Assembly (NCBI GenBank): GCA_030690165.1 | Contig: JAUYHF010000007.1 | Location: 131,420-195,419 of the forward strand | Length of the DNA stretch: 64,000 nucleotides | DNA from: Deltaproteobacteria bacterium | Lineage (GTDB): Bacteria > Desulfobacterota > GWC2-55-46 > UBA9637 | Direction: 5' to 3' | In this document: positions 1 through 64,000 of the stretch, piece by piece | How positions within the stretch are numbered: the first letter of the stretch is position 1 | Layout of the letters: each line of letters opens with the position of its first letter | Translations under genes and position numbers: made by a program | Notes under the pieces: model-generated | Told to the model about the DNA's origin: nothing | The model's database searches: none | The model's input: the letters and a program-made list of their open reading frames with translations, nothing else

Positions 1-706
1 TGGCGATTTTTCAATACACTATAAGCTGAGGGTCTGGATAAACGACTACGGCTCAATATTAAAGATAAAAAACGGGCTGCATTATAATATCTGGTATGCG
101 TTTAAGCGGAATAATATTGAGATACCGTTCCCGATAAGGACAATCTACCGCCATAAAGAAGCGATAAGTATGGTTAAGCCAGAGGATATCGAGGTTTATC
201 TCAAAGGCATGGATTTTCTTAAGCCCTTATCGGATGCGGACATAAAGAGGGTTTCTGCTGCGGCAAAGATGGAAGTTTACGGCGCAGGAGAGATTATTTT
301 TAAGCAAGGGGATAAGGGCGACACATGTTATTTTATCAAAGACGGCGCTGTTGATGTATTTCTTATAGACGAGACAGGTAAAGAAAGTTATGTGGCAACA
401 TTAAAAGGCGGCGGGTTTTTCGGAGAGATGAGCCTTCTTACAGGGGAGGAGAGAAAGACGACTGTTAGGGCAAAAGAGGATTCCCTGTTCATTGTTATAG
501 ATTCAAGGAGTTTCTGCGAGGTGTTTGAGAAGAGCCCTGATTTAATGGAAAGGCTCAGCAAGATAGTTGCGGCCAGATCCCTTGAATTGGAAGAAACCAA
601 AAGAAAGATTGTAACAGAGGCAGAAAAGATTGAGGCGCGGATGTTTGCGGCAGAAGATGTGCTTGACAAGATTAGATCATTTTTTAAAGGGAAGGTGAAA
701 TCGTGA
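1..706 (+). CDS. MscS-family mechanosensitive channel C-terminal part fused to a cyclic-nucleotide-binding domain; 5' end upstream of window
   Basis: Frame is open from base 2 (WYAFKRNNIEIPFPIRTIY resembles the MscS C-terminal domain) and runs into track ORF 170-706, whose GGFFGEMSLL motif is the cNMP-binding phosphate-binding cassette. Confidence 0.6.
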   Translation, partial: GDFSIHYKLRVWINDYGSILKIKNGLHYNIWYAFKRNNIEIPFPIRTIYRHKEAISMVKPEDIEVYLKGMDFLKPLSDADIKRVSAAAKMEVYGAGEIIFKQGDKGDTCYFIKDGAVDVFLIDETGKESYVATLKGGGFFGEMSLLTGEERKTTVRAKEDSLFIVIDSRSFCEVFEKSPDLMERLSKIVAARSLELEETKRKIVTEAEKIEARMFAAEDVLDKIRSFFKGKVKS

Positions 707-2418
707 AAACTGCAAATTGCAAATTGAAAATTAAAAATTGCAATCTTGTCCCCGAAATTTTTTATCGGGGATTAAAAATTATTCTATTATTCCTCATGAT
801 AGCTTTTTTGCCTGCTGCTGCCTTTTCGTCAACAATCATACTTGAAGGGAGTATGGATGAGTTTATAGAGATTGAACAGAATCAAGGCTTTTCTGTCCCG
901 CCTTCAGGGTTAAAAAAATTAGTGTTCCGTTTTGCAAGCCCGGTTTCATTTGCAAGTTCAACTGTAAATCAGGATGTTAAAGATTACGCACTTGTCTACG
1001 AGCCCAAGCCCGCATCCGTGGAAACAGAGACCGATGCCTTCGGGAATAAATTTACTAAGGTTACATGGCTTAATATAAACAGGAATGCCTCTGTAAGCGG
1101 GAAGTTTACGGCTGCGCTATTTATAACCCTCAAAGAACTGGCGAGCGCAGCGCCGTTTCCATTGAAAGATGCGGCAGAAAAAGAAAAGAGGTTTCTTGTT
1201 TCTACGCCGCTTACGCAGGCAGATAATCAAAGGATTAAAGGACTGGCAAATAACCTTTCAAGAGGCTCCGCCACAGAAGAAGCGGCAGTAATCCAGATTT
1301 TAAACTGGGTGGTTGATAATGTTAAATATACTACCAATCCTCCGCAGTATGACGCTGTCTATACGTTGGATACTGGAACCGGGAACTGCCAGAATTTTTC
1401 ACATCTGTCTATTGCACTTTTAAGGGCTGTTGGCATACCTGCAAGGATTGTAGGTGGAATTACCCTGAATAAGTCATGGAAGGCGCCTCTTAAAAAAGGG
1501 AGCCTTGTCCAGAGCATAGGACAGGGTGGCCATGCGTGGCTTGAGGTATATTATCCTGATATCGGCTGGATTCCATATGATGCCCAGCAGAGTCATCTCT
1601 TTGTAAGTCCAAGGCACATAAAACAGACAACAGGTTTAGATGCAAAGGACATAAACGACTCATGGCTTGCCTCGCCAACGCTTCCGCCGTTCAGAGAGGA
1701 TATTCAGGCAAACTTTGTAAGAGACGATATAAAACTCTCATTTAAAGATATCAAGGCAAATCCATCCAATTATATCCTTACTAATGCAATTATCGCGCAT
1801 GTTGAAAAACCTGTTATAGAGATTCAGGCCCCTGAAAGGCCCAAGCCAAAACCTGCAAAGGTTATGGAAAGGGTTGAGTTTGGGAATATGGAATTTCCTT
1901 CTTTTGTTGATATATTCGTTAAAGGCAAAGGAGGGGAGGAGGGTTATAAGACGCTGGATAAAGAGACGGCTGAATATGTTACCTCCGAATACACTTACGC
2001 CCAGGCATTTACTATCTCAAGGCAAATGAAACTTGAGGAGATAAATCTTGCAATGCACAAATTTGGAGGCAGGGCAGGGAGCCTGTGGTTAGATGTTGTT
2101 AAGGATGACAATGGAAAGCCGGGCATGGAAGGGATAAGAAGCTTTCCGCTCAACCTTGATACCGTGAAATACTCTCCTGGATACCAGTGGTTTCCGTTCA
2201 GATTTGCGAAGGAACTTTCTGATAATCCTGTCCTGACGCCGGGCCGTTACTGGATAATTTTGAGAAAATCTAAGGATGCGATCGTGAATTGGTTTTATAT
2301 CCCCGGCAATCCTTACGGCGATGCGGATGATACCCGCTCAACCAGCCAGGGGATTGACTGGTTAGACATATTAAATTACGATTTTAACTTCAAGGCAGCA
2401 GGGGTGTATTTGGAATAA
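703..2418 (+). CDS. transglutaminase-like domain protein, secreted or membrane-anchored
   Basis: GTGNCQNFSHL ... GHAWLEVYYPDIGWIPYD matches the Cys-His-Asp transglutaminase-like core; hydrophobic N-terminus; GTG start overlaps previous stop; true start may be the ATG near 796. Confidence 0.6.
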   Translation: MKTANCKLKIKNCNLVPEIFYRGLKIILLFLMIAFLPAAAFSSTIILEGSMDEFIEIEQNQGFSVPPSGLKKLVFRFASPVSFASSTVNQDVKDYALVYEPKPASVETETDAFGNKFTKVTWLNINRNASVSGKFTAALFITLKELASAAPFPLKDAAEKEKRFLVSTPLTQADNQRIKGLANNLSRGSATEEAAVIQILNWVVDNVKYTTNPPQYDAVYTLDTGTGNCQNFSHLSIALLRAVGIPARIVGGITLNKSWKAPLKKGSLVQSIGQGGHAWLEVYYPDIGWIPYDAQQSHLFVSPRHIKQTTGLDAKDINDSWLASPTLPPFREDIQANFVRDDIKLSFKDIKANPSNYILTNAIIAHVEKPVIEIQAPERPKPKPAKVMERVEFGNMEFPSFVDIFVKGKGGEEGYKTLDKETAEYVTSEYTYAQAFTISRQMKLEEINLAMHKFGGRAGSLWLDVVKDDNGKPGMEGIRSFPLNLDTVKYSPGYQWFPFRFAKELSDNPVLTPGRYWIILRKSKDAIVNWFYIPGNPYGDADDTRSTSQGIDWLDILNYDFNFKAAGVYLE

Positions 2419-2429
2419 GGAGGTATCAG

Positions 2430-2666
2430 GTGAAGGTCTTTACAGAAGAGGAACTAAAGCAATACGACGGAAGCCAGCAGGGGAAGCCGATACTCTTTGC
2501 TTACAAGGGCAAGGTCTATGATATTACGGCCAGCCCTTTATTCCTGGATGGCCTCCACTTTGAGCATTATGCCGGCATGGATTTGACCGATTATATGGCC
2601 GATGCGCCCCACAAAGATGAGGTGCTGGAAAAATTAAGGGTAGTTGGCGAATATAAGGGAGGATAA
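2430..2666 (+). CDS. cytochrome b5-like heme/steroid-binding domain protein
   Basis: 78 aa; FTEEELKQYDGSQQGKPILFAYKGKVYDIT is typical of the cyt-b5-like domain; RBS AGGAGGT before the GTG start. Confidence 0.5.
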   Translation: MKVFTEEELKQYDGSQQGKPILFAYKGKVYDITASPLFLDGLHFEHYAGMDLTDYMADAPHKDEVLEKLRVVGEYKGG

Positions 2667-2706
2667 AATACAGGCTAAAAGGTTGGAGGGGGAGGGGGAG
2701 GCATTT

Positions 2707-4758
2707 CTATTCGCCATTCTCTGCAATCCGGCCGGCAAGATTAGCCTCCGAACCATATCTGTATATTGTTTTATATGCCTCATAATAACCTATTACTCTT
2801 TCCACATATTTTCTTGTCTCCTGATATGGGATATTTTCCACAAATTCATCCGTATCAAGCCCGCCCCATTTTTTCAGCCACTCGTCCACTGCATTGGGGC
2901 CTGCATTATATGCAGCAACAGCAAGAGGGAGATTACCTTTAAATCTCGTAATCATTGTTTTAAGATACCATGCGCCAAAACTTATATTAATGGCCGGTAG
3001 AAACAGTTTATCTTGTTTAAATGACGGGTGAGAAAGTTTTCTGGCTATCATTTCTCCTGTGCCCGGCATTATTTGCAGCAAGCCGACTGCCCCTGCGCCT
3101 GAGACTGCCTTTTCGTCAAATTCACTCTCCTGCATCATTACTGCATAGACAAGGAGAGGGTCTATTTGCAATTCATTGGCAGCACTCTCCACCAGTTCTT
3201 TATAGCCTTCAGGAAAGGCAAGTTGGTATGCGAAATCAGTAAAATCATATGATAAACTCCTCGCTGAAATATAGGAATGATGAAAATCACCTGCCTGCCT
3301 GTATAGTAAACTTATATTTATCGGGTCTTGCCTGTAGTTCATGGACGCCAATTCCTTTAATGCAAGGTTGTTCAGCCCAAGCCCTAATAATCTCTGCGCC
3401 CTTTGCATAGGCAGAGACTCATATGAATTTTGGCTCTCATATTTTTGGATTTTAAAATTCACCTCCTGCAGTTCGTGACCTGAAATCTCTTCCAACGCCT
3501 TTCTGCTCTTGACAGAATAATAGACGGGTGGAAAACTATCTGCGGCAATCTTGAATAGCCTTGCAGCATTATCCTTTTTACCAAGCATAAGAGATATCTT
3601 CCCCTGCCAATATACTGCCCGCATCCTTAACGGCGAGTTTTCCAGAGGATTCAATGTTTCAAGGGATTCCTCCAAATTTCCCTGCGAGTATAATAGCCAG
3701 CTTATCTGCCACAGTGCATCATTTTTATAAGAAGATGAAGGGTTTTCTGCTATAAGTTGTTTTAAAAAAACAGCAGTCAGATTTACATCTCCTTCATCTT
3801 TTGCAATCATGGCAAGCCTATAGAGTGCCTCTCCTCTCAGGCCTCTGTCATTATATACAGATATAAAAGTCTTTAATACATCTCTGGCGGACTTGAAATC
3901 CTTTAGCTTAATATAAGCCCTGGCAAGATAGATGAGCGATTCCTGTCTTATTTTGCCGTCTCCAGCAGATGAGAATAATTCTTTAAAAATCTCCACGGCC
4001 TTTTTATAATTTTTTGCCTGATAAAATACCTGCCCGAGAAGGAAACTCATTTTGTCGTCATGTTTTAACGGGACATCATACGGAAACCACGGCGGGCCTT
4101 CAAAAAGATATGCCTTGCTTTCTTCAATAGCCTTTCCATAATTTCTTGCCTTTAATAAGCCCTTTGCCCTCGTAGAGAATTCATCTATGTTTAATTTTCT
4201 GACCTCGCCTGATAAGACCTGGGAAATAAAAGAATTATCGCTATATTCTGCTTGCGGGAATTCGGTCAGTAATCTTTTAATAAAAGGAAAGGCTTCTCCC
4301 TGTCTGTTGCTCTGCATTAAGAGAGGGATAAGTTTGTAAAGGATGTGCGGGGTTTGAGGGTTATCCGAATGTCCGGTTAAAAGCCCTTTATAGGTATTTA
4401 TGGAGTTTGCCGCATCGCCCTTTGCAAGGTAGATGTCGCCGATTTTTTCTTGGGCAGAGGGTTCTAACGGGCCTTTAGGATTGTAGTTGATGCAGGCAGT
4501 GAATGCGTTTAATGCCTCGTCAACTTTATTAAGAGATAGATATGCCTCTCCAAGATAATACAGGGCATAGTCGGAGAGGATAGTATCTCCTTTTCCTGCT
4601 GATTCCAGATAACCTATTGCCTTTTCAAAGCTGCCGTCCTGGTATGCCTTGTAGCCAAGGGAGAGGTTATTTTCAGGTTCTCCTGCATGGATATTAGGCA
4701 CAGCAACAAAGATATACGAGGCGACAACAAAAGATATTATGTGTTTTATATCAGGCAT
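2707..4758 (-). CDS. soluble lytic murein transglycosylase with TPR-like repeats
   Basis: C-terminal SLT motifs MMQESEFDEKAVSGAGAVGLLQIMP and AYNAGPNAV; N-terminal signal peptide and repeated TPR-like helices. Confidence 0.8.
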   Translation of the reverse strand: MPDIKHIISFVVASYIFVAVPNIHAGEPENNLSLGYKAYQDGSFEKAIGYLESAGKGDTILSDYALYYLGEAYLSLNKVDEALNAFTACINYNPKGPLEPSAQEKIGDIYLAKGDAANSINTYKGLLTGHSDNPQTPHILYKLIPLLMQSNRQGEAFPFIKRLLTEFPQAEYSDNSFISQVLSGEVRKLNIDEFSTRAKGLLKARNYGKAIEESKAYLFEGPPWFPYDVPLKHDDKMSFLLGQVFYQAKNYKKAVEIFKELFSSAGDGKIRQESLIYLARAYIKLKDFKSARDVLKTFISVYNDRGLRGEALYRLAMIAKDEGDVNLTAVFLKQLIAENPSSSYKNDALWQISWLLYSQGNLEESLETLNPLENSPLRMRAVYWQGKISLMLGKKDNAARLFKIAADSFPPVYYSVKSRKALEEISGHELQEVNFKIQKYESQNSYESLPMQRAQRLLGLGLNNLALKELASMNYRQDPINISLLYRQAGDFHHSYISARSLSYDFTDFAYQLAFPEGYKELVESAANELQIDPLLVYAVMMQESEFDEKAVSGAGAVGLLQIMPGTGEMIARKLSHPSFKQDKLFLPAINISFGAWYLKTMITRFKGNLPLAVAAYNAGPNAVDEWLKKWGGLDTDEFVENIPYQETRKYVERVIGYYEAYKTIYRYGSEANLAGRIAENGE

Positions 4759-4895
4759 GAGATAAAAGTAACACAGCTGTTAGTAGTTGTCAATTTAACC
4801 CTAAATGCGCCTTTCCTTGACTTCTCCTCATAAGTTGTTTTAAACTTCATAACCGGCGCTTTGTTTTGTGACTAAATGGAGAGGAAGAATAGAAT

Positions 4896-6086
4896 ATGAG
4901 CCCCTCAAATCTATCCATAAATGGTTTTAAATCAGCAGGCATCTGCTGCGGAATAAAGAAGGACGGGGGAAAAGACCTTGCCCTGATATATTCTGAATTG
5001 CCTGCCACTCTTGCAGGTGTGTTTACAAAAAATAAAATAAAGGCAGCGCCTGTCCTTATTGATATGCAGAGGATTAAAAAAGGTCTGTGTCAGGCAATAA
5101 TTATAAACAGCGGCAATGCCAATGCCTGCACAGGCAAAAAAGGCATGGAAGATGCAAAAAGCATGGTCGCGGCAGTCGAAGATGCGCTTGGAATAAAAAA
5201 GGGTTTTGCAATGGTCTCGTCAACAGGGGTTATTGGGCAGAGGCTCCCGATTGACAGGCTAAAAAAAGGCATTCCAAAACTTGTTTTCTCCCTTTCATCA
5301 AAAGGCTGGAATGATGCAGTTAATGCGATTATGACAACAGACGCATTTCCAAAGATTGCGTTTGAAAAATGCAGAATAGGCGGCAAAGATATTACTGTTT
5401 TAGGTATCGCCAAGGGCGCGGGTATGATATGCCCGAATATGGCTACTATGCTGGCATTTATCGTAACTGATGCAGAGGTAGAAAGAAAAACATTGCAATC
5501 GGCTTTGAAAAAAGCGGTTGACAAATCATTTAACTGCATAACAGTGGACGGAGATACATCAACTAATGATACTGTGTTGCTCATGGCCAATGGAAAAGCA
5601 GGGAATAAGCACTTTACAGTTCACAGTTCACAGTTCACACCTTTTTATCAGATGCTTGAAAAGGTCTGTCAGAGTCTTGCAAAGATGATTGTAAGGGATG
5701 GTGAAGGTGCAACAAAGCTATTGGAGTTTAATGTTAGCGGCGCAAAGACAGATAAAGACGCAAAAAAGATCGCAGAGACTGTTGCCAATTCGCCTCTTGT
5801 GAAGACGGCATTCTTTGGCGAGGATGCCAATTGGGGAAGAATAATTGCTGCAATAGGCCGTTCAGGCGCATATGTGAAAGAAGAAAAGATAAATATATAT
5901 TTCAATGGTGTGCCTGTTGTGTTAAGAGGTCTTGACGCAGACAGAGAAAGGGATGCGGCAAAGGCTGTTAAGAATGAGAATATATGCGTAAAGATTGAGA
6001 TGGGTTTGAGCAAAGGCAAAAAGACAGTCTGGGCAAGCGATCTGTCGTATGATTATGTAAAGATAAATGCGGCGTATAGAAGCTGA
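4896..6086 (+). CDS. argJ: bifunctional glutamate N-acetyltransferase / amino-acid acetyltransferase ArgJ
   Basis: ATMLAFIVTDA autoprocessing region, TVDGDTSTNDTV and DGEGATKLLE motifs; 396 aa; carries an in-frame CAGTTCA x3 heptamer array at 5617-5639. Confidence 0.9.
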   Translation: MSPSNLSINGFKSAGICCGIKKDGGKDLALIYSELPATLAGVFTKNKIKAAPVLIDMQRIKKGLCQAIIINSGNANACTGKKGMEDAKSMVAAVEDALGIKKGFAMVSSTGVIGQRLPIDRLKKGIPKLVFSLSSKGWNDAVNAIMTTDAFPKIAFEKCRIGGKDITVLGIAKGAGMICPNMATMLAFIVTDAEVERKTLQSALKKAVDKSFNCITVDGDTSTNDTVLLMANGKAGNKHFTVHSSQFTPFYQMLEKVCQSLAKMIVRDGEGATKLLEFNVSGAKTDKDAKKIAETVANSPLVKTAFFGEDANWGRIIAAIGRSGAYVKEEKINIYFNGVPVVLRGLDADRERDAAKAVKNENICVKIEMGLSKGKKTVWASDLSYDYVKINAAYRS

Positions 6087-6090
6087 AAAA

Positions 6091-6170
6091 AGAGTCAGAG
6101 AGTCAGAGTGTCAAAGAGTCAGAGCAATATCAAAAAGTTTGACTCTATGACTCTTTGAATCTTTGACTCT
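6091..6170. repeat. octamer-unit repeat array; left terminal inverted repeat of the HEPN cassette (33-bp IR at 6138-6170)
   Basis: AGAGTCAG-type units 6091-6125 followed by TTTGACTCT-type units 6138-6170; 6138-6170 is the exact reverse complement of 6612-6644. Confidence 0.75.
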
Positions 6171-6185
6171 AAACCGGAGGTTTTT

Positions 6186-6608
6186 ATGGAAGGTTTGGCA
6201 AAAGAGGCAGACAGGTGGTTTAGGCAGGCAGAGAATGATCTGAAGTCAGCAGGATGGAGCCAGCAGGGCGGTTTTTACGCGCATGCGTGTTTCTGGGCTC
6301 AACAAGGTGCTGCAAAGACGCTGCGGGCATTCCTGTTCATGCAAAAGGAGGATGCAAGGGAGACTCGTTCTGTCAGCGAACTCCTTGAAAGGTGCCTTAC
6401 ATACGATGAAGACTTTAAGGCAATTGTTGAATCCGGCAGCAGATTAGATATATATTACAAGACAAGCCGGTATCCTGACAGCCTTCCAGGCGGCATACCT
6501 GCCGAGATTATATCTGCCAGAGATTCCAAAGAGGCGATAAAGATCGCATCGGATATTTTTGCCCTTGTGGAGGAAAAGAGAAAGACGTATATTCCGGAAG
6601 TGATGTGA
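6186..6608 (+). CDS. HEPN domain protein, solo (no nucleotidyltransferase partner)
   Basis: 140 aa helical protein with the HEPN-family RYP signature (YYKTSRYPDSLPGG); own RBS GGAGG at 6176-6180; a position expected to be His is Arg (TRSV). Confidence 0.65.
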   Translation: MEGLAKEADRWFRQAENDLKSAGWSQQGGFYAHACFWAQQGAAKTLRAFLFMQKEDARETRSVSELLERCLTYDEDFKAIVESGSRLDIYYKTSRYPDSLPGGIPAEIISARDSKEAIKIASDIFALVEEKRKTYIPEVM

Positions 6609-6611
6609 AAC

Positions 6612-6699
6612 AGAGTCAAAGATTCAAAGAGTCATAGAGTCAAAATTTTGCTGCTGTTTCAATTACTCTGACTCTGCGACCCTCTGACTCTTTGACTCT
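6612..6699. repeat. octamer-unit repeat array; right terminal inverted repeat of the HEPN cassette (33-bp IR at 6612-6644)
   Basis: 6612-6644 AGAGTCAAAGATTCAAAGAGTCATAGAGTCAAA is the reverse complement of 6138-6170; a second inverted array at 6664-6699. Confidence 0.75.
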
Positions 6700-6715
6700 A
6701 TCAAAAGGAGTCCTA

Positions 6716-7495
6716 TTGCCAGATACCTTAATTTACATCTTCACATTTATTTTCGGCAGCATTGTAGGAAGTTTTTTAAATGTCTGCATCCACCGCATCC
6801 CAGAAGGCAAATCAATAATATTTCCTCCATCCTCTTGTCCGAATTGCAATAATCCTATTGCATTTTATGATAATATTCCTATTGTAAGTTATATTGTCCT
6901 TCTTGGCAGGTGCCGTAGCTGCAAAACTCCTATCTCGCTGCGGTATCCTTTTGTGGAATTTTTAACAGGTCTTTTTGCTATAATGCTTTTACATAAATAT
7001 GGTTTTTCAGTGATGTTTTTTATCTATTTTCCCTTTGTGTCAAGCCTTATCGTAATAACATTCATAGATATTAAATATCGGATAATTCCTGATGTTATAA
7101 GTCTTCCCGGGATTGGTGTAGGCTTGTTGGCTTCTTATTTTTTGCCTGTCGGGATATTGAATTCTGTCATAGGGGTTTTAGTCGGAGGCGGAACCCTTTT
7201 TCTGATTGCCTTTAGCTATCACTTTGTTACAGGCAGGGAAGGCATGGGTGGCGGAGATATAAAGCTCCTTGCAATGATAGGCGCATTTCTTGGTTGGAAA
7301 GCCGTTATAATAACCTTATTCACAGGCTCGTTTATTGGCGCTGCTGCCGGGTTTGTATTGATGCTGGCAAAAGGTAAGGACAGCAAATACGCCATACCCT
7401 TTGGTCCGTTTCTTGCCGTAGGCGCGCTAATTTCCCTCTTTTTTGGAGAATACCTTATAAAATGGTATTTATCGGGTATGCGGGCGGGTATGTGA
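6716..7495 (+). CDS. pilD: prepilin peptidase (A24 family)
   Basis: GSFLNVCIHRIP, CPNC ... CRSC tetracysteine motif and GGGDIKLL region; track ORF starts at TTG 6692 inside the repeat; TTG 6716 after RBS AAAGGAG is the more plausible start. Confidence 0.85.
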   Translation: MPDTLIYIFTFIFGSIVGSFLNVCIHRIPEGKSIIFPPSSCPNCNNPIAFYDNIPIVSYIVLLGRCRSCKTPISLRYPFVEFLTGLFAIMLLHKYGFSVMFFIYFPFVSSLIVITFIDIKYRIIPDVISLPGIGVGLLASYFLPVGILNSVIGVLVGGGTLFLIAFSYHFVTGREGMGGGDIKLLAMIGAFLGWKAVIITLFTGSFIGAAAGFVLMLAKGKDSKYAIPFGPFLAVGALISLFFGEYLIKWYLSGMRAGM

Positions 7496-7498
7496 GCT

Positions 7499-9157
7499 AT
7501 GGATAAAATAAAAAAAACTTGGGGCATAAGAGGCCAGCTTATTGCAGGACTTACGCTTGTAACAGTGGCTGCCATAGCCCTTCTTGGATTTTTAAGCATC
7601 AAGATGCTGGAATGGAGCGCCTTGTTCAGAAAGGCTAAAGAGGCAGAGGTCATTGCCGCGGTTGTTCAAACATTTGTTCAGGACAGGCAGGGGGCAGAGG
7701 CAAAGGGGTTCAGGGATTTTGTAAAAAGTATTATGGAAAAAGGCATAATAAGAGATATGAGCATAACAGATGAAAAGGGAAGGGTATTTTTTGTTACAGG
7801 TGAGGGTGTGCTGACAGACAAAGACGAGGGGAGGCTGCTCTTTTCTGTTAAAGGATTAGCGGTGAAGACTACAGGCGGGGGGTGGTTTGAGGGGGTTGGA
7901 AAGGAATTGTTTATATCAACGTCCTTGAAGCAGGGGTCGGGGGCAGGGGGCCTGGGGCTTGGGAGATTAGTTTTTTCCATGCCTCTTTCGGATATAAAGG
8001 AAGAGGGCGCAAATTTCAGAAGGTTTATCTTTTTCTACTCCTTGTTTGATTCGCTCATTATAATAACGTTAGGCGTCTATCTATTTTCCAGAGGCATAAT
8101 AAGGCCTATGGCTCTTCTTAAAGAGACCGCTGAAAGTATAGCCGGCGGCAGACTTGAACATAGGGTAAATATAAAGCCCTCCAATGAGATAGGGAGTTTT
8201 GCCTTATCTTTCAATATAATGGCTGATAAACTTGAGGAAAAGATAAAGACATTGGAAAGGCTTAATAAAGAACTTACAGCCATGCAGGGAGAATTGATAA
8301 GGTCTGAAAAACTTGCCACTGTTGGAAGGCTTGCAGCAGGCATTGCCCATGAGATAGGAAATCCTCTGGGCGCAATACTCGGTTATGTTGATATACTCAA
8401 AAAAGGCGCAGCCCCCCCCATCACCGTAGCCGCAGGTTTTAGCCTGCATAATGAGGAGGCGCTGGAAATACTTACACGGCTTGAGAAAGAAATATTAAGG
8501 ATTGACATCATAGTGAGGGGCCTTCTTAATTTTTCAAGACCGTCGATCCCGCTCAGCGGGACGAAAGAGGCTATGCATAATATTGATATAAACCGGACAG
8601 TAGAAGATTCCGTTGAAATACTTTTGCCGCAGTTTTCTGCAAACGGCATATCATTTGACCTAAATCTTGACAAGGATGTACCAAATGTCTTCATTGATGA
8701 TGGCAAGCTTAAACAGGTTCTGCTGAATATATTCATCAATGCAAAGGATGCGATGCCTGAAGGCGGAAAGATATTTATAAAAACAGAGGCCAGACCTGCC
8801 CCTGCAAGCCTGCCCCTGCAAGCAGTAAGCAGGGGTAGTAAGCAGGGGGGACAGCGCTCAGAGGTCAGGAGAAGAAAAAACGATATGGCAGATGCGGACA
8901 TTGCAGGCATACGCATTCAAACTTTGGGCCGCAGCTATGTTATAATTTCTATTACTGATACTGGAAGAGGCATCAGGGAAGAAGACATCGGCAAGATATT
9001 CGACCCGTTTTTTACAACAAAAGAGCAAGGGAAAGGGACAGGTTTGGGGCTTGCAGTATCGCTTGGAATTGTTCAGACATTTGGCGGAGATATAAAGGTG
9101 AAGAGCGAAGCGGGAAAGGGAACTATCTTTGAGATTTTACTGCCTACCATACGATAG
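7499..9157 (+). CDS. sensor histidine kinase with HAMP domain, PilS-like
   Basis: Two N-terminal TM segments, HAMP region, H-box HEIGNPLGAI, N-box LLNIFINAKDAM, G-box GTGLGLAVS; repeat-encoded insertion (8796-8860) in the ATPase domain. Confidence 0.8.
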   Translation: MDKIKKTWGIRGQLIAGLTLVTVAAIALLGFLSIKMLEWSALFRKAKEAEVIAAVVQTFVQDRQGAEAKGFRDFVKSIMEKGIIRDMSITDEKGRVFFVTGEGVLTDKDEGRLLFSVKGLAVKTTGGGWFEGVGKELFISTSLKQGSGAGGLGLGRLVFSMPLSDIKEEGANFRRFIFFYSLFDSLIIITLGVYLFSRGIIRPMALLKETAESIAGGRLEHRVNIKPSNEIGSFALSFNIMADKLEEKIKTLERLNKELTAMQGELIRSEKLATVGRLAAGIAHEIGNPLGAILGYVDILKKGAAPPITVAAGFSLHNEEALEILTRLEKEILRIDIIVRGLLNFSRPSIPLSGTKEAMHNIDINRTVEDSVEILLPQFSANGISFDLNLDKDVPNVFIDDGKLKQVLLNIFINAKDAMPEGGKIFIKTEARPAPASLPLQAVSRGSKQGGQRSEVRRRKNDMADADIAGIRIQTLGRSYVIISITDTGRGIREEDIGKIFDPFFTTKEQGKGTGLGLAVSLGIVQTFGGDIKVKSEAGKGTIFEILLPTIR

Positions 9158-9187
9158 ATTTTGTAGTTGCTCAATTTATTGAGCGTA

Positions 9188-9243
9188 TTGTAACTCAAGG
9201 CTTTAGCCTTGAAAAACTCAAACCTGAAGGTTTGAGTTACAAG
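9188..9243. repeat. 56-bp structured palindromic element, copy 1
   Basis: TTGTAACTCAAGGCTTTAGCCTTGAAAAACTCAAACCTGAAGGTTTGAGTTACAAG; near-identical copy at 22862-22917; nested complementary arms. Confidence 0.6.
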
Positions 9244-9278
9244 CGCCGATAAATCGGCAAACTACGGTTTAAAAAACT

Positions 9279-10622
9279 ATGAAAATTTTAATCATTGACG
9301 ACGAAGATTCCATGCGCCACATGCTTTCCATAATCCTGAAAAAGGAAGGCTATGATGCGGTTTCTGCAGAAAGCGGCCGGCAGGCAATTAAGATGCTGGA
9401 GAAGGAAGATTTTGATTTTATACTCTGCGATATAAGGATGCCGGAGATGAACGGGATGGAATTTCTAAAAAGCCATCAGCTATCAGCTATCAGCCATCAG
9501 CCTGTGGTCATTATGATGTCCGCTTACGGCGCCATTGACACAGCAATCGAGTGCATGAAACTCGGCGCATACGATTATATTTCAAAGCCATTTAAGACAG
9601 ATGAGATTATACTTACATTAAAAAAGGCAGAGGAGAGAGAAAGGCTTAAACGGGAAAACACAAGATTTAAACATATTGCCGAGCAAGAATATGACCTCAA
9701 GAATATTATCACAGAAGATAAACAACTACTTGAAATATTTAAACTTATAAAGAAGGTGGCAGACTATAATACCACTGTCTTAATCACGGGAGAAAGTGGT
9801 ACCGGAAAAGAGCTCATAGCAAGGGCTATCCATTATCATGGTAAAAGAAAGGATAAGCTCTTTGTTGCTGTAAACTGTGGCGCGATTCCAGCAATGCTTC
9901 TTGAGAGCGAGCTCTTCGGTCATGTCAAAGGCGCATTTACTGATGCTGTAAGAAATAAGCCGGGTCTTTTTGAAGAGGCAGATGCAGGGACTATGTTTTT
10001 AGATGAGATAGGCGAGCTTCCAAAGGAGCTTCAGGTAAAACTTTTAAGGGTGATTCAGGAGGGTGAAATAAGAAGGGTTGGCGATTCTAAATCTAAAAAA
10101 ATAGATGTTAGGATTATAGCCGCAACTGCCAGAGACCTGTCAGAAGAAATCAAGAAAGGCAGTTTCAGGGAAGACCTCTTTTACCGCCTGAATGTTGTAA
10201 ACATAAATCTGCCGCCGCTGCGGGAGAGAAAGGGAGATATACCAACCCTTGCCTGGCATTTTTTAAAAATATACTCTGATAAATTCGGCAAGCCGCTAAA
10301 AGGCATAGATAAAGAGGCGATGGATGCCATTTCAAGCTATCAATGGCCCGGGAATGTAAGAGAATTGGAGAATGTGATGGAGAGGGCAGTGATACTTGAA
10401 GACGCTGATGTAATAACACAGAAGAGCCTTCCGTTTTTTAAGACACCAGCCCCCGGTCCCCAGCCCCCGGGTCTTTCTATAAAGAAGGCGGAAGAGGTTG
10501 TTGAAAAAGAGCTTATAAAAAAAGCCCTTGACGCAACAGGCGGCAACAAGACCAAGGCAGCGGAGCTTTTAGAGATTAGCCACAGGGCGCTTTTGTATAA
10601 GATAAAGGGGTATGGGTTGTAA
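9279..10622 (+). CDS. sigma-54-dependent response regulator, NtrC family, PilR-like
   Basis: Receiver domain (DIRMPEMNG), AAA+ sigma-54 interaction domain (GESGTGKE, GAFTDA, ESELFGH), C-terminal Fis-type HTH; in-frame heptamer array 9473-9502 within the receiver domain. Confidence 0.85.
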   Translation: MKILIIDDEDSMRHMLSIILKKEGYDAVSAESGRQAIKMLEKEDFDFILCDIRMPEMNGMEFLKSHQLSAISHQPVVIMMSAYGAIDTAIECMKLGAYDYISKPFKTDEIILTLKKAEERERLKRENTRFKHIAEQEYDLKNIITEDKQLLEIFKLIKKVADYNTTVLITGESGTGKELIARAIHYHGKRKDKLFVAVNCGAIPAMLLESELFGHVKGAFTDAVRNKPGLFEEADAGTMFLDEIGELPKELQVKLLRVIQEGEIRRVGDSKSKKIDVRIIAATARDLSEEIKKGSFREDLFYRLNVVNINLPPLRERKGDIPTLAWHFLKIYSDKFGKPLKGIDKEAMDAISSYQWPGNVRELENVMERAVILEDADVITQKSLPFFKTPAPGPQPPGLSIKKAEEVVEKELIKKALDATGGNKTKAAELLEISHRALLYKIKGYGL

Positions 10623-10767
10623 GTTTCTTAATCTTTTGCTATAGTTGAATTTGAGTTATCATCAAACGTACTATGAGGCTGGGATAATAAAATCAATAAT
10701 CCTTGATGGTCTGGAGATAGACCTCAAAGAAATCTTTACAGGTTTGCGGGACAAATAATAAACCTTT

Positions 10768-11112
10768 TTGCAGGAGAGCCCCTTGAATAAAGAAGCAGAT
10801 GAGAAAGAGGTTTTATCAGAGCTAAAGCATGCCATTATGGAGATTTGCGGCAAACAGGTAGTCAGGTTTGTGCTTTACGGCTCAAGGGCAAGGGGGGATT
10901 ACGACAAAGAGTCGGATATAGACATAGCGATTGTTGTCAGGGGTATGACAAGAGAACTTAAAAACCGGATATTAGATGCTGTGTGTGACATAGAGATTAA
11001 ATATCTTACTCCCCTTTCAACTCTTGTCTTTTCCGAGGAGGATTTTGAGTTTCTGAAAAGCAGGGAGAGAAGGATAGCCCTCGATATCGAAAGGGAAGGG
11101 ATACCGTTATGA
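10768..11112 (+). CDS. minimal nucleotidyltransferase (MNT), antitoxin-like
   Basis: GSRARGDYDKESDIDIAIV is the GS-Xn-DxD nucleotidyltransferase motif; TTG start; overlaps the next ORF by 4 nt. Confidence 0.7.
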   Translation: MQESPLNKEADEKEVLSELKHAIMEICGKQVVRFVLYGSRARGDYDKESDIDIAIVVRGMTRELKNRILDAVCDIEIKYLTPLSTLVFSEEDFEFLKSRERRIALDIEREGIPL

Positions 11113-11513
11113 CGGAAGGGAATAAGAAAGACAATATCAAGATTCAACTTGAGAAGGCATCCGAAATTTTAAAAGAGGCAAATTTGCTTTTTGAGAATAA
11201 CCTTGTAAGAGGCGCAGTTTCAAGGCTCTATTACTATCTGCTTCACACTGTCCGGGCGCTCCTTCTCACCAAAGGGCTTGAACCCAAAAGCCACGAAGGG
11301 GTGTTGAGGGTTTTCGGGCAATATTTTATAAGAGAGGGGATACTGGAGGCAAGGTTTTCCCATATATTCGCAAGGCTGATGAAATACAGGGAGGAGGCTG
11401 ATTACAACCCTGCCTATGTCGTTTCAAAAGATGATTTTGTGGAGTTCAGAAAAGAGGCAGAGGTTATGTGTGACAAGATAAACAGTTATCTGAAGCAGAA
11501 GGGATATGCCTGA
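11109..11513 (+). CDS. HEPN domain protein, partner of the upstream MNT
   Basis: 134 aa helical protein, translationally coupled to MNT (ATGA overlap); typical MNT-HEPN gene order. Confidence 0.65.
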   Translation: MTEGNKKDNIKIQLEKASEILKEANLLFENNLVRGAVSRLYYYLLHTVRALLLTKGLEPKSHEGVLRVFGQYFIREGILEARFSHIFARLMKYREEADYNPAYVVSKDDFVEFRKEAEVMCDKINSYLKQKGYA

Positions 11514-11663
11514 TAACGTCAAAATGTGGGAGTTGTAATAGGTTTTCTTATTCGGTTTGTTGCTATGAAAAATTTTCATAGTTTGCGCAAAATTTAACAC
11601 TTCTTTAAATTATACTTCCTTAAGAATCCCTTAATTTTCAATGAGTTAACTTTGTATATTATC

Positions 11664-11679
11664 TGGCATAGATGTTGCA
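11664..11679 (+). promoter_or_regulatory. candidate sigma-54 (-24/-12) promoter of the minor-pilin operon
   Basis: TGGCAT-N5-TTGCA with GG and GC 12 nt apart, about 27 nt upstream of the ATG at 11706; perfect palindrome CTATGAAAAATTTTCATAG at 11563-11581 about 100 bp upstream is a possible activator site. Confidence 0.5.
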
Positions 11680-11705
11680 TTGTTATTTAAGCAGGAGAAT
11701 AGAGG

Positions 11706-12200
11706 ATGAAGGATGAAAAGGGTTTTTCACTGATAGAACTGCTTATAACCATTGCTGTAATGGCTACTTTGACTGCGATAGCGGTATTGGGCACCGAGGG
11801 TATAAGGACAGGCTACAGAGTCAGGGGCGCTGCAAGGCTTGTTTATGGGGATATGCAGATGGCAAGGTTAAGTGCAATAAAAGGTGGTAGAAAATGGGCA
11901 GTCTGTTTTTCTGCCGGTAACACCGTATTTACATCCTACAGCATAAGAAACACCCCTGGGGCTGATAATAACCTATGCACAGGGGACGATCCCACCACTG
12001 GTGCTGCGCCGTTCTATCGTAAAGATGTTGATCTTTCCTCGGGAGATTATTCTACTCTGACATTTAACGAGAATTTTACCGGAACTAATGTAGAATTTAA
12101 CCCTAACGGTACTGCATCAAGCGGTAATCTAACGATTACAAAAGGTACAAGGACTATAACAATTACGGTTAGTGGAAATACAGGCAATATAAGAATGTAG
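11706..12200 (+). CDS. type IV pilus minor pilin, GspH/FimT-like
   Basis: Prepilin N-terminus KGFSLIELLITIAVMATL (cleavage after G, Glu at +5); about 160 aa. Confidence 0.7.
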   Translation: MKDEKGFSLIELLITIAVMATLTAIAVLGTEGIRTGYRVRGAARLVYGDMQMARLSAIKGGRKWAVCFSAGNTVFTSYSIRNTPGADNNLCTGDDPTTGAAPFYRKDVDLSSGDYSTLTFNENFTGTNVEFNPNGTASSGNLTITKGTRTITITVSGNTGNIRM

Positions 12201-12219
12201 TAGAATAAGGTGGAGGGAT

Positions 12220-12657
12220 ATGTTGAATCAAAAAGGTTTCACCCTTTTAGAGGTTCTGATAGCTATTGTTATTCTTTCTATCGGCCTTCTTGGTGTTGCG
12301 GCGATGCAGACTACAGCGATATTAGGCAATACCTCTGCCATGAATAGGAGTCGCGCCATTGGTCTTGCAGAGGAGATGGCGGACAGGGTAAGGGTAAATG
12401 CGGGTAGCACACCGAATATTTACGACGCGATTGACACGAGCGGCGTTTGCGGAGGGAGCGAACCTGCCCTCGGAGACTGCACACAGTGGCAGGCAAGGCT
12501 CCAGGCATCGGCACTTCCAAATGCCTTTGGCACGGTTGCCGTTACAATGGATTCCCCGATTCCAAAGGCTGCAACAATTACTATTACCGTTACATGGGGG
12601 ATAGGCGCAACCGGCAGCGCAACAATCACAACTATTATGGAGACATGGCTAACTTAA
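12220..12657 (+). CDS. pilV: type IV pilus minor pilin PilV-like
   Basis: Prepilin N-terminus KGFTLLEVLIAIVILSIGLLGVAAMQ. Confidence 0.7.
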   Translation: MLNQKGFTLLEVLIAIVILSIGLLGVAAMQTTAILGNTSAMNRSRAIGLAEEMADRVRVNAGSTPNIYDAIDTSGVCGGSEPALGDCTQWQARLQASALPNAFGTVAVTMDSPIPKAATITITVTWGIGATGSATITTIMETWLT

Positions 12658-12661
12658 AAGA

Positions 12662-12680
12662 CAGGGATCAGGGGTCGGGG
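12662..12680. repeat. left 19-bp inverted repeat flanking the four-helix-bundle gene
   Basis: CAGGGATCAGGGGTCGGGG is the exact reverse complement of 13141-13159. Confidence 0.7.
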
Positions 12681-12744
12681 GCCAGGGAACAGGGAACGAA
12701 AAAACTGGAAACGAAACAGGGGTCATGTATCAGGAGATAAAGCA

Positions 12745-14304
12745 ATGGATATTAAGAGTTATCAAGATTTAGAAGTATGGCAGAAGGCAATGGATTTAGT
12801 CATGGAGTGTTACCAAATGACAAAAACTTTTCCTAAAAGTGAAACCTATGGAATAGTCAGTCAATTACAGCGCGCGGCCGTATCTATTCCAGCCAATATT
12901 GCTGAAGGGAGAAGTCGTCAACATACAAAGGAGTTTATCCAACACCTATCTATAGCATATGGGTCGCTTGCAGAATTAGAAACTCATATTCTGCTTGCTG
13001 AACGTCTGAATTATATAGAGGAAGAACAGGTAAAGGGGATTATGTCACAGGCAGCAGAACTTGGTCGAATGTTTAATGGGTTGCAAAAATCTTTAAGGAA
13101 AAGGGTTCAGGGTTCAGAAAGCAATTCTCTTATATCCGATCCCCGACCCCTGATCCCTGACCCCTGTAACAAAGGTTTTTCTCTTGTTGAACTCTTAATA
13201 GCAATGGTTATTGCCTCTGTTGTGGGGTTGGCAGGGATTTCCATATTCTCATCCAGCAACTGGTCGTATAAGACGCAGGAGGATGTAACAGAGGCGCAAC
13301 AGAATGTAAGGGTTGCCACGGACAGGCTTACAAAGGACATAAGGATGGCTGGTTATGGCCTGCCTGACCCGCCGTTTTCGCTCTCCTTCACCGGTCTTCC
13401 AACCACATTTGTCGGTCAATCCGGCGGCAACATAACCTTGACTTCACCGATTACGGTCACAACCAGCGGCGGAGCAGGCGCCCCTGATAGTTTGACCATC
13501 CTTGGGATTGGGTATGAAGTTGGGACATTGGACACCACTACAGCGGTTGTTAATTGCGTCAATGGTATTCAGGCAAATATTAGCGGAGCTAACTGCATCC
13601 GACTCAGTGCCACTGCGAGCGTCCCTGCGGCTGATACAATTGATAGATTTTTCCCCGGGGGGGCGTTTAACAGTAATAGAATGCATATCAGCCTTGGAGG
13701 GGCAAAATACATAGCGCTTGCCGCGGCAGGCCAGACCGGTCAGGCTACCAGAACATTAGCATTGGGAAGCCCATCTACCCTTGATAGAGACTATCCTGAC
13801 GGCACGTCCGTTTATATCGTACAGGCAGTTCAATATACGATAGTATCGGATACTTCTATTGCAGGATGTTCAAGTTCAAATCCGTGTTTGATAAGTTTGG
13901 ATGCTACTGGACTCCGGGGAATGAACGGGGGAGCGCCTTCCAGACAACTCCTTGCTGAAAATATAGAGGACATTCAGTTTGCATACGGCATAGACGCAAA
14001 CCCAAGGGACAAGAAGATAGACGATACAGACGGGGATGGCTCGTTCGAGGGTCTGGATTATATATTCGCCGAGGCGGGCGATACCTTATCAGATCCGTCA
14101 AGCATAATAGTTGTTCGGGCAACTGTTGTGGGAAGGACAAGGAATACAGATATTAAAGGGCAGACTGGTTTTAAGGCGCAGTGTTTCGAAGACCGCCCTG
14201 TTGATGCCGGCACTACTAACTGCACAGGCGCGGCATCCGATGGTTACAGGCGAAGGATATTGACAAAGGTTATAAAGATAAGAAATCCTAAGACAGGGGC
14301 GTAA
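12745..14304 (+). CDS. pilW: single ORF: N-terminal four-helix-bundle protein (23S rRNA intervening-sequence protein / Avd-like family) fused in-frame to PilW-like minor pilin
   Basis: Residues 1-120 (SYQDLEVWQKAMDL ... PKSETYGIVSQLQRAAVSIPANIAEG ... YGSLAELETHILLAERL) match the four-helix-bundle family; after a repeat-encoded linker comes the prepilin motif G/FSLVELLIAMVIASVVG and a PilW-like body; no stop codon between the two parts. Confidence 0.6.
   Translation: MDIKSYQDLEVWQKAMDLVMECYQMTKTFPKSETYGIVSQLQRAAVSIPANIAEGRSRQHTKEFIQHLSIAYGSLAELETHILLAERLNYIEEEQVKGIMSQAAELGRMFNGLQKSLRKRVQGSESNSLISDPRPLIPDPCNKGFSLVELLIAMVIASVVGLAGISIFSSSNWSYKTQEDVTEAQQNVRVATDRLTKDIRMAGYGLPDPPFSLSFTGLPTTFVGQSGGNITLTSPITVTTSGGAGAPDSLTILGIGYEVGTLDTTTAVVNCVNGIQANISGANCIRLSATASVPAADTIDRFFPGGAFNSNRMHISLGGAKYIALAAAGQTGQATRTLALGSPSTLDRDYPDGTSVYIVQAVQYTIVSDTSIAGCSSSNPCLISLDATGLRGMNGGAPSRQLLAENIEDIQFAYGIDANPRDKKIDDTDGDGSFEGLDYIFAEAGDTLSDPSSIIVVRATVVGRTRNTDIKGQTGFKAQCFEDRPVDAGTTNCTGAASDGYRRRILTKVIKIRNPKTGA
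13141..13159. repeat. right 19-bp inverted repeat flanking the four-helix-bundle gene, inside the ORF
   Basis: CCCCGACCCCTGATCCCTG, encodes part of the linker DPRPLIPDP. Confidence 0.7.
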
Positions 14305-14354
14305 AAGACAGTGGTCAGTGGCCAGTGGTCAGTGATCAGAAAAAGAGGTTCAAT

Positions 14355-14903
14355 ATGAAGATACTAAATAATGAAAATGGCGCAATCCTTATCACCATGC
14401 TCCTTCTTATGGTTATCGTAACCCTTCTTGGCGTGATTGCCATAAATACATCAACCATAGATATCCAGATAACAGGGCATTCAAAAAGGACATCGCTTGC
14501 CCTTCAGGGGGCTGATGCAGGGATTGATTTAGGCATACCGATTATTGAGAGCACTTTGGCTATGGGACAATTAAGCACATCCAGCGCAACAGTCTCTACT
14601 GCTATTACTTTTCCATCTGGTTCAGGAACTACTGCGAGTCTTAATGCAGCGGATACAGTAACCCTTGGCACAGAAATAACAGGTGGGACAAACTATCATA
14701 CTGACACACCTTCGTCAGGAACAGACTTATCCATCACCAATCTAAACGGGGTTGGGGTCAATGTGGATATAGACAGGCTATATTCCTATGCGCTTCCAGG
14801 CGGCTCGCTCGAATTTGCGGCTGGGTATGAAGGCGTTGGGGCCGGCGCCGGAGGTGGTGGGGTGGGAATTTTATATAGCATAGATAGTCAGGGGACGATG
14901 TGA
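14355..14903 (+). CDS. pilX: type IV pilus minor pilin PilX-like
   Basis: N-terminus NGAILITMLLLMVIVTLLGVIAINTSTIDIQI typical of PilX; track start GTG 14325 lies inside a heptamer array, ATG 14355 is preferred; flanked by CAGTGGT-type arrays at 14300-14340 and 14905-14940. Confidence 0.65.
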   Translation: MKILNNENGAILITMLLLMVIVTLLGVIAINTSTIDIQITGHSKRTSLALQGADAGIDLGIPIIESTLAMGQLSTSSATVSTAITFPSGSGTTASLNAADTVTLGTEITGGTNYHTDTPSSGTDLSITNLNGVGVNVDIDRLYSYALPGGSLEFAAGYEGVGAGAGGGGVGILYSIDSQGTM

Positions 14904-14957
14904 AAAGACAGTGATCAGTGGTCAGCGGCCAGTGGTCAGAGAGATTAAAAACGGGAG

Positions 14958-15320
14958 GTGCATATGAAACAGGTTTTGAAAATTATTCTAATATCATCGT
15001 TGTTTATGGTTTTATTTGGTTCTATGTTGTTGGCGCTGCCGGGAAAGACAGATGGCTCGGATTGGACAGAGGGGAAATTGGTGAAGATTATAGGGCTTGA
15101 CAGCGCCGCTGCTGATAAGGCTAAAAAACCCGATTTGAGCAAAATAGAGATGATGATGGATGGGGGCAACATCTTTGGATTATCCCCTGATGTCAGAATA
15201 AAAGATGCAAAGGGAAATTACATCTCCATTGATACTTTGGAGCCGCCGTATGAGGTTCGGTACATTGCTGAGGATATGATGATAAAAGAGATAAATATTA
15301 TTAAAGTTATTCCAAAATAA
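14958..15320 (+). CDS. small secreted protein of unknown function in the minor-pilin operon
   Basis: 120 aa with hydrophobic signal-like N-terminus; no recognisable motif. Confidence 0.35.
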   Translation: MHMKQVLKIILISSLFMVLFGSMLLALPGKTDGSDWTEGKLVKIIGLDSAAADKAKKPDLSKIEMMMDGGNIFGLSPDVRIKDAKGNYISIDTLEPPYEVRYIAEDMMIKEINIIKVIPK

Positions 15321-15364
15321 CTTCTTATTTTATTTAGAACAGCAAGCTAAAGGAGGGAACATAT

Positions 15365-18300
15365 ATGAAACGGCTATCTATAATAACCATATTATTGGGA
15401 ATGATTTTATGGACACCCCTTACTTGTAAGGTAATGGCGCAGACCATGTCGGATTATACATCCACGCCGCCGTTTATTTCCACATCAATACAGCCAAATG
15501 TGCTGCTTGTGCTGGATAATTCAGGCAGTATGAATGACGAGGCGTATGCTACTACTTACGATCCCACCCAATTCTCAAGCGGACAGTATTACGGCTTATT
15601 TGACGCTACCAAATACTACCAATACACAAACAACGGCAGATGGGAGATTTTTCCTGTTACAGATACTGATGGCGATGGTATTCAGACAGATGAAACCCTG
15701 CCTTCTGCGTCTGCCACAATTGCCAATCCCATTGCCAGCGGTAACCTTCTGAATTGGGCAACCATGAGCAGGATTAGTGTAGCTAAAAAGCTCTTAATCG
15801 GCGGCAAGGCCTCTCCCCGGTCCCCGGCAGGCGCGGTTACTGTGAAGCTTTTCGGTGAAACAACATGGGGGTTTCTCAAAACCTTTGATAACACAAGCTC
15901 AGCAAACCTCATTGCCCCGTTTACAGGGAATTACCGTTACAATGTGTCATCTACCGCCAACTTTTCTATGGTGCCGGTGGTAGCAGGCACAGACACTGTT
16001 TATACTTCTCCCAATGCAAATGTCTCTATCCCTGCCGGATGGACTGTTTTTCCTGCGGCTACTAATGCATGGGAGGATGTGGATGACACAATTTCTCCGA
16101 CGATTTCAAACGACGCCGATACCACATATATCCAGGCTCAGGGCACTGCAAGTCCGGCTATGTTTGGTTACGACTATGCAGGCGCAAAAACCGGCACTAT
16201 CACGAACGTGGGAGTTCGGGTAGTTGCGAAAAGTAATTGTAGCAGCACTCTCCTAAGACGAACCAGGGGTGTATTAAGAATAGGCGGGGTAGATTATGAT
16301 TCTGGATTTACAGCTATAGCAACCTCATACCCGGCTACAGCATATTCATTCAACTGGGCTACCAATCCTGCAACAGGCGCCGCATGGCAGTGGTCAGATA
16401 TTAAAGATATAGGGAACCCATCAGGTAATTTGGAAGGCTTTGGGATTAGACCAAATCAAAGCAATGCTGGTTGTTACCATCGCGCAACGCAGGTCTATCT
16501 GGTTGTTACATCCGGCACCCCATCAGGCGGGCCATACAATATTATTATTGACCAGGGCATGACGCCTGCAAGCGGGATTATTGATAATCTTAGCAGTGAC
16601 GCAAGGTTTGGACTGGCGTATTACGCTAATTCGAGCAACGGCGGCCGCGTCCAGGAATATGTGGGTTTCGGCTCTGCGGTTAATATGATAACCTCCATAA
16701 GCGGTCTTGCTCCAAGCACGTGGACGCCTTTGGGCGAGACCCTATATGAGATGATAAGACACTTCAGGCAGGATGCGCCGTTTTATGCTAATGCCCCTGC
16801 AGATTATGCAACAGGCAATGTGTTTAATGACCCGTATTATTACAGATATTCCACATTGGCAGGTTCAGGACTTACTGACCAGTATGTGCCTTGCGCCAAG
16901 TCGTTTATCCTGCTGTTGACAGACGGCGAATCAACTCAGGATATAACTATGGATGCCAGCATAAAGGGTCCTCCGGGCTTTTCATGGGGCAAGGGAGTGA
17001 ATACAGATGGAAGCTCAACCAGTTCAGCCGCGGGGCAGCCCAGACTTGGCGGGACGAATAATGGGCAGACCTATACATCCAGCGGCACAGATTATCTTGT
17101 TGATGCGGCATACTGGGCAAGGAGCACCGATGCGCGTCCAGGGGCATGCACCACTACCCCTACTTCTTGGCAGCAGTGCATACCAGGAACACAGAATGTC
17201 GTCATTTACCCTGTATTTATGTTTGGCAGCGGGTCCACACTGTTAAAGGACGCAGCCATATACGGTGGGTTTGAGGATATGAATGGAGACGGCAAACCTG
17301 GTCCGGATTTAAGAGAATATCTGCGGGACTCAAACGGAGATGGAAGTGTTACAGCTGCGGATGACCCGATTACCTATTTTGAAGGGGATGACGGCTTTGC
17401 GCTGGAGGCAAGTATTACAAATGCCATTGCCAGCATTATGAAAAGAAGCGCATCCGGCACATCGGTCTCTATATTGGCCACATCTCAGGAAGGCGAGGGC
17501 GCGCTTTATCAGGCATACTATTACCCTGAGAAGATAATGGATGACGGCACAAAGAGAAGCTGGCTTGGCTATTGCAGAGGCATGTTTCTGGATTCCTTTG
17601 GAAACCTGAGAGAGGATAGCGATGCTGACAGCACACTCATATTTAAGAATGACAAGATAATCAGGATGCGGCTTGATACCTCTACTAATGAGGTTAAGGC
17701 CGACCTGTATAATGATGTAAGCCCGGAGGACGGCGACGCGGATCCTGCCACTTTAAATGCTGATGGTTCAAAGATTGATACTGTGAATAACACCGTTGCT
17801 ATAGACGCTGTAGCAACTCTCTGGGAGGCAGGTGAGAAACTTGCAAAGGATATAACCACGCGGAATATCTATACATGGGTGGATCTTGACAACGACGGCG
17901 TTGTTGACAATGGTGATTTTGGAGTATCACCGCTTCCTTCCGGCGAGGCATATCCATTTGTCAGCAGCAGCGCAACTGCGCTAAGACAATATATCAGGGC
18001 AGCGGACGATCCGGAATCTACTAATATAATAAATTTTGTAGCTGGCAATAATGTAACCGGATATCGAAATAGATGCATCCCAGTTACTGGGGCAACTACG
18101 GAAACAGGCTGCTCAGGAGCCACAGACAGGGTATGGGCGCTTGGAGACATTGTGTATTCAACCCCCACAACTGTTGCTGGTCCACGTGAGGGGTATGATC
18201 AAATCTATGGCATAGCTTCGTATACTAATTTTAGAAATTTATACAGAGACAGGAGAAATATAGTCTATGTCGGCGCAAATGATGGTATGCTCCATGCCTT

Positions 18301-19945
18301 TAACGCAGGGGTGTATACAGCAGGGGATAATGCAGTTACTACAGATGTAGAGCATGGCAAGTTTGTTCCAAATGCAACCACTGACTGGCCCGGTGTTGTA
18401 ATGGGTTCAGAATTATGGGCATTTATTCCCTATGATAACCTGCCTCATCTAAAGTGGCTTACAGATCCAAATTATACCCATATTTATTACACCGACCTCA
18501 AGCCAAAGGTGACGGATGTAAGGATATTCTGCGACAGCGATGCAAGTTTAACTCCGCCTACCACGCCTAATTGTATTGATGGGCAGACCGGCGTATCTCA
18601 CCCTGGCGGCTGGGGCACTATTCTGATTGCAGGCATGAGGTTTGGCGGAGGGGCGATAACTGCAGATATAAGCGGAACCACCAGGACATTCAGGTCTGCC
18701 TATTATGTCTTTGATATAACGAATCCTGAAAAGAAGCCGAAACTACTCTGGAGGTTTACTGACGCCAACCTCGGTTTTACAACCAGTTATCCCGGCATTA
18801 TCCATATAAACAGCAGTCCTGAGAAGTGGTTTATGGTGGTCGGTTCAGGGCCTGACAATAATGTCCCTGCTGGCACACGGGGCTATGATGGGACAAGCAC
18901 GCAGCAAGGCAGGATATTTGTCGTAAATCTTTTAAACGGGACAGCGGCAATTACATTTACCAATCTTGGAATAAACAATGCCGGCGCCGTCCTTGACGCC
19001 AATACATTCATGGGCGACCCGACTGTAATTGATGGCGATCTGGATTATACAACTGATGTAATTTATATAGGAAGCGCCACTTCTACAAACAGCGGGAAGG
19101 TATTCAGGATAAATACAAATCAGGATGCCAACCCGGCTAATTGGGCGTTATCAACCCTTATAAATCAGGGGAAACCGGTTCTTGTCGGGCCATCTGTGTC
19201 AAAGGACAGCCTTAATAACTTCTGGGTATTCTTTGGAACAGGGAGGTTTTTGGCTAGTGCTGATAAGACCAATTCTGACCCTCAAACCTTCTATGGTATA
19301 AAGGATGCATGTTGGAAAACGAATACGACAACAAGCCCTTGTCCTGCCTCTGCTAACCCATACCTGCAAACCGCTCTTCTTAATTCAAGCAATTTAGCAG
19401 TTTGCACATCCGCGGGCGGCGGGGGGATTTATGATACAAGTTCCGGAACTTGCGCAACCGGCACCCAGGCTTACAGTTCATATACCAACCTTCTTGCAAC
19501 AGTAAGGGCAGGCTCAGGTTGGTATATAAATCTGGTTGACCCAACGACTCCGAGTGAGAGGGTTATTGCCAGAAGCGTTGTCCTTGGAGGTGTAGTCATT
19601 TTTACCGCCTTTACACCCAGCAGTGATATATGCGCCATGTTAGGGGATAGCAACCTATATGCCCTATACTATGAGACAGGGACAGCCTATAATAAACCTG
19701 TGATAGGCTATAGCGGGACTACTGTACTGAGAAGCAAAAGCCTTGGCAAGGGGATGCCAACTACAGTAGGTATTGCTGTGGGCAGTAAAACAAAGGGTTA
19801 TATCCAGACTTCTACAGGCACAATAGTAGAGGTGGAAACAGAACCCGCCCTTGATGTGAGGAGCGGACCAGCAGGCTGGAGGGAAAAAGAGGGCGGCGGC
19901 GGGACAGTGGATATAGAGGAGATATATAAGCATATAGTTAAGTAG
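15365..19945 (+). CDS. pilY1: PilY1-like type IV pilus tip-associated adhesin
   Basis: 1526 aa; signal peptide; N-terminal vWA-like LVLDNSGSM; large C-terminal region; position after pilX. Confidence 0.8.
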   Translation: MKRLSIITILLGMILWTPLTCKVMAQTMSDYTSTPPFISTSIQPNVLLVLDNSGSMNDEAYATTYDPTQFSSGQYYGLFDATKYYQYTNNGRWEIFPVTDTDGDGIQTDETLPSASATIANPIASGNLLNWATMSRISVAKKLLIGGKASPRSPAGAVTVKLFGETTWGFLKTFDNTSSANLIAPFTGNYRYNVSSTANFSMVPVVAGTDTVYTSPNANVSIPAGWTVFPAATNAWEDVDDTISPTISNDADTTYIQAQGTASPAMFGYDYAGAKTGTITNVGVRVVAKSNCSSTLLRRTRGVLRIGGVDYDSGFTAIATSYPATAYSFNWATNPATGAAWQWSDIKDIGNPSGNLEGFGIRPNQSNAGCYHRATQVYLVVTSGTPSGGPYNIIIDQGMTPASGIIDNLSSDARFGLAYYANSSNGGRVQEYVGFGSAVNMITSISGLAPSTWTPLGETLYEMIRHFRQDAPFYANAPADYATGNVFNDPYYYRYSTLAGSGLTDQYVPCAKSFILLLTDGESTQDITMDASIKGPPGFSWGKGVNTDGSSTSSAAGQPRLGGTNNGQTYTSSGTDYLVDAAYWARSTDARPGACTTTPTSWQQCIPGTQNVVIYPVFMFGSGSTLLKDAAIYGGFEDMNGDGKPGPDLREYLRDSNGDGSVTAADDPITYFEGDDGFALEASITNAIASIMKRSASGTSVSILATSQEGEGALYQAYYYPEKIMDDGTKRSWLGYCRGMFLDSFGNLREDSDADSTLIFKNDKIIRMRLDTSTNEVKADLYNDVSPEDGDADPATLNADGSKIDTVNNTVAIDAVATLWEAGEKLAKDITTRNIYTWVDLDNDGVVDNGDFGVSPLPSGEAYPFVSSSATALRQYIRAADDPESTNIINFVAGNNVTGYRNRCIPVTGATTETGCSGATDRVWALGDIVYSTPTTVAGPREGYDQIYGIASYTNFRNLYRDRRNIVYVGANDGMLHAFNAGVYTAGDNAVTTDVEHGKFVPNATTDWPGVVMGSELWAFIPYDNLPHLKWLTDPNYTHIYYTDLKPKVTDVRIFCDSDASLTPPTTPNCIDGQTGVSHPGGWGTILIAGMRFGGGAITADISGTTRTFRSAYYVFDITNPEKKPKLLWRFTDANLGFTTSYPGIIHINSSPEKWFMVVGSGPDNNVPAGTRGYDGTSTQQGRIFVVNLLNGTAAITFTNLGINNAGAVLDANTFMGDPTVIDGDLDYTTDVIYIGSATSTNSGKVFRINTNQDANPANWALSTLINQGKPVLVGPSVSKDSLNNFWVFFGTGRFLASADKTNSDPQTFYGIKDACWKTNTTTSPCPASANPYLQTALLNSSNLAVCTSAGGGGIYDTSSGTCATGTQAYSSYTNLLATVRAGSGWYINLVDPTTPSERVIARSVVLGGVVIFTAFTPSSDICAMLGDSNLYALYYETGTAYNKPVIGYSGTTVLRSKSLGKGMPTTVGIAVGSKTKGYIQTSTGTIVEVETEPALDVRSGPAGWREKEGGGGTVDIEEIYKHIVK

Positions 19946-20003
19946 AAAGACAGGGGTCAGGGGTCGGAAAGACAGTGGTCAGGGGTCGGAAAGACAGTGG
20001 TCA

Positions 20004-20915
20004 GTGATTTTACTGATCCCTGACCCTCGATCCCTGTATCTATGGAGGGTATTTTTGGAAAAGAAGATATGGGAAGAAAGACGAAAGAAGAAGATTGTTC
20101 TGCCAAAGGAACCCGAATCTGAGAAAAAAGATTATAGAAGATGGACGAAGTATATTATTGCCGCTGTCTTTATTATCCTTTTATTTACCCTCTTAAGGGG
20201 CAAGAAAGAAAAGATAGAGATTCCAGGGCCGGAACAGGAATCAGGGGTCAGGGGTCAGGGGTCAGAAAAACAGGGGGCAGGGGTCGTGGCTCAGAGGTCA
20301 GTGAGTAGTCCAGTCGTTGAGCTGCCGCTGCCGCCTCCGCCTAAAAAAAATACCCCCCCGGAAGTCCTGTTAATAAAGTTAAGCCCAAAGATTGTTTACC
20401 AGGGAACCAAGATAAAGGCAGAGGTTTCAGGCAAGGATGCTGATGAGGATGATGAGGTTACCTATTTTTATGAGTGGCGGAGAAACGATACTGTCTTGCC
20501 TGATAATATCCAGCCGGAGATTGATACAAAGGATTTTAAGAAGGGCGAGCTTATAACCTTGTTTGTTACGCCGTTTGACGGCAAAGACAAGGGGAAGACC
20601 AGATTTTCCAGGACAATTGTTATTGTCAACAGGCCGCCTGAGATAATATCATTCCCGCCTGTGTCTGTTTCCAACGGGAAATATCTGTACGAGGTCAAGG
20701 CAAATGACCCGGATGGCGATGCGCTTACTTATTCTCTTGAAAATGCCCCGTCCGGCATGATAATTGATCCTGCAACAGGCATAATCCGATGGGATATCCC
20801 TGTTACGGCAGATTTAAAATCGGTTACTACCTACAATATAAAGATTGTGGTAAGCGATGGCGATGCCACGGCCTTTCAAGGGTTTTCCATGACCCCTGAT
20901 GTGGAAATTAAATAA
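20004..20915 (+). CDS. membrane-anchored protein with two Ig-like/cadherin-like domains
   Basis: TM segment WTKYIIAAVFIILLFTLL, repeat-encoded linker [13 protein letters not shown], then DADEDDEVTYFYEW and DPDGDALTYSLENAPSGMIIDPATGIIRWDIP; start uncertain (GTG 20004 or TTG near 20055). Confidence 0.5.
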   Translation: MILLIPDPRSLYLWRVFLEKKIWEERRKKKIVLPKEPESEKKDYRRWTKYIIAAVFIILLFTLLRGKKEKIEIPGPEQESGVRGQGSEKQGAGVVAQRSVSSPVVELPLPPPPKKNTPPEVLLIKLSPKIVYQGTKIKAEVSGKDADEDDEVTYFYEWRRNDTVLPDNIQPEIDTKDFKKGELITLFVTPFDGKDKGKTRFSRTIVIVNRPPEIISFPPVSVSNGKYLYEVKANDPDGDALTYSLENAPSGMIIDPATGIIRWDIPVTADLKSVTTYNIKIVVSDGDATAFQGFSMTPDVEIK

Positions 20916-20978
20916 CCGGTTCCCGTTCCTTCCTTTTATGTCAAATTATATCAAATTATATCTAAATTAAAAAAATAC

Positions 20979-21025
20979 TTGACAAGTATTTAAAATTAGA
21001 CTAAAGTTGGCATAAATTATGCCAA
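20979..21025 (+). promoter_or_regulatory. sigma-70-like promoter plus palindromic operator for the HTH gene
   Basis: TTGACA 20979-20984, 17-nt spacer, TAAAGT 21002-21007; palindrome TTGGCAT-AAATT-ATGCCAA 21007-21025 overlaps -10 and the ATG, implying a leaderless transcript. Confidence 0.45.
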
Positions 21026-21216
21026 AGAATAATCTGAAAAAGATAAGAGAGAATCTCCTTATAAGCAAGGCTGAGCTTGCAAGAAAGGCCGGCATTTCTT
21101 CTCTTACCATAGACAGGGTTGAGAACGGCTATGGGTGCCGCGTGGATACTAAGCGGAAGATTATTCAGGCCCTTGGGCTTAAGCTTTCTGAAAAGAACAA
21201 GGTATTTAAGGAGTGA
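21019..21216 (+). CDS. XRE-family helix-turn-helix transcriptional regulator
   Basis: 65 aa; LISKAELARKAGISSLTIDRVENG is an XRE-type HTH; immediately upstream of pilM. Confidence 0.6.
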   Translation: MPKNNLKKIRENLLISKAELARKAGISSLTIDRVENGYGCRVDTKRKIIQALGLKLSEKNKVFKE

Positions 21217-21230
21217 TATAGAGGGAAATT

Positions 21231-22295
21231 ATGGAGCTTTCGCTGTTTAAAAAAACCGATGTGGTAGGTCTGGATATTGGCTCCAACTCTGTAAAACTTA
21301 TCCAGCTTGCCCCAACCAAAAAAGGGTGGAGGCTGTTAAATCTCGGCATAATCCAGCTTCCGCCAGAGGCTATTGTTGACGGCTCCATAATAGATTCTAT
21401 GACTGTCATGAGCGCTGTAAAGGACCTTGTCACCCAGCAGGGTATAAAGACTAAAAACTGCGTCTCCGCGCTGACAGGACATTCTGTTATTATCAAAAAG
21501 GTGAACCTCCCTGTGATGACTGAGGCAGAGTTGGGGGAATCTATTCAGTGGGAGGCAGAGCAGTATATACCCTTCCCCATAACAGATGTAAATATAGACT
21601 TTCAGATACTTGGCGCGGATACGGAAGGAAGAGGGCAGATGGAGGTAATGCTTGTTGCTGTAAAGAAGGATGTTATAAACGATTATACCAATGTCATAAA
21701 AGAGGCCGGGCTCCTGCCTGTGATTGTTGATGTGGATTCCTTTGCGCTGGAAAATATGTTTGAGATGAATTACTCCATTGCGCCTAATGAAAATATAGCA
21801 ATAGTGAATATCGGCGCAACCATTACAAGCATAAATGTTCTCCGCAGCGGCGTAACTATATTTACAAGGGCAATACCTCTTGGCGGGAACCAGTTTACGG
21901 AAGAGATACAGAAGGCCATTGGCATAAGTTTTAAAGACGCTGAAGCCATAAAGCTTGGCGGAGAGGTGAGCGGCATAGACGCAGGCGGCGTCCCTCAGGT
22001 GATTGAGCGGGTCTCAGGCAATGTTGCCCTTGAGGTTAAGAGGAGTATAGATTTTTTCCTCGGCGGCGCCCCCGGAATGTTTATCAGCAAGATTTATTTG
22101 AGCGGGGGCTGCACAAAGACAAAGGGCTTGCCGGCTATTATACAGGAGAGGACTGCAATACCTATTGAGATAGTCAACCCCTTTACCGGCGTGGAAGTAA
22201 GTCCCAGGAAATTTGCCCCTGATTATATTAAGGATATTGCGCCGTATTTTGGGGTTGCCGTCGGTCTGGCTATCAGGAAGGTTGGCGACAAATGA
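21231..22295 (+). CDS. pilM: type IV pilus assembly protein PilM
   Basis: Actin-like fold signature VGLDIGSNSVKLIQL; 354 aa; first gene of pilMNOPQ. Confidence 0.9.
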   Translation: MELSLFKKTDVVGLDIGSNSVKLIQLAPTKKGWRLLNLGIIQLPPEAIVDGSIIDSMTVMSAVKDLVTQQGIKTKNCVSALTGHSVIIKKVNLPVMTEAELGESIQWEAEQYIPFPITDVNIDFQILGADTEGRGQMEVMLVAVKKDVINDYTNVIKEAGLLPVIVDVDSFALENMFEMNYSIAPNENIAIVNIGATITSINVLRSGVTIFTRAIPLGGNQFTEEIQKAIGISFKDAEAIKLGGEVSGIDAGGVPQVIERVSGNVALEVKRSIDFFLGGAPGMFISKIYLSGGCTKTKGLPAIIQERTAIPIEIVNPFTGVEVSPRKFAPDYIKDIAPYFGVAVGLAIRKVGDK

Positions 22296-22861
22296 TAAGG
22301 ATAAACCTTTTACCAGTAAGGCTTGCAAAAAAGAAGGAGTCAATAAGGCAGCAGGCATCTGTGGCAGGTCTGAGCATTGTGCTGCTCTTTATAGTTCTTG
22401 GGGTTTTTTACTTTTCCATTACTAAGAGTATAGCTGAACTCAACGTCTCCATATCCGTCGAAGAAAAGAATATCGCCCAGTTTGATAAAGAGATAGGGGA
22501 ATTAAAAAATGTTGAAAGCGAAAAGAAGGCGATTTTGGAAAAGCTGAATATAGTCAAACAGCTTGAGATAGACAAACGACGGCACTTAAAGATATTTTCT
22601 GACATTACAGCCGCAATCCCTGAAAAACTGTGGATTGACTCTCTGAAGGATTCCGGACAAACTGTTACGCTGATTGGTTTTGCCGGGGCTGATGATATAG
22701 TGGCGGATTTTATGCGCCAGCTTGAAAAAACCCTTGTTTCATGGAAGGTTGAGCTTGAGGTTATAAATCAGGTGGAAAAGGAAAAAATAAAACTGGCGGG
22801 TTTTACTATCAGGCTTGAAGCGCCAAAAGGGCCGCCGCCTGCGGCCAAACCCAAGGCATAG
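22292..22861 (+). CDS. pilN: type IV pilus assembly protein PilN
   Basis: N-terminal RINLLP motif followed by a TM helix; overlaps pilM stop. Confidence 0.85.
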   Translation: MIRINLLPVRLAKKKESIRQQASVAGLSIVLLFIVLGVFYFSITKSIAELNVSISVEEKNIAQFDKEIGELKNVESEKKAILEKLNIVKQLEIDKRRHLKIFSDITAAIPEKLWIDSLKDSGQTVTLIGFAGADDIVADFMRQLEKTLVSWKVELEVINQVEKEKIKLAGFTIRLEAPKGPPPAAKPKA

Positions 22862-22917
22862 TTGTAGCTCAAGGCTTTAGCCTTGATAAACCTTCAAACC
22901 TGAAGGTTTGAGCTACA
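22862..22917. repeat. 56-bp structured palindromic element, copy 2 (between pilN and pilO)
   Basis: TTGTAGCTCAAGGCTTTAGCCTTGATAAACCTTCAAACCTGAAGGTTTGAGCTACAA; paralog of 9188-9243. Confidence 0.6.
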
Positions 22918-22940
22918 AATAGACCTTCTAAAGGAGTCTT

Positions 22941-23528
22941 GTGCCAAAGTTTGATGTAGATATAATACTTAAATTGTCCCTTTCTAAAAGGCTTTTGATA
23001 CTTGGGGCTGTCGTGCTTGTTATAACAGGGGTTTTTTATTATTTTTTATACGGCGCAAAATTAAATGAGAAAATCGCCTTAAGCGCAAAATTAGAGGGGT
23101 TTAAGAATACAGTTTCGGAAAAACAGAGGTTAGCCGCCAACCTTCCCAAATTAAAAAAAGAGATTGAGGATCTGAACAACCAGTTCAAACTGGCGCTTGA
23201 GGCCCTGCCCAACGAAAAAGAGATCGCCAATCTTCTCGAAAGCATATCTGATGCGGCTAAGACCGCAAGACTGGATATATTGACCTTTAAGCCGGGAAAG
23301 GAAACCCCAAAGGGTTTTTATGCCGAAGTGACGATAGATATGAAGGTGGAGGGCGGATACAACAGCGTTATTTCCTTCTTTGAAAAGGTTGCAGGGATGC
23401 CAAGGATAGTTAATATAAACGGCTTAAATATAACAAGCGGTAAAGAGGTCAGGGGTGATATTATGATGTCAGCTACTTTTGCAGCGACGACATTTAAGTT
23501 TCTGCCTCAGCCGGAGGCGAAGAAATAA
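22941..23528 (+). CDS. pilO: type IV pilus assembly protein PilO
   Basis: N-terminal TM helix, coiled-coil region, position and size (195 aa). Confidence 0.85.
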   Translation: MPKFDVDIILKLSLSKRLLILGAVVLVITGVFYYFLYGAKLNEKIALSAKLEGFKNTVSEKQRLAANLPKLKKEIEDLNNQFKLALEALPNEKEIANLLESISDAAKTARLDILTFKPGKETPKGFYAEVTIDMKVEGGYNSVISFFEKVAGMPRIVNINGLNITSGKEVRGDIMMSATFAATTFKFLPQPEAKK

Positions 23529-23529
23529 T

Positions 23530-24120
23530 ATGGGTAATTTACAAGTCACCAGTTATAAGTCACCAGTCACCAGTCACAAGACTAAAAACTCAAGTCTGGT
23601 GACTTTGTGTCTGGCGACCTTGTGTCTGGCGACCTTGTGTGTCGGTTGCCAGCAAGGCGCGCCGCCACAGCCCCCTGCGGCAGAGGTAAAAAAAGAGGCT
23701 CCGAAACCGGAGACTGTGCCTATTGCTGGAGAGGCAAAAAAAGAAGAGAAGGCTCCGCCTAAAGCGGATGAGGTAAATCCGCAGAGAAATCCTTTTAAAA
23801 CATTTATTGTTAAAGCAACCGAGAGGCCGTCAGTTGTTGCGCCAAAGACGCCTTTACAGAGGTATGAACTGGAGCAGCTAAAATTAGTGGCAATAATGTG
23901 GGGCATTAACAGCCCCGCAGCCATGGTGGAGACACCGGACGGCAAAGGCTATTCAATAAAAAAAGGATACCTTATCGGGAACAGGGAAGGAAGGGTTAAG
24001 CGGATTGAAAAGGACAGGGTGATAGTGGAGGAGAGGTTTACAGAGGCCCGCGGCGAGGTTGTAACCAACGAGTTTGAAATAAAACTGCCGCTGCCCAAAG
24101 GAGAGGAGGAGTTAAGATGA
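23530..24120 (+). CDS. pilP: type IV pilus assembly lipoprotein PilP
   Basis: Position between pilO and pilQ; Cys-containing signal region (LCVGC); Pro/Ala-rich linker; N-terminal 40 codons are built from inverted heptamer/15-mer arrays, so start is uncertain. Confidence 0.7.
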   Translation: MGNLQVTSYKSPVTSHKTKNSSLVTLCLATLCLATLCVGCQQGAPPQPPAAEVKKEAPKPETVPIAGEAKKEEKAPPKADEVNPQRNPFKTFIVKATERPSVVAPKTPLQRYELEQLKLVAIMWGINSPAAMVETPDGKGYSIKKGYLIGNREGRVKRIEKDRVIVEERFTEARGEVVTNEFEIKLPLPKGEEELR

Positions 24121-27002
24121 AAAATAAAAATGTAAAATGCAAAATGCAAAATACAAAAGGTTTCCTTCCATATTTTATATTCTGCCTGCTGCTTACTATA
24201 TTTTTTACAGGTTGCGCGCCTACTAAGTCGCAGATAAAGAGTGGAGAGGGAGTGGAAAAGGCAGCCATTGAGAAGATTTCGGTTGTTGGAGGGGGGAGGG
24301 AGATATTGATAGAGGCTTCAGGGCCTATAACCTACACTGCCTTTAAGCTTTCTGACCCGGCAAGGCTGGTGCTGGATATTCCAGGGGCAGATATAGAAAA
24401 GGTAAAGGCCCCGATGGATGTTAATAATGAGTTTATAAACAGGATTGTTGTCGCAAGCTACGGGGAGGAGGGAATGGCGCCCATTTCCAGAGTGGAAATA
24501 GGGTTAAAGGAGAGGGTAGCCAGTGATGTAAAGCTCGCAGAAGGCAGTATTCTGGTGGCTTTGAATTATGAAGTTATTCCCCAGCATGAGGCTGAGACAC
24601 CTGTTGTGGTTGAGCCCCAAGTGGCAGAGGAAAAGGCCGCCGAGGCGCCGCCTTTAACAGAGCCCCTCCAGCAGGAGATTGCAAAAAAAGAAGAAGCCAT
24701 AAAGGCGGCTGTGGAAGAGGCCGGCCCTGCCCTTGCTGAGGCTGAAAAGAAAGAGATAAAAAAGGCTGACAAATTGTTGAAGATAGAGACGAGGAAGGAA
24801 AAGAACCGCACAATAATAAAGGTGATTGGCAACGGGCCGATAGGCGATTTTAATGCCTTTACAATGGATAAGCCTGCGCCGTCAAGGATTGTTGTGGATG
24901 TATGGAATGTTAAGAGTTCAATTCCGGGAGACGGTCTTGCTGTAAGCAGTCCTTATGTAAAGAAGGTAAGGGTAGGTGAACATCCGGATAAGGTGAGGCT
25001 CGTGTTTGATTCAGGCCAGAAGAATGTGCCGCCCTATACAATAGAGAGGGTTGACAACTCCCTTGTAATAACTGTCGGCAGGATTGATGTAAAGAAGCCT
25101 GAAACAGCCGCAGTAGTTGCTCCGGTAACTGCGCCGCAAGAGCCTCCTGTGGAAACAGCACAGCAGCCTTCGGCAGCCGTGCCCGCTCCTGAACCTGTAA
25201 AGGCCGATTATGCAGAAATCAAGGCGGTTGATTTCAAGCAGCTTGCGGATAAGGCAAGGCTTATTATAACTGCGTCAAAGAAGATAGAATACAGATTGTT
25301 AAAATTACCGGATGAAACAGGACTGGCGCTGGATATTAAGGATGCTATAATACCTGACGAACTCAAACGGACACTCGACGCCTCTGACCTTAACACGCCA
25401 GTGGCCAGCATAAGCTCATTCCAGGCGACTACTGAGTCTGCAAAGGATGTCCGTATACTTGTTAAATTAAAAGAAAAGGCTATTTATGATATTTCACAGG
25501 AAGGCGAAAGAATACAAATAGATTTTCCGCTGCTCGCAGCGGCGCAGGCGGTTCCAAAGATGGCAGAGATAAAAAGTCAGGAGTCAGAGCTCAGGGGCCT
25601 GCCCCCGAATGTTTCTATCGGGGGTCAGGAGATAAAAGAAACAAAGCTGGCAGAAGATGCTATAAACAAGGAACAGGCATCAGGCTATACAGGACGCAAG
25701 ATTTCTCTGGACTTTAAGGATGCTGATATAAGTAATATTTTGAGATTGATGGCAGAGGTCAGCAATCTGAATATTATTGCGGGCGAGGATGTTAAAGGCA
25801 AGGTTTCGTTAAGATTGATAGATGTTCCATGGGATCAGGCATTCGAGATCATATTAAAAACAAACGGTCTTGGCAAGGTTCAGGAAGGGAATGTAGTAAG
25901 GATTTTGCCCCTTGCTAAGATAAAACAGGAGAGTGAAGATGCGCTTGCCTCTAAAAAGGCAAAGGAAAAACTTGAAGACCTTGAGATAAAATTGCTGTCT
26001 GTCAACTACGCAACTGCCAGCGCTTTAGAATCCCAGGTCAAAGGCTTATTAAGCGATAGGGGGACTGTTACAGTAGAGGCAAGGACGAATACGCTTATTA
26101 TTAAAGATATCCCTGCCAATATAGCAAAGGCAGTGGACATGGCAAAGAAATTGGATACGCCGACGCCGCAGGTCTTGATAGAGGCAAGGATCGTAGAGGC
26201 GCAGAGCAGTTTTGCAAGGGACCTCGGTGTGCAGTGGGGCGCTGCTACTCTTACAACAAGCAAAAATAAGTTTAGCAGCGGGTTTGGCAGCGCTTCGGCT
26301 ACCCCATCGCCCACCCTTACCCCCACTAGTACCACTACCACCCCCACTACCCCCAGTTTTATCAGCTCAGGGGGGCAGTTCTCATCGCAGCCTAATTTTG
26401 CGGTAAGCCTTCCTGCGGCGGGCGCTGCAGGGACATTGGGCGCAATGGGTTTTTCGTTCGGTAAACTTATAGGCGACCCGTTTCTTTTAGACCTCCGCAT
26501 ATCAGCCGGCGAAAAAAATGGTTTGACAAAGACCATATCAAGGCCGAGGATTACCACACTGAATAATAAGGAGGCCAAAATATCTCAAGGCGACTCAGTG
26601 CCATTTGAAACAACATCTTCTTCTGGCACACAAACCTCTTTTATTGATGCAACACTTGAACTCATTGTTACTCCGCATATAACCCCGGACGGCAGCGTGA
26701 GCATGAAAATCAAGGCCAGCAGGAACTCAATAGGCTCTTTCAGATCTGCTGCCGGTACGCCGAGCATAAGCAAAAAAGAGGCGTCTACAGAGATAATTGT
26801 AAAAAGCGGGGAGACAGCGGTTATCGGCGGCATTGTGATAGAGGATAAGTCAGATACCGGCAGCGGCATACCATGGCTTAAGGATATCCCTATACTCGGC
26901 TGGCTCTTTAAAAACAAATCAACATCAGAAAGCCAGACAGAGCTCCTGATATTTATTACGCCGAATATTGTAAGCGGCGAAGTGGAGTTGTCGCCAAGTT
27001 AA
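24117..27002 (+). CDS. pilQ: type IV pilus secretin PilQ
   Basis: 961 aa; signal peptide; repeated N-terminal beta domains; C-terminal secretin domain (NTLIIKDIPANIAKAVDMAKKLD ... VLIEARIVEA ... LLIFITP). Confidence 0.9.
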   Translation: MKNKNVKCKMQNTKGFLPYFIFCLLLTIFFTGCAPTKSQIKSGEGVEKAAIEKISVVGGGREILIEASGPITYTAFKLSDPARLVLDIPGADIEKVKAPMDVNNEFINRIVVASYGEEGMAPISRVEIGLKERVASDVKLAEGSILVALNYEVIPQHEAETPVVVEPQVAEEKAAEAPPLTEPLQQEIAKKEEAIKAAVEEAGPALAEAEKKEIKKADKLLKIETRKEKNRTIIKVIGNGPIGDFNAFTMDKPAPSRIVVDVWNVKSSIPGDGLAVSSPYVKKVRVGEHPDKVRLVFDSGQKNVPPYTIERVDNSLVITVGRIDVKKPETAAVVAPVTAPQEPPVETAQQPSAAVPAPEPVKADYAEIKAVDFKQLADKARLIITASKKIEYRLLKLPDETGLALDIKDAIIPDELKRTLDASDLNTPVASISSFQATTESAKDVRILVKLKEKAIYDISQEGERIQIDFPLLAAAQAVPKMAEIKSQESELRGLPPNVSIGGQEIKETKLAEDAINKEQASGYTGRKISLDFKDADISNILRLMAEVSNLNIIAGEDVKGKVSLRLIDVPWDQAFEIILKTNGLGKVQEGNVVRILPLAKIKQESEDALASKKAKEKLEDLEIKLLSVNYATASALESQVKGLLSDRGTVTVEARTNTLIIKDIPANIAKAVDMAKKLDTPTPQVLIEARIVEAQSSFARDLGVQWGAATLTTSKNKFSSGFGSASATPSPTLTPTSTTTTPTTPSFISSGGQFSSQPNFAVSLPAAGAAGTLGAMGFSFGKLIGDPFLLDLRISAGEKNGLTKTISRPRITTLNNKEAKISQGDSVPFETTSSSGTQTSFIDATLELIVTPHITPDGSVSMKIKASRNSIGSFRSAAGTPSISKKEASTEIIVKSGETAVIGGIVIEDKSDTGSGIPWLKDIPILGWLFKNKSTSESQTELLIFITPNIVSGEVELSPS

Positions 27003-27202
27003 TGGATGTATGAAACATCCATGAGCCTTTGGCTCACAAAGAAGGATGAAAATTAACCCCACCCTCACCTGAAACATCCATTGAGGATGTTTCAGTCCTC
27101 TCCCTGAGGGAGAGGAGACTTTTTTGTTCCCTCCCCTTCAAGGGGAGGGTTAGGGTGGGGATGGGGTAAAGAGGGTATTTTCAGGTGAAAATATCGTTTT
27201 AA

Positions 27203-27230
27203 ATGCACCCTCAAAGGGTGCATTTTTTTT
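27203..27230 (+). terminator. rho-independent terminator after pilQ
   Basis: ATGCACCC-TCAAA-GGGTGCAT stem-loop followed by T8; A-tract upstream makes it potentially bidirectional. Confidence 0.7.
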
Positions 27231-27392
27231 GAAGAATATGATATGATACCTTTTTTGTCATTCCCGCATATTTTTAGCGGGAATCCATATTCGTTCCTGC
27301 TAAGGCAGGGAACCGGATAAAATCAAAACATGGATTTCCGATAAAGGCTTCGGAAATGATAGAAAGAAATAGATTTTTTTATAGGAGCTCAT

Positions 27393-28628
27393 ATGCTGAG
27401 ATACTTAACAGCAGGTGAATCACACGGTAAATATTTGACTGCCATTCTGGAAGGCGCGCCGGCAAATCTTAATTTGGCTGCGGATGATATAAATAAAGAA
27501 CTAAGCCGCAGGCAGATTGGCTACGGCCGCGGCGGCAGAATGGCTATTGAAAAAGATGAAGCAGAGATTACATCGGGGGTAAGGTTTGGCAAGACCATAG
27601 GTTCGCCTATTGCTATGGTTATAAAAAATAGAGATTGGGAGAATTGGAAAGAGGTTATGAATACAGGGGTCAGGGGTCAGGGGTCAGGGGTCAAAGAGAT
27701 TACCCATCCAAGGCCGGGCCATGCGGATCTGGCAGGCGCCTTGAAATATGGCCAGTATGATATTCGCAATATTCTTGAACGTTCCAGCGCAAGGGAAACC
27801 GCGGCGCGGGTTGCTGTTGGCGCAGTATGTAAAAGATTTCTGGATGAGATTGGGATAAAAGTGATGAGTTGGGTGGTGGATATAGCAGGGGTCAGGGGTC
27901 AGGGGTCAGGGGTCAGAGAGGAGAATGATATAGAAGCAATTTTTAAACTGGCAGAAGCATCTGATGTGCGTTGTCCTGATAAAAAGATTGCAGAAAAAAT
28001 GAGAAAGGCGATAGATAGGGCAAGAAAAAACGGCGACAGCCTTGGCGGGATATTTGAGGTTGCTGTAACCGGCGTTCCTCCGGGTCTTGGAAGCCATGTC
28101 CAGTGGGATAGAAAATTAGATGGGAATCTGGCAAGGGCGCTTATGAGCATTCAGGCCATAAAAGGGGTTGAGGCGGGTATAGGGTTTGAAGCGGCTGAGA
28201 GATTTGGATCAGAGGTGCATGATGAGATATTTTATAAAATCTCCCCTGACCCCTCTTTGCCAAAGAGGGGAAAATCATCTCCCCCTTTGGAAAAGGGGGA
28301 TAAAGGGGGATTTTACAGAAAAACCAACAATGCCGGCGGCATAGAGGGAGGCATGAGCAACGGCGAACCGATTATACTCCGGGCTGCGATGAAACCGATA
28401 CCAACATTATATAAACCGCTTCGGTCAATAGATATAAAAACAAAAAAGCAGTTTCAGGCAAGTGTTGAAAGGTCGGATATATGCGCTGTGCCTGCTGCTT
28501 CAGTGGTTGGCGAGGCAGTTGTTGCCTTTGAGATAGCCAATGCCTTTATAGATAAATTTGGCGGCGATTCTATCTATGAGGTAAAAAGGAATTATAAGGG
28601 GTATCTGGAGTATTTGAGGAAGTTTTAA
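27393..28628 (+). CDS. aroC: chorismate synthase
   Basis: [30 protein letters not shown] motifs; 411 aa, about 50 aa longer than typical because of three repeat-encoded in-frame insertions. Confidence 0.9.
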
Positions 28629-29129
28629 ATGAAGAACATAATCCTTACTGGTTTTATGGGAACTGGCAAGACATCAGTTGGAAAACGTCTTGCCAAAGAA
28701 TTAAATCTCAAATTCATTGATACGGATGATTTGATAGAAAAAGAGGCAGGGATATACATAAATGAGATATTTACAAAATTTGGCGAGACATATTTCAGAC
28801 AATTGGAATCAAAGGTGATAAATGAAGTGTTTCCTGGTGCGAATATGATAATTGCCACCGGAGGCGGGGCTGTTGTCAATCCCCTAAATCTTCTTGCATT
28901 GAAAAAAAACGGGATTCTGATATGTTTAACTGCTTCAATTGATGTTATTCTTTCAAGGGTAGGGAGCGGCGATGAAAGGCCGCTTATTTCCGAAGACGAT
29001 AAAAAGGGGGCAATATCCAATCTCCTGAAGGTAAGAGAGCCATTTTATAAAAAGGCGGATTTTATTGTTGATACGACTACAAAAACTGTCGGTGAGGTAG
29101 TGGAGGAGATAAAGAAGATAGTGAGCTAA
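28629..29129 (+). CDS. aroK: shikimate kinase
   Basis: Walker A GFMGTGKTSVG; 166 aa; start abuts aroC stop. Confidence 0.85.
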   Translation: MKNIILTGFMGTGKTSVGKRLAKELNLKFIDTDDLIEKEAGIYINEIFTKFGETYFRQLESKVINEVFPGANMIIATGGGAVVNPLNLLALKKNGILICLTASIDVILSRVGSGDERPLISEDDKKGAISNLLKVREPFYKKADFIVDTTTKTVGEVVEEIKKIVS

Positions 29130-29175
29130 TATGGTAGTCTGCCGATTTATCGGCGCTTTTAAAAGACGCCCATAA

Positions 29176-30282
29176 ATGGGCATACTACATATGGAACGCA
29201 TTACTGTAAATCTTGGTGAGCGAAGCTATCCAATCTATATCGGGAGAAATAATCTCGATATGGTGGGAGAGTTGATGAAGCAGAAAGGTCTTAATGGCAA
29301 AGCAGCCTGTATTACAAATCCTACGGTAGGGAAACTTTATGGCAACAGGGCGCTTGATAGTCTTGGCAAGGCAGGTTTTGAGGTTTTCAGAATAGATATC
29401 CCTGACGGCGAAGAGTACAAAAGCCTTGAATGGCTCTCGCATATATATGATAAACTTATTGAATATAAGATGGAGAGGCAATCCCCTATTGTTGCCCTTG
29501 GCGGCGGCGTTGTAGGGGATATTGCAGGTTTTGCGGCAGCTACATACTTAAGGGGTGTGCCGTATATTCAGGTTCCAACGACACTCCTGTCCCAGGTTGA
29601 CAGTTCTGTCGGCGGCAAGACTGGGGTGAATCATCCAAAGGGCAAAAACCTTATAGGCGCATTCTATCAGCCAAAGATGGCGCTTTTAGATGTGGATGTT
29701 CTTAAGACGCTTGGAGAGAGGGATATAAAGGCGGGCTTGGCTGAAGTTATTAAATATGGTATTATCAAGGACGCCGGTTTCTTCTCGTTTTTAGAGGAAA
29801 ATTATGCGGATGTTCTCAAACTGGGAGATAGCCTGCTGCATGTTGTAAAGGTGTCATGCGGGATAAAGGCGCGGGTGGTTGAAGAGGATGAGAGGGAGGC
29901 GGGCATAAGGTCAATACTTAACTTTGGACATACATTCGGCCATGCAGTAGAGACCGTGACCGACTATAAGGAGTTAAGGCACGGCGAGGCAGTTGCCATC
30001 GGCATGGCTGCTGCCGCAAGGCTCTCTTTTAAACTCGGCCTGTGCAGTAAAGATGTTTGCGAAAGGATAGAAAGATTGGTATCAAAGATTGGTCTTCCCA
30101 TAAAGCTATCAGCTGTCAGCCGTCAGCTATCAGCTAAAGAATTATTACAGGCTATGGAGATGGATAAAAAGGCGGCTGGAGGAAATATAAAGTTTGTGAT
30201 GGTGGAAGATATTGGCAAGGTAATATTTAAACAGATGGGAAGAGCGGATTTTTCCATTGACTTATCAGAGATTTTAAACTAA
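29176..30282 (+). CDS. aroB: 3-dehydroquinate synthase
   Basis: GGGVVGDIAGFAAATYLRGVPYIQVPTTLLSQVDSSVGGKTGVN; alternative start ATG 29191; in-frame heptamer array 30105-30135. Confidence 0.88.
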   Translation: MGILHMERITVNLGERSYPIYIGRNNLDMVGELMKQKGLNGKAACITNPTVGKLYGNRALDSLGKAGFEVFRIDIPDGEEYKSLEWLSHIYDKLIEYKMERQSPIVALGGGVVGDIAGFAAATYLRGVPYIQVPTTLLSQVDSSVGGKTGVNHPKGKNLIGAFYQPKMALLDVDVLKTLGERDIKAGLAEVIKYGIIKDAGFFSFLEENYADVLKLGDSLLHVVKVSCGIKARVVEEDEREAGIRSILNFGHTFGHAVETVTDYKELRHGEAVAIGMAAAARLSFKLGLCSKDVCERIERLVSKIGLPIKLSAVSRQLSAKELLQAMEMDKKAAGGNIKFVMVEDIGKVIFKQMGRADFSIDLSEILN

Positions 30283-30371
30283 ATATAAGCACAGTATTAA
30301 AAACTCAACTCAAAACTCAATCTGTATTTTCTAATTCCTGATTTTCCCCTGTTTTTTATTATTTTCTTATT

Positions 30372-30896
30372 ATGGAACACATAGAAGAAACAGTTATAGA
30401 GGAAGATGGCGGAGAAGACTGGCTGCCTGATGATAAATTCTATACATTGACAATGGCGGGGGTTTTAGAGAGACAGGGCCTTAAAAAAGGCGCTAAGAAA
30501 ATCCACGAAACTTTGCTTATGAAGGGGGGGCAAAAAATGGGATTTCTCGAAATATTAAAAGATATGGTTGACAATGTAAAGGGCGGGGTTGCAGGCACTG
30601 TCATGGCTAAAGATGGTATTGCAATACAGAACTATGTAAAAGACAAGGCTGCCTATGATATGGATTCTGTTGGTGTGGAATATGGCAGAATATTAGAGGA
30701 GACAAAAAATGCGTCTTCTATGCTTAAGCTTGGCGAGGTGGATGAGTTATCTGTAACGGCAGAAGGGTCTACTGTCATAATGAGGCTTATAAATAAGGAC
30801 TATTTTATAGCAATTGTGCTTGGGCCTGAAGGCAACTTTGGGAAGGCAAGATATTACTTAAAAAGGGCGGCAGCCGGTGTCAGAAAGGAGTTTTAA
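30372..30896 (+). CDS. Roadblock/LC7-domain protein (MglB-like)
   Basis: C-terminal 110 aa fit the Roadblock/LC7 pattern (GVAGTVMAKDGIAIQ ... GKARYYLKRAA); acidic N-terminal extension. Confidence 0.45.
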   Translation: MEHIEETVIEEDGGEDWLPDDKFYTLTMAGVLERQGLKKGAKKIHETLLMKGGQKMGFLEILKDMVDNVKGGVAGTVMAKDGIAIQNYVKDKAAYDMDSVGVEYGRILEETKNASSMLKLGEVDELSVTAEGSTVIMRLINKDYFIAIVLGPEGNFGKARYYLKRAAAGVRKEF

Positions 30897-31973
30897 ATAT
30901 CTACTGAAATCAGAACAAGGTTAAAGAAGATTCAGGAGAGATTCTCATCCTGGAATATAGATATCCTGCTCATAACCACACCCGAAAATATCCGCTATCT
31001 GAGCGGATTTACAGGGACGAGCGGGGTAATTGTTATAACGTTGCATGAGGCATTCTTTTTAACTGATTGGAGATATGCCGCACAGTCAAGATACGAGATA
31101 AGCGGATTAAGAGTAAAGATATATAAAAAACAGACTGAAGATGTTGCGTCTTTAATAAACAGGCTAAAGCCCAGACGCATAGGATTTGAGGCAAAGGGGC
31201 TTACTTATGAGATATATCGCAGGCTGAAAGTCTTGCTGCGGGGAAAGCGGCTCGTTCCTCTGCCTGATGATATTAACAGGATAAGGGCCAGAAAAAATGC
31301 GGGTGAATTGAAACTTATAAGAATGGCCGTTGGTTTGGCGGCTGTTGGTTTTAATGCAGCAGTGAATTGCATAGCCGCAGGGATACGGGAATGCGATGCA
31401 GCCCTTAATATAGAAATGGAAATGAGAAAAAATGGGGCAGAGGGTCTTTCTTTTGATATAATTGTCGCCTCCGGCATACGGGCGGCTTTACCCCACGGCA
31501 AGGCCTCTCTGAAGAGGATAAAAAAAACAGAAACTGTTATTGTTGACCTTGGCGCAAGATACCGGGGTTATCATTCAGATGAGACATGCACATTTATAAT
31601 GGGTAAACCTGGCAGGGAACAAAAAAAGGTTTATCAGATAGTTAAGGATGCCCATGATAAGGCGATAGAGGCTGTAAGGCCAGGGGTGAAGGCATCTTAT
31701 ATAGATTCTGTGGCGAGGGGTTTTATTAAAGATGCCGGATACGGTAAATATTTTGGTCATGGCACAGGTCATGGGGTTGGGCTTGCTATTCATGAATGGC
31801 CGAATATCTCTCCTTATAATGATGATGTTTTAGAAGAGGCTATGGTTTTCACTATAGAACCGGGGATATATATACATGGCTGGGGCGGTGTAAGGATTGA
31901 GGATATGGTCCTTGTTAAAAAGGATGGCTGCGAGGTTTTGACAGAGATGTCAAAAGAGATGGTGATATTGTAG
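30897..31973 (+). CDS. Xaa-Pro aminopeptidase / M24 family metallopeptidase; non-canonical or unresolved start
   Basis: Creatinase-like N-domain plus M24 catalytic motifs [15 protein letters not shown] and EPGIYI; homology begins right after the previous gene's TAA in the same frame; first in-frame ATG (31041) would remove about 48 conserved residues. Confidence 0.7.
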
Positions 31974-31992
31974 AAGATTAAGGGAGGTTATT

Positions 31993-32457
31993 ATGGATTT
32001 TAAAGAGATTGAGCATATTGTAAAGTTTATAAGCGGGACTGATATTGTTGAATTTGAACTTGAAAGACCAAATGGAAAGTTAAAAGTAAAGAGGGGTATG
32101 GTTAGGCCGGAGATTGTTGAAATAAAGCCTGTAGTTGCCGCGCCGTCTGTTCTTACAGCGTCGGAACAAAAAATAGAAGAACAAAAAGCAGAAAAAGAGG
32201 CTGCTAAGAGTGAAAGGTTAAAGCAGATTACATCACCCATGGTTGGCACATTTTACAAGGCATCTTCTCAGGATGTCCAGCCATTTGTAGAGGTCGGCGG
32301 CACAGTTAAAAAGGGCCAGATAGTGTGTATTATAGAGGCAATGAAACTTATGAATGAGATAGAATCTGAATTCAATGGCAAGATAGTTTCTATTCTGATA
32401 GAAAACGGGCAGCCGGTGGAATACGGCGAGCCGTTGTTTGTTATAGAGACAGCGTAA
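31993..32457 (+). CDS. accB: acetyl-CoA carboxylase biotin carboxyl carrier protein
   Basis: Biotinylation motif [10 protein letters not shown] and lipoyl/biotinyl fold C-terminus. Confidence 0.9.
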
Positions 32458-32462
32458 ATACA

Positions 32463-32548
32463 GGCTATAGGCAAGAGGCGATAGGCTATAGGTAAAAGAA
32501 AAAGACAAGAATATTTTTTCCATTGCCTATAGCCCATCGCCTATAACC
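32463..32548. repeat. inverted heptamer arrays (GGCTATA units) forming a hairpin between accB and accC
   Basis: GGCTATAGGCAAGAGGCGATAGGCTATAGG at 32463-32492 and its inverted counterpart CCTATAGCCCATCGCCTATAACC at 32526-32548; related array at 48975-49004. Confidence 0.7.
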
Positions 32549-32561
32549 TTTTTTAAAACCT

Positions 32562-33896
32562 ATGTTCCATAAAATACTTATCGCAAATAGGGGTGAGATA
32601 GCTGTAAGGATTATACGGGCATGTAAGGAGCTCGGTATAAGAACCGTTGCTGTATATTCCGAGGCAGACAGAGACAGCCTGCCCATAAGGCTTGCGGATG
32701 AGGCTATATGCATAGGCCCTGCAAAAAGCAAGGACAGCTACCTGAACGCATCTTCCATCATAAGCGCCGCTGAGGTTACGGATGCAGAGGCAATACACCC
32801 CGGCTATGGTTTTCTTGCAGAGAATGCTGAATTTGCGGAGATATGTGAAAACTGCGGCATTAAGTTTATAGGCCCGAGTTCCAGGAGTATGCGCCTTATG
32901 GGGAATAAGATTCAGGCCAAAAAAGAGGTGGAAAAGTTGCGGGTGTTAGTTCTTCCATGGAGCAGCGGCGGCATAAAGGATGAGAAGGATGCAATGGATA
33001 TTGCGCGGAAGATTGGCTTCCCGGTGATAATAAAGGCTGCTGCAGGCGGAGGAGGCAGGGGTATGAAGCTTGTTCATACCTCGGCAAGTTTCGGCAATGC
33101 CTTTCACACCGCAAAGAATGAAGCGCAGGCTGCGTTTGGAAATGGAGATGTATATATTGAAAAATTTTGTGAGGCGCCCAGGCATATAGAGATTCAGATT
33201 ATGGCTGATAAGTATGGCAATATTGTCTATCTGGGAGAGAGGGATTGCTCTATACAGCGCCGCCATCAGAAGATATTGGAAGAGGCGCCATCCCCTGTGC
33301 TTGATGAAAAGTTAAGAAGGAATATGGGTGAGGCTGCTGTAAAGATAGCAAAGGCAATAGGTTACACCAGTGTTGGGACAGTGGAGTTTTTGCTTGATAA
33401 GAATATGCGGTATTATTTTATGGAGATGAACACGAGGATTCAGGTTGAACATCCTGTAACAGAGATGATAACCGGTATAGATATAGTCAAAGAACAGATA
33501 AGACTTGCATGGGGAGAGCGGCTCAGATTTAAACAAAAACATATAAGAATCAGAGGGCATTCAATAGAGTGCAGGATAAATGCGGAAGACCCCGAGACAT
33601 TTATACCCTGTCCAGGCAAGATCACAGGCCTCCATATGCCGGGAGGCCCTGGTGTAAGAGTGGATTCTGCAATATCATGCAGCCATACTGTGCCCCCGTA
33701 TTATGACTCGCTTCTTGCCAAGCTAATAGTATACGGAGACAATAGGGCAGAGGCCGTCAGCAGGATGGCAATGGCATTGGATGAGATGGAGATCGAAGGG
33801 GTGAAGACTAATATTCCGCTGCACAGAAAGATAATGAATGACCACGATTTTATTGCAGGCAAGGTTGATATAAATTTTTTGAGTAGATTTGGGTAG
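32562..33896 (+). CDS. accC: acetyl-CoA carboxylase biotin carboxylase subunit
   Basis: ATP-grasp biotin carboxylase motifs (KILIANRGEIAVRIIRA, EMNTRIQVEHPVTE); 444 aa. Confidence 0.95.
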   Translation: MFHKILIANRGEIAVRIIRACKELGIRTVAVYSEADRDSLPIRLADEAICIGPAKSKDSYLNASSIISAAEVTDAEAIHPGYGFLAENAEFAEICENCGIKFIGPSSRSMRLMGNKIQAKKEVEKLRVLVLPWSSGGIKDEKDAMDIARKIGFPVIIKAAAGGGGRGMKLVHTSASFGNAFHTAKNEAQAAFGNGDVYIEKFCEAPRHIEIQIMADKYGNIVYLGERDCSIQRRHQKILEEAPSPVLDEKLRRNMGEAAVKIAKAIGYTSVGTVEFLLDKNMRYYFMEMNTRIQVEHPVTEMITGIDIVKEQIRLAWGERLRFKQKHIRIRGHSIECRINAEDPETFIPCPGKITGLHMPGGPGVRVDSAISCSHTVPPYYDSLLAKLIVYGDNRAEAVSRMAMALDEMEIEGVKTNIPLHRKIMNDHDFIAGKVDINFLSRFG

Positions 33897-33939
33897 CTCC
33901 CCCTAACCCCCTCTTTGATAAAGAGGGGGAATAATAACT

Positions 33940-34722
33940 ATGAATGATTGGAGATTATTGATAGACCTGCCGCAAAACGGCCTGGAAAACATGGCAACAG
34001 ATGAGGCCATCCTGGAATCCTGCAATCAGAGACTTTCCCAACCCACTTTAAGGCTGTATGAATGGAGCGAGCCAACCCTTTCCATAGGTTGTTTTCAGAA
34101 GGCTGATAATGCTATTAAATACTGTTTGGAAGCAGGAATTCCTTATGTCAGGCGGATTACCGGCGGAAGGGCTGTGCTGCATAGCGATGAGATTACATAT
34201 TCAATAATTTGCAGTGCGGGAGAGCCGTTATTTGAAGAGGGGGTATCAGGGGCATACAGAATAATAAGCAGATGCCTGCTTACTGCATTAAGAGAAGTTG
34301 AAATTAATGCCGATATGCATACTTCCAGGGCCATAGAATATGGTTTTGAAAAAACTTCCTGCTTTCATTCTCCTTCCAGATATGAGATTATAATAGACAA
34401 TAAAAAACTTGTTGGAAGCGCACAGAGGCGGTTTAAAAGGGCGTTTATACAGCATGGTTCCATCCTTTTCGGAGTAGACAGGGATCTGATTGCGCAGTTG
34501 TTTGGAGAGGAGTCTCTGTCGATGATGGCATGGATTAAACTTTACAGCGATATAAAAAAAGATGAGTTTAAGGCTATTTTAATAGATAAGATTAGAAAGG
34601 GGTTGAACATAAACCTGACTGCCGGTAATATAAATAATAATGAAAATTACCTGAGAGATAAACTGCTAAGTGTCAGAGAGTCAGAGGGTCAAAGTGTCAG
34701 AGTAAAAACTTTGACTCTTTGA
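33940..34722 (+). CDS. lipoate-protein ligase / octanoyltransferase family (BPL/LPL catalytic domain) protein
   Basis: PTLRLYEWSEPTLSIG ... VRRITGGRAVLHSDEITYS pattern; C-terminal 18 aa are encoded by an octamer hairpin array 34670-34725. Confidence 0.6.
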   Translation: MNDWRLLIDLPQNGLENMATDEAILESCNQRLSQPTLRLYEWSEPTLSIGCFQKADNAIKYCLEAGIPYVRRITGGRAVLHSDEITYSIICSAGEPLFEEGVSGAYRIISRCLLTALREVEINADMHTSRAIEYGFEKTSCFHSPSRYEIIIDNKKLVGSAQRRFKRAFIQHGSILFGVDRDLIAQLFGEESLSMMAWIKLYSDIKKDEFKAILIDKIRKGLNINLTAGNINNNENYLRDKLLSVRESEGQSVRVKTLTL

Positions 34723-34746
34723 TACTATGACCCTATTTTTATTCCT

Positions 34747-36714
34747 ATGGATGAGAAAAGCAAAATAATAGATAAGGCTCAAAAGCTGCTGCAGAAAGGA
34801 TACCTTGACAAGGCCATTGCCGAATACAAAAAGGTGGTCGAAAAGTATCCAAAAGACACGACTATTCGTTTGCGGGTAGGAGACCTTTATGTAAAGGTTG
34901 GCAAGAAGGATGAGGCCATAAAGGAATATGGCGAGGTGGCCAAAATACATACAAAGGGAGGATTCAACCTAAAGGCCATTGCTGTTTACAAGCAGATCCT
35001 TAAATTAGATGAAGGACAGTTGGAGATATATTTTAAGCTGTCAGACCTTTACACAAACCAAAGGCTGATAGCAGATGCTGTAGCGTCATTAAGTGTTCTG
35101 GTCAGTTTTTATGAAAAGAAGGGAAAGGCTGATGAGGCAATCGATGTTTTAAAAAAGATGATAACAGTCGACCCTCAGAATGTCGGGGTAAGGCTCAAGC
35201 TTGCTGACTATTATAAGACGAAAGGGTTTACAAATGATGCGCTTGCGGAATATGTCGTGGCATTTAATAGTCTTCTTAAGGACGGCAAAATAGATAAGGC
35301 TGAAAAGCTTTACGAAGGGTTATATGCTGATAACAGGAGAAATATAAATATAATAGAAGGGCTTGTGGAGGTATACAGGATTAAGGGTGACAAAACCCAT
35401 CTTATAAGATATTGGAAAGAACTGGCAAACCTGTATAAGGAAAAAGGCGAGGCTGAAAAGAGAAAAGAGATTTATAAGAAGATACTTGAGATTGCCCCGG
35501 AAGATAATGATGCCCTGAATGCCCTCGGCATAAAGCCGGCAGTAGAGGAGCCTGCTCAAAAAGCTGCACCTTCAAAAGTTCCTGCAGAAGATAAGACCGC
35601 AAAAGAACCGCTCATAGCATGGCCTGAATTTACCAAAGACCTCTTTGAAGAGCCTCGGGAAAAACCTGAACAGATAGCAGCGCCTGCCCCCTTGAAAGAG
35701 GAACCTTTAATATCATGGGATGAAATGATAGAGGTAAGTGAGGAGGCGGGGAGAGGGGCTGCGCCTCGCGAGCCGGAGACCAGCGTAAAGCAGCCGGTTG
35801 AAGAGGCGCCCATTATAGAGATGCCGGAGATTCAGGCGGCTGAAATAACAGAAGAAGAGCCTCTCATAGAGATGCCGGAGGTTCATGCAGCAGAAACAAA
35901 AGAAGATGCCCAGCGCATATCACCTATACCTTCTGAAGAAAAGGCCCGTGCAGAAGAGATTGCAGGAGAAATAGCTCCGGAATACATTGAACCTGCGGAA
36001 GAACTGCCCCAAGTGGAAGAGGCAGAAGTTTTAGAGGCAGTTGAAGAAGTTGCGCCAAAGCATGGTTTAGAGGGATTGGGACTGGAAGGGTTTTTGCCTG
36101 AAGGGGCAACTATAATAGGAGAGATGGAGTCCCAGCCTGATGAAGAGGGATATGTTGACCTTTCTTCAGAATTAGGGCTGGAAGAGGCCCTGGATTTTTT
36201 GACTGAATCCTGGGCTCCTGACGAAAAGGGTAAGGAGACCTTTACGGAATTTAAACACGGCGTGGAAAAACAGTTGAGCAGAGAGGATACTGAAACCCAT
36301 TATAACCTTGGCATTGCATATATGGAGATGGAACTCTTTGATGATGCCATGAGGGAATTCAAGATTGCTTTGAAAAACCCTGTATTTGAATTTGATTGTT
36401 ATGCCAGGCTTGGTTTGAGCCTTAGGACAAAAGGAGATTACGAGGAGGCTATAGGCAATTTTTTAAAAGGGCTTAAAGTTAGCGGAAGGACAGATGAAGA
36501 GCGGAAAGGGATCATGTATGAACTTGGTCTGACCTACGAGGCCGCCTGCCTCACGCATGAGGCGTTGGAGGTCTTTACCTCCGTATTCGAGATGGATGAA
36601 TGGTTTAGAGAGGTTTCTTATAAGATTCAGGAATTAAGAAAAAAGCTGGAAGAAGAAATTGAGGCCGGGGCTATTCCATCAACAGACGATATGATAGAGG
36701 TTGAACTCTTGTGA
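34747..36714 (+). CDS. TPR-repeat protein with central acidic repeat region
   Basis: TPR-like helices at both ends; central Glu/Pro-rich tandem repeats (EEPLIEMPE x2). Confidence 0.55.
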   Translation: MDEKSKIIDKAQKLLQKGYLDKAIAEYKKVVEKYPKDTTIRLRVGDLYVKVGKKDEAIKEYGEVAKIHTKGGFNLKAIAVYKQILKLDEGQLEIYFKLSDLYTNQRLIADAVASLSVLVSFYEKKGKADEAIDVLKKMITVDPQNVGVRLKLADYYKTKGFTNDALAEYVVAFNSLLKDGKIDKAEKLYEGLYADNRRNINIIEGLVEVYRIKGDKTHLIRYWKELANLYKEKGEAEKRKEIYKKILEIAPEDNDALNALGIKPAVEEPAQKAAPSKVPAEDKTAKEPLIAWPEFTKDLFEEPREKPEQIAAPAPLKEEPLISWDEMIEVSEEAGRGAAPREPETSVKQPVEEAPIIEMPEIQAAEITEEEPLIEMPEVHAAETKEDAQRISPIPSEEKARAEEIAGEIAPEYIEPAEELPQVEEAEVLEAVEEVAPKHGLEGLGLEGFLPEGATIIGEMESQPDEEGYVDLSSELGLEEALDFLTESWAPDEKGKETFTEFKHGVEKQLSREDTETHYNLGIAYMEMELFDDAMREFKIALKNPVFEFDCYARLGLSLRTKGDYEEAIGNFLKGLKVSGRTDEERKGIMYELGLTYEAACLTHEALEVFTSVFEMDEWFREVSYKIQELRKKLEEEIEAGAIPSTDDMIEVELL

Positions 36715-36739
36715 CTCATAAGATTACACTATTTTCGCA

Positions 36740-36770
36740 AAGGCCGGTTTAGCCGGCCTTTTCTTTTTTT
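36740..36770 (+). terminator. rho-independent terminator
   Basis: AAGGCCGG-TTTAG-CCGGCCTT stem-loop followed by TTCTTTTTTT. Confidence 0.65.
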
Positions 36771-36781
36771 GGGTTTTTTGA

Positions 36782-38236
36782 ATGATGAAGGCTGATGTAA
36801 TCTATAGATTAAAGAACGACCCTGTCATCAGGGCCGCGTTTGATGCTGTGAGCAGCGCCGGTGTAATGGCATACCTTGTAGGAGGGGCGCTGCGCAATCT
36901 TGTTTTATCAAGGCCATTAGGCTTTGATTATGATGTTGCGTTGGACAGCAAGGTTATGGACATGGCCAATCTTCTTGGTACAAGGCTGAAAGGAAGTCCT
37001 TTTTTGCTTGATAAAGCGCATGGGTCTTACAGGATAACCGTAAAACGGGATGGCGGCATATTTAATATTGACCTATCTCCATACAATGGGAAGGATATAT
37101 TGGAAGATTTAAACAATAGAGACTTTACAATAAATGCCATGGCTGTTGATATAAACGTCCTTTTTAGAAACAGGGATGTTGATTTGATAGATATTTTCAG
37201 CGGACAGACAGATGCGGAAAATAAAATAATAAGGGAGATTAAACCGGAGATATTTGATGATGATCCATTGCGGTTGCTCCGGGCAGTAAGGCTTTCAGCG
37301 CAATATGGCCTTATTATAGACAAGGAAACTGAAAGGCGCATAAAGACAAAGGCCGAACTCTTGACCACATCTTCATGGGAAAGGATAAGGGATGAGTTTT
37401 TTTTAATACTTGAGTGTCCGCAGTCAGTTAATTATGTGAAAGGGCTTTATGAACTCTCTTTGCTCCACGAAATTATCCCTGAGATCAGAGGGTGGAATGA
37501 TTTGGCAGGTTATAACCTCATATATCATGCATTTAAGACATTGGAGCAGGGGGAAGGGTTGGTCAATAACCTAAAGGCCTTTGTGCCGGAATTTGCCGGC
37601 AGCATTGATAATTCCTTTCAAATGCCCATTGGCAATGTCTCTAAAAAGGGATTATTCAAGCTTGCGCTTTTTATCCATGACGCAGGCAAGCCGGCAACGA
37701 TAAAACAGGAAGGAGAGAGAATGAGGTTTATAGGTCATGAGGTGGAGGGTGAAGGCGCCGGCAAACGGATAGGAAGGCGGTTGAAATTAAGCAGGGCTGC
37801 CGCGGCATTCATTTCAAGGCTTATCAGAAATCATCACAGGGTTTTTAATCTAGCGTCTCTTGAAAGATTAACTGACCGTTCTAAGGCGCATCTATTCAGG
37901 GCTATGGGGGGCAGGGCTGCGGGGGACTCGGATGGGCTTTTTCTTCTACTGCTTTCCCTTGCGGATGCCAGGGCTACCCGGGGCGGAGATGACCCTGAGT
38001 TCGCATCTTTTGTAAAAAGCCTCATTGATTTTTATTATAAGATTTATGCGGTAAAGAGGCCCCGGCCGATACTGAACGGAAATGAGGTTATGGAGATATT
38101 TGATGTTCCGGAGGGCGCTGTAGTGGGAAGGTTATTAAGAAAATTGGCAGAGGCTGAAGGCGGTGGGATTATAAAGAACAAGAGAGACGCTGTTAAATTT
38201 ATAAAGGATTTAATGGAAGCGTCAAAAGACGGATAG
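36782..38236 (+). CDS. CCA-adding enzyme / poly(A) polymerase family nucleotidyltransferase with HD domain
   Basis: Head domain LVGGALRNLVL ... DYDVA; HD-domain region FIHDAGKP ... GHE. Confidence 0.7.
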   Translation: MMKADVIYRLKNDPVIRAAFDAVSSAGVMAYLVGGALRNLVLSRPLGFDYDVALDSKVMDMANLLGTRLKGSPFLLDKAHGSYRITVKRDGGIFNIDLSPYNGKDILEDLNNRDFTINAMAVDINVLFRNRDVDLIDIFSGQTDAENKIIREIKPEIFDDDPLRLLRAVRLSAQYGLIIDKETERRIKTKAELLTTSSWERIRDEFFLILECPQSVNYVKGLYELSLLHEIIPEIRGWNDLAGYNLIYHAFKTLEQGEGLVNNLKAFVPEFAGSIDNSFQMPIGNVSKKGLFKLALFIHDAGKPATIKQEGERMRFIGHEVEGEGAGKRIGRRLKLSRAAAAFISRLIRNHHRVFNLASLERLTDRSKAHLFRAMGGRAAGDSDGLFLLLLSLADARATRGGDDPEFASFVKSLIDFYYKIYAVKRPRPILNGNEVMEIFDVPEGAVVGRLLRKLAEAEGGGIIKNKRDAVKFIKDLMEASKDG

Positions 38237-38392
38237 AGTTTTTTTCTATTTTGTGCTAACAGCCTTGGTGCCAAAATTATTGACTTTTTATATCAGGTAG
38301 GATAGATTGTTTTGAAAAAATAAATATCTAACAAGGAGGGACTTGCTGCTGTTTTTCTGTATAAAAAAAATGAAACAAAAGGAGATAGCGAG

Positions 38393-38890
38393 ATGGGAGA
38401 ATTAAAGGACACAAGGGCGGTAATTGAAACAAAATTTGGCAATATTGAGTTGAAGTTTTATCCGGATGTTGCGCCAAATCATGTGCAAAATTTTATAAAA
38501 CTTTCCAAAGAAGGTTTTTACGACGGCGCCATATTTCACAGGGTTATACCGGGTTTTATGATTCAAGGGGGGGATCCGAACACAAAGGGGGCGAATAAAA
38601 ATATTTATGGCACAGGCGGCCCTGGTTACAATGTGAAGGCTGAATTTAATAATATAAGCCATAAAAGAGGTATATTATCAATGGGGAGGTCGCAGCATCC
38701 AGACAGCGCAGGGTCACAGTTTTTTATAGTTGTTAAGGACTCTCAGTTTCTTGATCATGAGTATACCGTCTTCGGTGAGGTTGTGAATGGAATGGAAGCG
38801 GCGGATAAAATCGTCAATCTTCCGAGAGATTCAAGTGATATTCCTAACGAGCGGGTGGAGATGAAGGTTAAGATAATTGAGCAACCGTGA
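38393..38890 (+). CDS. peptidyl-prolyl cis-trans isomerase, cyclophilin type
   Basis: FHRVIPGFMIQGGDP and HTVFGEVVNGME motifs; 165 aa. Confidence 0.9.
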   Translation: MGELKDTRAVIETKFGNIELKFYPDVAPNHVQNFIKLSKEGFYDGAIFHRVIPGFMIQGGDPNTKGANKNIYGTGGPGYNVKAEFNNISHKRGILSMGRSQHPDSAGSQFFIVVKDSQFLDHEYTVFGEVVNGMEAADKIVNLPRDSSDIPNERVEMKVKIIEQP

Positions 38891-39570
38891 TGAAGAGAGT
38901 TTGGAAAATCAATTTTGTATCCTTCTTTTTTTTATTGCAATGTATTCTGCTTTCAGATATTGCTGCAAGCCAGAGCAATATCCTGGCGGTCGGCAGTTTT
39001 AATGGCTTGAAAGAAGGGACAGCGCCGGCTGAATGGGCAATAAAGGAATGGAAGGGCAAGGCAGATGTCCAGATTGTAAAGGACGAGGCAGGCCATGTTT
39101 TACGGCTAAGGAGCGAGAAAACATCCACTGCCTTATATAAGGAAATTGAGTTTAATATAAAAGATTATCCATTTCTTAACTGGCGCTGGAAGACAACAAA
39201 GATTCCGACAGGCGGCGATGTGAGGAAAAAAGATACAGACGACCAGGCTGCCCAGATATATGTCGTATTTCCCAAATTTCCATCTCAGATAAACAGCAGG
39301 ATGCTTGGATATATATGGGATACAAGCGCCCCGGCGGGAAGCGAGGTTACGAGCGCCAAATTATCCACAACCAGATATATTGTCCTTAAAAGCGGGGCAG
39401 GCGAGATCGGGAAATGGTTTGCAGAAAAGCGGAATATTTACGAGGATTACAAGAGGCTGTTTAACGAAGAGCCTCCAACAGTTGGAAGCATAGCGCTCAT
39501 GATAGATTCTGACGATACAAAGACCAGCGCAGAGAGTTTTTTTGACGATATATATTTTTCCAAAGAATAA
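38887..39570 (+). CDS. secreted protein of unknown function (DUF3047-like)
   Basis: Signal peptide; LNWRWK ... DDQAAQIYVVF ... GYIWDT pattern; overlaps PPIase stop by 4 nt. Confidence 0.4.
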   Translation: MMKRVWKINFVSFFFLLQCILLSDIAASQSNILAVGSFNGLKEGTAPAEWAIKEWKGKADVQIVKDEAGHVLRLRSEKTSTALYKEIEFNIKDYPFLNWRWKTTKIPTGGDVRKKDTDDQAAQIYVVFPKFPSQINSRMLGYIWDTSAPAGSEVTSAKLSTTRYIVLKSGAGEIGKWFAEKRNIYEDYKRLFNEEPPTVGSIALMIDSDDTKTSAESFFDDIYFSKE

Positions 39571-39627
39571 TCTTATTTTCTCCACACAACCATAATATTT
39601 TCTAATCTTACCCAATCGCATCTCTTT

Positions 39628-41592
39628 ATGCCCTTAATCATCGGCACAGCAGGACATATTGACCACGGCAAGACCAGCCTTATAAAGGCGCTCACCGGCA
39701 TGGATACCGACCGCCTGAAAGAGGAAAAGGAGCGCGGCATATCCATTGACTTGGGTTTTGCTTACCTTGATTTGCCTGATGGTACAAAGGCAGGGATTGT
39801 GGATGTGCCTGGCCATGAGAGATTTATAAGGAATATGTTGGCAGGGGCTACAGGCATTGACCTCGTTTTATTTGTTGTTGCCGCTGATGACGGCATAATG
39901 CCGCAGACAAGAGAGCATCTTGATATAATGCATCTCCTTGAAATCAAGAGCGGCATATTTGTAATTACAAAGATTGATTTGGTTGACGTCGGACAAATAA
40001 ATAAAGTATCAGAAGATATAAAAACGTTGACTAAAGATACCTGCCTTAAAGACTCGCCCATCATTTCAGTTTCCTCTGCAACAGGCTCCGGCATAGATAA
40101 TCTTAAAAATCTCATAATAAATGAAGCTGAAAAAATTTTACAAAGGCCCGAAGGCGGTTTTTTCAGGCTACCTATTGACCGCACATTTTCAATAAAGGGT
40201 TTTGGCGCTGTTGTTACAGGAACGGTTTTATCAGGTAATATAAATAAAAATGCCGATGCTGTTATCATTTCGAAACGGGCAACTGCTCCTAAAAAAGTGA
40301 AAATAAGAGGCATGCAGAGCCACTTCAAAGAGGTAAGCACAATAGCCGCAGGTCAGAGGGCTGCTATAAACTTAAGCGGTATATCTCATACAGACATTGA
40401 AAGAGGCAATATGCTCGTCTCTCCTGATATGGATATGATTACTGATATAGCTGATGTATCCTTTGAATTTCTGAATTCAACAAAAAAACCGATAAAAAAT
40501 TATTCAATCTTCAAGCTTTACCACATGACAGATGAAACTATGGCAAATGTATCATTTGCCGGTGTGAATGAGGTCCGCCCCGGCGCTAAGGTGTTTGGCC
40601 GGGTAAGACTAAAAGAGCCGATGGCTATGATGAGGAACGACAGATTCATATTAAGAGACCATGCCATAAACGCTACAATAGGCGGCGGCCGTGTGCTTCT
40701 CCCTTACCCCGAAAATGTAGCCGTAACCTTTATGTTGCGTGATAAACGCAGGCTAAAGCCTGCGACTACCCAAGATAGACAAAGGCAATATCAAGTTTTA
40801 GATAGTCAGGATTTAAGCAAAATTTTAATATCCATTTTATCAGACAAAGACACTTTTGGCATAGACAGTCATGCAATACGGCTTATGCTTAATATTTCTG
40901 AAAAGGGGCTTGAGGATCTTATAGCCTCTAACAAGGGGGAAGAGGAGATTGTCCTGATTGGCGGCAAATTAGTTTTGAAACAAAGGATTAATGAGATGGA
41001 ACAGGAGGTCATTCATATTATAAATAATTATCATAAGCAAATGCCCGGCGATATAGGGATTGAGGAAGATAATATGGCAAAGGCATTTAAAGGCGCTGTT
41101 CCTAAAGCAATTCTGCAGGTTGTATTGGGCGGTCTTATAAATTGTGGTAAGATTGCCAGAACCGGCAAGGTATTCAGCCTGCCGTCATACAGGCGCGTAA
41201 CTCAGGGATTGGATAAGGAGATAGAGGATGCAATTTTATCGGCATTTTCCAGCAGGCATTTTGATCCGGTTAAAATGGACGAGGCTCTGCAATCCCATTC
41301 CTGTAAAAAAGAAGATATAAAAAAGGTATTTCAACTTCTCATCAAAAGAGGTATTGTTGTCAAGATTACAGAAGACAGCTATATCTCTCAGGCTAAGTTG
41401 GATGAGGCTAAAGATAAGCTGACAAGATGGGTTGATGATAAAGGAAAAATAAAGGCCGCAGAGTTCCGTGATGTTCTCGGCTGCGGAAGAAAATTTGCCA
41501 TAGAGCTTCTGGAATATTTTGATAAAGAAAAGATTACGCTGAGAAGCGGGGATTATAGGGTGTTAAGAAAAACATTAAGCGCTAAGCAGTGA
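39628..41592 (+). CDS. selB: selenocysteine-specific translation elongation factor SelB
   Basis: N-terminus [21 protein letters not shown] ... [15 protein letters not shown] ... TKID colinear with SelB; long C-terminal extension; 654 aa. Confidence 0.9.
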
Positions 41593-41639
41593 ACAATTGT
41601 TTCCCTCTCCCCTTGCGGGAGAGGGGAGGGGTATAAATA

Positions 41640-42686
41640 ATGGCTCCAGGCCGTAAGATAAAACTTACAAGCTACGCATCCTGCGCGGGTTGAGCGGCTA
41701 AAATGGGGCATGATGCCCTGGCGCAGGTTCTGCGCCATTTGCCAAAGGTTGTGGACAGGAATCTCATTGTAGGCGCTGAACATGCCGACGATGCAGGGGT
41801 GTATAAACTTACTGACGAATTGGCGGTTATAAATACGCTTGACTTTTTCCCGCCAGTTATAGATGACCCATATACATTTGGCCAGATAGCCGCCGCAAAT
41901 GCCCTAAGCGATGTATATGCAATGGGCGGGGCGCCGAGGCTTGCTATGAATATCGTTGCTTTTCCGGCAGACCTTGACATTTCAATACTTCAGGAAATTA
42001 TAATCGGCAGCACGGATAAATTAAAAGAGGCTGGGGTTATTCTTATCGGCGGTCATTCCATAGAGGATAAAGAGATAAAATATGGGCTATCTGTTACAGG
42101 TCTTATACATCCTGAAAAGGTTGTAACAAATGCCGGGGCTAATCCCGGAGATAAACTTATCCTGACAAAACCTATTGGCACCGGCATTATAACAACGGCG
42201 TTGAAAAGGGGAAAGATAAAACCTGATGAGGTTATGGAGGTCATTCTTTCTATGAAGACTTTGAATGATAAAGCTTCTGTTGTTATGCAGGAGGTTGGAG
42301 TAAATGCCTGCACAGATATTACAGGGTTCGGCCTCCTTGGCCATGCAATGGGAATGGCAGAGGCAAGCAGTGTCAGCATGACATTTAAGATAAAAGACAT
42401 ACCCTTCTTTCCAAAGGCGCTTCAACTTGTCAAAAAAAGCGCCAACCATCCAAAGATAATCAAATCAAACAGGGAATATCTATCTCCCAATGTAAAGATG
42501 TCCGATGAGATTACCCCTGAACAGGCAAATCTCTTATACGACCCGCAGACCTCCGGAGGGCTTTTAATATCCGTGCCTTTCGAAAGGCTTCAACAGTTGA
42601 TAGAACGTCTTTCTGCTGCTAAAATTTTAGGCGCAGTAATCGGGGAGGTTGCGGAAAAGAGGACACCTGTTATTGTTGTTGAGTAA
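41640..42686 (+). CDS. selD: selenide, water dikinase SelD with predicted selenocysteine (in-frame UGA at 41691-41693)
   Basis: ATG 41640 is in frame with track ORF 41703-42686 through a single TGA: MAPGRKIKLTSYASCAG-U-AAKMGHDALAQVL; the U aligns with the catalytic Cys/Sec of SelD; downstream DITGFGLLGH and YDPQTSGGLL motifs; hairpin 41719-41737 is a candidate SECIS. Confidence 0.85.
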
Positions 42687-42746
42687 GGGGCAGTCTTTTG
42701 CTTTAGAGAGTCGTATCGTAAAATTGTCAGAAAAAGGAGTGAATAT

Positions 42747-44501
42747 ATGAAAAAAGAAATAACGTTTGTATCAGCAATGATTGTATTCGGGGCAGCTATT
42801 GGTATAGGTATTATATCTATTATAGTTGCAATTGCAGCGCCTGATCTTGTAAAAACACTTTTGACGTTTCAGGAAAAGGCTGATTTTGAGCTGATGCGGC
42901 GAAAGGCCGGCTGGATAATTGAACATATTTATTTCATCAAGTATTCGCTCCTCTTCATAGCAATCTTTACCCTTATCTTGTTTCTCGTAAACTTGAACCC
43001 TCACGTAAAAAATAAGCTGAAGTTAAAATATCCTGGACTAAAATTTCTGGTGATTTTTCTGGGGGTTCTTGCCTGTTTCATTCTTCTGATATTTACCGGC
43101 GATAGAATTTCTAATTTGTTGAATTTTGATATTCAATCGCCGAATGCGGCAAATTTTCTTATTTTCTCATTTACCACAGGACTCTTATGGTTTATTGTTG
43201 GGGAGATGGGCTGGGCAGGCGATTTCTCATCATGGAAGATGGGGGTTGCAGGAGGGGAGAATAGGCCTGTTGCGGCGTTTATTTTAGGAACTGTTGTCGG
43301 CAGCGCTGTCTACGGTCTGTCCTTTCTCTATAATTGGACATTCAATAAGTACTTCATACTGGTTTCAGAGGTGCTTGATCAGTCCGGCGAAACCTCGTAT
43401 CTTGGATTCAAACTCCTGGCACATGAATTGATATTTACGACTGCAATTTCTCTTGGAATCATTGCTGGTCTTATCGTAGCGCTTGCCCCGGTTTACAGGA
43501 CATGGTGCCAGAGATTACAATGGCTTATATTGCCGGTTGCTCTATCGACAGTTCTTGCGGTGGTTATTTTTGCCGTATACACGAATGCCGCAAAAAAATA
43601 TGACCTTGGCAAAAAAGACCTTGCTCAGGCAGCAGGGGTGCCGGATAAGGCAATGGAGAGCCTGACCCTTGTTTTATTAAAGCAGGATATGGCAGCGGTG
43701 CAGGAATGGCCTTTGCAGGCGCGGGGATCGGGTTTTGTTTCCATGAGTACTGTGGCAGCAACTGGAGAAAGCCTCAAGAGGATTGAAGACTACCTTGCTG
43801 AACATAAAGAGGGTTCAGTATTCACCTATGCTGCGCAAGATGCGCTCATAAGAGGACATCATGTGATGTGGAATTTAGAAAAAGGGGTTGAATATCAGTT
43901 TCGGTATGCGGGGCAGTCGTTTCTTAATCGCATGGTGTTACTCTCCCGTCTCCGCTATCTTCCTGTGACTCCAAAGAATCTTGCCTATCTCAAGGCGTTT
44001 TCTGACGAGACCAAGTGGTATGTGGGCAAGGACGCCTGCCTTAGGATTGCGGAGGCATTTATGCATTTTGGAATGACAAAAGAGGCCCAAGACTGGGTAA
44101 ATAAGGGGAAAGAGCGCGGCGCGGATATGTCCAAGGCTGGATTTCTCAAGGATGAAGTTCTTACCCAGGGGAGGATAAAAGGGAGAGTTATTATAAACGG
44201 AATGGCGAATGTCAGCACAAAAGTAGCGCTCATGCGTCAGGATTATAAAATCGATAAGATCGAGGACGGTGCGCTTATTCATAAACTTGTTGATGTCCAG
44301 GGAATCGACAAAGACGGCAGTTTTACATTCAGCAATATAGGGAAGGGGGATTACCTGCTTATTATTGTAGCTGATAAGAATATCATCCCCTATGCTATTG
44401 CGTCTAACAAATTAAAGGTAAAAAATCTCTCAGGTCCTGTAAAGATTGATATAAATAGGCCGACGATGGATTTAGGAACCGTGAACATAGTTACTCAATA
44501 G
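42747..44501 (+). CDS. polytopic membrane protein of unknown function with C-terminal beta-sandwich-like domain
   Basis: About 8 predicted TM helices in the first 300 aa; C-terminal 110 aa resemble a carboxypeptidase-regulatory-like fold; no catalytic motif recognised. Confidence 0.4.
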   Translation: MKKEITFVSAMIVFGAAIGIGIISIIVAIAAPDLVKTLLTFQEKADFELMRRKAGWIIEHIYFIKYSLLFIAIFTLILFLVNLNPHVKNKLKLKYPGLKFLVIFLGVLACFILLIFTGDRISNLLNFDIQSPNAANFLIFSFTTGLLWFIVGEMGWAGDFSSWKMGVAGGENRPVAAFILGTVVGSAVYGLSFLYNWTFNKYFILVSEVLDQSGETSYLGFKLLAHELIFTTAISLGIIAGLIVALAPVYRTWCQRLQWLILPVALSTVLAVVIFAVYTNAAKKYDLGKKDLAQAAGVPDKAMESLTLVLLKQDMAAVQEWPLQARGSGFVSMSTVAATGESLKRIEDYLAEHKEGSVFTYAAQDALIRGHHVMWNLEKGVEYQFRYAGQSFLNRMVLLSRLRYLPVTPKNLAYLKAFSDETKWYVGKDACLRIAEAFMHFGMTKEAQDWVNKGKERGADMSKAGFLKDEVLTQGRIKGRVIINGMANVSTKVALMRQDYKIDKIEDGALIHKLVDVQGIDKDGSFTFSNIGKGDYLLIIVADKNIIPYAIASNKLKVKNLSGPVKIDINRPTMDLGTVNIVTQ

Positions 44502-44546
44502 ACATTTCTTGACGCAGCTTTTATTTGTTTTTACAAAACTAAGTTT

Positions 44547-45848
44547 ATGGCCGACAAATTTGACTGCATAATCATTGGCGCCGGTCCTTCCGGCATTGCC
44601 TGCGCATACACTCTGGCAAAGGCAGGGCTGAATGTTATGGTCTTTGAACGGGGAGAATATCCCGGCTCAAAAAATGTCTCAGGCGGGGTTTTGTATTCAA
44701 CCATCCTCAATAAACTCATCCCTGAATTTTGGAAAGATGCGCCTGTGGAAAGGCATGTGGCAAAGCGAAGATATTCCATACTCTCAAAGGATTCTGAGAT
44801 GGCTGTGGAATTAAGTTTTGACAGTTTCAATAACCCTCCCTACAACAACAGCTTCACAGTATTGCGCGCAAAATTTGACAGGTGGTTTGCAAAAAAAGCA
44901 GAGGATGCAGGGGCATTTATATTGACTGAAACAGTGGTCGATGATTTCATCTTTGAGAATGGAAAGATTATCGGGGTTAAGGCGAGGAGGGAGGGTGGCG
45001 ATGTTCTTGCAGATGTGGTTGTTTGCGCAGAAGGCGCAAATTCTCTCCTTGCAGAAAAGGCGGGCCTCAGGAAAAAACCTACAGACCATCAGATGATAAC
45101 CGCTGCCAAAGAGGTCATAAGCCTTCCACGTGAGGCTATAGAAGATAGATTCGGCTTGTCTGATGATGAAGGTGTGACCATAGAGTTTTTCGGCGACGCT
45201 GTTAAAGGGATGATAGGCTCAGGTTTTATCTATACCAATAAAGATTCACTATCCGTTGGTGTTGGCTGTCCCATAGCAGTTATGAAAGAAAATAATATGC
45301 GTCCCAATGATCTTCTTGATGCGTTCAAGTCACATCCGGTGGTAAGAAAGTTTTTAAGGGGAGGGAAGACCGAAGAATTGTCCGCAAAGATGATCCCTGA
45401 ATTGGGCTGCAAGAATCTCTCAAAATTTGCTGCCAATGGTTTACTCATTGTCGGAGATGCGGCAGGTTTGGTAAATCCGTCTCTTTATCGTGAAGGCTCC
45501 AATATGGCGATGGCGTCAGGTGTAATGGCAGCAGAGACGATTCTTGAGGCAAAGAAGAAAAGTAATTTTTCAGAATCGGCGCTGAGCGGGTTTACAAAGA
45601 GATTAAATGACAGCTTCGTTATGAAAGATTTAAAAAGATACGGCGATACGCCGAAGAAGTTATCTGCAATGCCTCAATTTTTCAAAGAATATCCTGATGC
45701 GATTCTAAAAATGGCAGAAGGATATTTCACAATATCAGACATGCCAAAAAAAGAAATGCAGAAACAGGCATGGTCTGCTTTTAAGGACAAGGTCTCTGTA
45801 TGGAGATTTCTGTGGGATATGTATAAGGCAAAGGGGTCGATTCTTTGA
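44547..45848 (+). CDS. fixC: FAD-dependent ETF-quinone oxidoreductase FixC-like
   Basis: FDCIIIGAGPSGIACA FAD fold and GSKNVSGGVLY motif; 433 aa. Confidence 0.75.
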   Translation: MADKFDCIIIGAGPSGIACAYTLAKAGLNVMVFERGEYPGSKNVSGGVLYSTILNKLIPEFWKDAPVERHVAKRRYSILSKDSEMAVELSFDSFNNPPYNNSFTVLRAKFDRWFAKKAEDAGAFILTETVVDDFIFENGKIIGVKARREGGDVLADVVVCAEGANSLLAEKAGLRKKPTDHQMITAAKEVISLPREAIEDRFGLSDDEGVTIEFFGDAVKGMIGSGFIYTNKDSLSVGVGCPIAVMKENNMRPNDLLDAFKSHPVVRKFLRGGKTEELSAKMIPELGCKNLSKFAANGLLIVGDAAGLVNPSLYREGSNMAMASGVMAAETILEAKKKSNFSESALSGFTKRLNDSFVMKDLKRYGDTPKKLSAMPQFFKEYPDAILKMAEGYFTISDMPKKEMQKQAWSAFKDKVSVWRFLWDMYKAKGSIL

Positions 45849-45902
45849 CAGGCCTCGGCAGATTCTGGGATTCGTGTAACAATAATGTATAAAACAAACA
45901 TC

Positions 45903-45930
45903 TTGTTTAAAACAGGTTGTTTGATATAAT
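45903..45930 (+). promoter_or_regulatory. sigma-70-like promoter with extended -10 for the antitoxin gene
   Basis: TTGTTT, 16-nt spacer, TGATATAAT; RBS AAAGGAGG 45937-45944 before ATG 45950. Confidence 0.4.
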
Positions 45931-45949
45931 CTCCCAAAAGGAGGCAACA

Positions 45950-46180
45950 ATGGTTAAGACATTGCATGCAGTCTATGAACATGGGATATTGAGGCCTTTG
46001 GAGCCGATAGACGATATTGAGGAGAACGCAGAAGTAGAATTGACTCTGAGCATAGAAAAGAAAGTCATTCATCCTATTTTAAGGTTTGCCGGCATATTGA
46101 AGGAAGAAGAGGCAAATCAGATGATGAAGACCGTAGACGATGAGTTTGAGAGGGTTAATCCTGATGAATGGAAAGATTAG
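45950..46180 (+). CDS. small antitoxin-like protein, probable VapB-type partner of the PIN toxin
   Basis: 76 aa; MVKTLHAVYEHGILRPLEP ... AEVELT pattern; overlaps the downstream PIN ORF. Confidence 0.5.
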   Translation: MVKTLHAVYEHGILRPLEPIDDIEENAEVELTLSIEKKVIHPILRFAGILKEEEANQMMKTVDDEFERVNPDEWKD

Positions 46181-46455
46181 CCTTGACACAAATATCGTAA
46201 TACGGCTGTTTAAAAATGATAAAGCTGTTACAAATCTCCTTTCGCGTAACTCAACGATATATCTGCATCCTGAATATTACAAGAAAGACAGCCGATCCAT
46301 ATTCTGCCATCAGATTACAGCTAAAACAAAAAGGGCGTCCAATCCCTGAAAATGACCTATGGATAGCGGCAGTCTGTATTGAAAACAGTCTTCCAATAAT
46401 CACGGCCGATGCGCATTTTGATGACGTTGATGGGTTGGAGGTTGTCAAAATATAA
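46164..46455 (+). pseudogene. PIN-domain (VapC-like) toxin, frameshifted and shortened
   Basis: N-terminal part (ISLDTNIVIRL) is in one frame to 46349; C-terminal part (ENDLWIAAVCIENSLPIITADAHFDDVDGLEV) is in the +1 frame to 46455; combined length about 97 aa is short for PIN. Confidence 0.5.
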
Positions 46456-46632
46456 ATGTTAGTAACGAAGGGCTGAGACTATGCCCGCCAAATGCGGAAA
46501 CGATGATGGAAGAGGGCAAAAGGAATATAGAAGGGCTGGTGGAGAGGTCCAATTTCTTTTTTAGCTATAGAATAAGCTGGTACTTTGATATAGAATGGAG
46601 AAAAATACTAATAATTTAGGGGGTGATTTATA

Positions 46633-46815
46633 ATGAGAGCCACTGCACAAAAAGTTAATCCAGAGGATTTTATCCTTTCGGCCCTTTCTCCAGAGGATCG
46701 GCTCGATGCGGCATTTGAGATTGCTCGCGAGGCGTTCAAAAAGACTCGTTTGACAATGAAAGATATTGATAATGCGGTTAAATCAGTAAGGAGCAAGGCT
46801 TACGAAAAGTTGTAG
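46633..46815 (+). CDS. small orphan addiction-module antitoxin-like protein
   Basis: 60 aa; LSALSPEDRLDAAFEIA resembles a putative addiction-module component family; RBS AGGGGGTG; no toxin follows. Confidence 0.3.
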   Translation: MRATAQKVNPEDFILSALSPEDRLDAAFEIAREAFKKTRLTMKDIDNAVKSVRSKAYEKL

Positions 46816-46856
46816 GGTGGTCACAGCCCACCGGATAAGGAATACAGCATGGATTA

Positions 46857-46941
46857 GGGAGAGGTTCCGCAGGGATGGTGAAGGATAAAGGGATTGGGGT
46901 TGCGATGGTGGAGGGGGATAAGATAGTCACCTGTTTTTATC
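46857..46941. repeat. 85-bp direct repeat, copy A
   Basis: GGGAGAGGTTCCGCAGGGATGGTGAAGGATAAAGGGATTGGGGTTGCGA ... TTTTTATC; about 50-nt core nearly identical to 47687-47768. Confidence 0.7.
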
Positions 46942-47001
46942 ATTTTTGAAACAATAATTTTTAGATATAGTGCTAACAAAGATATTATTAGGAGGTGTCC
47001 T

Positions 47002-47277
47002 ATGACGGTCATTGATTTGGTGGCAAAAGAATTTCATATGAACCCCAAAGAGGTTATAAAGGAAAGCATCGGCACGTATCTGCATCAGAAATTGTCGAAA
47101 GTTGAGGCAGACATCTTCACAATTGCTAAGAAACACGGCGTAAAAGATGTTTTTGAACTTGATGAAAAAATAAAAAAGGGGCTTATCAGCGAAAAGGATT
47201 CATATGATGACTATTTTGCCCTTGACAATCTTGAAGCGGAAAGGGAAAGGACCAAGAAGCTTCTGGAGAAAATTTGA
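47002..47277 (+). CDS. small acidic protein, first gene of a two-gene cassette
   Basis: 91 aa; strong RBS AGGAGG; stop overlaps next start (TGATG). Confidence 0.4.
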   Translation: MTVIDLVAKEFHMNPKEVIKESIGTYLHQKLSKVEADIFTIAKKHGVKDVFELDEKIKKGLISEKDSYDDYFALDNLEAERERTKKLLEKI

Positions 47278-47636
47278 TGCCTTCAATCCACGATCTGGAG
47301 AGGATTGCTGAGATAGAATTCGCTGACATTGTAGCCGGGACTATATTTATTAACCACAAGCTTAGAATATTTCTGACAGATAGCAGCTTTATAGATGTCA
47401 ACCTTTCGCAGAGGCTCCCAGATAAATTCGGTTTCCATTGGGAACGAATGAATAAGGCCGGCGAGGTATTCCGCTACGATAATTTCCCTGATCCAAGCTG
47501 GAAGAATGTCAGCACCTATCCATACCACTTTCATAACAGCGCACAAGAAGGAGTAGAGGCGGCACCTTTTCCGTTGGATGTCATAAAAGGTTTCAGGGCG
47601 TTCATGGAATTTGTTAGAAATAAAGTAAAGGAATGA
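47274..47636 (+). CDS. uncharacterized protein with FHWE ... RYDN ... HFH motifs, putative toxin-like partner
   Basis: 120 aa; translationally coupled to the upstream ORF; family assignment from memory only. Confidence 0.4.
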   Translation: MMPSIHDLERIAEIEFADIVAGTIFINHKLRIFLTDSSFIDVNLSQRLPDKFGFHWERMNKAGEVFRYDNFPDPSWKNVSTYPYHFHNSAQEGVEAAPFPLDVIKGFRAFMEFVRNKVKE

Positions 47637-47686
47637 AAGAGAGTTGGCTGGGATTGCCAGCAGGATGAGAGATATAGAAGGACAGA

Positions 47687-47768
47687 GGGAGAGGTTACGC
47701 AGGGATGGTGAAGGATAAAGGGTTGGGGTTGCGAGGGGTGAGAAGAGTAATCGGTTACGTTTTTTATC
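47687..47768. repeat. 85-bp direct repeat, copy B
   Basis: GGGAGAGGTTACGCAGGGATGGTGAAGGATAAAGGGTTGGGGTTGCGA ... TTTTTTATC. Confidence 0.7.
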
Positions 47769-47777
47769 TAAAAAATT

Positions 47778-48572
47778 ATGAAAACTGAAGAAGATAAATT
47801 TAAACACGAAATAGATATTTTCCGAACTGAAGTCGAATCTGGCATACAATTCTTCTATATGTATCTGGCATTTAATTCCGTCCTTAGTAAGAATAAACAA
47901 GCTCTAAAAATAGTAAATCGAACGCCTTTATTTTGGAACACGAATGTTGGTGCTCTACAGACCTCTTTTTTTATCGTATTGGGACGACTTTTTGACCAAA
48001 ACTCCAACCACAATGTTGATAGGTTGATAGGAGTTGCCCAAAAGCATTCTGATATTTTTTCTGCAGAGGCATTGGAAGTTCGTAAGCGAGCAGGGAGTGC
48101 AAATGCAGGTGAATGGATAAATGACTACATGAAAGACGTTTATGTCCCAACTAACGATGACTTCAGACGCCTGAGAAAATATGTTAGCAAGTATCGCAAA
48201 ATTTATGAGAACACATATCGGGATATAAGGCACAAGGTATATGCTCATAAAGTGCTATCAAATAAGGCTGATGTGCATAATTTATTTGCACGGACCAACA
48301 TTCGTGAAATACAAAAACTATTGATTTTTCTGAATCGAGTTCATGAAGCTCTTTGGCAACTTTTCCATAATGGTCGCAAACCTACATTGAGGGCAATGAA
48401 ATACTCAGTCAGTAGTATTATGAAAAATGTTCTGGCTCCAGAATGGCAAAGCCGACAGATTCAAGAACTGGTGGTGCATGAGACCCAAAAGTTTTTCGAC
48501 ATATTATTATCTATACCCAATAAGCGAGAACAGGAAAAGGACAGGACACTCTACAGGTTGAAGGAACAGTAA
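47778..48572 (+). CDS. uncharacterized protein, possible HEPN-like (Abi-type) defence protein
   Basis: 264 aa, mostly helical; R-x5-H motif RDIRHKVYAH; sits in an accessory islet; assignment tentative. Confidence 0.35.
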   Translation: MKTEEDKFKHEIDIFRTEVESGIQFFYMYLAFNSVLSKNKQALKIVNRTPLFWNTNVGALQTSFFIVLGRLFDQNSNHNVDRLIGVAQKHSDIFSAEALEVRKRAGSANAGEWINDYMKDVYVPTNDDFRRLRKYVSKYRKIYENTYRDIRHKVYAHKVLSNKADVHNLFARTNIREIQKLLIFLNRVHEALWQLFHNGRKPTLRAMKYSVSSIMKNVLAPEWQSRQIQELVVHETQKFFDILLSIPNKREQEKDRTLYRLKEQ

Positions 48573-48664
48573 TGGTGACTGACCTAATAGAAAAACAAAC
48601 AAGGAGTAATAAAAAATCTAAAACTTACTGGAAGAACTAATACAACCATGCTTACACTGATTCT

Positions 48665-48970
48665 ATGAGCCAATTTGAACAAATATTACAACCACTTGAA
48701 CCCAAAACCCTTGAGGAAAAGCTCTATCTTGTCAGGTTCAAAACTGATACAGAGAGCCATTTGAAGGTTGACTCTGAGAAATGCAGGGTTTGTAAAGATA
48801 AAGGTTGTATCTATATCTGTCCGGCAGATGTTTACAAAATGGATGAGAAGGAGAATATCGTAATCTCTTTTGAGGCGTGTCTTGAATGCGGCACTTGCAG
48901 GATTGCATGTGATTTTATAGAATGGAAAAATCCAAAGGGCGGGTATGGGGTGTGTTATAGATATGGATAA
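48665..48970 (+). CDS. fixX: ferredoxin-like protein FixX
   Basis: CRVCKDKGCIYICP and CLECGTCRIAC cysteine clusters; C-terminal YRYG; 101 aa. Confidence 0.75.
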   Translation: MSQFEQILQPLEPKTLEEKLYLVRFKTDTESHLKVDSEKCRVCKDKGCIYICPADVYKMDEKENIVISFEACLECGTCRIACDFIEWKNPKGGYGVCYRYG

Positions 48971-49009
48971 GACAGGTTATAGGCTATGGGCAAGAGGCGA
49001 TAGGAAAAT

Positions 49010-50188
49010 ATGAAAGACATCATTATAGCCGGCGCAGTCAGAACCCCTATTGGGTCTTTTAACGGGGCATTGAGTAATATCCCTGCTACAGGGCTTGGCA
49101 GTATTGCTATAAACGGGGCAATAAGCGGGGCAGGCATTAAACCAGCAGATGTTGGCGAGGTCATTATGGGAAATGTCCTCAGCGCTGGCATTGGTCAGGC
49201 GCCTGCAAGGCAGGCGGCTATTGGCGCGGGTCTGCCTTATGGGGTTAATTGTCTGGCAGTAAATAAGGTCTGCGGCTCAGGATTAAAGGCTGTGATGCTG
49301 GCGGCACAGGCAATTGCCCTTGGTGATGCAGATATAATCGTTGCCGGTGGCATGGAGAACATGAGCCGTGCTCCACACCTCCTTGAAAAGGCAAGGTTCG
49401 GTTACAGGATGGGGAATGGCGAGATTATTGATAGTATGATTAAAGACGGCCTGTGGGATGTTTATAATAACCTTCACATGGGTTCTTGCGCTGAGATTGT
49501 TGCTGAAAAATACAAAATCAGCAGGGAAGATCAGGATAGATACGGATTGCAGAGCTATAAGAGGGCAATAGATGCTCAGAAAAATGGTTGCTTCAATGAT
49601 GAGATTATTCCGATAACGCTCCCGGCTGGACGTGATAAATTTAAGAGTTTAACAATGGATGAAGAGCCCACAAGACACGACTTTGCGAGATTTGCAGAGC
49701 TTTCTCCTGTTTTTAAAGAGGGCGGCAGTATAACAGCAGGGAATTCTTCAAAGATAAGCGACAGCGCAGCAGCGGTTGTTGTGATGTCAGGGGATAAGGC
49801 AAAGGAGTTGGGCATACAACCGATAGCAAGGATTGTTGCATATTCTTCGCAGGGTGTTGAGCCGGAGATGTTCAGCATCGCACCTGTCGGCGCAATCAAA
49901 AAAGTTTTAGAAAAGACAGGACTGAGTTTGAAGGATATTGATCTGTTTGAGATAAATGAGGCATTTGCAGTATCCATGCTTGCAGTTATAAAAGAGCTTG
50001 ATTTAGATGAGACTAAGTTAAACATTCATGGAGGGGCCATTGCATTAGGACATCCGATTGGCGCAAGCGGCGCAAGGATTTTAACGACTCTGCTTTATGC
50101 TATGAAAAGGAAAAATGCAAAGAGAGGCATTGCGGCCATCTGCATTGGCGGCGGCGAGGCAGTGGCAATGCTGGTGGAGAGGATATAA
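49010..50188 (+). CDS. acetyl-CoA acetyltransferase (thiolase II)
   Basis: Thiolase motifs VNKVCGSGLKAV, NIHGGAIALGHPIGASGARIL, GIAAICIGGGE; 392 aa. Confidence 0.95.
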   Translation: MKDIIIAGAVRTPIGSFNGALSNIPATGLGSIAINGAISGAGIKPADVGEVIMGNVLSAGIGQAPARQAAIGAGLPYGVNCLAVNKVCGSGLKAVMLAAQAIALGDADIIVAGGMENMSRAPHLLEKARFGYRMGNGEIIDSMIKDGLWDVYNNLHMGSCAEIVAEKYKISREDQDRYGLQSYKRAIDAQKNGCFNDEIIPITLPAGRDKFKSLTMDEEPTRHDFARFAELSPVFKEGGSITAGNSSKISDSAAAVVVMSGDKAKELGIQPIARIVAYSSQGVEPEMFSIAPVGAIKKVLEKTGLSLKDIDLFEINEAFAVSMLAVIKELDLDETKLNIHGGAIALGHPIGASGARILTTLLYAMKRKNAKRGIAAICIGGGEAVAMLVERI

Positions 50189-50190
50189 AC

Positions 50191-50256
50191 ATGGATATCA
50201 AAACCATCGGTATAATCGGCGCAGGCATAATGGGTTCCGGCATAGACAGGGTATAG
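50191..50256 (+). pseudogene. duplicated 5' fragment of the 3-hydroxybutyryl-CoA dehydrogenase gene (21-codon remnant)
   Basis: ATGGATATCAAAACCATCGGTATAATCGGCGCAGGCATAATGGGTTCCGGCATAG matches the first 57 nt of hbd at 50903 with about 5 mismatches, then hits a stop; abuts the thiolase stop. Confidence 0.6.
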
Positions 50257-50350
50257 CACTACACTCTGTGTTGTGGTGTTTAAATAGTTTATTGAAAAGG
50301 TTTGAATATAAAGCCCTTATAATGTAAAATTGCAAGAAAAGGAGACGTTC

Positions 50351-50575
50351 ATGCCAACAACACAGAAACAAAAAGATATAGTGTATGTCAAACAGTATGT
50401 AACCGATGCAAAAGGGCATAAGATGGCTGCTATTCTTGATATAAAAGAATTGGCAAGAGTCCAAGAGCTGCTGGAAGACCTTGCAGATCTGAAGGCAATT
50501 GAAGAAAGGGTGTGCGAAAAGGAAGAAAGTTACGAGGCATACAGCCGAAAGAGAAAGTCTTCCCTCCATGTATAA
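50351..50575 (+). CDS. antitoxin of a RelE/ParE-type toxin-antitoxin module
   Basis: 74 aa from ATG 50351 (RBS AAAAGGAG); stop overlaps the toxin start by 8 nt (ATGTATAA). Confidence 0.5.
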   Translation: MPTTQKQKDIVYVKQYVTDAKGHKMAAILDIKELARVQELLEDLADLKAIEERVCEKEESYEAYSRKRKSSLHV

Positions 50576-50822
50576 ACTCGTCATCAAAAACTCTGCAAAG
50601 AAAGAGCTCGACGATATTCCTGCTGCTCAATTCTTAAAGATTGATGCCGCAATTCTGTTATTAAAGACAAATCCGCATCCATTTCCACAGTCAAAAAAAC
50701 TAAAAGGTTAAGACAAGTGCCGGCTTCGTGTGGGTGACTACAGGGTTGTTTACGCTGTTGATGAAAAAGAGAAGAACATAACAATCTATCGGATACGTCA
50801 TAGAAAAGAGGTTTACCGCTAA
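50568..50822 (+). pseudogene. RelE/ParE-family toxin interrupted by an in-frame TAA (50709-50711)
   Basis: MYKLVIKNSAKKELDDIP ... SKKLKG-stop-DKCRLRVGDYRVVYAVDEKEKNITIYRIRHRKEVYR; both halves in the same frame and together match RelE/ParE. Confidence 0.6.
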
Positions 50823-50902
50823 ATGTACGCCATGCACAAGGATTCTTATGAAAGGCTGTAATATGAGAGAAAGAGGGGCATTCCCAGCATTTTTATAGAA
50901 TT

Positions 50903-51751
50903 ATGGACATCAAAACCATCGGTATAATCGGCGCAGGCACAATGGGCTCCGGCATAAGCCAGGTTATGGCATTATCAGGCTTTGAAGTCATAATGATGGA
51001 TATGAAGGATGAGTTTGTTCGGAGGGGGCTGGAGAATATAAAAAATGGCCTTGGTAAGATGCTTGAAAAGGCAAAAATAACCGCTGAAGAAAAAGAAAAA
51101 ACTATTGCAAGGATTCGCACTACCATCAGACTTGAAGACATGGCAAAGGTAGATTTTGTAATAGAGGCAGCATCCGAGATGGCGGAATTGAAATTAGATA
51201 TATTCAGAAGGCTTGATATAATCTGCCGCAAGGATACTATCCTTGCAACAAACACATCCTCCATACCAATTACACGTATAGCCTCTGCGACGAAAAGGGA
51301 AGACAAGGTTATCGGAATGCATTTCATGAACCCTGCGCCTGTAATGAAGCTCGTGGAGATAATCAGGGGAACGAACACATCTGGCGAGACATTTGCCGCA
51401 GTCAAAGGTCTTACTGAAAAGATTGGCAAGATTCCCGTAGAATCCAAAGACCGCCCTGGTTTTATAATGAATAGAATCCTTATGCCTATGATAAACGAGG
51501 CTGTCTTTGCATTTATGGATGGGGCTGCGTCTGCCGAAGATATTGATAAGGCAATGACACTCGGCGCAAATCAGCCAATAGGGCCTCTGGCGCTGGCTGA
51601 TCTAATCGGCCTCGATACAGTGTTTTCAATTATGGAAAGCATATACAGTGAGACCAAAGACCCAAAACACCGGCCATGCCAGCTGCTTAAAAGATATGTG
51701 GATGCAGGGGAGCTGGGCCGGAAAACAGGGAAAGGGTTTTATAAATATTGA
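50903..51751 (+). CDS. hbd: 3-hydroxybutyryl-CoA dehydrogenase
   Basis: NAD-binding GIIGAGTMGSGI, C-terminal dimerisation domain; 282 aa. Confidence 0.9.
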   Translation: MDIKTIGIIGAGTMGSGISQVMALSGFEVIMMDMKDEFVRRGLENIKNGLGKMLEKAKITAEEKEKTIARIRTTIRLEDMAKVDFVIEAASEMAELKLDIFRRLDIICRKDTILATNTSSIPITRIASATKREDKVIGMHFMNPAPVMKLVEIIRGTNTSGETFAAVKGLTEKIGKIPVESKDRPGFIMNRILMPMINEAVFAFMDGAASAEDIDKAMTLGANQPIGPLALADLIGLDTVFSIMESIYSETKDPKHRPCQLLKRYVDAGELGRKTGKGFYKY

Positions 51752-51763
51752 GCAGGAGATTTT

Positions 51764-54700
51764 ATGAAGCTAAAATATCTTGTTTTATCTTTTTTATTGG
51801 CAGCGCTGCCGTATTCCACGGTATTCAGCGCTTCGCCTGAGCTTCAGATTACCCATTACAGTCCGCAGGGTGAAAATACAGGCCAGGCGCAGATACAGGT
51901 GGTATTCAATAAACCTTTGACGGCTTTATCAACTCTGGATGACCCAATAAGAAAAGAAGTCATATCGCATTTTCATTTAGAGCCTTCGGTTGAGGGTAAT
52001 TTCAGGCTCATTGGCACATCTGCTGTTGTGTTTGAACCAAGACACCACCTCCCCATGGCGACAAATTTTATTGTCAAGATAGATACGGGGATTAAGGCAA
52101 TAGACGGCAGTATTCTTGCAAAAGGCATTGAATGGTCATTCAATACACCGGGGCCGGCTATCAACCGGATAGACCCAAATAATGCAGATCATGCCCTGCC
52201 GTCTCAAGTTGTTACTGTTACATCCAATCAGCCGCTTAAATTGGAGTTGCTTAAAAAGGCGATAACCTTTATTAGAATGGATACAAATGCGCCTGTTCCG
52301 TTTATTCTTGAGCCTGCAAAGGAAAATCCAAAACCAGAGGAAACTATCGGCATGGACAGGCAGTATTACCGCTATATATTAAAACCTGCCAACGTTTTGC
52401 CGCTGAACACGCGTTTTCAGGCGACTGTGAGCGTCGGCATTCTCCCTGAAGAAGGGAATATGCCGACAAAAGAGGCTAGAGCCGCATCTTTTAAAACATA
52501 CGGCCCGTTGCGGTTTGAAAGGGTCGGGGCGCCTCCATATGAAGACTTTGAAGGAAGGCTTGAGCCGAGCTTTGTAATTTATTTTACCAATAGGGTTCTT
52601 CTGGAAGAGATTAACAAACATATATCCATCAAGCCGGCAATAAAAGGCCGCATCTTTGAAACAGATTGGTATCAGGGTAACATGATAACAGGCGGCCTTG
52701 AGCCGGATACAGATTATGAGATAACCCTGTTGCCTGAATTAACAGATGTCTATGGCCAGAAGATTGAATATCCGCAGGTTGTAAAATTTCATTCCGGAAA
52801 TATGAGGCCAAGTATTACAGTCCGGCAGGGATTTTATCTCATTTCATCCATGACAGACCCTGTGCTGCCCCTTGGGGCTCAGGCCATAACCAATCTTAAC
52901 TACAAGATAGTCGGCCTAAAACCGGAAGATCTTTTAATGGACGTCGATTTCAGGGATAACTATAAAAGAGAAGGGCTTATGAGTAAACTGGCAGGGGACT
53001 ACAGCTCAAAGCAGGGTGTGGAGCATAGAAATAAGCCGATGCGTCACGATTTTGATTTAAAGCCGTTTTTTAACGCAAAGGGCTTTGGCGCAGTGGTCTA
53101 TGATTTTTATTCGCCAGAAGAGATAAGGCGATATTCCAGCGATAAAATCATCCACCACACCGGTTTCATCCTGAGAACTGACCTTGCAGCGCACCTCAAG
53201 ATTTCTCCGACAGAAGGTATTGTCCTTGTCAACAGTCTCTCCGGCGGCGGAGCAGTCAGGGATGCAAATATTGGTATTTATAGAATAGAGGATGCTGTTT
53301 CTAAAAAATCGTGCGCTGGCGGCGTTACCGATAAAGACGGTATGCTGATTTTGTCCAAAGAGAATCTCCTTTCATGCACAAAGCGGCATATTTCCAACAA
53401 GGTCTTAAACGAGAATATGCCTGCCGGAGGAGATCCTGATGATGAGGCATATGGCCAGGAATACTACGGCTTTGCCCAGCCGCCAACACTTATCCTGATT
53501 GTGTCAAAGGGAGACGACTGGACATATCTCAGGGCTCAGGGCGAAGGCAATCCGTCTATCTGGAATTTTGGGGTGTCATCCGCATGGGAGGCTGAAAGGC
53601 CCATCCCTGCCGGAACAATATTTTCAGACAGGGATATTTATAGGCTTGGCGAAACTGTGGAACTGAAAGCCGTGTTCAGGTATCTCCTTTACGGCGAACT
53701 TAAAAAAGATGTTGGAGGCAAATATAATATAACGCTTACAGACCCGAATGGCGGGATTAAGGGGCTTCAGGATATTACCTTGAGCGAGTTCGGCACATTT
53801 CATTTCAGCCTTCCCATCCAGAAAAACTGGCCGCTGGGTCATTACCGCATTATTGCAACAAATAAAGATAAAGGGCTTTCATACTCAGGCACATTCAGGG
53901 TTGAGCAATTCAGGGCGCCTGATTTCAAGGCCGAGGTCAAGCCTGAAAAAGATATTGTATTTGCAGGCAGCGAGATAAAGGCCGGCATTCAGGCCGAATA
54001 TTATTTTGGAGCGCCGATGTCAGGCGCGCTTGCGTCATGGCGTATTACGCGATACAGGGCATATTTTACGCCTAAGGGCCTAGAGGAGTTTCACTTTGGC
54101 ACACCAGAATGGATAGAGAGGGAAAACGCGGCTGCGGAACCGACTGTGAATGTGGCGGCAGATAAAATAGAGCTTGATAAGAATGGCAGGGGCGTAATCT
54201 CTTTGTCTGTTGCAAAAGGGACAATACAGAGACCCATGCGTTATAACATTGATGCAGAGGTCAAAGATCCATCTGAGCAGACGGTCGGCGCATCCGGTTA
54301 TATCACAGCCCTGCCTTACGAAATCCTTATTGGAATGGAGACAAAAGACTGGTTTGGAGCGGCAAACAAGCCCATGACAGTAACAATGATAGCGGCAGAC
54401 AGCAAGGGGAATATAAAATCAGGTATAAAATTGAAGGCAAGGCTCTTTAAGCGGGACTGGCATGCGATTGAAAGGGCTGTGCGCACAGGTGAGATGGAAA
54501 CAGAGTCAAGGGTGGTTGATAAAGAGGTTGGAAGGTGCGAGGCGGATAGCTCTGATAAACCTGTTTCATGCGACCTCATACCGCAAGAGGCCGGTTATTA
54601 TATTATTGAGGCAGGGATTAAAGATAAACAAAACACTGGAACAGAGGCCAGGCTTTCATTTTATGCCACAGGTAAAGAAATGGTCGGATGGCAGGGGACA

Positions 54701-57547
54701 GAGTATGACAGGATAGAGATACTCCTTGATAAAGGAGATTATAAGCCGGGAGATACTGCTAGGGCATTTGTAAAATCTCCGTATCCCGAAGCAGAGATGT
54801 TGTTTACTGTGGAGAGGGAGAAATTTTTATTTAATAAAAGACAAAAGGTCTCAGGCGGCGCATTTATAGTTGAGTTTACTGTCACAAAAGAGATGATACC
54901 GAATGCATATGCAGCCGTTGTGCTCATAAGAAAAGGCAAGCCCGCATCAGGCATTGAAGCCCCAGGTGAAGCTAATAGCGACAAGCAATTTAAGGTTGGT
55001 TATGCGCCGTTTAAGGTGAAAAGCGATGAAAAAAGGCTGGCGGTTACTGTTGTCCCTGACAGAGAAAAATTGAGGCCTTCTGAAGAGGTTAAGGTGGATA
55101 TAAATCTCAAGGACTTTTTTGGCAAGCCGGTTGTGGGAGAGGTTACAGTCCTTGCTGTTGATGAGGCCATATTGGCCCTAACCGGCTATTCCACGCCTGA
55201 TATTGTTTCTGTAATATATCCCCATAGGGGCCTTTCCGTAAGAATAAACGACAACCGCAGATTTCTGCTCCACCAGCAGAAGTTTCTTGAAAAAGGCAAT
55301 GATGGCGGCGGAGGCGGCTTCCTGACAAATGTAAGGGGTATTTTCAAGAGCCTTGCCTATTTTAATCCGTCGCTGGTGACTGATGCGGCCGGCCGCGCAA
55401 GCGTAAGTTTTAAGCTGCCTGATAATCTGACAAAATGGCGTATTATGGCAGTGGCTGTGACAAAGGAAGATATGTTTGGAAACGGCCAGGCCAATGTTAC
55501 AACAAGCCTGCCTCTGGTTTTAAGGCCTGTTTCCCCGCGGTTTGCAAGGCTTGGAGACAGATTTAAGGCAGGCGTAACTGTGCAAGCAACAGGCGATGCA
55601 GAGGGTGATGTAAAAATAAAGATGGCGCAGCTGCAAAGAGATTCAAGCCTTGTTTTTGACGGCATTACAAAAGATGAGATTTCCATTCATCTTAAACCTG
55701 GTGAGACAAAGAAAGTCCTCTTTCCATTTAAGGCAAGATTCACAGGCGAAGGCAGTCTCCAGTTCTCCGCCTATTTTAAAGGGAAGCCTGACGATAAAGG
55801 CCGGACTATTGCCTATGATGATGCGCTGTCGGTAAAACTCAATGTTCAGGATATCCCTCCGACAGAAACTGTTGTGGCGGTCGGCGAGACAGATAAGGAA
55901 ACTATTGAGAAGATAAATATTGCAGGCAACGTAAGGCCTGACACAGGCGGCTTGCAGATAAGGATAAGCTCTACAGCCCTGTCGCAGATAAACGAAGGGG
56001 TAAGGTATCTTGTAGAGTATCCATACGGCTGTATTGAACAGACTATAAGCAGCTTATTGCCGCTTATCCAGATACAGGAGCTTTCGAAGATATTTAAGTT
56101 TGACCTCAAAACAGCAAAGCCCATTTCAGAGGTCATTGACTCAAATATGCAGAAGGTCCTTGCGCTGCAGAATACTGACGGCGGATTTAAGTACTGGCCA
56201 TCGGATATGAGGTCAGAGCCGTATGCGTCAACATATGCGGCAAAGCTGTTTAACAGGGCTGCTGCTCTTAATTACAAGATACCACAGGATGCAAAAAACA
56301 GATTGGTGGATTATCTCCAAAAAATTCTTCATAATCCCCAGTATCAATTCTGGTCATGGCAGTCTCTGGCAGAATACAGGCTTACCATGCTCTTTGCCAT
56401 AAAGGACCTCGGAAGATGGGACGAGTCATATTATCAGGAATTATTTAACAGGAGAAAAGAACTGAGCTTCGGCGGCCAGATGGCATTGGATTATCTTCTT
56501 ACAGAACTTGACAGAAATAATGCAATGCTGCGTATGCTTAAGGGCAAGGGCGCTCTGCAGCAGGATAACAGGGCGGCTGTATTATTTGAGGAGATAAAAA
56601 ACGGCATGTTTATCACTGCCCAGACAGCGCATTTTGAAGACCGTTCAGAACTGCCTCCGTCATGGGGCTTTATGCATTCGCCTGTTATCACAACAGCAAG
56701 GGGGCTTGAGCTGTTTTTAAAGAGAGAGACTGAAAGCCAGTTCATATCAAAGATGGCTATGTATATCCTGAATGCCAGAAAGAATGGGAGATGGAGCAAC
56801 ACCTATGAAAACGCCCAGGCCATAGACAGCCTCATTATGGTATTAAAGACAAAGGAGGCAGTTCCGCCTGATTATACAGCCCAGGTTATATTGGCAGGGA
56901 AGAAGATTGCGGAGGCTGTTCAGAAAGGGTATGACGCAAACCCTTTCGAGGCTGCTGTAAAGGCAGGAGAATTGCCGCAGGGTGTTTCAGACATCAGGAT
57001 ACAGAAAAACGGCAGCGGTGCGCTTTATTATACCATGTCCTATTCATACAAAAAGGCAGGGTCGGAGCCGCCCATACAGGAAGGTTTTTACATTGAAAGA
57101 AAGATTACAAGATTCGGTAAAGGAGATGAGGATGGAATATTAAAGGCAAGGCTCGGCGATGTGGTGCAGGTGGATATAACTATTATTGTGCCGCAGGCAG
57201 CGCATCGTTTTGTGGTGGATTCCCCCATACCGGCAGGCCTTGAGCCTATTGACACAAGCCTTAAGACCACATCAAGGCAGTATGAAACAGACAACAGCAG
57301 ACAGGGGCGGAAGTCGCAAAGATGGGGATGGGAATACAGCTACAATCCATTTAACCATGTTGAACGGCATGATGACAGCGTAAAACTTTTTGCCGATGAG
57401 ATTACAGCCGGGGTATATCACTATAAATATCTTGCCAGGGTTACAACCCCCGGCACATTTGAATATCCCGGCTCTGTTGCAGCCCTCATGTACGAGCCGG
57501 AACAGTTTGGCAGGAGCAGGGAAGGGGTGTTTGAGGTAGTGGAGTAA
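51764..57547 (+). CDS. bacterial alpha-2-macroglobulin family protein with intact thioester motif
   Basis: 1927 aa; signal peptide; thioester CxEQ site YPYGCIEQT; followed directly by pbpC. Confidence 0.85.
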   Translation: MKLKYLVLSFLLAALPYSTVFSASPELQITHYSPQGENTGQAQIQVVFNKPLTALSTLDDPIRKEVISHFHLEPSVEGNFRLIGTSAVVFEPRHHLPMATNFIVKIDTGIKAIDGSILAKGIEWSFNTPGPAINRIDPNNADHALPSQVVTVTSNQPLKLELLKKAITFIRMDTNAPVPFILEPAKENPKPEETIGMDRQYYRYILKPANVLPLNTRFQATVSVGILPEEGNMPTKEARAASFKTYGPLRFERVGAPPYEDFEGRLEPSFVIYFTNRVLLEEINKHISIKPAIKGRIFETDWYQGNMITGGLEPDTDYEITLLPELTDVYGQKIEYPQVVKFHSGNMRPSITVRQGFYLISSMTDPVLPLGAQAITNLNYKIVGLKPEDLLMDVDFRDNYKREGLMSKLAGDYSSKQGVEHRNKPMRHDFDLKPFFNAKGFGAVVYDFYSPEEIRRYSSDKIIHHTGFILRTDLAAHLKISPTEGIVLVNSLSGGGAVRDANIGIYRIEDAVSKKSCAGGVTDKDGMLILSKENLLSCTKRHISNKVLNENMPAGGDPDDEAYGQEYYGFAQPPTLILIVSKGDDWTYLRAQGEGNPSIWNFGVSSAWEAERPIPAGTIFSDRDIYRLGETVELKAVFRYLLYGELKKDVGGKYNITLTDPNGGIKGLQDITLSEFGTFHFSLPIQKNWPLGHYRIIATNKDKGLSYSGTFRVEQFRAPDFKAEVKPEKDIVFAGSEIKAGIQAEYYFGAPMSGALASWRITRYRAYFTPKGLEEFHFGTPEWIERENAAAEPTVNVAADKIELDKNGRGVISLSVAKGTIQRPMRYNIDAEVKDPSEQTVGASGYITALPYEILIGMETKDWFGAANKPMTVTMIAADSKGNIKSGIKLKARLFKRDWHAIERAVRTGEMETESRVVDKEVGRCEADSSDKPVSCDLIPQEAGYYIIEAGIKDKQNTGTEARLSFYATGKEMVGWQGTEYDRIEILLDKGDYKPGDTARAFVKSPYPEAEMLFTVEREKFLFNKRQKVSGGAFIVEFTVTKEMIPNAYAAVVLIRKGKPASGIEAPGEANSDKQFKVGYAPFKVKSDEKRLAVTVVPDREKLRPSEEVKVDINLKDFFGKPVVGEVTVLAVDEAILALTGYSTPDIVSVIYPHRGLSVRINDNRRFLLHQQKFLEKGNDGGGGGFLTNVRGIFKSLAYFNPSLVTDAAGRASVSFKLPDNLTKWRIMAVAVTKEDMFGNGQANVTTSLPLVLRPVSPRFARLGDRFKAGVTVQATGDAEGDVKIKMAQLQRDSSLVFDGITKDEISIHLKPGETKKVLFPFKARFTGEGSLQFSAYFKGKPDDKGRTIAYDDALSVKLNVQDIPPTETVVAVGETDKETIEKINIAGNVRPDTGGLQIRISSTALSQINEGVRYLVEYPYGCIEQTISSLLPLIQIQELSKIFKFDLKTAKPISEVIDSNMQKVLALQNTDGGFKYWPSDMRSEPYASTYAAKLFNRAAALNYKIPQDAKNRLVDYLQKILHNPQYQFWSWQSLAEYRLTMLFAIKDLGRWDESYYQELFNRRKELSFGGQMALDYLLTELDRNNAMLRMLKGKGALQQDNRAAVLFEEIKNGMFITAQTAHFEDRSELPPSWGFMHSPVITTARGLELFLKRETESQFISKMAMYILNARKNGRWSNTYENAQAIDSLIMVLKTKEAVPPDYTAQVILAGKKIAEAVQKGYDANPFEAAVKAGELPQGVSDIRIQKNGSGALYYTMSYSYKKAGSEPPIQEGFYIERKITRFGKGDEDGILKARLGDVVQVDITIIVPQAAHRFVVDSPIPAGLEPIDTSLKTTSRQYETDNSRQGRKSQRWGWEYSYNPFNHVERHDDSVKLFADEITAGVYHYKYLARVTTPGTFEYPGSVAALMYEPEQFGRSREGVFEVVE

Positions 57548-57550
57548 AGT

Positions 57551-59926
57551 ATGAAAAGAAAATTTATCATAGCAGTATTGCTGGCAGTCGCCCCGTTTTT
57601 TGCTGGCATCGGATTTATAGAACTGTTTAGATATACAGCCCGCGTCAATCCTATAAAATCCGGCGACATCGGACGCGCGCAGTATCTGAGCGTATATGAC
57701 AGGAACGGCATTCTCTTGCAGGAGGTAAGGACCAGAGACGGCAAATTTGTGCCTGTAGATGTAAAAGAGGTCTCACGGCATTTTATAAATGCCGTGATTG
57801 CAGCAGAGGATAAAAGATTTTTTAAACACAGCGGCATTGACTGGTTTGCAGTAGGCAGGGCCGCATATCAAAACATACTCTCCGGCAAAACCCGATCAGG
57901 GGCATCAACAATTACCTTGCAATTTGCCAAGATGCAAAATCCCGGTCAGAGAACCTTTGCCAGAAAAATAGGGGAGATGAAGACCGCATACAGGCTTGAA
58001 GCAGGGATGACAAAAGAGGAGATACTTTCCGGTTACATAAGCAGGCTTCCTTTTGGCAATCAACTGTTTGGCGTTGAGGCTGCGTCTTTAAATTATTTCG
58101 GGAAAAGGGCTAATGCCCTAAGCCTTGCCCAGTCTGCATTTCTGGCAGCCATACCCAATGCCCCTTCAGAATTTAATCCCTATAAAAATTACGAGGGTAT
58201 AAAAAAGCGGCAGAGGCTCATCCTTTTCCGTATGAAAGAAGAAGGCTATATCAGCGCAGAGGATGCAAAAATAGCGCAAAGGGAAAGGATATCAGTAAAT
58301 GACATAAGGCCGTTAAACCATGCCCCTCATTTTGTGCAGGCGCTGCTCCCCCGCATAGCTGATGAGAGAAATAAGGTTGTAACGACTCTGGATCTGAATA
58401 TCCAGAATATGGCTGTTCAGCAGGTAAGGGATATTGTCAATGAATTAAAGGACAGACAGGTTACCAATGCCGCTGCAATTGTAATTGATAACAGGAGTGG
58501 AGATATTCTGGCTTATGTGGGTTCAGCAGATTTCTGGGACGAGGCCGGTCTTGGCCAGAATGACGGCGTTACTGCCCTTCGTCAGCCTGGTTCTGCTTTG
58601 AAGCCTTTTATTTACAGCCTTGCCATTGAGCGCGGCATGACCACCGCAACCCTTTTGGAAGACATAGAGGCGCATTATTCAACCCCTATAGGCGACTTTT
58701 CTCCGAAAAATTACAGTCGCCGGTTTCACGGCCCTGTAAGATTAAGAGAGGCCCTTGCCAATTCCCTTAATATCCCGGCAGTAAAGGTGGTTGAAAATAT
58801 TGGCGTGGATAATGTGCTCGCAGGGTTAAAGGAGTTTGGATTTTTATCTTTAAAAAAGGATGCGGGGTATTATGGGGCTGGTATCGTGCTCGGAAACGGC
58901 GATGTGAGCCTATATGAATTAGCAAGGGCGTATACTGCTCTATCCAGAGGCGGCGCAGCAATACCTTTGAAAGAGATTTTAGAGCCGGAAGGCGCGCTGG
59001 GATATGATAATTTTAAGTCCAGGCATGTTTCTCTTCCGCGATATATTTATCTTATTACTGACATTTTAAAAGATCCTTATGCCAGGGCAATGGAATTCGG
59101 TCTGGATTCTGTTATAAAGATGCCGTTTCCTTGCGCTGTCAAGACAGGCACATCCAGAAATTATCGCGATAATTGGAGCATCGGTTATACGACAGACTAT
59201 ACCGTAGGTGTGTGGGTCGGCAATTTTGACGGCGCGGCCATGCAGCAGATTTCAGGCGTTGAAGGCGCAGGCCCGCTTTTCAGAAGAATAATGATGAAGC
59301 TTTACGAAAATAAATGGCCGGAGGAGTTTCTAAAGCCTGATGACCTTGTTGAAGTTGAGATATGCCCTTTGTCAGGAAAGGCAAAAGGCTATGCCTGTCC
59401 TTCCGGCGTAAAGGAGATATTTCTGAAACAGGAAATGGCAATGATTGACCAGACTCCTTGTAATATGCACAGGATTCTTATGGCAGATGCCGGCACAGGC
59501 GAACCTGTTATAGAAGACGGCTTATATCAGAGTAATAATCAGGGGGTTAATAATCTGGAAGAGCGGGTGTTTGAGGATATGCCTCCGGTTTATGAGCCGT
59601 GGCAGAGAGAGGGAAAGAGGCAGTCGGCGCCTCATGAATTGTCTTTATTCAGGAAGGGTGATGAATTTTCCATAATAAGCCCGGCACACGATGCAGCCTA
59701 CAAGCGGCTTACTGATCTTTCGCCGGAATACCAGACAATCCGTTTTGAGGCAGTCGGCGCGCCGCCCAATGTCCCTGTCCGCTGGATTGTCAACGGCAAA
59801 ACCGCAGGCATAACTACCTTGCAGCATGTAATGGACTGGCCGGCAAATAGCGGAGAGTTTAGCCTTTTGGCCGTGCCTGAGGCGAGGAAAGAACTTTCGC
59901 GGGAAGTTAGATTTATGGTGAGATAA
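57551..59926 (+). CDS. pbpC: penicillin-binding protein 1C (transglycosylase/transpeptidase)
   Basis: Glycosyltransferase-51 region (EDKRFFKHSGIDWFAVGRAAYQN), transpeptidase region, C-terminal PBP1C-type domain; start 4 nt after A2M stop. Confidence 0.85.
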   Translation: MKRKFIIAVLLAVAPFFAGIGFIELFRYTARVNPIKSGDIGRAQYLSVYDRNGILLQEVRTRDGKFVPVDVKEVSRHFINAVIAAEDKRFFKHSGIDWFAVGRAAYQNILSGKTRSGASTITLQFAKMQNPGQRTFARKIGEMKTAYRLEAGMTKEEILSGYISRLPFGNQLFGVEAASLNYFGKRANALSLAQSAFLAAIPNAPSEFNPYKNYEGIKKRQRLILFRMKEEGYISAEDAKIAQRERISVNDIRPLNHAPHFVQALLPRIADERNKVVTTLDLNIQNMAVQQVRDIVNELKDRQVTNAAAIVIDNRSGDILAYVGSADFWDEAGLGQNDGVTALRQPGSALKPFIYSLAIERGMTTATLLEDIEAHYSTPIGDFSPKNYSRRFHGPVRLREALANSLNIPAVKVVENIGVDNVLAGLKEFGFLSLKKDAGYYGAGIVLGNGDVSLYELARAYTALSRGGAAIPLKEILEPEGALGYDNFKSRHVSLPRYIYLITDILKDPYARAMEFGLDSVIKMPFPCAVKTGTSRNYRDNWSIGYTTDYTVGVWVGNFDGAAMQQISGVEGAGPLFRRIMMKLYENKWPEEFLKPDDLVEVEICPLSGKAKGYACPSGVKEIFLKQEMAMIDQTPCNMHRILMADAGTGEPVIEDGLYQSNNQGVNNLEERVFEDMPPVYEPWQREGKRQSAPHELSLFRKGDEFSIISPAHDAAYKRLTDLSPEYQTIRFEAVGAPPNVPVRWIVNGKTAGITTLQHVMDWPANSGEFSLLAVPEARKELSREVRFMVR

Positions 59927-59928
59927 TT

Positions 59929-61314
59929 ATGGCTGAAAAAACCATCGCCAGAAGACTGGCAGAATATGCCCACAGTTTACAATTTACTGACCTCCCCGAT
60001 GAAGTTGTCCATGAAGTGAAAAGGAGACTGATAGATTCCATCGGCTGCATCCTCGGCGCATTTAACAGCGAGCCTGCTAAAATTGCAAGGAAGATTGCCG
60101 GGACAGTAAAAGGGGACGCTGCTATTTTTGGCGCAAATATCAAAACAACCCCCGACCTTGCAGCGTTTGCAAATGGCGTTGCTGTCCGCTATCTGGATTA
60201 TAACGATACATATCTTTCAAAAGAGCCTGCTCATCCAAGCGATAATATATCTGCCTGCCTCGCTGTTGCAGAGGCTGAAAATAAAACAGGGAAGGATTTG
60301 ATTACAGCTATTGTCCTTGCCTATGAAGTTCAGTGCAGGCTGTGCGATGCGGCATCTTTAAGGCAAAGAGGATGGGATCATGTTACATACGGAGCGTTTT
60401 CTTCTACCCTTGCAGCAGCCAAACTTATGGGTTTAAGTATTGAGAAAACCGTGCATGCGTTGGGTCTCGCAGGTGTTGCAAATATTGCGCTCAGGCAGAC
60501 AAGGGTAGGTGAGCTTTCCATGTGGAAGGGGTGCGCTTTTGCCAATACAGCGAGAAATGCGGTATTTGCGGCCAATTTAGCAAGGCATGGCATGACAGGG
60601 CCTGCGCCAATATTTGAAGGTGAAAAGGGGTTTACGAAACAGGTTTCAGGGCCTTTTGAACTTAAAGAGCTTGGCAACGGGAAAAGGAGGCCGTTCAAGA
60701 TTCTGGACGCATATATAAAATTCTATCCTGCTGAGTATCACAGCCAGAGCGCCATAGAGGCAGCTATTGAATTACGGAAAGAAATTGCAGGGCAGGGCTT
60801 TAGCCCTGCGGATGACATACAATCTATTGAGATAAGAACCTTTGATGCTGCTTATGAAATCATAGGCTCTGGCCCGGAAAAATGGAATCCAAAAACACGG
60901 GAGACCGCAGACCACAGTCTTCCATATTGTGCGGCTGTTGCCTTGATTGATGGAGGTGTGGGTTTGAATCAGTTTTCGGAAAATCGCATAAAAGACTCAA
61001 AACTGCACAAACTGATTCAGAAGGTGAAGGTAATAAAAGACAAGGGACTGACCAATCAGTATCCTGAAGCAATGCCGAATCTTATCAAAATTACTATGAG
61101 AGACGGCAGACAATTTTCCAATAAAGTTAAATATCCCAAAGGTCATCCAAAAAAACCTATGACAGATGATGAGGTGGAAGAAAAGTTCAGGACATTGGCA
61201 AAAGGCAATATTTCAGGACAAAATATTGATCATTTGCTTGATGTTTTATGGAGAATAGAGGAAATAAAGAATATAAATAAACTCTTTTCAAAGAGGCTAT
61301 GTTTGAGAAGCTAA
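59929..61314 (+). CDS. MmgE/PrpD family protein (2-methylcitrate dehydratase-like)
   Basis: 461 aa; general colinearity with PrpD/MmgE proteins (HPSDNISACLAVAEAE, LAYEVQCRL). Confidence 0.75.
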   Translation: MAEKTIARRLAEYAHSLQFTDLPDEVVHEVKRRLIDSIGCILGAFNSEPAKIARKIAGTVKGDAAIFGANIKTTPDLAAFANGVAVRYLDYNDTYLSKEPAHPSDNISACLAVAEAENKTGKDLITAIVLAYEVQCRLCDAASLRQRGWDHVTYGAFSSTLAAAKLMGLSIEKTVHALGLAGVANIALRQTRVGELSMWKGCAFANTARNAVFAANLARHGMTGPAPIFEGEKGFTKQVSGPFELKELGNGKRRPFKILDAYIKFYPAEYHSQSAIEAAIELRKEIAGQGFSPADDIQSIEIRTFDAAYEIIGSGPEKWNPKTRETADHSLPYCAAVALIDGGVGLNQFSENRIKDSKLHKLIQKVKVIKDKGLTNQYPEAMPNLIKITMRDGRQFSNKVKYPKGHPKKPMTDDEVEEKFRTLAKGNISGQNIDHLLDVLWRIEEIKNINKLFSKRLCLRS

Positions 61315-62354
61315 GATTTTTTATTCCTGGTTTTATTTTCTGATTTCTGTTTTTTGTTTTTTTCTCTCATCCCTTTTTGATAAAATTGCACAGCCATATT
61401 ATGTTCTTTTAAATTTCTGGAGAAATAATGAGAGCCGTCATTTTTTGAAACAAAGTATAGATAGATGTCAGGTGACGGATTGGTGGCTGCTTCAAGGCTT
61501 GTCCTTCCTGGGTTTGCAATGGGTCCGGGGGGCAGCCCGTAAATCTTATAGGTGTTATAAGCCGTTTTGGTTAAAAGGTCTTTTCTTGTAAGGTTTCCGT
61601 TAAAGCCCGTTATCCCATAAATAACAGTTGGGTCGCTCTCAAGCCTCATACCTTTTTTAATCCTGTTATGAAAAACAGCGGAGATGAGGGGTCTTTCTCT
61701 GCCGTCGCCTGTCTCTTTTTCTATAATGGATGCTAATGTAATAATTTGTTTTTTTGACATCTTTAAGCCGGAGGGCTTCTTATGAGCTATTTCAGCATAT
61801 ACCGTATCAAACCTCTGCGCCATCTTCCTTATAATCTCTTCAGATGTCATTCCTCTTGTAAATCTATATGTGTCCGGAAACAGGTAGCCTTCAACATCAC
61901 TGCCGTCTATGCCCAGAGATGCTGCAAATACCCTGTCAAAGGCCTTTTCCAAAAATCCCGATTTCTCCGCAATATTTATATTATCCAGAAGCATTGCAAT
62001 ATCTTTTATATTATAACCCTCTGGTATGGTAACGGCATATTCCTTTACCTGCCCATTCACCATTCTATTCAGCACCTCTGATGGAAGGAGGGATGTTGTA
62101 TATTCGTATTCTCCTGCCTTTATCTTTGTTATTGTTCCTTTGAATTTTGCAAGGTAGTAGAATTTGCCGGCATCTTTTATAATCCCTTCTTTTTCCAGTT
62201 CTCTGGCAACGACGCTGAAACTTGCCCCCTGTGGAATAACGATGGTTTTTACAGTTCCTTCCATAGAGGGGGGTGTGTAAAGAAATGTATATATGTGGAT
62301 TAGAAAAAGGAAAACAGCTGTTGATACAATTAGGATTATTGATTCAATCTTCAT
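61311..62354 (-). CDS. mltG: endolytic murein transglycosylase MltG (YceG family)
   Basis: N-terminal TM anchor, YceG-like domain (EGYLFPDTYRF ... IEKETG ... LESDPTVIYG). Confidence 0.85.
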   Translation of the reverse strand: MKIESIILIVSTAVFLFLIHIYTFLYTPPSMEGTVKTIVIPQGASFSVVARELEKEGIIKDAGKFYYLAKFKGTITKIKAGEYEYTTSLLPSEVLNRMVNGQVKEYAVTIPEGYNIKDIAMLLDNINIAEKSGFLEKAFDRVFAASLGIDGSDVEGYLFPDTYRFTRGMTSEEIIRKMAQRFDTVYAEIAHKKPSGLKMSKKQIITLASIIEKETGDGRERPLISAVFHNRIKKGMRLESDPTVIYGITGFNGNLTRKDLLTKTAYNTYKIYGLPPGPIANPGRTSLEAATNPSPDIYLYFVSKNDGSHYFSRNLKEHNMAVQFYQKGMREKNKKQKSENKTRNKKS

Positions 62355-62423
62355 TTGAAAGTATAGTTATACCCAGCACTTTAAGACTTTTAAAAAGTGC
62401 GGGGTATATAATCTCAATTTTTA

Positions 62424-62681
62424 TTAAGTTGCAGAGGGGCAGCTTGCGCACGGAGACTGCTTATCATCTTTTTTGCCTATTCCGGTATCACAGGGTTTAT
62501 TTACGGCATAATCGGTTTTATGCCAGCCAGAGCCTTTGAGAGCAAATGAGGATTGCGACATGATTTTTTCCACGTTTCCGTCTGAGCAGTATTCGCATTT
62601 TTTGATAGGTTTATCAGAAATCCTTTGCATTATTTCAAAGCGTCTGCCACAGGATTTGCATTGATACTCATATATTGGCAT
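62424..62681 (-). CDS. FmdB-family zinc-ribbon protein
   Basis: MPIYEYQCKSCGRRFE ... CEYCS ... KGSGWHKTDY; 85 aa. Confidence 0.7.
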   Translation of the reverse strand: MPIYEYQCKSCGRRFEIMQRISDKPIKKCEYCSDGNVEKIMSQSSFALKGSGWHKTDYAVNKPCDTGIGKKDDKQSPCASCPSAT

Positions 62682-63193
62682 TTTAAAAACCTCCCGAATA
62701 AGTTTAAAATCACGGCTATATTATACTGATTATATAGTTTATTGTCAAAAACAATAAATAGGTTTGTTAGCAGCAAGTAAACTGTCCTCCTTTGCAGCAC
62801 ATGAATTGTCCTATTTATGGTTTCCTGAAATTCAAGGAGGAGACCATGAAACGGACAGAGATGTTACAGGAGGTCAGGAAGATGGGCATAGAAAATTTGC
62901 TGAATATGACTCGGAAGGTCAATTGAAGGGAAAGGAGACGGAAAAAACGGCTGTACAGAGTCAGAGCCGTCATATCTCATCCAAAACAGGAAAGGCGCTT
63001 CGGGCTACGCCCCCGTGCCTTTCCTGTTGAATCAAAAAGCGGACATTTCTATTTGTTGACAACAGAAATTTCTGTCCAAAAATTTCTTGACAAACTATTA
63101 AAGATGGAGTATATCAAACAAAGATATAGATATTGGGGAAATAATAATCTAAAGAATAAAATGAAGGTAACCTAAATTTAATGGAGGTTTGAG

Positions 63194-64000
63194 ATGTTTA
63201 TTCAATGGGGAAGACGTTTTTTTGCCTTATTTTGGCTGTTGATTAGTGTAATCCTTTTCTCGTCATATGCATATGCTGAGCAGGGTGATAAAGAAGCAGG
63301 AAAGAAAATTTACGAGGTAAGATGCTTGTGGTGTCATGGCGCAACAGGGGAAGGGGATGGTTTTGCTGCCCAATTCACGAATGTGAGGCCGAGGGATTTT
63401 ACAATGGGTGTATTTAAATTTAAGCGGTCTCTTCCTGGTCAAATAGCAGCAGATGAGGATCTCTTTAGAACAATAAGTAATGGTCTTCCAGGTACGCCTA
63501 TGCCTTCATGGAAGTTAGTATTATCAGATAAAGAGATATGGAATGTTATTGAGTATATAAAGTCGTTTACAGATATCTTTGAGTCAGATAAGGCATCCGG
63601 GATGGTAGATTATAAGGGTGAAATCCCTTATTCGGCGGATAGTGTTAATAAAGGCAGGGAGGCTTTTAAAAAGGCAAAGTGTTATGAGTGTCATGGTGAA
63701 AATGGGAGAGGGAATGGTATGAAGAAATTGAGAGATGACTGGGATAATAGGGAATGGCCCAGAAATCTGGCAAAGCCATGGACATTCAGGGGTGGGAATG
63801 ATATAAAGGATATTTTTACCAGGGTGACAGTAGGTATCCCCGGGACACAAATGCCGTCCTTTGCGAATGAAAAGGGGTTGACAGAAAAGGAACGTTGGGA
63901 TGTTGCCAATTATGTGAGGTCGCTTGTAGATGAGACAAAGAGGCCTGTATCACCACAGACTGTTTTGAGGGCAAAATATATAAAGGCAATGTTGCCTAAT
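63194..64000 (+). CDS. dihaem c-type cytochrome, 3' end beyond window
   Basis: Signal peptide then two CxxCH haem-binding sites (CLWCHG, CYECHG); frame open to the end of the window; absent from the ORF track because no stop is reached. Confidence 0.7.
   Translation, partial: MFIQWGRRFFALFWLLISVILFSSYAYAEQGDKEAGKKIYEVRCLWCHGATGEGDGFAAQFTNVRPRDFTMGVFKFKRSLPGQIAADEDLFRTISNGLPGTPMPSWKLVLSDKEIWNVIEYIKSFTDIFESDKASGMVDYKGEIPYSADSVNKGREAFKKAKCYECHGENGRGNGMKKLRDDWDNREWPRNLAKPWTFRGGNDIKDIFTRVTVGIPGTQMPSFANEKGLTEKERWDVANYVRSLVDETKRPVSPQTVLRAKYIKAMLPN

Follow-up and report, generated by a model that had tools for sequence, protein, structure and literature searches.

Abundant seven-base tandem repeats have been known for decades in cyanobacteria, Xanthomonas, and Beggiatoaceae, but neither their function nor their origin has been agreed upon. 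The STRRs of cyanobacteria are reportedly tolerated inside a functional RNase P RNA gene, to go by the title of a 1997 report by Vioque. STRRs form 7-nt tandem arrays in dispersed families and often occur as inverted hairpins between co-transcribed genes (PMC2670836, PMC4692102). Their function is unknown; transcript stability and translational coupling were proposed (PMC2670836). G-rich heptamers (GGGAATC and GGGGA(T/C)T) were described in Xanthomonas and Nostoc (Rehm et al. 2015, PMC4692102). The TAACTGA repeats of marine Beggiatoaceae, cyanobacteria, and Bacteroidetes consist essentially of one heptamer, mostly in intergenic direct repeats with no predicted structure, and also lie directly beside start codons; read in the reverse orientation, they translate to LSVISYQ (MacGregor 2015, PMC4679880). 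The CTCTT repeat of Neisseria opa, with a unit length that is not a multiple of three, lies in the leader-peptide-coding 5′ region of an envelope protein gene (PMC3960869). This pentamer tract is long and perfect, lacks an inverted partner, and is documented to switch by frameshifting at high frequency.

We analyzed a stretch of 64,000 nucleotides (hereafter the window) from an uncultured groundwater 'Deltaproteobacteria' MAG. It carries the gene order pilM-pilN-pilO-pilP-pilQ, the products of which are PilM_2, PilN, PilO, PilP, and then a Secretin with AMIN domains. In this lineage, which is unrelated to those listed above, heptamer repeats appear to encode the complete export signals of two proteins of pilus assembly. 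The features of the locus are as follows.

23513–23517, plus strand: Shine-Dalgarno (SD)-like GGAGG within the pilO 3′ end, 12 nt ahead of the pilP ATG
23526–23528, plus strand: pilO stop codon TAA (ORF list), 1 nt before the pilP start
23530–24120, plus strand: pilP coding sequence, 196 aa, within the pilMNOPQ operon, with a PF04351 PilP domain at residues 70–186 (E 4.8e-14)
23539–23580, plus strand: 5′ arm, a 14-mer/heptamer array (TTACAAGTCACCAG, 2.8 copies; GTCACCA type, 4.9 copies), from TRF and inverted-repeat pairs
23584–23592, plus strand: apical loop AAAAACTCA of the predicted hairpin, from the folds, closed by AGACT (23579–23583) and AGTCT (23593–23597)
23594–23640, plus strand: 3′ arm, the 15-mer GTCTGG(T/C)GAC(T/C)TTGT in 3.1 copies, coding for the hydrophobic h-region
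23638–23649, plus strand: lipobox-like C-V-G-C with the Cys40 codon TGC at 23647–23649 and an atypical Cys at position −3
24127–24158, plus strand: heptamer array AAAATGC in 4.6 copies (TRF) in pilQ codons 4–14, followed by an h-region and the lipobox FTGC

The inverted heptamer and 15-mer arrays that the initial annotation placed at the 5′ end of pilP were recovered by direct reading, TRF, and inverted-repeat pairs; the pilP ATG is at 23530 and not at 23531. GTCACCA occurs at 23545–23551, 23559–23565, and 23566–23572, together with GTTATAA at 23552–23558 and GTCACAA at 23573–23579. TRF reported this stretch as a period-7 array at 23544–23577 (4.9 copies, 77% matches), and 23539–23577 may alternatively be read as a 14-mer array. 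The heptamer array faces a reverse-complementary period-15 array at 23594–23640 (unit GTCTGGCGACCTTGT, 3.1 copies, 93% matches), the 15-mer corresponding to the reverse-complemented 14-mer unit with one additional nucleotide, and both arrays lie within pilP codons 5–37. In the inverted-repeat search, AAGTCACCAG and CTGGTGACTT were complementary at 10/10 positions, and 23566–23580 showed 87% inverted complementarity to 23619–23633.

Codons 4–17 of the 5′ arm translate to LQVTSYKSPVTSHK, a polar, Lys-containing n-region. Since the 3′ array is regularized to 15 nt, a single reading frame is kept through it, LVTLC-LATLC-LATLC and then VGC; the LATLC pentapeptides, described initially as ending in a candidate lipobox, run into CVGC. 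The n-region has a charge of +3, the uncharged h-region comprises 20 aa, and the lipobox Cys is at position 40. An alignment of 29 PilP homologs shows this Cys in every sequence, and the conserved QQ(E)GAPPQPP comes next. Characterized PilP is a lipoprotein. The classical PROSITE-type lipoprotein rule would presumably fail for the window PilP because its n-region is long (Cys at 40), its first seven residues contain no Lys or Arg, and position −3 is Cys.

The pilP arrays share with STRRs the 7-nt tandem unit, the dispersed families, and the inverted hairpin. However, the host is not a heterocystous cyanobacterium, the heptamers differ, and the inverted pair lies inside a coding frame, where it apparently supplies the whole signal peptide. 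The window heptamers (GTCACCA, CAGGGGT, CAGTGGT, and others) do not correspond to what we take to be the Calothrix STRR consensus. Since the consensus differs and the host is not a cyanobacterium, we regard the arrays as elements of the same kind and not as STRRs proper. In the literature searched, we found no description of an STRR supplying a signal peptide, or of heptanucleotide repeats combined with signal peptides or lipoproteins.

The G-rich heptamers are matched by the CAGGGGT arrays of the window (4.3–4.4 copies) and by array starts 4–6 nt after a stop codon, whereas the GTCACCA array of pilP is not G-rich. A G-quadruplex is possible for the CAGGGGT arrays; it was rejected for the pilP array, which cannot form one because GTCACCA has no G-tracts. 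Regarding the TAACTGA repeats, the site at which the window has its GTCACCA array is occupied in the pilP of one relative (L004) by an exact (TCAGTTA)n, translated as QLSVISYQLSVI. The window itself contains no TAACTGA arrays, only 2-mismatch TAGCTGA arrays at the chance level. In contrast to the single, mostly intergenic heptamer of that system, many heptamer families are present here, as inverted pairs and with translation into a signal peptide. Opa is similar in that its repeat unit is not a multiple of three and lies in a leader-coding region; however, the tracts here are short, imperfect, and paired with their complement, and they occur genome-wide, including in housekeeping genes.

The pilP arrays are a local case of short 7-base repeats that occur genome-wide and are not specific to pilP. 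TRF detected 24 period-7 arrays in the window; 20 dinucleotide shuffles yielded 0.95 on average and at most 3. For period-15 arrays, the counts were five in the window and 0.1 in the shuffles. The arrays comprise at least 10 heptamer families and are mostly intergenic. The period-7 arrays mostly begin 4–6 nt after stop codons, often as inverted pairs, and seven start at this distance past the stop of a co-oriented upstream ORF. Purine-first inverted pairs occupy the non-coding junctions at 6091–6171, 6612–6699, 19945–20036, and 32462–32545. In-frame arrays were also found in loops of aroC (twice) and in a response regulator (a sigma-54 regulator). A search of the 64-kb window for a second GTCACCA-GTCACCA, with up to two mismatches, returned none beyond the pilP site. 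The pilP array is not a REP- or MITE-like copy because GTCACCA arrays are absent elsewhere in the window; a dispersed palindromic element of the REP/BIME or MITE type was rejected, with the other window hairpins being built from other units. Targeting by a diversity-generating retroelement, considered in view of a bAvd-like domain in the window, was also rejected: the N terminus turns over unit by unit, and not by A-specific substitution at the C terminus.

The density of period-7 arrays was 4–15 per 10 kb in the window and at the loci L002–L009, L013, L014, and L029, and was 0 at most other pilP loci. The signal peptides of PilQ were also built from arrays in most orthologs read from array-rich relatives; pilQ of L004 has a 3′-side array only.

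Approximately 20 distinct pilP sequences were available from related groundwater MAGs, the records of which are titled Deltaproteobacteria or Thermodesulfobacteriota. The plan from the ATG to the lipobox is constant among them, whereas the heptamers differ. A purine-rich 5′ array codes for a charged n-region and its complement for a hydrophobic h-region, which lies inside the 3′ arm in every lineage. Heptamer pairs at the orthologous site include GCAAGAA/TTCTTGC, CAGTTAT/xxCACTG, GTAGACA/TGTCTAC, and others. The initial annotation had considered that relatives may have the same N terminus without repeats; instead, the N termini differ and the repeat plan is shared. Residue identity at lag 7 was 0.213 in the pre-Cys peptides, compared with 0.07–0.09 for the remaining lags and 0.075 for the mature sequence. 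All scored sequences had a lipobox, an n-region net charge of +1 to +10, and an h-region of 10–30 aa.

Mature PilP sequences are 90–100% identical, whereas the signal peptides are 22–35% identical or differ by 7 aa. P0013 and P0091 differ by 7 aa in length with mature parts that are 100% identical. These sequence comparisons suggest that the signal peptide is replaced very fast and in a lineage-specific manner on an otherwise conserved PilP. L057 and L059 differ by 21 nt in the array, and the window and L047 by indels of 21 and 15 nt. In the one pair of relatives examined, a 14-nt array gap is balanced by +2 nt in L053. L129 equals L056 minus two heptamers (14 nt) and its upstream ATG is out of frame; this variant, one of approximately 22 distinct sequences, could be an assembly error. 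P0105 was rejected as a frameshift variant: its reading frame is intact from the upstream ATG, and only the start call differs.

RNA folding of 23515–23665 gave −56.5 kcal/mol (z −4.5), which was equaled by 0/200 shuffles, and the 120-nt ATG-to-Cys segment gave −46.9 kcal/mol (z −4.8). The initial proposal of a long stem-loop over approximately the first 40 codons was thereby confirmed as a prediction, for codons 2–40. The fold z ranged between −0.25 and −8.2 in 20 array-bearing segments and between −1.2 and +1.5 in nine array-free orthologs; array-free orthologs had no hairpin and a z of approximately 0. Native arm pairs gave −0.332 kcal/mol/nt and cross-locus chimeras −0.234 kcal/mol/nt (p = 5e-7); arm complementarity is specific within each lineage.

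The antisense RNA of the pilP segment folds better than the sense strand (−49.5, z −6.3). The arm mismatches comprised 45 of the G.U type, 38 of the A.C type (p = 0.51), and 100 transversions; this wobble test rests on 83 transition mismatches and is confounded by coding constraints. Neither the arm mismatches nor the antisense fold gave a signal of selection on a sense RNA helix, in the form of wobble-compatible changes or strand asymmetry. A sequence equivalent to the SD-like motif (GGGGG/GGAGG) is present in most of the nine relative pilO-pilP junctions listed. The unpaired probabilities of the SD and AUG spanned 0.04–0.95 among array-bearing sequences; the AUG value was 0.26 in the window (mostly paired in the ensemble) versus 0.6–0.95 in most relatives, and that of the SD region was 0.4–0.8. 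Across these sequences, the hairpin does not consistently sequester the SD or AUG. Given the absence of a wobble bias, an antisense fold that is no weaker, and the lack of conserved SD and AUG occlusion, we read the hairpin as a DNA-level legacy of an STRR-like repeat process that was recruited to encode a lipoprotein signal peptide.

An Rfam covariance-model scan of 23300–24300 returned only a chance-level miRNA match (20.9 bits versus a gathering score of 83). A promoter and terminator scan of the plus strand at 22800–24400 found neither a promoter nor an intrinsic terminator (GC-rich stem plus U-tract) near the hairpin, and we therefore rejected an attenuator or terminator identity. The sequence directly after the 3′ arm is GTGTCGGTTGCCAGC. 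Programmed −1 frameshifting at a heptamer followed by the hairpin was rejected because GTCACCA does not fit the slippery-site pattern X XXY YYZ.

We consider that the 5′ end of pilP probably consists of inverted STRR-like heptamer arrays inside the reading frame that are translated as the PilP lipoprotein signal peptide, with the hairpin being mainly a DNA-level legacy. Translation would start at ATG 23530, 1 nt past the pilO stop. The A/C/G-rich 5′ array would become a polar, positively charged n-region, and its pyrimidine-rich complement, regularized to 15 nt, the hydrophobic h-region (LVTLC/LATLC); Cys40 would be the lipidation site upon Sec/Lsp processing. The repeats may arise and be homogenized at the DNA level through inverted duplication, template switching, and slippage. 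Two established mutational mechanisms, quasi-palindrome template-switch mutagenesis and slipped-strand mispairing, would, judging from the pattern of variation, explain why the arms share a heptamer family and change by whole units, without selection on RNA structure. This process would act throughout the genome in the lineage, with a preference for sites shortly after stop codons. If the following gene begins without a gap, the element would survive only in a part of the protein that needs composition and not sequence. A signal peptide may tolerate it because a purine-first inverted repeat reads as hydrophilic and then hydrophobic. Ribosomes arriving from pilO would melt the stem. Against this reading stand the long n-region and atypical lipobox, the downstream starts called in two database records (below), the out-of-frame L129, and the coding constraints that confound the wobble test; the strict arm complementarity retained at one site in many lineages could equally reflect selection for the hairpin.

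Such selection would mean that the hairpin controls pilP expression, through translational coupling of PilO and PilP or through mRNA stability or processing, and that signal-peptide coding is secondary. In the coupling version, initiation at AUG 23530 would require ribosomes to terminate at the pilO stop, located 1 nt before it. The position of the stem, which starts at +4 of pilP, the stop-start spacing of 1–6 nt in all junctions read, and the mostly paired AUG of the window are consistent with this explanation, as are arms that stay complementary within each lineage despite complete sequence turnover and a pilP/pilQ junction with the same plan. Transcript stability or translational coupling was also proposed for the STRR hairpins that lie between cyanobacterial hupS and hupL (PMC2670836). 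However, array-free orthologs have no hairpin, which pilP can therefore do without, and plain pilP signal peptides occur in L013 and L014 although both are array-rich. Accessibility also varies between close relatives (AUG unpaired 0.95 in the 93%-identical L049 versus 0.26 in the window), the arm mismatches and antisense fold are as described above, and identical architectures are found in non-coding junctions and beside unrelated genes. We regard selection of the hairpin for pilP control as unlikely, and the initial suggestion that it regulates pilP translation is weakened by its sharing with pilQ and non-coding junctions, its absence from array-poor orthologs, the lack of conserved SD/AUG pairing, and the lack of a wobble bias. 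Slipped-strand mispairing of the heptamers may instead form a contingency locus through which PilP, and with it the type IV pili, would be turned on and off, possibly as an escape from pilus-specific phages. Repeats of a length that is not a multiple of three are present clade-wide in the leader-coding regions of pilP and pilQ, copy number differs between near-identical sequences (L057/L059, window/L047, and P0013/P0091), the 14-nt loss in L129 puts the upstream ATG out of frame, and Neisseria opa provides a precedent (PMC3960869). Nevertheless, the window array has only approximately 2.7 perfect heptamers and no long near-perfect tract, its 15-mers are frame-neutral, and most arrays are intergenic. 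Arrays also lie in housekeeping genes (aroC and the sigma-54 regulator), in which switching would be harmful, and the single out-of-frame sequence may be an artifact of assembly. Switching of this type appears quite improbable to us.

The arrays have also to be considered as an untranslated pilO-pilP spacer, with PilP starting at TTG 23635, as in the initial suggestion that the true start lies downstream of the hairpin. Two database records call such starts: the NCBI record P0002 (161 aa) begins at TTG 23635 (MCVGCQQ...) and has no signal peptide, and P0036, the record for L004, also starts downstream of the arrays. Many sister arrays are genuinely intergenic hairpins directly after stop codons, and some relatives have an internal ATG with SD-like GGAG or GGGG before the h-region (L055). 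However, in the window, codon 1 is followed by no in-frame start candidates other than GTG 23599 and the TTG codons at 23605, 23620, and 23635, and all starts at or after codon 24 lose the Lys-bearing n-region. With a start at 23635, four residues would precede the invariant Cys and the signal peptide would be missing, the sequence before this TTG has no SD, and the 3′ arm contains the h-region in every lineage. An ATG lies 1–6 nt past the pilO stop, in frame with the lipobox Cys, in 20/20 array-bearing relatives with the junction read (9 + 11); this frame is maintained in the array-bearing sequences read, including through the compensating 2-nt indel. The residue periodicity and hydropathy also fit a translated n-region plus h-region. 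Because the frame from the ATG 1–6 nt after the pilO stop is kept, a downstream start is not borne out, and we judge an untranslated spacer to be very improbable.

Returning to arrays that are translated as a signal peptide, a broader possibility, which we put forward as tentative and on balance doubtful, is that inverted heptamer hairpins generate signal peptides. Elements settling after stop codons may be absorbed into the next gene as an n-region and h-region and repeatedly replaced; PilP and PilQ, and perhaps numerous envelope proteins, would then exchange their export signals at rates orders of magnitude above those at which the mature parts change. The complementarity of the arms may be actively maintained, either by selection on an RNA or DNA hairpin or by directed conversion, and unit slippage may yield heritable pilus variants that are on or off or differ in export efficiency.

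These loci form a natural collection in which more than 20 interchangeable signal peptides precede a passenger protein that hardly varies, and they offer a clean test bed for hairpins as selected RNA structures versus mutational by-products. They also suggest a simple rule for the recruitment of non-coding repeats into proteins, in which an inverted repeat equals a hydrophilic arm plus a hydrophobic arm. Automatic annotation apparently mis-calls the starts at such loci, as in P0002 and P0036, and truncates the signal peptides.

The pilP gene belongs to the pilM-N-O-P-Q operon on the + strand, and its 5' end holds two short tandem arrays:

23530, + strand: pilP start codon ATG, 1 nt past the pilO stop codon TAA (23526-23528)
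23544-23577: heptamer/14-mer array, pilP codons 4-17 (TRF period 7, 4.9 copies)
23594-23640: 15-mer array GTCTGG(T/C)GAC(T/C)TTGT x3.1, pilP codons 22-37 (TRF, 93% matches)

The 5' array consists of GTCACCA (23545, 23559, and 23566), GTTATAA (23552), and GTCACAA (23573). The arrays are mutual reverse complements; adding one base to the complement of the 14-mer unit gives the 15-mer. The sequence, TRF, and inverted-repeat pairing all bore out the initial annotation, in which GTCACCA units faced complementary units. The long mRNA stem-loop it proposed over the first ~40 codons was recovered as a predicted fold: 23515-23665 formed a single long imperfect stem (-56.5 kcal/mol, z -4.5) and the 120-nt segment from the ATG to Cys40 gave -46.9 kcal/mol (z -4.8); periodic sequences inflate z-scores computed from dinucleotide shuffles, and a chimera control was added for that reason. 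As also claimed, the 15-nt units encode LATLC repeats leading to the candidate lipobox: in one frame they read LVTLC-LATLC-LATLC, after which come V-G-C40 and the conserved QQGAPPQPP. We consider it probable that an STRR-like inverted array (STRR, the short tandemly repeated repetitive heptamer arrays of cyanobacteria) lies inside pilP and is translated as its signal peptide.

The alternative that the repeats are an untranslated spacer, with the true start downstream of the hairpin, appears highly improbable. No in-frame ATG, GTG, or TTG occurs between codons 1 and 24. Neither GTG 23599 nor TTG 23635 is preceded by an SD; both lose the Lys-containing n-region, and the latter, the start in the NCBI record of this PilP (P0002, MDP2681577.1, MCVGCQQ...), loses the whole signal peptide. 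Cys40 was invariant in 29/29 aligned homologs. All array-built N-termini combined an n-region of net charge +1 to +10 with 10-30 uncharged residues and the lipobox [LFCT][TAVNS][GS]C; as caveats, the n-region is unusually long and the lipobox of the window carries Cys at -3. Of the array-bearing sequences read, only L129, a related pilP locus, had its upstream ATG out of frame. Based on the start-codon and SD survey, Cys40 invariance, n- and h-region composition, and frame retention, we concluded that the pilP arrays are in all probability translated. Public annotations place the pilP start past the repeats (P0002; after the lipobox in P0036, the record for the related locus L004), removing the signal peptide, and start calling appears unreliable at array-bearing 5' ends. 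Among ORFs, arrays were associated with hydrophobic N-termini (25/32 vs. 68/153); the set included spurious ORFs and repeated orthologs, and the association is indicative only.

Relatives were available as MAG or metagenome contigs only, under the organism names of their records. Approximately 20 distinct array-bearing pilP sequences were collected from genome and metagenome contigs (L002-L009, L046, L047/L050, L049, L051-L070, and L130); we judged them to be partly independent, with about 8-10 heptamer families. The window and the closest groundwater-MAG pilP loci (L002-L009, also L013, L014, and L029) carried 4-15 arrays per 10 kb, and most other pilP loci carried none; this density is a lineage trait. 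Measured from the pilO-adjacent ATG through to the lipobox Cys, array-bearing segments were 90-201 nt long, and in each, a purine-rich heptamer array preceded its own complement; in most of these loci, pilQ is laid out likewise. The heptamers varied among loci (e.g., GCAAGAA/TTCTTGC, CAGTTAT/xxCACTG, CAGTGGT/CCACTG, GTCAGGR/TTCTGTA, and GTAGACA/TGTCTAC). In retrieved homologs, lag-7 residue identity was 0.213 in the pre-Cys peptide; the values for other lags (0.07-0.09) and for the mature part (0.075) were lower. Fold z-scores ranged from -0.25 to -8.2 in the 20 array-bearing segments scored and from -1.2 to +1.5 in nine array-free orthologs, which had N-terminal segments of 21-46 aa; six of the nine were ordinary signal peptides of 21-28 aa. 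Native pairs of 5' and 3' arms folded better than cross-locus chimeras (-0.332 vs. -0.234 kcal/mol/nt, p = 5e-7); chimeras that matched native folding were few, and most, not all, of them stayed within the same heptamer family.

Within 90%-identity protein clusters, mature PilP was 90-100% identical while signal peptides were unrelated (22-35% identity, other heptamer family) or differed by 7 residues, i.e., three heptamers. In the family of the window, L047/L050 are shorter than the window by 21 nt in the heptamers and 15 nt in the 15-mers, L002 and L130 are 6 nt longer, and copy numbers in L049 (93% identical) and L046 (89%) were unchanged. L129 (300-470) matches L056 apart from the absence of two heptamers (14 nt) in the 3' arm, which shifts its upstream ATG out of frame; a natural off variant and an assembly error could each account for this. 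In L053, these 14 nt are likewise missing, and 2 nt inserted in the loop bring the ATG back into frame.

Polymorphism in unit-sized steps, together with L129, supports slipped-strand phase variation of the pilus; however, the tract is short and imperfect and arrays also occur in housekeeping genes, and we regard this explanation as unlikely. A selected hairpin, whether for coupling or for the control of pilP translation suggested earlier, is also unlikely. Lineage-specific arm complementarity and placement right at the stop/start junction may point to selection. Evidence against an RNA-level function is that array-free orthologs had no structure at the pilP 5' end, SD/AUG pairing was not conserved (AUG unpaired probability 0.26 in the window vs. 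0.95 in L049), arm mismatches showed no wobble bias (G.U 45 vs. A.C 38, p = 0.51, a test confounded by coding constraints; transversions were more frequent, 100), and the antisense RNA folded better than the sense (-49.5, z -6.3 vs. -46.9, z -4.8). L013 and L014 are array-rich, yet have plain pilP signal peptides. As DNA, the stem was modest (-19.9, z -2.5), and Rfam and promoter/terminator scans found no Rfam family, terminator, or promoter at the hairpin. The simplest reading would be that both arms are generated and homogenised jointly at the DNA level and then decay under coding constraints.

We propose that the translated array in pilP is an STRR-like inverted heptamer array at a favoured site, directly past an upstream stop codon; it would lie inside pilP because pilP begins 1 nt past the pilO stop. 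Inverted duplication, template switching, and slippage may have given rise to both arms jointly. A purine-first inverted repeat would encode a hydrophilic K/R/Q/S-rich stretch and then a hydrophobic L/F/C/V-rich stretch, and the array would be tolerated and used because this composition exactly matches a signal-peptide n-region and h-region. In the window, the 3' arm has turned into a 15-nt unit, and this fixes a single reading frame (LATLC). Ribosomes ending at the pilO stop probably open the stem base, and coupling is plausible as a prediction.

Heptamer SSRs are over-represented in many bacteria, lie near stop codons between co-oriented genes, and occasionally form inverted pairs; STRR hairpins between cistrons have been described (PMC4692102, PMC4679880, PMC2670836). 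Neisseria opa is the classic case of repeats in a leader-peptide coding region (PMC3960869). The TAACTGA repeat occurs in marine Beggiatoaceae, cyanobacteria, and Bacteroidetes, and the peptide LSVISYQ was predicted from its reverse orientation (PMC4679880). The pilP 5' arm of L004, a groundwater MAG, is a perfect (TCAGTTA)n at 4001-4038 translated as LSVISYQ, i.e., the exact reverse of the Beggiatoaceae repeat and the peptide predicted for it. The literature searched contained no inverted heptamer-array pair encoding a complete lipoprotein signal peptide and no clade-wide, family-by-family signal-peptide replacement on a conserved protein.

The pilP pair is part of a genome-wide array population. 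TRF detected 24 period-7 and 8 period-8 arrays in the 64-kb window (dinucleotide-shuffle means, 0.95 and 1.55). Seven arrays start 4-6 nt past the stop of a co-oriented upstream ORF (6091, 6612, 12661, 14309, 14909, 19951, and 32462), and purine-first inverted pairs occupy non-coding junctions at 6091-6124/6140-6171, 6612-6644/6666-6699, 19945-20036, and 32462-32545. A small HEPN-domain gene (6186-6608), between argJ and a prepilin peptidase gene, is bracketed by inverted octamer-array hairpins (region 6086-6700) and resembles an inserted cassette:

6091-6171: octamer hairpin at the lower coordinates, AGAGTCAG x4 / TGACTCTA x4
6612-6699: octamer hairpin at the higher coordinates, AGAGTCAA x4 / CTCTGACT x4

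Near-identical CAGTGGT x4.4 arrays (14309-14339 and 14909-14939) bracket a minor-pilin-like gene (ATG 14355 to 14903). Both begin 5-6 nt past the upstream stop and are preceded by AAAGACAG, which is also present at 12655 and 19946.

Arrays were also found in frame inside other genes:

9279-10622: sigma-54 response regulator/activator, AGCCATC x4.6 array at 9471-9502 in the receiver domain
24117-24215: pilQ 5' end, heptamer array AAAATGC x4.6, codons 4-14
27393-28628: aroC (chorismate synthase), CAGGGGT x4.3-4.4 arrays at 27664-27693 and 27886-27916
29176-30282: 3-dehydroquinate synthase, array at 30104-30136

The pilQ start overlaps the pilP stop (ATGA), and its array is followed by an h-region and the lipobox FTGC; on this basis, the product, an AMIN-domain secretin, resembles a lipoprotein. 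Among the pilQ orthologs read from array-rich relatives, the majority likewise have signal peptides built from arrays, though of other heptamers; pilP and pilQ of L002 both use the GTCAC family, and L004 pilQ has the 3'-side array only. The aroC arrays encode GVRGQGSGV at loops differing from the Aquifex enzyme 1q1l, and the same peptide forms the PilP n-region in relatives such as P0005. With four G-tracts, each aroC array could form a G-quadruplex. The arrays at 9471-9502, encoding HQLSAISHQ, and 30104-30136 consist of AGCCATC/AGCTATC (x4.6-4.7) within conserved regulator/enzyme genes.

In the single ORF 12745-14304, a 23S_rRNA_IVP/bAvd-like four-helix-bundle domain (aa 7-112) is followed by a PilW-type minor pilin with the N-methylation motif KGFSLVELLI (aa 142-163), and an inverted heptamer-array pair at 13102-13166 (AGGGTTC... 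/ GATCCCC GACCCCT...) spans the junction. Reading from these arrays to the cleavage motif of the prepilin, we saw no ATG, GTG, or TTG; either the pilin carries a 141-aa leader as a fusion, or its start must be unconventional. ORF 34747-36714 contains a 51-nt tandem repeat at 35800-35906 (2.1 copies, 80% matches).

Follow-up and report, generated by a model that had tools for sequence, protein, structure and literature searches.

In-frame heptanucleotide arrays and a palindromic element fill variable loops of a chorismate synthase from a groundwater bacterium

The chorismate synthase gene aroC lies at positions 27393–28628 (plus strand) of a 64-kb stretch of DNA from an uncultivated groundwater bacterium (hereafter the window, to which all coordinates refer), within a conserved pilMNOPQ-aroC-aroK-aroB gene order. 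Its 411-codon open reading frame (ORF) is intact and belongs to the AroC family: it matches the Pfam Chorismate_synt profile (PF01264) at 3.5e-125 over profile positions 1–326 of 327, and solved chorismate synthases over their full length (1q1l at 8.6e-144 as the best match, 1qxo at 2.5e-117). The encoded protein is identical to NCBI record MDP2681579.1. The active-site histidines, arginines and aspartate are present in their SHG, RRQxGYGRGxR, PRPGHAD, SARET and ERSD motifs. H11, R40, R46, R49, R107, H110, R134, R360 and D362 were invariant over 40 relatives, as were R39/R40 and S131–R134, which the window AroC also carries; we take the catalytic roles of these residues to be those assigned from the Streptococcus pneumoniae enzyme. 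The original prediction, made from the DNA sequence, that the reading frame is kept and the AroC motifs are intact is borne out, and the protein would be expected to remain a working chorismate synthase.

Three segments of this gene consist of repeats. In loop 1, the array (CAGGGGT)x4.3 (27664–27693, plus strand, 30 nt) encodes an 11-aa peptide at aa 91–101; in loop 2, (CAGGGGT)x4.4 (27886–27916, plus strand, 31 nt) encodes an 11-aa peptide at aa 165–175. Direct reading and Tandem Repeats Finder (TRF) agreed on both, and TRF gave each a 100% match to its unit. The loop 2 array lies 222 nt downstream of the loop 1 array with the same unit, phase and orientation, and the two are direct repeats, not an inverted pair. 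They had been described as GGGGTCA x4 arrays, and are present, exact and in frame, with the second now placed at 27886–27916. The three-unit array pattern was observed 7 times, against 0.00 in dinucleotide-preserving shuffles. The loop 1 array sits directly upstream of the catalytic PRPGHAD motif (R107/H110), where an effect on catalysis is possible.

The third segment had been described as two adjacent palindromes at 28250–28300 encoding 19 aa. Both exist, CCCCTCTTTGCCAAAGAGGGG at 28250–28270 and TCCCCCTTTGGAAAAGGGGGA at 28280–28300, with 0.00 and 0.01 matches, respectively, in dinucleotide-preserving shuffles, but they are better taken as the inner hairpins of a single composite element of 79 nt (28236–28314, plus strand). 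This element has terminal inverted repeats (AAAATCTCCCC/GGGGGATTTT), as MITEs and REP/REPINs do, is predicted to fold as RNA into one nested structure (-45.7 kcal/mol, z = -5.4), and encodes (K) plus 25 aa. It begins with CCCCTGACCCC, equal to 1.6 units of inverted array, and minus-strand terminator-like matches overlap it. Its ends coincide with native AAAAT and GATTTT, with no clear target-site duplication there; the two pairs of FY codons on either side of loop 3 were considered as such a duplication and rejected, since relatives without the element have both of them as part of their native, conserved sequence. In the closest relatives, the same position holds a heptamer array and the clade-typical motif xFWPxxPR.

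Copies of the loop 3 element at unrelated loci, which would point to mobility, are few. An identical 79-nt copy, with no mismatch, is intergenic in contigs L008/L011, and palindrome 1 recurs at 33908 with 2 mismatches. Within aroC, 60-nt windows around the element are 95–96% identical to the genes of L002 and L007, which are otherwise 67–69% identical to the window gene. Scanned for the exact pattern, a genome collection and a metagenome collection yielded one locus each: a single intergenic position, shared by two Hainich contigs. A peptide search for in-frame hosts of the doubled loop 3 peptide gave only 8 weak matches in tiny ORFs, none convincing. We therefore rejected an abundant mobile repeat, given one other locus in the two scans and those weak peptide matches: the element is rare and does not act like a prolific mobile element.

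The prediction that aroC carries three in-frame insertions stands for loop 3, which is about 19–20 aa longer than in solved AroCs and is the only net length gain among the three, but not for the other two loops, which are of about the same length as or shorter than those of Aquifex and S. pneumoniae AroC. Loop 1 has the length of the Aquifex and S. pneumoniae loop, and loop 2 falls 4 aa short of its Aquifex counterpart. Compared with the closest relatives, each of the three segments is a replacement, and all three loops are indel-rich regions in comparison with solved AroCs. The repeats of loops 1 and 2 overwrite variable loops that were already there, rather than adding length. An AlphaFold2 model, mediocre overall (mean pLDDT 73), had pLDDT below 50 at residues 92–111 (loop 1) and 284–303 (loop 3) and moderate values in loop 2.

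Similar-length loops at positions 1 and 2 of solved AroC structures could suggest that these are no more than ordinary, conserved loops of this AroC clade, and repeats are able to mislead assemblers, so that artefacts of a repeat-rich metagenome-assembled genome come to mind. Both ideas have next to no probability. Alignment with orthologues, the check that the original prediction had proposed, contradicts conserved loop sequence and returned the segments as lineage-specific: the loop positions are conserved and the loop sequences are not. An artefact would have to be squared with the exact protein match to the NCBI record, with a reading frame that is kept in all variants, and with a loop 3 element that recurs in assemblies made independently from separate samples: L002 (NCBI), L007 (ENA) and L008/L011 (Hainich).

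The three loops are repeat hotspots clade-wide: among 92 period-7 peptide runs in 120 AroC homologues, 86 map to them. Each loop has about 70 distinct peptide versions among 119 homologues, and pairs of homologues with 95–98% core identity share a given loop in only 27–47% of cases. Relatives carry GGGGCAA, GGAGTTG, GAATGCG or palindromes at the loop 1 site, and GTTCAAA, GGGTCAA, GAATGCG or composite arrays at the loop 2 site; in L005, a hairpin of about 24 nt (CCTGCCCCCGCAGG...) lies within the GGGGTCA array of loop 2. Conserved aroC blocks of L004 are 92–100% identical to those of the window, but all three loops are different. Within a genome, one unit is reused: GGGGTCA in loops 1 and 2 of the window, GGGGCAA in loops 1 and 3 of L001, and AGTCAGA in loops 2 and 3 of L006. 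This swapping of loop content, even between near-identical relatives, is an unusually fast turnover of a known kind of in-gene repeat.

Such a range of versions per loop and such rapid turnover, in peptides that are hydrophilic and loop-like, could also be read as adaptation of the protein itself, the loops being surface patches of high variability, or flexible linkers, in which selection favours diversity. We regard this as very improbable. AroC is a cytosolic biosynthetic enzyme, for which a diversifying pressure is not obvious; the same repeats and turnover are seen between genes and in unrelated genes; and the peptide is set by whichever nucleotide unit is resident, with all three frames in use. 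The peptides that the repeats encode are probably a passive and flexible filling of the loops.

The closest comparison is with contig L009, which is 95–97% identical to the window over 9 kb, yet differs at all three aroC loops. Nine gaps separate the aligned blocks, seven of them made of arrays or hairpins, and aroC loop 2 differs in addition. Length differences in coding sequence are all multiples of 3 (39, 27, 21, 15 and 0); those between genes are 70, 175, 150 and 263 nt. The earlier proposal that the segments derive from dispersed repeat families of the genome and are tolerated in frame is supported. The loop 1 replacement in L009 also deletes a nearly invariant 11-aa segment, so the events are not strictly confined to permissive sequence.

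Heptamer arrays of about 31 nt are abundant throughout the window, and arrays also lie in frame in argJ, a histidine kinase gene, an NtrC-like regulator gene, aroB and a lipoate-protein ligase gene. The aroB array, (AGCTATC)x4.7 at 30104–30136 (plus strand), encodes KLSAVSRQLSAK in frame, and its unit is conserved in L001, L003 and L006; with the window, four genomes have kept it, so not every array turns over fast. At 20241–20265 (plus strand), a (GGGGTCA)x3.6 array is read as SGVRGQGS in an ORF at 20004–20915, whose start codon is uncertain, upstream of a He_PIG Ig-like domain. The uneven spread of arrays prompted the idea of a compositional island, which was rejected, a GC shift being absent.

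The same families also occur between genes as hairpins, as had been proposed. After pilY1, a hairpin at 19945–20036 (plus strand) consists of GGGGTCA/CAGTGGT units and, behind them, an inverted array, CTGATCC/CTGACCC, and the region 19945–20045 with its array and inverted copy has a predicted RNA fold of -45.6 kcal/mol (z = -4.2). Between accC and the lipoate-protein ligase gene, a copy of the palindrome (CCCCTCTTTG..CAAAGAGGGG, 33908–33928, plus strand, 2 mismatches) folds at -16.8 kcal/mol (z = -3.2). Convergent inverted pairs of arrays are found at 6091/6140, 6612/6666, 19945/20013 and 23544/23594, with fold z-scores of -4.2 to -7.7. At the pilO-pilP junction (23531–23643, plus strand), an (AGTCACC)n / (GGTGACT-like)n hairpin folds at -45.3 kcal/mol (z = -5.1), and a (CAGTGGT)4 hairpin occupies this position in L009. 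Two further segments next to aroC are absent from L009, which is 96% identical to the window: a 170-nt GC-rich cluster of terminator-like hairpins in the pilQ-aroC gap, flanked by a TGAAA direct repeat (27016–27185, plus strand), and a 139-nt insertion, rich in hairpins, immediately before the start of aroC (27235–27373, plus strand). A 68-nt element at 22861–22928 has terminal inverted repeats GTTGTAGCTCAA / TTGAGCTACAA. In a general census of short palindromes, AT-rich chance matches predominated.

As a population, the arrays are defined by their period and their length. Under a strict filter, the window holds 6 period-7 arrays, against 0–1 for each other period from 4 to 12. Period 7 accounted for 61 of the arrays that TRF found in 137 kb comprising the window and relatives; period 8 followed with 20 and period 14 (twice 7) with 18, and no other period exceeded 12. 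The 61 period-7 arrays peak in length at 29–34 nt. With about four head-to-tail 7-nt units, an excess of period 7 with dispersed copies, and convergent inverted pairs, they qualify as four-unit tandem heptanucleotide repeats. In 159 kb we counted 89 arrays with at least 3 copies and more than 60 different units, most units in the dataset being not G-rich, and the length of about four units (~31 nt) holds for AT-rich as for G-rich units. This narrow length is not explained by simple slippage. Two kinds of repeat are present: tandem heptanucleotide arrays of about four units, often forming inverted pairs between genes, and short GC-rich palindromic elements.

A narrow length distribution would suit binding sites, with a global regulator or nucleoid protein reading 7-bp periodic DNA and the aroC copies reflecting regulation. 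The units have a weak shared core (CAG/CTG in 52%, against ~20% expected; TCAG/CTGA in 25%, against ~5% expected), and a Geobacter genome paper annotates elements of four heptanucleotides and paired hepta- or octanucleotides as putative global regulatory sites (PMC2700814). We nevertheless consider binding sites improbable: the diversity of units within 159 kb is too great, the unit differs at one site between 96%-identical genomes, which a sequence-specific binder would not tolerate, arrays lie in the middle of unrelated housekeeping genes, and the window yielded no candidate for a binding protein.

It had also been proposed that the elements are selected as RNA structures inside mRNAs, and the folding results speak against this. 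The aroC heptamer arrays lack a canonical RNA fold (z = +1.4 and +1.5), and the 691-nt segment 27640–28330 folds no better than shuffled sequence (z = -0.6). Long-range pairing of the (GGGGUCA)4 arrays with CCCCUGACCCC, their complement where the loop 3 element begins, was rejected, as the element pairs with itself in the 691-nt fold. No conserved structure was found at the aroC loop sites, where relatives carry unrelated units, including the AT-rich GTTCAAA and AAGTCAC. More broadly, arrays and hairpins could be selected structures in the aroC-aroK-aroB mRNA or DNA, such as a G-quadruplex (G4) or a loop 3 stem-loop, that adjust the speed of translation, the stability of the mRNA, pausing of transcription or the polarity of the operon. 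The sense-strand (GGGGTCA)4 does match the canonical G4N3G4N3G4N3G4 motif, which the loop 1 array fits; G-rich heptamers of Xanthomonas and Nostoc with a four-unit preference form G4s in vitro (PMC4692102); and the loop 3 element has a strong predicted fold and overlapping terminator-like matches on the minus strand. Selected structure nonetheless seems unlikely to us, since close relatives have non-G-rich, unstructured GTTCAAA, AAGTCAC or GAATGCG, or nothing comparable, at these sites, the arrays show no canonical fold and do not pair with CCCCUGACCCC, the 691-nt segment is no more structured than shuffles, and the length of about four units is also found in AT-rich units, which are unable to form G4s.

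Several known systems resemble parts of this pattern. Geobacter metallireducens has 'H4' elements, four tandem heptanucleotides (GGGACCG/GGACCGG) found within genes, along with paired hepta- and octanucleotide sites (Aklujkar et al. 2009, PMC2700814). The likeness drawn here is one of pattern: both sets have four tandem 7-nt units and opposite-strand paired copies able to form hairpins, and one Geobacter paired class, with consensus MTYCTGA, contains the CTGA/TCAG core enriched in the window units. The Geobacter host is likewise classed as a deltaproteobacterium and lives in subsurface habitats. However, each Geobacter family has one dominant GC-rich unit and is read as regulatory, whereas more than 60 units occur here in 159 kb, near-identical genomes differ in the unit that they carry at a given position, and arrays lie in frame in variable loops of core enzymes.

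The G-rich heptamers of Xanthomonas (GGGAATC) and Nostoc (GGGGA(C/T)T) share with the window the heptamer period, a strong four-unit preference, frequent convergent inverted pairs, G4-compatible units such as GGGGTCA, and arrays that differ in length and sequence at shared intergenic sites of closely related species (Rehm et al. 2015, PMC4692102). They are 89–93% intergenic and under-represented on the coding strand, whereas in the window many housekeeping genes carry arrays in frame on their sense strand. Since AT-rich units share the four-unit preference here, it is not explicable by G4 formation. Cyanobacterial STRR heptamers were reportedly described by Mazel and colleagues in 1990, and Elhai and colleagues are said to have found, in 2008, cyanobacterial hairpin elements of 21–27 nt nested in tandem heptamer arrays. 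The loop 2 hairpin of L005 within its GGGGTCA array, and the array-derived opening of the loop 3 element, resemble such nesting, although the cyanobacterial repeats belong to a different phylum and differ in sequence from those of the window.

Rickettsia palindromic elements seem, by analogy, the closest conceptual match to the loop 3 element, which like them is palindromic and read in frame within an intact conserved gene. As cited through PMC10969869, they are hairpin-forming selfish DNA in frame in unrelated metabolic genes, with the protein intact, and were proposed to be compatible with fold and function (Ogata et al. 2000, 2002). In that account they measure ~100–150 bp, fall into defined families whose peptides are conserved, and represent true insertions, whereas the loop 3 element has 79 nt, is rare and replaces the resident loop between the short homologies AAAAT ... 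GATTTT; most in-frame repeats here, moreover, are tandem heptamers and not palindromes. Homology in sequence to the Rickettsia families would not be expected, as phylum and element size differ. REPs are classically extragenic. REP/REPIN elements and MITEs resemble the short GC-rich palindromes of the window, which are often clustered downstream of genes and present or absent between close relatives, as well as the TGAAA direct repeat flanking 27016–27185 and the terminal inverted repeats of 22861–22928. Unlike these systems, the window has no RAYT or transposase, nor a Y1 domain or reverse transcriptase, among its 41 larger ORFs scanned against Pfam, and its elements lack clear target-site duplications.

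Taken together, we consider it likely that the aroC segments are local cases of small, non-adaptive repeats with fast turnover, present genome- and lineage-wide, which purifying selection confines to frame-preserving, stop-free changes in permissive loops. Under this explanation, repeats would arise and spread between loci of a genome and pass between alleles, the likely routes being slippage or template switching together with recombination that uses short homologous flanks as anchors. In an essential gene, purifying selection would then purge events that break the frame, introduce stops or disturb the fold, as the pattern of surviving repeats suggests. Through this purging of harmful events, repeats would survive nowhere but in three AroC loops whose length and sequence vary across the family anyway, overwriting their prior content.

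One counter-point is the pilO-pilP junction, where the position is constant while the unit changes, even though the site is intergenic and selection can hardly fix the position. This points to replacement in situ, which random insertion plus a filter does not explain. It is conceivable, though doubtful, that the ~31-nt arrays are made by dedicated array-to-array rewriting, a templated repeat synthesis or site-directed conversion that recognizes an array already in place, with the shared CAG/TCAG core as a possible cue, and swaps all its units in one go for another genome-specific unit. If true, rewriting would account for fixed positions with changing units, even between genes, for hairpin arms that change together, for an array length independent of base composition, and for a unit shared by unrelated loci of one genome.

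Repeat DNA within genes is already known as a kind, with the heptamers of Geobacter and of Xanthomonas and Nostoc, and the Rickettsia elements, as precedents. Selfish DNA within coding regions had been described in Rickettsia and remarked on in Geobacter; the present case adds tandem heptanucleotide arrays, from an uncultivated lineage of groundwater bacteria. Repeat loci in these genomes are hotspots of strain-level difference, which is relevant to metagenomics, and low-complexity loop peptides in conserved proteins of these lineages should be annotated with care, as repeat read-through and not as functional motifs. The aroC loops, three sites that each accept about 70 different peptides, offer a clean natural experiment in where, and to what extent, an essential enzyme can accommodate foreign or repeat-derived sequence.

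The aroC gene of the window (27393-28628, forward strand) is a 411-aa open reading frame that covers the whole of the Pfam Chorismate_synt profile (3.5e-125), and its product has exactly the sequence of MDP2681579.1 ('MAG: chorismate synthase [Deltaproteobacteria bacterium]'), encoded on a contig of 258,792 nt. The repeats that the original prediction had placed in this gene were borne out. Tandem Repeats Finder returned CAGGGGT arrays of 4.3 copies at 27664-27693 (loop 1) and 4.4 copies at 27886-27916 (loop 2), both with 100% matches and translated in one shared phase, and inner palindromes lie at 28250-28270 and 28280-28300 (loop 3), all on the forward strand; shuffled sequence was expected to yield 0.00-0.01 matches to these array and palindrome patterns. 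Their description as three in-frame insertions held for the frame, but as insertions for loop 3 only. Compared with the closest solved structures, Aquifex 1q1l (8.6e-144) and then S. pneumoniae 1qxo, loop 1 is one residue off in length from both, loop 2 falls short of the Aquifex loop by 4 aa and exceeds that of S. pneumoniae by 3 aa, and a net gain (~19-20 aa) is confined to loop 3. When we aligned the window protein with 39 relatives (65-86% identity), the catalytic motifs were invariant and the three loops were hypervariable and low-complexity in nearly all 40 sequences. Given these loop lengths and this hypervariability, the repeats overwrite loops that were already variable in the family. 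The variability among the 39 relatives also contradicts a reading of the segments as conserved loop sequence; that, or an assembly artefact, we consider barely credible.

Across nine related loci that keep the pilMNOPQ-aroC-aroK-aroB gene order (L-numbers denote loci or contigs fetched for comparison), the same loops also hold arrays of ~30 nt, and at the nucleotide level the units differ. Loop 1 carries GGGGTCA in the window (degenerate in L006), GGGGCAA in L001 and L005, GGAGTTG in L003, GAATGCG in L004 and a palindromic element in L002 and L007. Loop 2 carries GGGGTCA in the window, GTTCAAA in L001, GGGTCAA in L003, GAATGCG in L009 and array-hairpin-array composites in L002, L005, L006 and L007. 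Elhai et al. 2008 reportedly described tiny hairpin elements nested inside cyanobacterial heptamer arrays, and loop 2 of L005 is arranged alike. Loop 3 carries AAGGGGC in L001, AGAAGTC in L003 and L006, and a 79-nt element in the window, L002 and L007. Single genomes reuse one unit in different loops (loops 1 and 2 in the window, 1 and 3 in L001, 2 and 3 in L006).

An in-frame heptamer array yields a period-7 peptide, and we counted peptide runs by period (2-12) in 120 homologues. Period 7 gave 92 runs, other periods 3-22 each save period 10 (45); the three loops accounted for 86 of the 92 (30 + 26 + 30), and at least one run was present in 53 proteins. Among 119 proteins each loop formed ~70 distinct peptide clusters, and sharing dropped fast with core divergence: a given loop's peptide was shared by 91-94% of pairs (range over the three loops) at core amino acid identity of 98% or more, by 27-47% at 95-98%, by 20-36% at 90-95% and by 0% below 80%. 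Such diversity could be taken for adaptive protein variability, which we hold to be highly improbable; heptamer arrays of many units also lie between genes.

By alignment with its other copies, the loop 3 segment is one 79-nt unit (28236-28314), with terminal inverted repeats AAAATCTCCCC/GGGGGATTTT enclosing both inner hairpins. In 60-nt windows spanning it, the window and L002/L007 share 95-96% identity, compared with 67-69% nucleotide identity in the remaining aroC, and the closest relatives, L004 and L009, have an AAGTCAC array and the clade-typical FWPLESR in its place. The element was rare in searches; intergenic copies with zero mismatches occur in L008 (2196-2278) and L011 (1940-2010), Hainich aquifer contigs (Nitrospiria MAG), and this copy means either that the element crossed lineages or that the contig was misbinned. 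The element's ends (AAAAT..., ...GATTTT) match native aroC sequence (TTTTATAAAAT, GATTTTAC), and judged from sequence both a short-homology replacement at the two ends and an inter-lineage allele transfer would fit its origin.

Near-identical relatives show how sharply the changes are bounded. L004 matches the window at 92-100% identity in the conserved aroC blocks and at sharp boundaries gives way to different sequence in all three loops. L009 is 95-97% identical to window 21735-30610, and the alignment is interrupted at nine places. The window alone has a palindrome of 68 nt (22861-22928) bearing terminal inverted repeats and hairpin clusters of 170 and 139 nt upstream of aroC; L009 alone has 257 nt of clustered hairpins in the gap from aroC to aroK. 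The window and L009 each have an array hairpin of their own where pilO meets pilP, two pilQ segments are replaced (24625-24671, 47 versus 8 nt; 26274-26387, 114 versus 87 nt) by sequence not obviously repeat- or heptamer-derived, and aroC loops 1 and 3 break the alignment; loop 2 differs too. The second pilQ segment is a Thr/Pro/Ser-rich low-complexity loop. Coding length differences (39, 27, 21, 15 and 0 nt) are all multiples of three; intergenic ones are 70, 175, 150 and 263 nt. At L009 5474-5523 a palindrome (CCCTCCCCCCTTGCGGGGGAGGG) stands in place of loop 1 and a nearly invariant 11-residue helix, leaving AroC in frame and 7 aa shorter. This allele may be damaged or unusually tolerant. 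With a nearly invariant segment lost, the events do not stay wholly within permissive sequence, and the filtering must therefore come from selection.

Period 7 is the dominant tandem-repeat period overall, with 89 arrays (at least three copies) of more than 60 distinct units in 159 kb and lengths peaking at 29-34 nt irrespective of base composition. Further in-frame arrays lie in ArgJ, a histidine kinase, an NtrC-like activator (within its receiver domain), AroB and a lipoate-protein ligase; the aroB unit, AGCTATC, is kept in four genomes. A CAG/CTG core occurs in 52% of units (~20% expected) and TCAG/CTGA in 25% (~5% expected), and intergenic arrays frequently come with an inverted partner, giving strong folds (z = -4.2 to -7.7). 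In Geobacter metallireducens, sites made of five heptanucleotide (MTYCTGA) or four octanucleotide repeats occur as pairs on opposite strands (PMC2700814). Regulator binding sites would accommodate the shared cores and the narrow range of array lengths, and with so many distinct units, some inside coding sequence, we regard them as very unlikely.

At the pilO-pilP junction the spacer and 3' arm are common to L009 and L010, and the 5' arrays, CAGTGGT x4.4 (L009 1752-1782) versus CAGTTAT x5.4 (L010 2392-2429), differ in every unit, so all units changed together. The 3' arm (window 23594-23640; L009 1800-1850) encodes the hydrophobic core of the PilP lipoprotein signal peptide (MRLVLFLLVTVHWSLFTILTGC in L009), and repeat DNA would thus supply a functional signal sequence. 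About 17 period-7 arrays of at least three copies lie in window 1-33000 (type IV pilus, arg, aro and acc genes) and one in 33001-64000 (61331-61362); no GC shift was seen between these parts. Because positions are fixed while units change, even between genes, both hairpin arms change together, length holds at ~31 nt and the spread is uneven, we keep open a dedicated array-rewriting mechanism, unlikely as it is.

Other genes in the window also drew attention. A HEPN-domain gene (6186-6608), between argJ and a prepilin peptidase gene, has period-8 array hairpins on both sides (6091-6171 and 6612-6699; AGAGTCAG x4 then TGACTCTA x4, -41.1 kcal/mol, z = -7.7) and looks like a small cassette with them. 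The ORF at 12745-14304 unites a 23S rRNA intervening-sequence protein (aa 7-112, where a bAvd-like match below threshold was also seen) with a PilW-type minor pilin (N-methylation motif, aa 142-163); its junction crosses heptamer arrays (13102-13166), and it is probably two genes joined in frame by stop-free repeat sequence. A toxin-antitoxin-like nucleotidyltransferase/HEPN pair and an AbiU2-type HEPN gene sit amid housekeeping genes (10768-11513 and 47778-48572).

Selection for RNA structure inside mRNA, offered in the original prediction, ran against the folding results. The two heptamer arrays had no canonical fold (z = +1.4, +1.5), a 691-nt aroC segment was not unusually structured (z = -0.6), and no conserved structure was found at the loop sites across relatives. 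The loop 3 element does fold as a single nested structure (-45.7 kcal/mol, z = -5.4), and (GGGGTCA)4 matches a G-quadruplex motif that might form; a functional RNA or DNA structure is nevertheless unlikely. An AlphaFold2 model from the 40-sequence alignment (mediocre, mean pLDDT 73) gave pLDDT <50 at residues 92-111 (loop 1) and 284-303 (loop 3) and averages of 83 and 61 in the 10-residue blocks covering loop 2, which would fit flexible loops.

We therefore favour, with good though incomplete confidence, fast-turnover, non-adaptive repeats that purifying selection restricts to frame-preserving, stop-free changes in permissive loops. Slippage, template switching and short-homology recombination would make and copy the repeats, and selection on essential aroC would leave the observed pattern of such changes in three loops. 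Heptamer repeats of Xanthomonas and Nostoc likewise differ between close species, with an intragenic share of only 7-11% (PMC4692102), and the classic case of in-frame selfish DNA is that of Rickettsia palindromic elements (PMC10969869). Apparently undescribed until now is the combination seen here, in which many different units occupy the same protein loops again and again and their turnover has a half-life of only a few percent core divergence. In the window, loops 1 and 2 carry identical 30-nt arrays in direct orientation at a spacing of 222 nt (74 codons). Were the two copies to recombine, the catalytic PRPGHAD region would be lost in frame, which makes the pair an inherent deletion risk for this essential gene.

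Follow-up and report, generated by a model that had tools for sequence, protein, structure and literature searches.

The window (the whole stretch of DNA that was analysed, 64 kb long, from an uncultured Deltaproteobacteria MAG) carries a gene for the selenocysteine-specific elongation factor SelB, followed on the same strand by selD, whose reading frame is interrupted by a single TGA codon. Two small RNA hairpins lie directly downstream of this codon. The features of the locus are as follows; positions within the hairpins are counted with the U of the UGA as 1.

39628–41592, + strand: selB, selenocysteine-specific elongation factor, 654 aa, stop codon TGA at 41590–41592 (TIGR00475, Pfam)
41600–41628, + strand: GC-rich intergenic hairpin (RNAfold, −22.0 kcal/mol for 41598–41634)
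41625–41631, + strand: Shine–Dalgarno-like GGAGGGG, 8–10 nt 5′ of the ATG at 41640 (read off the sequence)
41640–42686, + strand: selD, full length (selenide, water dikinase), 348 codons including predicted Sec18, stop codon TAA at 42684–42686 (translation, TIGR00476/NF002098 and PDB SelD matches)
41691–41693, + strand: in-frame UGA, predicted Sec18, the catalytic residue in the N-terminal glycine-rich loop (aligned with Cys; TGA in 79 of 80 relatives)
41700–41702, + strand: Lys21, partner catalytic lysine (alignment to E. coli Lys20)
41703, + strand: internal Met (Met22) chosen by ORF callers, start of a 327-codon ORF
41705–41719, + strand: hairpin A, proximal, GGGGCA-UGA-UGCCCU, positions 15–29 (6 bp, 3-nt loop, −7.8 kcal/mol)
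41719–41737, + strand: hairpin B, distal, UGGCGCAG-GUU-CUGCGCCA, positions 29–47 (8 bp, −12.9 kcal/mol)

The selB–selD locus and the selD reading frame

The ORF at 39628–41592 matched the SelB model TIGR00475 (5.4e-110; 368.8 bits, cutoff 242) and contained the Pfam domains GTP_EFTU, Beta-barrel_SelB and WHD_3rd_SelB, the last of which is a winged helix. A previous reading of this DNA, made from the sequence only, had placed selB next to selD, and these matches confirm that placement. The SelB of the window was identical to the NCBI protein MDP2681591.1, which is named selenocysteine-specific translation elongation factor and is encoded on a 258,792-bp contig of a Deltaproteobacteria MAG. The gene is intact and its stop codon is separated from the selD start by 47 nt. 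The selB–selD order was kept in six related loci (L002, L005, L034, L047, L066 and L068), and two more (L003 and L004) showed partial selB matches upstream of selD that were cut by the contig end.

The intergenic region is occupied by the GC-rich hairpin, whose 3′ arm overlaps the ribosome-binding site of selD. Since no T-run follows it, this hairpin is not a typical intrinsic terminator, and the + strand between selB and selD yielded no terminator-like site. It may possibly have a role in translational coupling or in mRNA stability. A comparable pair of arms, one C/U-rich and the other G/A-rich, was found between selB and selD in L002.

We also searched the window for other components of the selenocysteine machinery. 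ARAGORN found no tRNA, and hence no selC (tRNA-Sec), within the 64 kb; Rfam at gathering thresholds detected no SECIS or tRNA-Sec family in the whole window, and Pfam and NCBIfam searches of all its long ORFs gave no selA. Permissive E-value scans with Rfam of 41600–41800 and 38000–45000 returned no SECIS or tRNA-Sec family either; their sole matches were spurious and sub-threshold and fell on the GC-rich intergenic hairpin, with none for hairpins A and B. A selC gene embedded in selB has been reported for some lineages (PMC13188914); we looked for such a gene in selB of the window and did not find one. The absence of tRNA-Sec from the window says little, because a tRNA-Sec gene was present within 6 kb of selD in just 13 of 54 related loci. 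When the window was scanned for ORFs joined via a single TGA, no convincing candidate for a selenoprotein gene besides selD was obtained.

Read from the ATG at 41640, the selD frame consists of 17 sense codons, the TGA at 41691–41693 and then an open frame up to the TAA, as the sequence and its translation show alike. The peptide around the recoded codon is MAPGRKIKLTSYASCAG-U-AAKMGHDALAQVLRHL. Both findings agree with the sequence-only reading, which had joined ATG 41640 to the ORF at 41703 via this single in-frame TGA and had given the same flanking peptide. It had also remarked that the ORF track truncates selD at the internal Met, and the mechanical ORF list does begin at ATG 41703 (327 codons). 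The same 327-residue call from the internal Met was present on Logan contig L001 (assembly of SRR13727534), where it matched the window product exactly and was accompanied by a SelB product identical to that of the window. In an exact look-up, the truncated product matched a Logan call only, which suggests that the NCBI record may annotate selD otherwise.

SelD identity and the in-frame UGA

For profile searches of the 348-residue product, the UGA was substituted by Cys. TIGR00476, the SelD equivalog, matched residues 8–313 (3e-115; 384.7 bits, cutoff 125), and the full-length selD product scored 324.1 bits with NF002098 (cutoff 299). The AIRS (PF00586) and AIRS_C (PF02769) domains both matched the called selD product. 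SelD chains in the PDB were aligned over residues 7–338 (6–337 in the comparison with the E. coli protein), with E-values of 7e-73 for A. aeolicus (2yye/2zod) and 5e-64 for E. coli (3u0o). The sequence-only reading had made its case depend on whether the N-terminal segment is homologous to SelD; it is, as the match to TIGR00476 begins ahead of the UGA, at residue 8. SelD activity, that is, the ATP-dependent synthesis of selenophosphate from selenide, is predicted from this homology.

In the structural-database alignments, S-C-A-G-U-A-A-K was placed over G-A-G-C-G-C-K of E. coli SelD (3u0o) and over S-S-G-C-A-A-K of A. aeolicus SelD (2yye). Because of this overlay, the E. coli counterparts of U18 and K21 are Cys17 and Lys20, respectively. 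The UGA is located, as had been proposed, at the catalytic Cys/Sec position of selenophosphate synthetase, aligned with Cys17 of E. coli and with the Cys of the A. aeolicus chain. Mutants of E. coli SelD affected in Cys17 or Lys20 have established that both residues are required for catalysis. Since K21 precedes M22, a protein begun at Met22 has neither Sec18 nor Lys21; the start chosen by ORF callers therefore removes both catalytic residues. Such truncation at a selenocysteine codon is a familiar annotation artefact, and the correct selD model is 41640–42686 with the predicted selenocysteine at codon 18.

Relatives of selD were collected from a genome set scanned with a single representative per species; this yielded 80 loci, and the homologous codon in each was located by tblastn. 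At the Sec18 position, TGA was found in 79 of these 80 closest loci, which belong to many phyla, and TGT (Cys) in the remaining one (L073, Vicinamibacterales). The upstream peptide, R/K-L-T-x5-G-U-A-x-K, was in frame and conserved across the 80 loci. The nearest SelD relatives were L002 (80% identity) and L003 (77%), followed by L004 and L005 (60% each). L002 and L003 are MAGs from groundwater or sediment that bear the label Deltaproteobacteria. In all four of these relatives a start codon (ATG or TTG) was aligned with 41640 and was preceded by a purine-rich, Shine–Dalgarno-like run, and their differences from the window 5′ of the UGA were largely synonymous. With the start, the Shine–Dalgarno run and the in-frame peptide conserved and the changes largely synonymous, we conclude that the N-terminal extension is translated and under purifying selection.

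These data also bear on the assumption that the TGA is a true stop, in which case selD would start at ATG 41703 and encode 327 residues, and the 17 upstream codons would be untranslated or specify an unrelated leader peptide. Standard gene callers yield exactly this 327-residue model, and selA and selC were not found within the 64-kb window. However, the 327-residue protein would possess neither Sec/Cys nor the Lys21 needed for catalysis, the match to the SelD profile already begins at residue 8 of the upstream segment, which all 80 loci conserve in frame, and an intact selB adjoins. Moreover, the conserved Shine–Dalgarno sequence and start are those at 41640, whereas the sequence ahead of the internal ATG 41703 contains no Shine–Dalgarno sequence comparable to that at 41625–41631. 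We consider a true stop very unlikely. That the TGA arose by assembly or sequencing error or by a pseudogenizing mutation of a Cys codon, or that it encodes another amino acid under an altered code, is hardly credible: a single-base change from TGY to TGA would suffice, and L073 carries TGT, but the independent Logan assembly of SRR13727534, with its identical SelB and same 327-residue ORF, is consistent with the same TGA, related genes of many phyla have TGA at this very codon (79 of 80), and a covarying SECIS would be left unexplained. Reassignment of UGA in the genetic code was rejected, because TGA is the stop of 14 of 44 window genes, selB included, and, with the standard code, ORFs as long as 1927 codons remain unbroken.

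The alignment of the UGA with Cys, the TGA in 79 of 80 relatives, the covarying hairpin described below and the adjacent selB support the earlier claim that selD is a selenoprotein gene. It is highly probable that the gene at 41640–42686 encodes a complete selenophosphate synthetase, and we infer that selenocysteine is inserted as its catalytic residue 18. This would mark the organism as a user of selenocysteine with a selenium-dependent selenium-donor enzyme, which is already the rule in Deltaproteobacteria and Clostridia.

Two hairpins downstream of the UGA

A hairpin of the sequence UGGCGCAG-GUU-CUGCGCCA had been described 26 nt downstream of the UGA, and we located it at 41719–41737 with a predicted energy of −12.9 kcal/mol (hairpin B). 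Its first base lies 26 nt past the A of the UGA (25 nt between), the apical GUU loop is at 41727–41729 and the codons beneath specify L-A-Q-V-L-R-H. Structure prediction for the region recovered this hairpin and, in addition, a second, proximal one (hairpin A), which the sequence-only reading had missed. Hairpin A begins 11 nt after the UGA, directly abuts hairpin B and appeared in the MFE structure as well as in the centroid. Together, hairpins A and B had an energy of −21.3 kcal/mol.

The bSECIS model (Zhang & Gladyshev 2005, as given in PMC13188914, Fig. 2A) has an apical loop of 3–9 nt on an upper stem of 4–16 bp. According to the same source (PMC13188914), a G is located at loop position 1 or 2 and is usually followed by G or U, the distance from the UGA to the loop is 16–37 nt and the MFE is −7.5 kcal/mol or lower. 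Hairpin B agrees with the model in every respect (loop GUU, 8 bp, G37 followed by U38, 33 nt at 41694–41726, −12.9 kcal/mol). Hairpin A agrees with it minimally (loop UGA, 6 bp, 17 nt at 41694–41710, −7.8 kcal/mol); its loop has G at position 2 but A next, and thus shows the G feature in minimal form only. The proposal that hairpin B is a SECIS candidate is borne out by this fit to the bSECIS model (PMC13188914) and by covariation among homologues.

Compared with dinucleotide shuffles, the 76-nt region did not have an unusual folding energy (z=−0.33). Because the shuffles did not single out the region, synonymous-recoding and comparative tests were used, the recoding nulls being based on uniform or window codon usage and the compared sequences being mutually related. 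With the peptide kept and window codon usage applied, the complete 8/8 pairing of hairpin B was found in 0.22% of synonymous recodings (P=0.0022). The 6/6 pairing of hairpin A occurred in 6.5% (P=0.065), and both hairpins together in 0.014%. Among 81 sequences (the 80 loci plus L001, the contig of the window), the pairing of hairpin B was bimodal: 32 had 8/8 pairs, and most of the others had five or fewer, with 6–7 in a few.

Covariation was assessed in an ungapped alignment of the 32 genes with hairpin B, mostly from Bacillota. As this set was picked because hairpin B pairs, its figure of 100% paired is circular, but the diversity of pair types, the recoding results and the bimodality are not. 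Five of the eight pairs varied on both sides, with six pair types at columns 33–43 and four at columns 30–46, and G37 and U38 were invariant in all 32 genes. The observed covariation values of hairpin B were matched by none of 500 shuffles. When the partner was slid by 1–3 columns, the proportion of standard-pair cells in both helices dropped from 84% to 25–52%.

Several of the compensatory changes altered the protein. GCG...CGC (Ala..Arg) was replaced by AUG...CAU (Met..His) in L005, by GCA...UGY (Ala..Cys) in many Bacillota, by GCC...GGU (Ala..Gly) in L013 and by GCU...AGC (Ala..Ser) in L034. Hairpin B is a clean case of RNA structure constraining protein sequence, in which the need to pair in the RNA sets some of the amino-acid changes of the enzyme (A/M..R/C/G/S/H).

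The proximal region was examined in the same genes. RNAalifold recovered both hairpins in the five closest genes, picked by protein identity. Over positions 10–28, the spacer of the 32 hairpin-B genes was more structured than that of synonymous recodings (mean z −2.95; p≤0.05 in 22 of 32), and nearly all of these genes had some small hairpin between positions 10 and 28. Several of them (L009, L019, L037 and L059–L063) lacked a hairpin in register A and had just an upstream-shifted stem of 4 bp. Where hairpin B was missing (49 SelD genes), a strong register-A hairpin, GGUCC-GGG-GGACC, lay over the codons for I-G-P-G-D-L. It was the sole conserved structure of these genes and was often located inside a lower stem of which the UGA is part, which is the canonical layout. 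The 80 SelD genes show two SECIS layouts.

Predicted SelB binding and comparison with known systems

Hairpin B is the best candidate for the SECIS stem-loop bound by SelB, and binding is predicted from its structure and conservation. We put this assignment as a prediction because hairpin A alone also has the formal bSECIS features. Hairpin A likely serves as an accessory stem or spacer and may, alternatively, be a SelB site itself.

If SelB bound hairpin A instead, hairpin B would be an extra conserved structure that, for example, slows the ribosome or stabilizes the fold. Hairpin A does start 11 nt past the UGA, the spacing of the minimal fdhF SECIS, and it conforms to the formal bSECIS model with 6 bp, a 3-nt loop whose second position is G, a distance of 17 nt and −7.8 kcal/mol; furthermore, in the 49 genes without hairpin B the register-A hairpin GGUCC-GGG-GGACC is the only conserved structure. 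Its loop, however, which is UGA or AUGAY, has G followed by A and not by the usual G/U, and in the window its pairing goes only weakly beyond the peptide constraint (P=0.065). The register-A hairpin is missing from the several hairpin-B genes named above, whereas hairpin B with invariant G37/U38 is present in all 32. For the tandem type of SECIS, stem2 alone has also been judged to fit the bSECIS model (Mariotti 2015, PMC4561486). Binding of SelB to hairpin A in place of hairpin B appears unlikely on balance.

With hairpin B as the predicted SelB site, expression of selD would most likely proceed as follows. Translation would begin at ATG 41640, the mRNA probably being a selB–selD co-transcript. 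With the UGA at 41691–41693 in the A site, SelB, which is encoded immediately upstream, would bring GTP and Sec-tRNA(Sec) while being held at the mRNA entrance by the SECIS within the next 15 codons. It would then deliver selenocysteine in place of release-factor termination. The distal G-U loop of hairpin B would be the contact for SelB, and hairpin A, when folded, may effectively bring this loop closer to the UGA. Because SelD makes the selenium donor for the charging of tRNA(Sec), the synthesis of SelD would depend on its own product, a dependence that could couple it to selenium availability by positive feedback. Without selenium, termination would leave a 17-residue peptide only.

Tentatively, we propose a two-part SECIS, in which hairpin A would be a selected folding spacer that brings the distal, fdhF-like loop, by itself 14 nt too distant along the sequence, into reach of ribosome-bound SelB, or in which both hairpins would be usable SelB sites. 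In that case the orthologous SelD genes may have changed over between two arrangements, one proximal-only and the other proximal-plus-distal, with the Deltaproteobacteria-labelled lineage of the window carrying the Clostridiales type. This proposal is possible, and we hold it with less than even confidence.

E. coli SelD (3U0O) shares with the window SelD the catalytic Lys and the AIRS/AIRS_C fold. In E. coli, Cys17 is encoded by UGC and no recoding is needed, whereas the window selD has UGA/Sec at this position and, because of this, requires SelB, tRNA-Sec and a SECIS. The native A. aeolicus enzyme reportedly has selenocysteine at its catalytic site, a finding attributed to Itoh and colleagues in 2009; the deposited A. 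aeolicus chains (2yye/2zod) show Cys at the position equivalent to Sec18.

The distance between the UGA and the SECIS loop is critical in E. coli. For comparison with hairpins A and B, the SECIS sequence of E. coli fdhF was verified: of 5426 E. coli genomes, 5419 carry it in a gene annotated as fdhF. From position 15 it reads ...GGUUGCAGGUCUGCACC..., with G23/U24 in the loop. Hairpin B, like the fdhF SECIS, is a stem-loop in the coding sequence just past the UGA with G-U in its loop, and the apical motifs are nearly the same string (GCAGGUCUGC in fdhF and GCAGGUUCUGC in hairpin B). In hairpin B the G-U of the loop occupies positions 37–38, in contrast to 23–24 in fdhF, and is thus 14 nt farther from the UGA. 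Hairpin B has a triloop (or pentaloop) and no bulged U, whereas fdhF has a tetraloop. The window also has the separate proximal hairpin A at the canonical fdhF position; it starts at position 15 (11 nt after the UGA), as does the minimal fdhF hairpin.

Bacteria with a selenocysteine-containing SelD include Aquifex aeolicus and Haemophilus influenzae. Most Deltaproteobacteria and Clostridia have this form (PMC4561486, PMC13188914), and SelD is the second most widespread selenoprotein family of prokaryotes (PMC13188914). The window gene has the enzyme family, the N-terminal G-U-A-x-K loop and the in-frame bSECIS after the UGA in common with these bacterial genes, and there is no essential difference; the copy in the window is from an uncultured Deltaproteobacteria MAG. 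For Clostridiales SelD, a bSECIS has been described in which stem2 is downstream of stem1 and not nested, with stem2 alone fitting the bSECIS model (Mariotti 2015, PMC4561486, Supplement S6, Fig. SM6.1A). The tandem layout of the window and of the 32 hairpin-B genes resembles this type, and the description suggests that the structures are the same. For Deltaproteobacteria SelD, two stem-loops with stem2 inside the arms of stem1 have been described (Mariotti 2015, PMC4561486); the tandem SECIS of the window, in a lineage labelled Deltaproteobacteria, differs from the nested stems described for that group.

Because a tandem layout is described for Clostridiales SelD (Mariotti 2015, PMC4561486), it is already known, and its presence in a Deltaproteobacteria-labelled lineage is a small extension of a known type. 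A selenocysteine-containing SelD with downstream hairpins is a common and well-described arrangement, and the finding in the window is correct and ordinary. Its mildly new aspect is only comparative, namely the two SECIS layouts across 80 SelD genes together with the enzyme residues dictated by RNA.

Pairing in the selD hairpin and SelD residues

The distal candidate SECIS stem-loop of selD (8 bp, 41719-41737) is formed by coding sequence. In the ungapped alignment of 32 selD genes carrying this hairpin, columns 31-33 and 43-45 (counted from the U of the UGA) specify a residue pair, Ala/Met...Arg/Cys/Gly/Ser/His, that co-varies because both codons pair with each other in the stem. Amino-acid choice in the N-terminal region of SelD is visibly dictated by RNA structure.

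The only SelD with Cys (TGT) among the 80 related loci belongs to a Vicinamibacterales MAG (L073:499-560), in which seven of the eight hairpin pairs are retained (P = 0.014 under synonymous recoding of the same peptide). This hairpin looks like a fossil SECIS, remaining from a Sec-to-Cys conversion. Separately, a Desulfatiglandales MAG carries SelD-like genes in tandem, both with UGA (L070:6052 and L070:7521), the second with the motif G-G-G-U-G-T-K-L-G-P-G-D-L.

Surroundings of selD

Two features flank selD directly:
41600-41628, + strand: GC-rich intergenic hairpin between the selB stop (41590-41592) and the selD ATG (41640)
42747-44501, + strand: 584-residue ORF directly 3' of selD, with a hydrophobic N-terminus

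The intergenic hairpin, UUUCCCUCUCCC-CUUGC-GGGAGAGGGGAG, is strong by predicted folding (-22 kcal/mol), has no T-run on its 3' side, and overlaps with its 3' arm the selD Shine-Dalgarno sequence GGAGG (41625-41629). L002, one of the closest relatives, has a comparable hairpin at this place. Such a structure could tie the start of selD translation to that of selB being translated, or it could stabilize the transcript. The downstream ORF had no Pfam or NCBIfam match, and a homologue was found in none of the 80 related selD loci.

We also scanned for tRNA-Sec within 6 kb of selD. It was found in 13 of the 54 related loci scanned, Bacillota and Dehalococcoidia among them, and was detected neither in the window nor in the loci of its four closest relatives.

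Other genes in the window

A small toxin-antitoxin or defence-like islet (45917-48572), flanked by genes for a FixC-like oxidoreductase and a thiolase, includes an AF2212-like ORF, a TumE toxin and HEPN_AbiU2. Further ORFs are:
6186-6608 and 11109-11513: two more HEPN-domain ORFs, within the first 12 kb of the window
12745-14304, + strand: composite ORF inside a type IV pilus cluster

The cluster around the composite ORF comprises pilM-N-O-P-Q, PilY1 and a GspH-like gene. The N-terminal part of the ORF is a '23S rRNA intervening sequence protein'/bAvd-like domain, and the other part is a PilW-like minor pilin, which carries an N-methylation motif of its own (residues 142-163). Probably, two genes have been read as one here, or a gene has been inserted.

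Follow-up and report, generated by a model that had tools for sequence, protein, structure and literature searches.

A toxin-antitoxin and phage-defence cassette array between fixC and fixX in a groundwater deltaproteobacterium

The ~2.8-kb islet that separates fixC from fixX in this genome consists of four small toxin-antitoxin (TA) or phage-defence cassettes, all on the + strand, two of which carry dead or deleted toxins. The findings discussed below indicate that it is probably an accessory array, made up of four cassettes with selfish or defence genes that were horizontally acquired and reshuffled, within a lineage-specific hotspot at the overlap of the fixC stop with the fixX start. Its constituent genes are known families; the unexplained part is the repeat-separated array itself. 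Coordinates (Table 1) refer to the window, the 64,000-nucleotide stretch that we analysed. The five units originally predicted between fixC and fixX were all found at the positions given, on the + strand. An independent Logan assembly (L001, from SRR13727534) was 100% identical across 45800-48700, a stretch from the 3' end of fixC into fixX that includes the frameshift in the PIN gene. The products of fixC, fixX and the thiolase gene in that assembly also matched those of the window at 100%.

Table 1. Features of the fixC-fixX islet, its core flanks and the thiolase-hbd junction
Feature	Coordinates	Strand	Basis
fixC (ETF-quinone oxidoreductase-type flavoprotein), left core flank	44547..45848	+	NCBIfam FixC-type subfamilies, E=1e-95 to 1e-98
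Native 3' flank of fixC, common to L010	45849..45886	+	Alignment; inserted DNA begins after 45886
Extended -10 promoter-like motif TGATATAAT, 5' of first antitoxin	45922..45930	+	Read from sequence; putative function
AF2212-like (VapB-type) antitoxin, 76 aa, intact	45950..46180	+	PF01954, 31.3 bits vs cutoff 21.6
PIN/VapC toxin pseudogene	46164..46455	+	~37 codons deleted, frame change near 46265/46267
R0, shortened element copy	46463..46566	+	nhmmer E=4e-13 and 9e-10; alignment
Conserved upstream (promoter-like) region travelling with orf60	46553..46632	+	93-95% nt identity with L101-L110 from 46553
orf60, 60 aa, orphan antitoxin of orf60/PIN_3 pair	46633..46815	+	Homolog neighbourhoods
R1, element copy	46802..46944	+	nhmmer E=6e-35; GTAG hairpin abuts orf60 stop
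tumA-like antitoxin (MJ0235 family), 91 aa, intact	47002..47277	+	PF27273, precomputed for identical L001 protein and L101-type loci
tumE toxin (DUF6516), 119 aa, intact	47277..47636	+	PF20126, E=1e-12, 48.3 bits vs cutoff 23.4
R2, element copy, tumE stop to 7 nt before abiU2 ATG	47629..47771	+	nhmmer E=3e-29
abiU2-family HEPN gene, 264 aa, intact	47778..48572	+	PF18734 (HEPN_AbiU2), E=2.6e-21, 76.4 bits vs cutoff 26.8
abiU2 cassette 3' tail	48573..48650	+	L122 homology stops at 48656, L126 homology at 48641
GATTCTATGA, ~10-nt copy of fixC end	48659..48668	+	Read from sequence
fixX (ferredoxin-like), right core flank	48665..48970	+	NCBIfam FixX E=1e-12, Fer4_ETF_QO
Second hotspot of the same kind, thiolase-hbd	50183..50974	+	Sequence comparison
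RelB-like antitoxin	50351-50575	+	In thiolase-hbd hotspot
ParE/RelE pseudogene, in-frame TAA at 50709-50711	50568-50822	+	In thiolase-hbd hotspot

The fixC-fixX junction in the window and in relatives

Both core flanks are well conserved: full-length fixC orthologs in loci L002-L006 and L010 are 81-90% identical, and fixX orthologs 81-86%. A look-up of the exact FixC protein returned no match, and etfAB are absent from the window. The islet had been placed at 45849-48664; the insertion itself was confirmed, but its exact ends were not, as the inserted DNA runs from ~45887 to ~48650. On the left, positions 45800-45886 align with positions 9275-9361 of L010 at 82% identity (blastn). The right end falls at ~48641-48656, as delimited in part by L122, which represents a different chromosomal site from fixC-fixX, and ~15-25 nt 5' of fixX are common to the occupied sites in the alignment. 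Empty sites possess a single ATGA overlap of fixC and fixX. In the window, the fixC end GATTCTTTGA (45839-45848) recurs as GATTCTATGA across the start of fixX, and this copy is a duplicate of the ancestral stop/start overlap. No Shine-Dalgarno (SD) sequence or promoter is visible for fixX after the insertion.

The expectation that fixC and fixX are normally adjacent was borne out, as the two genes overlap or abut in L006, L084-L091 and L100, and are separated by a 38-nt gap in L004. Other relatives carry different cargo at this junction, namely a type II restriction-modification (R-M) system with DUF6933/PDC-S63 (L002), DUF6933 (L092-99), an RHH antitoxin (L010), a HepT-like gene (L083), or PIN_3 together with AbiU2 (L121). 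Since the same flanks enclose either nothing or different, defence-rich cargo in close relatives, the junction is a lineage-specific TA/defence hotspot, which bears out the hotspot originally suggested. The islet is thus not conserved core content, and profile searches assigned its genes to TA or abortive-infection families instead of housekeeping ones, in line with the earlier view that none has an obvious metabolic role. The arrangement resembles known core-flanked defence and TA islands in its conserved fixC and fixX flanks, its variable TA/Abi/R-M cargo, and the much younger age of the cargo relative to the core. It differs from them in that the insertion lies inside an operon, at the 4-10-nt stop/start overlap of two subunit genes, is not beside a tRNA gene or an integrase, and has a dedicated repeat between its cassettes.

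The thiolase-hbd junction is compact in L006, carries MazE-PIN in L002, and holds two small genes in L092. In the window, 62-80 nt of the hbd 5' end occur twice (50183-50261 and 50895-50974), once on each side of the cargo, a duplication that, judged from the sequence, would be a signature of single-sided homology; we counted it in favor of the reading preferred here.

Identity and decay of the cassette genes

The first cassette was originally described as a VapB-like antitoxin with its own promoter. The antitoxin stands, as a PF01954 protein preceded by an AGGAGG SD sequence, and so does the extended -10 motif; the match to VAPB_antitox is sub-threshold, and the -35 paired with TGATATAAT is weak (3/6 consensus matches), which is why the site is missing from the consensus promoter scan list, leaving a putative promoter. 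The gene downstream, whose start is overlapped by the antitoxin stop by 17 nt, had been called a decayed PIN toxin, and we reached the same conclusion. Its N-terminal (46164-46265) and C-terminal (46267-46455) pieces lie in two frames, and PF01850 is matched by the C-terminal half only (profile positions 67-119, second frame). Alignment with solved VapC structures from the PDB pairs query residue 6 with chain residue 4 and query residue 51 with chain residue 86, so that ~37 residues are missing between the two pieces. The window VapC therefore lacks a complete PIN domain (~120-130 aa in one frame) and is a pseudogene of the PIN family, with the identical lesion present in L001.

Although orf60 matched no Pfam or NCBIfam family, it has 360 homologs at 73-100% identity, and in at least 20 related loci, among them L103, L111-L120 and L127-L134, a PIN_3 (PF13470) gene lies 20 nt 3' of the homolog. 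The PIN_3 gene expected 5' of R1 is deleted in the window, where orf60 abuts the element and no PIN_3 remnant was found, so the description of an orphan antitoxin-like gene proved accurate. Comparison with homologs places the deletion joint at GAAAAG followed by TTGTAGGG, with AAAAG microhomology. The dN/dS of orf60 is 0.08-0.26, and a TTGATA-N18-TAATAA motif read upstream of it may serve as its promoter. The AF2212-like/PIN and orf60/PIN_3 pairs both resemble type II VapBC modules in having the antitoxin precede the PIN gene. The first pair also shares with VapBC a small upstream gene of a recognised antitoxin family (PF01954) overlapping the toxin start. They differ from VapBC modules in that both toxins are inactivated in this genome and, for orf60, in that the antitoxin family is unannotated in Pfam and NCBIfam. 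The two type II modules have lost their toxins, VapC/PIN by internal deletion and frameshift and PIN_3 by microhomology deletion, and both antitoxins stayed intact; TumA-TumE is the one intact TA module of the islet and AbiU2 an intact, solo HEPN gene.

The two-gene cassette predicted between direct repeats turned out to encode TumA-TumE (PF27273 and PF20126). The tumA stop and the tumE ATG overlap as TGATG, sharing the A at 47277, and the pairing is kept in L101-L108; the tumA region lies in a block of 90% nucleotide identity with L101, relative to which tumE has a dN/dS of 0.11. Whereas the tumE match covers positions 1-80 of the 81 in PF20126, it scored 13.9 bits against a threshold of 90 for the NCBIfam TumE equivalog, indicating that the window TumE represents a divergent subfamily. 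PADLOC returned nothing for the window proteins beyond a weak TumE match. TumE proteins form a family of translation-inhibiting toxins. Toxicity of TumE, neutralised by TumA, has been shown experimentally for other members of the family (PMC10584680); toxicity and defence phenotypes of the islet genes are predicted. As in the TumE-TumA superfamily (Durairaj et al. 2023, PMC10584680), a DUF6516/TumE domain follows a small upstream antitoxin that overlaps the toxin start; in contrast to that superfamily, the antitoxin is of the MJ0235 family, the host is a groundwater deltaproteobacterial metagenome-assembled genome (MAG), and the TumE subfamily is divergent.

The 264-aa gene that had been suspected of being HEPN/Abi-like is indeed an AbiU2 (PF18734). 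It carries the catalytic-type motif R151-x5-H157 (R151-HKVYA-H157), and among 16 homologs that share 53-100% identity, R151, A156, H157 and K158 never vary; its dN/dS is 0.4-0.5, and no PADLOC model matched it. AbiU2 has been classed as an Abi HEPN domain, with R-M operon contexts noted for the family (PMC3710099), and the protein, a predicted RNase, would kill the cell or halt its growth upon phage infection. The window gene resembles the AbiU2 HEPN proteins (Anantharaman et al. 2013, PMC3710099) in its PF18734 match and conserved Rx4-6H motif, and its defence-type neighbourhood is in line with their R-M operon contexts; it differs in being solo, with neither a Sel1 nor an R-M partner.

The repeat element between cassettes

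A repeat element of ~130-175 nt, composed of a GTAG-headed hairpin and a purine-rich tail, occurs three times in the islet. The direct repeats bounding tumAE (46826-46898 and 47656-47728) share an exact 25-mer, where none is expected by chance, and are spaced by exactly one period of 830 nt. Thus, the predicted direct repeat is real, but it is more than a pair: R0 is a third, shortened copy, and the family extends to several arrays and genomes. R0 retains module A, part of module B and the T-run, and is without the hairpin and the G-rich core, while R2 accompanies abiU2 in L121, L122-125 and L126 as well. Searching 1.54 Mb of fetched DNA with nhmmer, we recovered 45 matches, and L127-134 added another 21, all of them on the cassette strand and between cassettes. 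The element separates cassettes in the islet and in at least six other array contexts, including those of related groundwater bacteria. Because these loci were retrieved via cassette genes, restriction of the element to arrays rests on a limited amount of control sequence: all three copies in the 64-kb window lie inside the islet, leaving ~61 kb free of it, and ~150 kb of related core loci contained none.

The hairpin, of GTAG plus GGGTGGGCATTGCCCACC type, is a local 7-bp stem with compensatory changes (two pairs altered on both sides) and lies 0-8 nt 3' of stop codons; the 3' end of the element is a T-run. A terminator scan detected a weak terminator-like hairpin in R0 (46533-46550) and no canonical terminator in R1 or R2. 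A scan of 45700-51000 against Rfam (E<=5) gave two chance-level matches, neither on the element, and fold z-scores of -1.7 to +1.2 on both strands were not significant. The consensus lacks the R''/R' RYYYAAC/GTTRRRY motifs of attC as well as long-range pairing, and the attC/integron reading was rejected on both structure and motifs. Several other functions were likewise discarded. Of 10 copies, 3 had a strict G-quadruplex motif in the G-rich core, and all of the window copies lacked it; the start codon of a small ORF (MVKDKG...) is missing in several copies, and past its conserved first residues the frame differs between R1 and R2 because of an indel; minus-strand ORFs across the element are not conserved in frame; and a type III TA system, with the element as RNA antitoxin to abiU2, was dismissed, since many unrelated cassettes are preceded by this element too.

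Blocks shared between arrays break inside the element at varying positions, in module A (L127 vs L129), in module C (R1) and at B/C (R2), although within such similar repeats each breakpoint is placed by few informative sites.

Origin and exchange of the cassettes

Divergence at synonymous sites differs sharply between cassettes and core. The dS of orf60 between the window and L103 is 0.24, compared to 1.22 for fixC between the window and L006, L103 and L006 being contigs of one MAG; relative to L121, abiU2 has a dS of 0.18 and the adjacent fixX 0.65. Cassette values of 0.15-0.3 against 1.2 for core fixC indicate recent horizontal exchange. The relatives also lie at other loci: the orf60..tumAE block is 90-93% identical to L101-type arrays adjoining pyrD, and the element with abiU2 is 81% identical to an array adjoining rplU-rpmA (L122) and 89% to L126. 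Next after the orf60-PIN_3 pair comes HepT-like_2 in L127 but AbiV in L129; abiU2 resides at three different sites. A phage or plasmid origin was rejected, as the islet had no blastn match in either collection; viral contigs did not contain the element core. Taken together, these results are consistent with cassettes that would have been gained horizontally and reshuffled among arrays. Shuffling between arrays most likely proceeds by RecA-type recombination, with the element as a tract of homology that moves along with the cassettes, and the flanking core genes could supply homology for transfer between relatives.

An alternative that we consider unlikely is that an undescribed, integron-like site-specific cassette system recombines at the element, moving units of element plus gene(s) by means of a recombinase encoded elsewhere. 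Small, co-oriented cassettes with one copy of the element between each in the six or more array contexts, the same cassettes beside different neighbours (orf60-PIN_3 and abiU2), and tumAE bracketed by a single repeat period are what such a system would produce, and the ~130-nt repeat, TA-rich content and reordering across loci do recall integron arrays and CALINs. Unlike those, the element is without attC inverted repeats or core sites and without a significant fold, its crossovers are not fixed, since ancestry junctions fall at varying positions, and no integrase, IntI included, turned up in the ten window ORFs scanned (303-461 aa) or in the 4-5 kb that flank other arrays on either side. L121 and the window were also compared in search of a clean difference of one cassette, and none was found, as the L121 PIN_3 shares only 36% identity with the PIN_3 that partners orf60.

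We think it very unlikely that the element acts solely as RNA, of the REP or UTR type, stabilising 3' ends, terminating transcripts or insulating independently regulated modules from one another, with no role in mobility, and that the cassettes arrived by recombination through core flanks alone. A GTAG-headed hairpin is a defining feature of REP/BIME sequences, which also have many copies scattered over a genome and an associated RAYT transposase, and the short, GC-rich hairpin of the element, immediately after stop codons and strictly co-oriented with transcription, resembles them; the T-run, the weak terminator-like site of R0 and the short homologous flanks common to occupied sites also fit. 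In contrast to REP/BIME, however, the element has a single hairpin with a conserved ~100-nt purine/GGA-rich tail and so far occurs within TA/defence arrays only, with just three copies in 64 kb, two of which have no canonical terminator. Moreover, where cassettes of different ancestry meet, the block boundary lies at the element, and the same cassettes reside at unrelated chromosomal sites, beyond the reach of core-flank homology. It is extremely improbable that a larger mobile element (a prophage, ICE or transposon) integrated once between fixC and fixX and then decayed to leave the islet. The ~10-nt duplication of the overlap at both ends would fit, and the ~25 nt just upstream of fixX common to all occupied sites suggest that the site was opened once. 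However, the islet has no integrase, transposase or structural genes and no match in phage or plasmid collections or viral contigs, its individual cassettes have separate relatives of differing divergence at other loci, and none of the occupied sites examined carried a complete mobile element that ends at the same points.

Exchange through homology in the element, which we favor, leaves the co-orientation and the conserved hairpin unexplained if homology is all that the element provides; these may point to a role at the RNA level, in 3' stabilisation, in termination or as a leader, or to a dedicated recombinase. A broader proposal, which we regard as unlikely, is that the GTAG-hairpin/purine-rich element marks an undescribed cassette system of groundwater Deltaproteobacteria that is analogous to integrons, with a different site and an unlinked recombinase or host machinery, and that builds and reorders sets of TA and anti-phage cassettes at multiple junctions between core genes, including sites inside operons.

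These findings indicate that TA and defence genes are able to settle where the stop and start codons of a conserved metabolic gene pair overlap, a site that then turns over rapidly. The loss of a toxin with retention of its antitoxin, three times in 6 kb (PIN, PIN_3 and ParE), provides a clear natural example of such decay, and orf60 represents an unannotated, highly conserved antitoxin family that partners PIN_3 toxins. If the repeat drives cassette exchange, it would constitute a second route, besides integrons, to modular defence arrays, and metagenomes could then be searched with its sequence for new defence genes.

Cassette array at the fixC-fixX junction

The original prediction held that fixC and fixX are split by a five-unit toxin-antitoxin (TA)/defence islet, and five units, all co-oriented, were indeed found in the interval 45849-48664, with a full-length fixC (44547-45848) on one side and fixX (48665-48970) on the other. 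Since an independent Logan assembly (L001, SRR13727534; L-numbers denote related loci fetched for comparison) was 100% identical to positions 45800-48700, broken PIN gene included, misassembly of the islet is unlikely; the L001 fixC, fixX and thiolase products likewise matched those of the window at 100%. The inserted DNA spans about 45887 to about 48650. A ~10-nt duplicate places the ancestral ATGA overlap on either side of it, as GATTCTTTGA where fixC ends and as GATTCTATGA where fixX begins. With the islet in place, fixX would no longer be coupled to fixC. Because neither an SD nor a promoter was evident ahead of fixX, the gene is probably expressed by read-through from abiU2.

Features of the window and of related loci (window coordinates unless a locus is named; islet genes and element copies on the + strand)
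Feature	Position	Remark
HEPN-domain gene (PF05168)	6186-6608	solo
Palindromes flanking it	6091-6171, 6612-6699	~80 nt each, imperfect
MNT-HEPN type pair (PF01909 + PF05168)	10768-11513	between sigma-54 activator and pilin genes
Heptamer arrays	13138-13166, 14309-14339, 14909-14939, 20241-20265, 23544-23577, 27664-27693, 27886-27916	
584-aa multi-pass membrane protein	42747-44501	between selD and fixC
AF2212-like antitoxin	45950-46180	PF01954 above threshold
PIN pseudogene, N-terminal piece	46164-46265	
PIN pseudogene, C-terminal piece	46267-46455	different frame
Element R0	46463-46566	truncated
orf60	46633-46815	orphan antitoxin
Element R1	46802-46944	
tumA-like (MJ0235 family)	47002-47277	intact
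tumE	47277-47636	intact; PF20126
Element R2	47629-47771	
abiU2 (AbiU2-family HEPN protein)	47778-48572	intact
Second hotspot (RelB-like antitoxin, ParE/RelE pseudogene)	50183-50974	in-frame TAA in pseudogene at 50709-50711
MITE-like inserts	L101 4613-4692, L101 about 6356-6440, L127 5681-5760	

The view of this interval as a hotspot, not core content, was supported by relatives in which the same junction is empty or otherwise filled. Groundwater "Deltaproteobacteria" MAGs are the source of the FixC relatives (81-90% identity). In L006, L084-L091 and L100 (etfB-etfA-fixC-fixX-thiolase) the site is empty, with fixC and fixX overlapping, and in L004 38 nt separate the two genes. L002 carries a 4.8-kb islet encoding a CfrBI-like type II restriction enzyme, an N6/N4 methylase, a 438-aa protein and a DUF6933/PDC-S63 gene; DUF6933 adjoins fixX in L092-L099, and an RHH antitoxin lies 3' of fixC in L010. 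In L083, fixC is followed by the repeat element described below and a frameshifted DUF86/HepT-like gene, while L121 has the order PIN_3 gene (another one), element, abiU2, fixX, thiolase. No etfA/etfB (fixA/fixB) was found in the 64-kb window, and in its lineage fixCX come after selB-selD instead of the etfB-etfA seen in L100.

Toxin-antitoxin and AbiU2 genes

Ahead of the AF2212-like antitoxin gene lie a good SD and an extended -10 (TGATATAAT; predicted promoter); the stop of the gene overlaps the PIN gene start. That the PIN toxin is decayed was confirmed: its two pieces lie in different frames, with ~37 residues absent between them upon alignment to solved VapC structures.

The orf60 product matched no Pfam, NCBIfam or PADLOC model. 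Its 360 homologs (about 61 aa, 73-100% identity) reside in two phyla, in groundwater Deltaproteobacteria and Nitrospirae/Thermodesulfovibrionia MAGs; JGI wrongly annotates some of the family as 'GH35 xylanase'. Because a 128-aa PIN_3 (PF13470) gene lies 20 nt 3' of the homolog in L103, L111-L120 and L127-L134, we infer that orf60 is the antitoxin of a PIN_3 pair; the gene predicted to be an orphan antitoxin is thus one whose partner is present in relatives and gone in the window. Its 3' end (GAAAAG/TTGTAG) is joined straight to the downstream repeat's hairpin, consistent with loss of PIN_3 via deletion between AAAAG microhomologies. Truncated versions of the toxin also occur in L101 (86 aa, frameshifted) and L109 (89 aa). 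The family is a candidate for a new, unannotated antitoxin family. In L103 an inserted near-perfect palindrome of ~75 nt (AAATAACTTGTAGGGCAAGCC...GGCTTGC...CCCTACACCAAGTTATTT; 3866-3960) separates an element copy from the promoter region of orf60.

The tumA stop codon is overlapped by the tumE ATG; TumE belongs to an experimentally validated family of translation-inhibiting toxins (PMC10584680). The possible HEPN/Abi-like gene was identified by its profile match (PF18734, E=2.6e-21) as a member of AbiU2, a family that was defined on the basis of a lactococcal abortive-infection gene (PMC3710099). The R151-x5-H157 motif of the protein does not vary among 16 homologs. With a dN/dS of 0.4-0.5, abiU2 evolves faster than orf60 (0.08-0.26). 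Fast evolution is frequent among defence genes.

Inter-cassette element and cassette mobility

The direct repeat proposed to bound the two-gene cassette is real, being an exact 25-mer present twice where 0 matches are expected by chance. It forms part of an element of ~130-175 nt, of which a profile of the window copies delineates R0, R1 and R2. Profile search recovered copies in every related TA/defence array fetched (L083, L109, L121 and L126; L101-L108, adjoining pyrD; L103, adjoining hflX/ubiE; L122-L125, adjoining rplU-rpmA; L127-L134, adjoining a type III R-M system or with AbiV next), an association partly ascertained by construction because these loci were retrieved through cassette genes. 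Every match falls between cassettes, in the same orientation as the cassette genes, and none occurred in the rest of the window or in ~150 kb of related core loci.

The element comprises an optional module A and a module B that starts with GTAG and a 5-7-bp GC hairpin, followed by a purine/GGA-rich core including the 25-mer and then by a T-run. The hairpin is the only structurally conserved part; in two of its pairs both partners have changed. The element is REP-like in its hairpin. Its arrangement is integron-like, but it does not qualify as attC. No attC-like organisation was present, and folding was not significant on either strand. It matched neither Rfam nor the described families compared here. 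Three copies carry an 82-nt MITE-like insert (terminal inverted repeats CCCCGTTAGAAGC.../...GCTTCTAACGGGG) at the same position in the conserved core.

Positions 46553-47723 (orf60, R1, tumAE, and R2 through the 25-mer core) are collinear with L101-type arrays located elsewhere on the chromosome (90-93% identity), and 47653-48656 (element, abiU2 and tail) is 81% identical to L122, at a further site. Cassette dS values (orf60 0.24 vs L103; tumA 0.15 and tumE 0.29 vs L101; abiU2 0.18 vs L121) were far lower than those of the core (fixC 1.22 vs L006, L006 and L103 being contigs of one MAG; fixX 0.65 vs L121). Ancestry blocks change inside the element: L127 and L129 are 98.5% identical as far as module A and divergent beyond, while the 5' part of R1 tracks L109 (88%) and its 3' part, with tumAE, tracks L101 (90%). 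Because these junctions fall at different element positions, the few informative sites favour homologous recombination inside the element rather than site-specific crossover at a fixed position.

Other variable junctions and proposed workings

A second hotspot, the thiolase-hbd junction, lies 1.2 kb downstream. A 62-80-nt duplication of the hbd 5' end flanks its RelB/ParE insert and is the signature that would be expected of recombination with a homology anchor on one side only. This junction is compact in L006; L002 has MazE-PIN there, and L092 two small genes. The selD-fixC junction is a third, with non-defence cargo: the 584-aa protein (no Pfam match) in the window and L010 only, a 154-aa protein in L004, a 519-aa ankyrin-like protein in L005, a PfkA-like gene in L006, and nothing in L002 and L084.

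Elsewhere in the window, the palindromes around the solo HEPN gene are made of octamer repeats, (AGAGTCAG)n...(TGACTCT)n, and may represent a cassette boundary element of another kind. There are also many short tandem heptamer arrays of ~4 copies each (CAGGGGT, CAGTGGT, AGTCACC), two of them inside the aroC ORF, each encoding a 10-letter peptide; (GTCAGGA)n occurs between fixC and fixX in L004.

The array would consist of modules that are selfish or serve defence. Of these, TumAE and AbiU2 are probably active, and the orphan antitoxins (AF2212-like, orf60) may be retained for an anti-addiction or regulatory role. The islet genes belong to known families, some as pseudogenes, and taken together the locus adds a new example to the TA/defence hotspots flanked by core genes.
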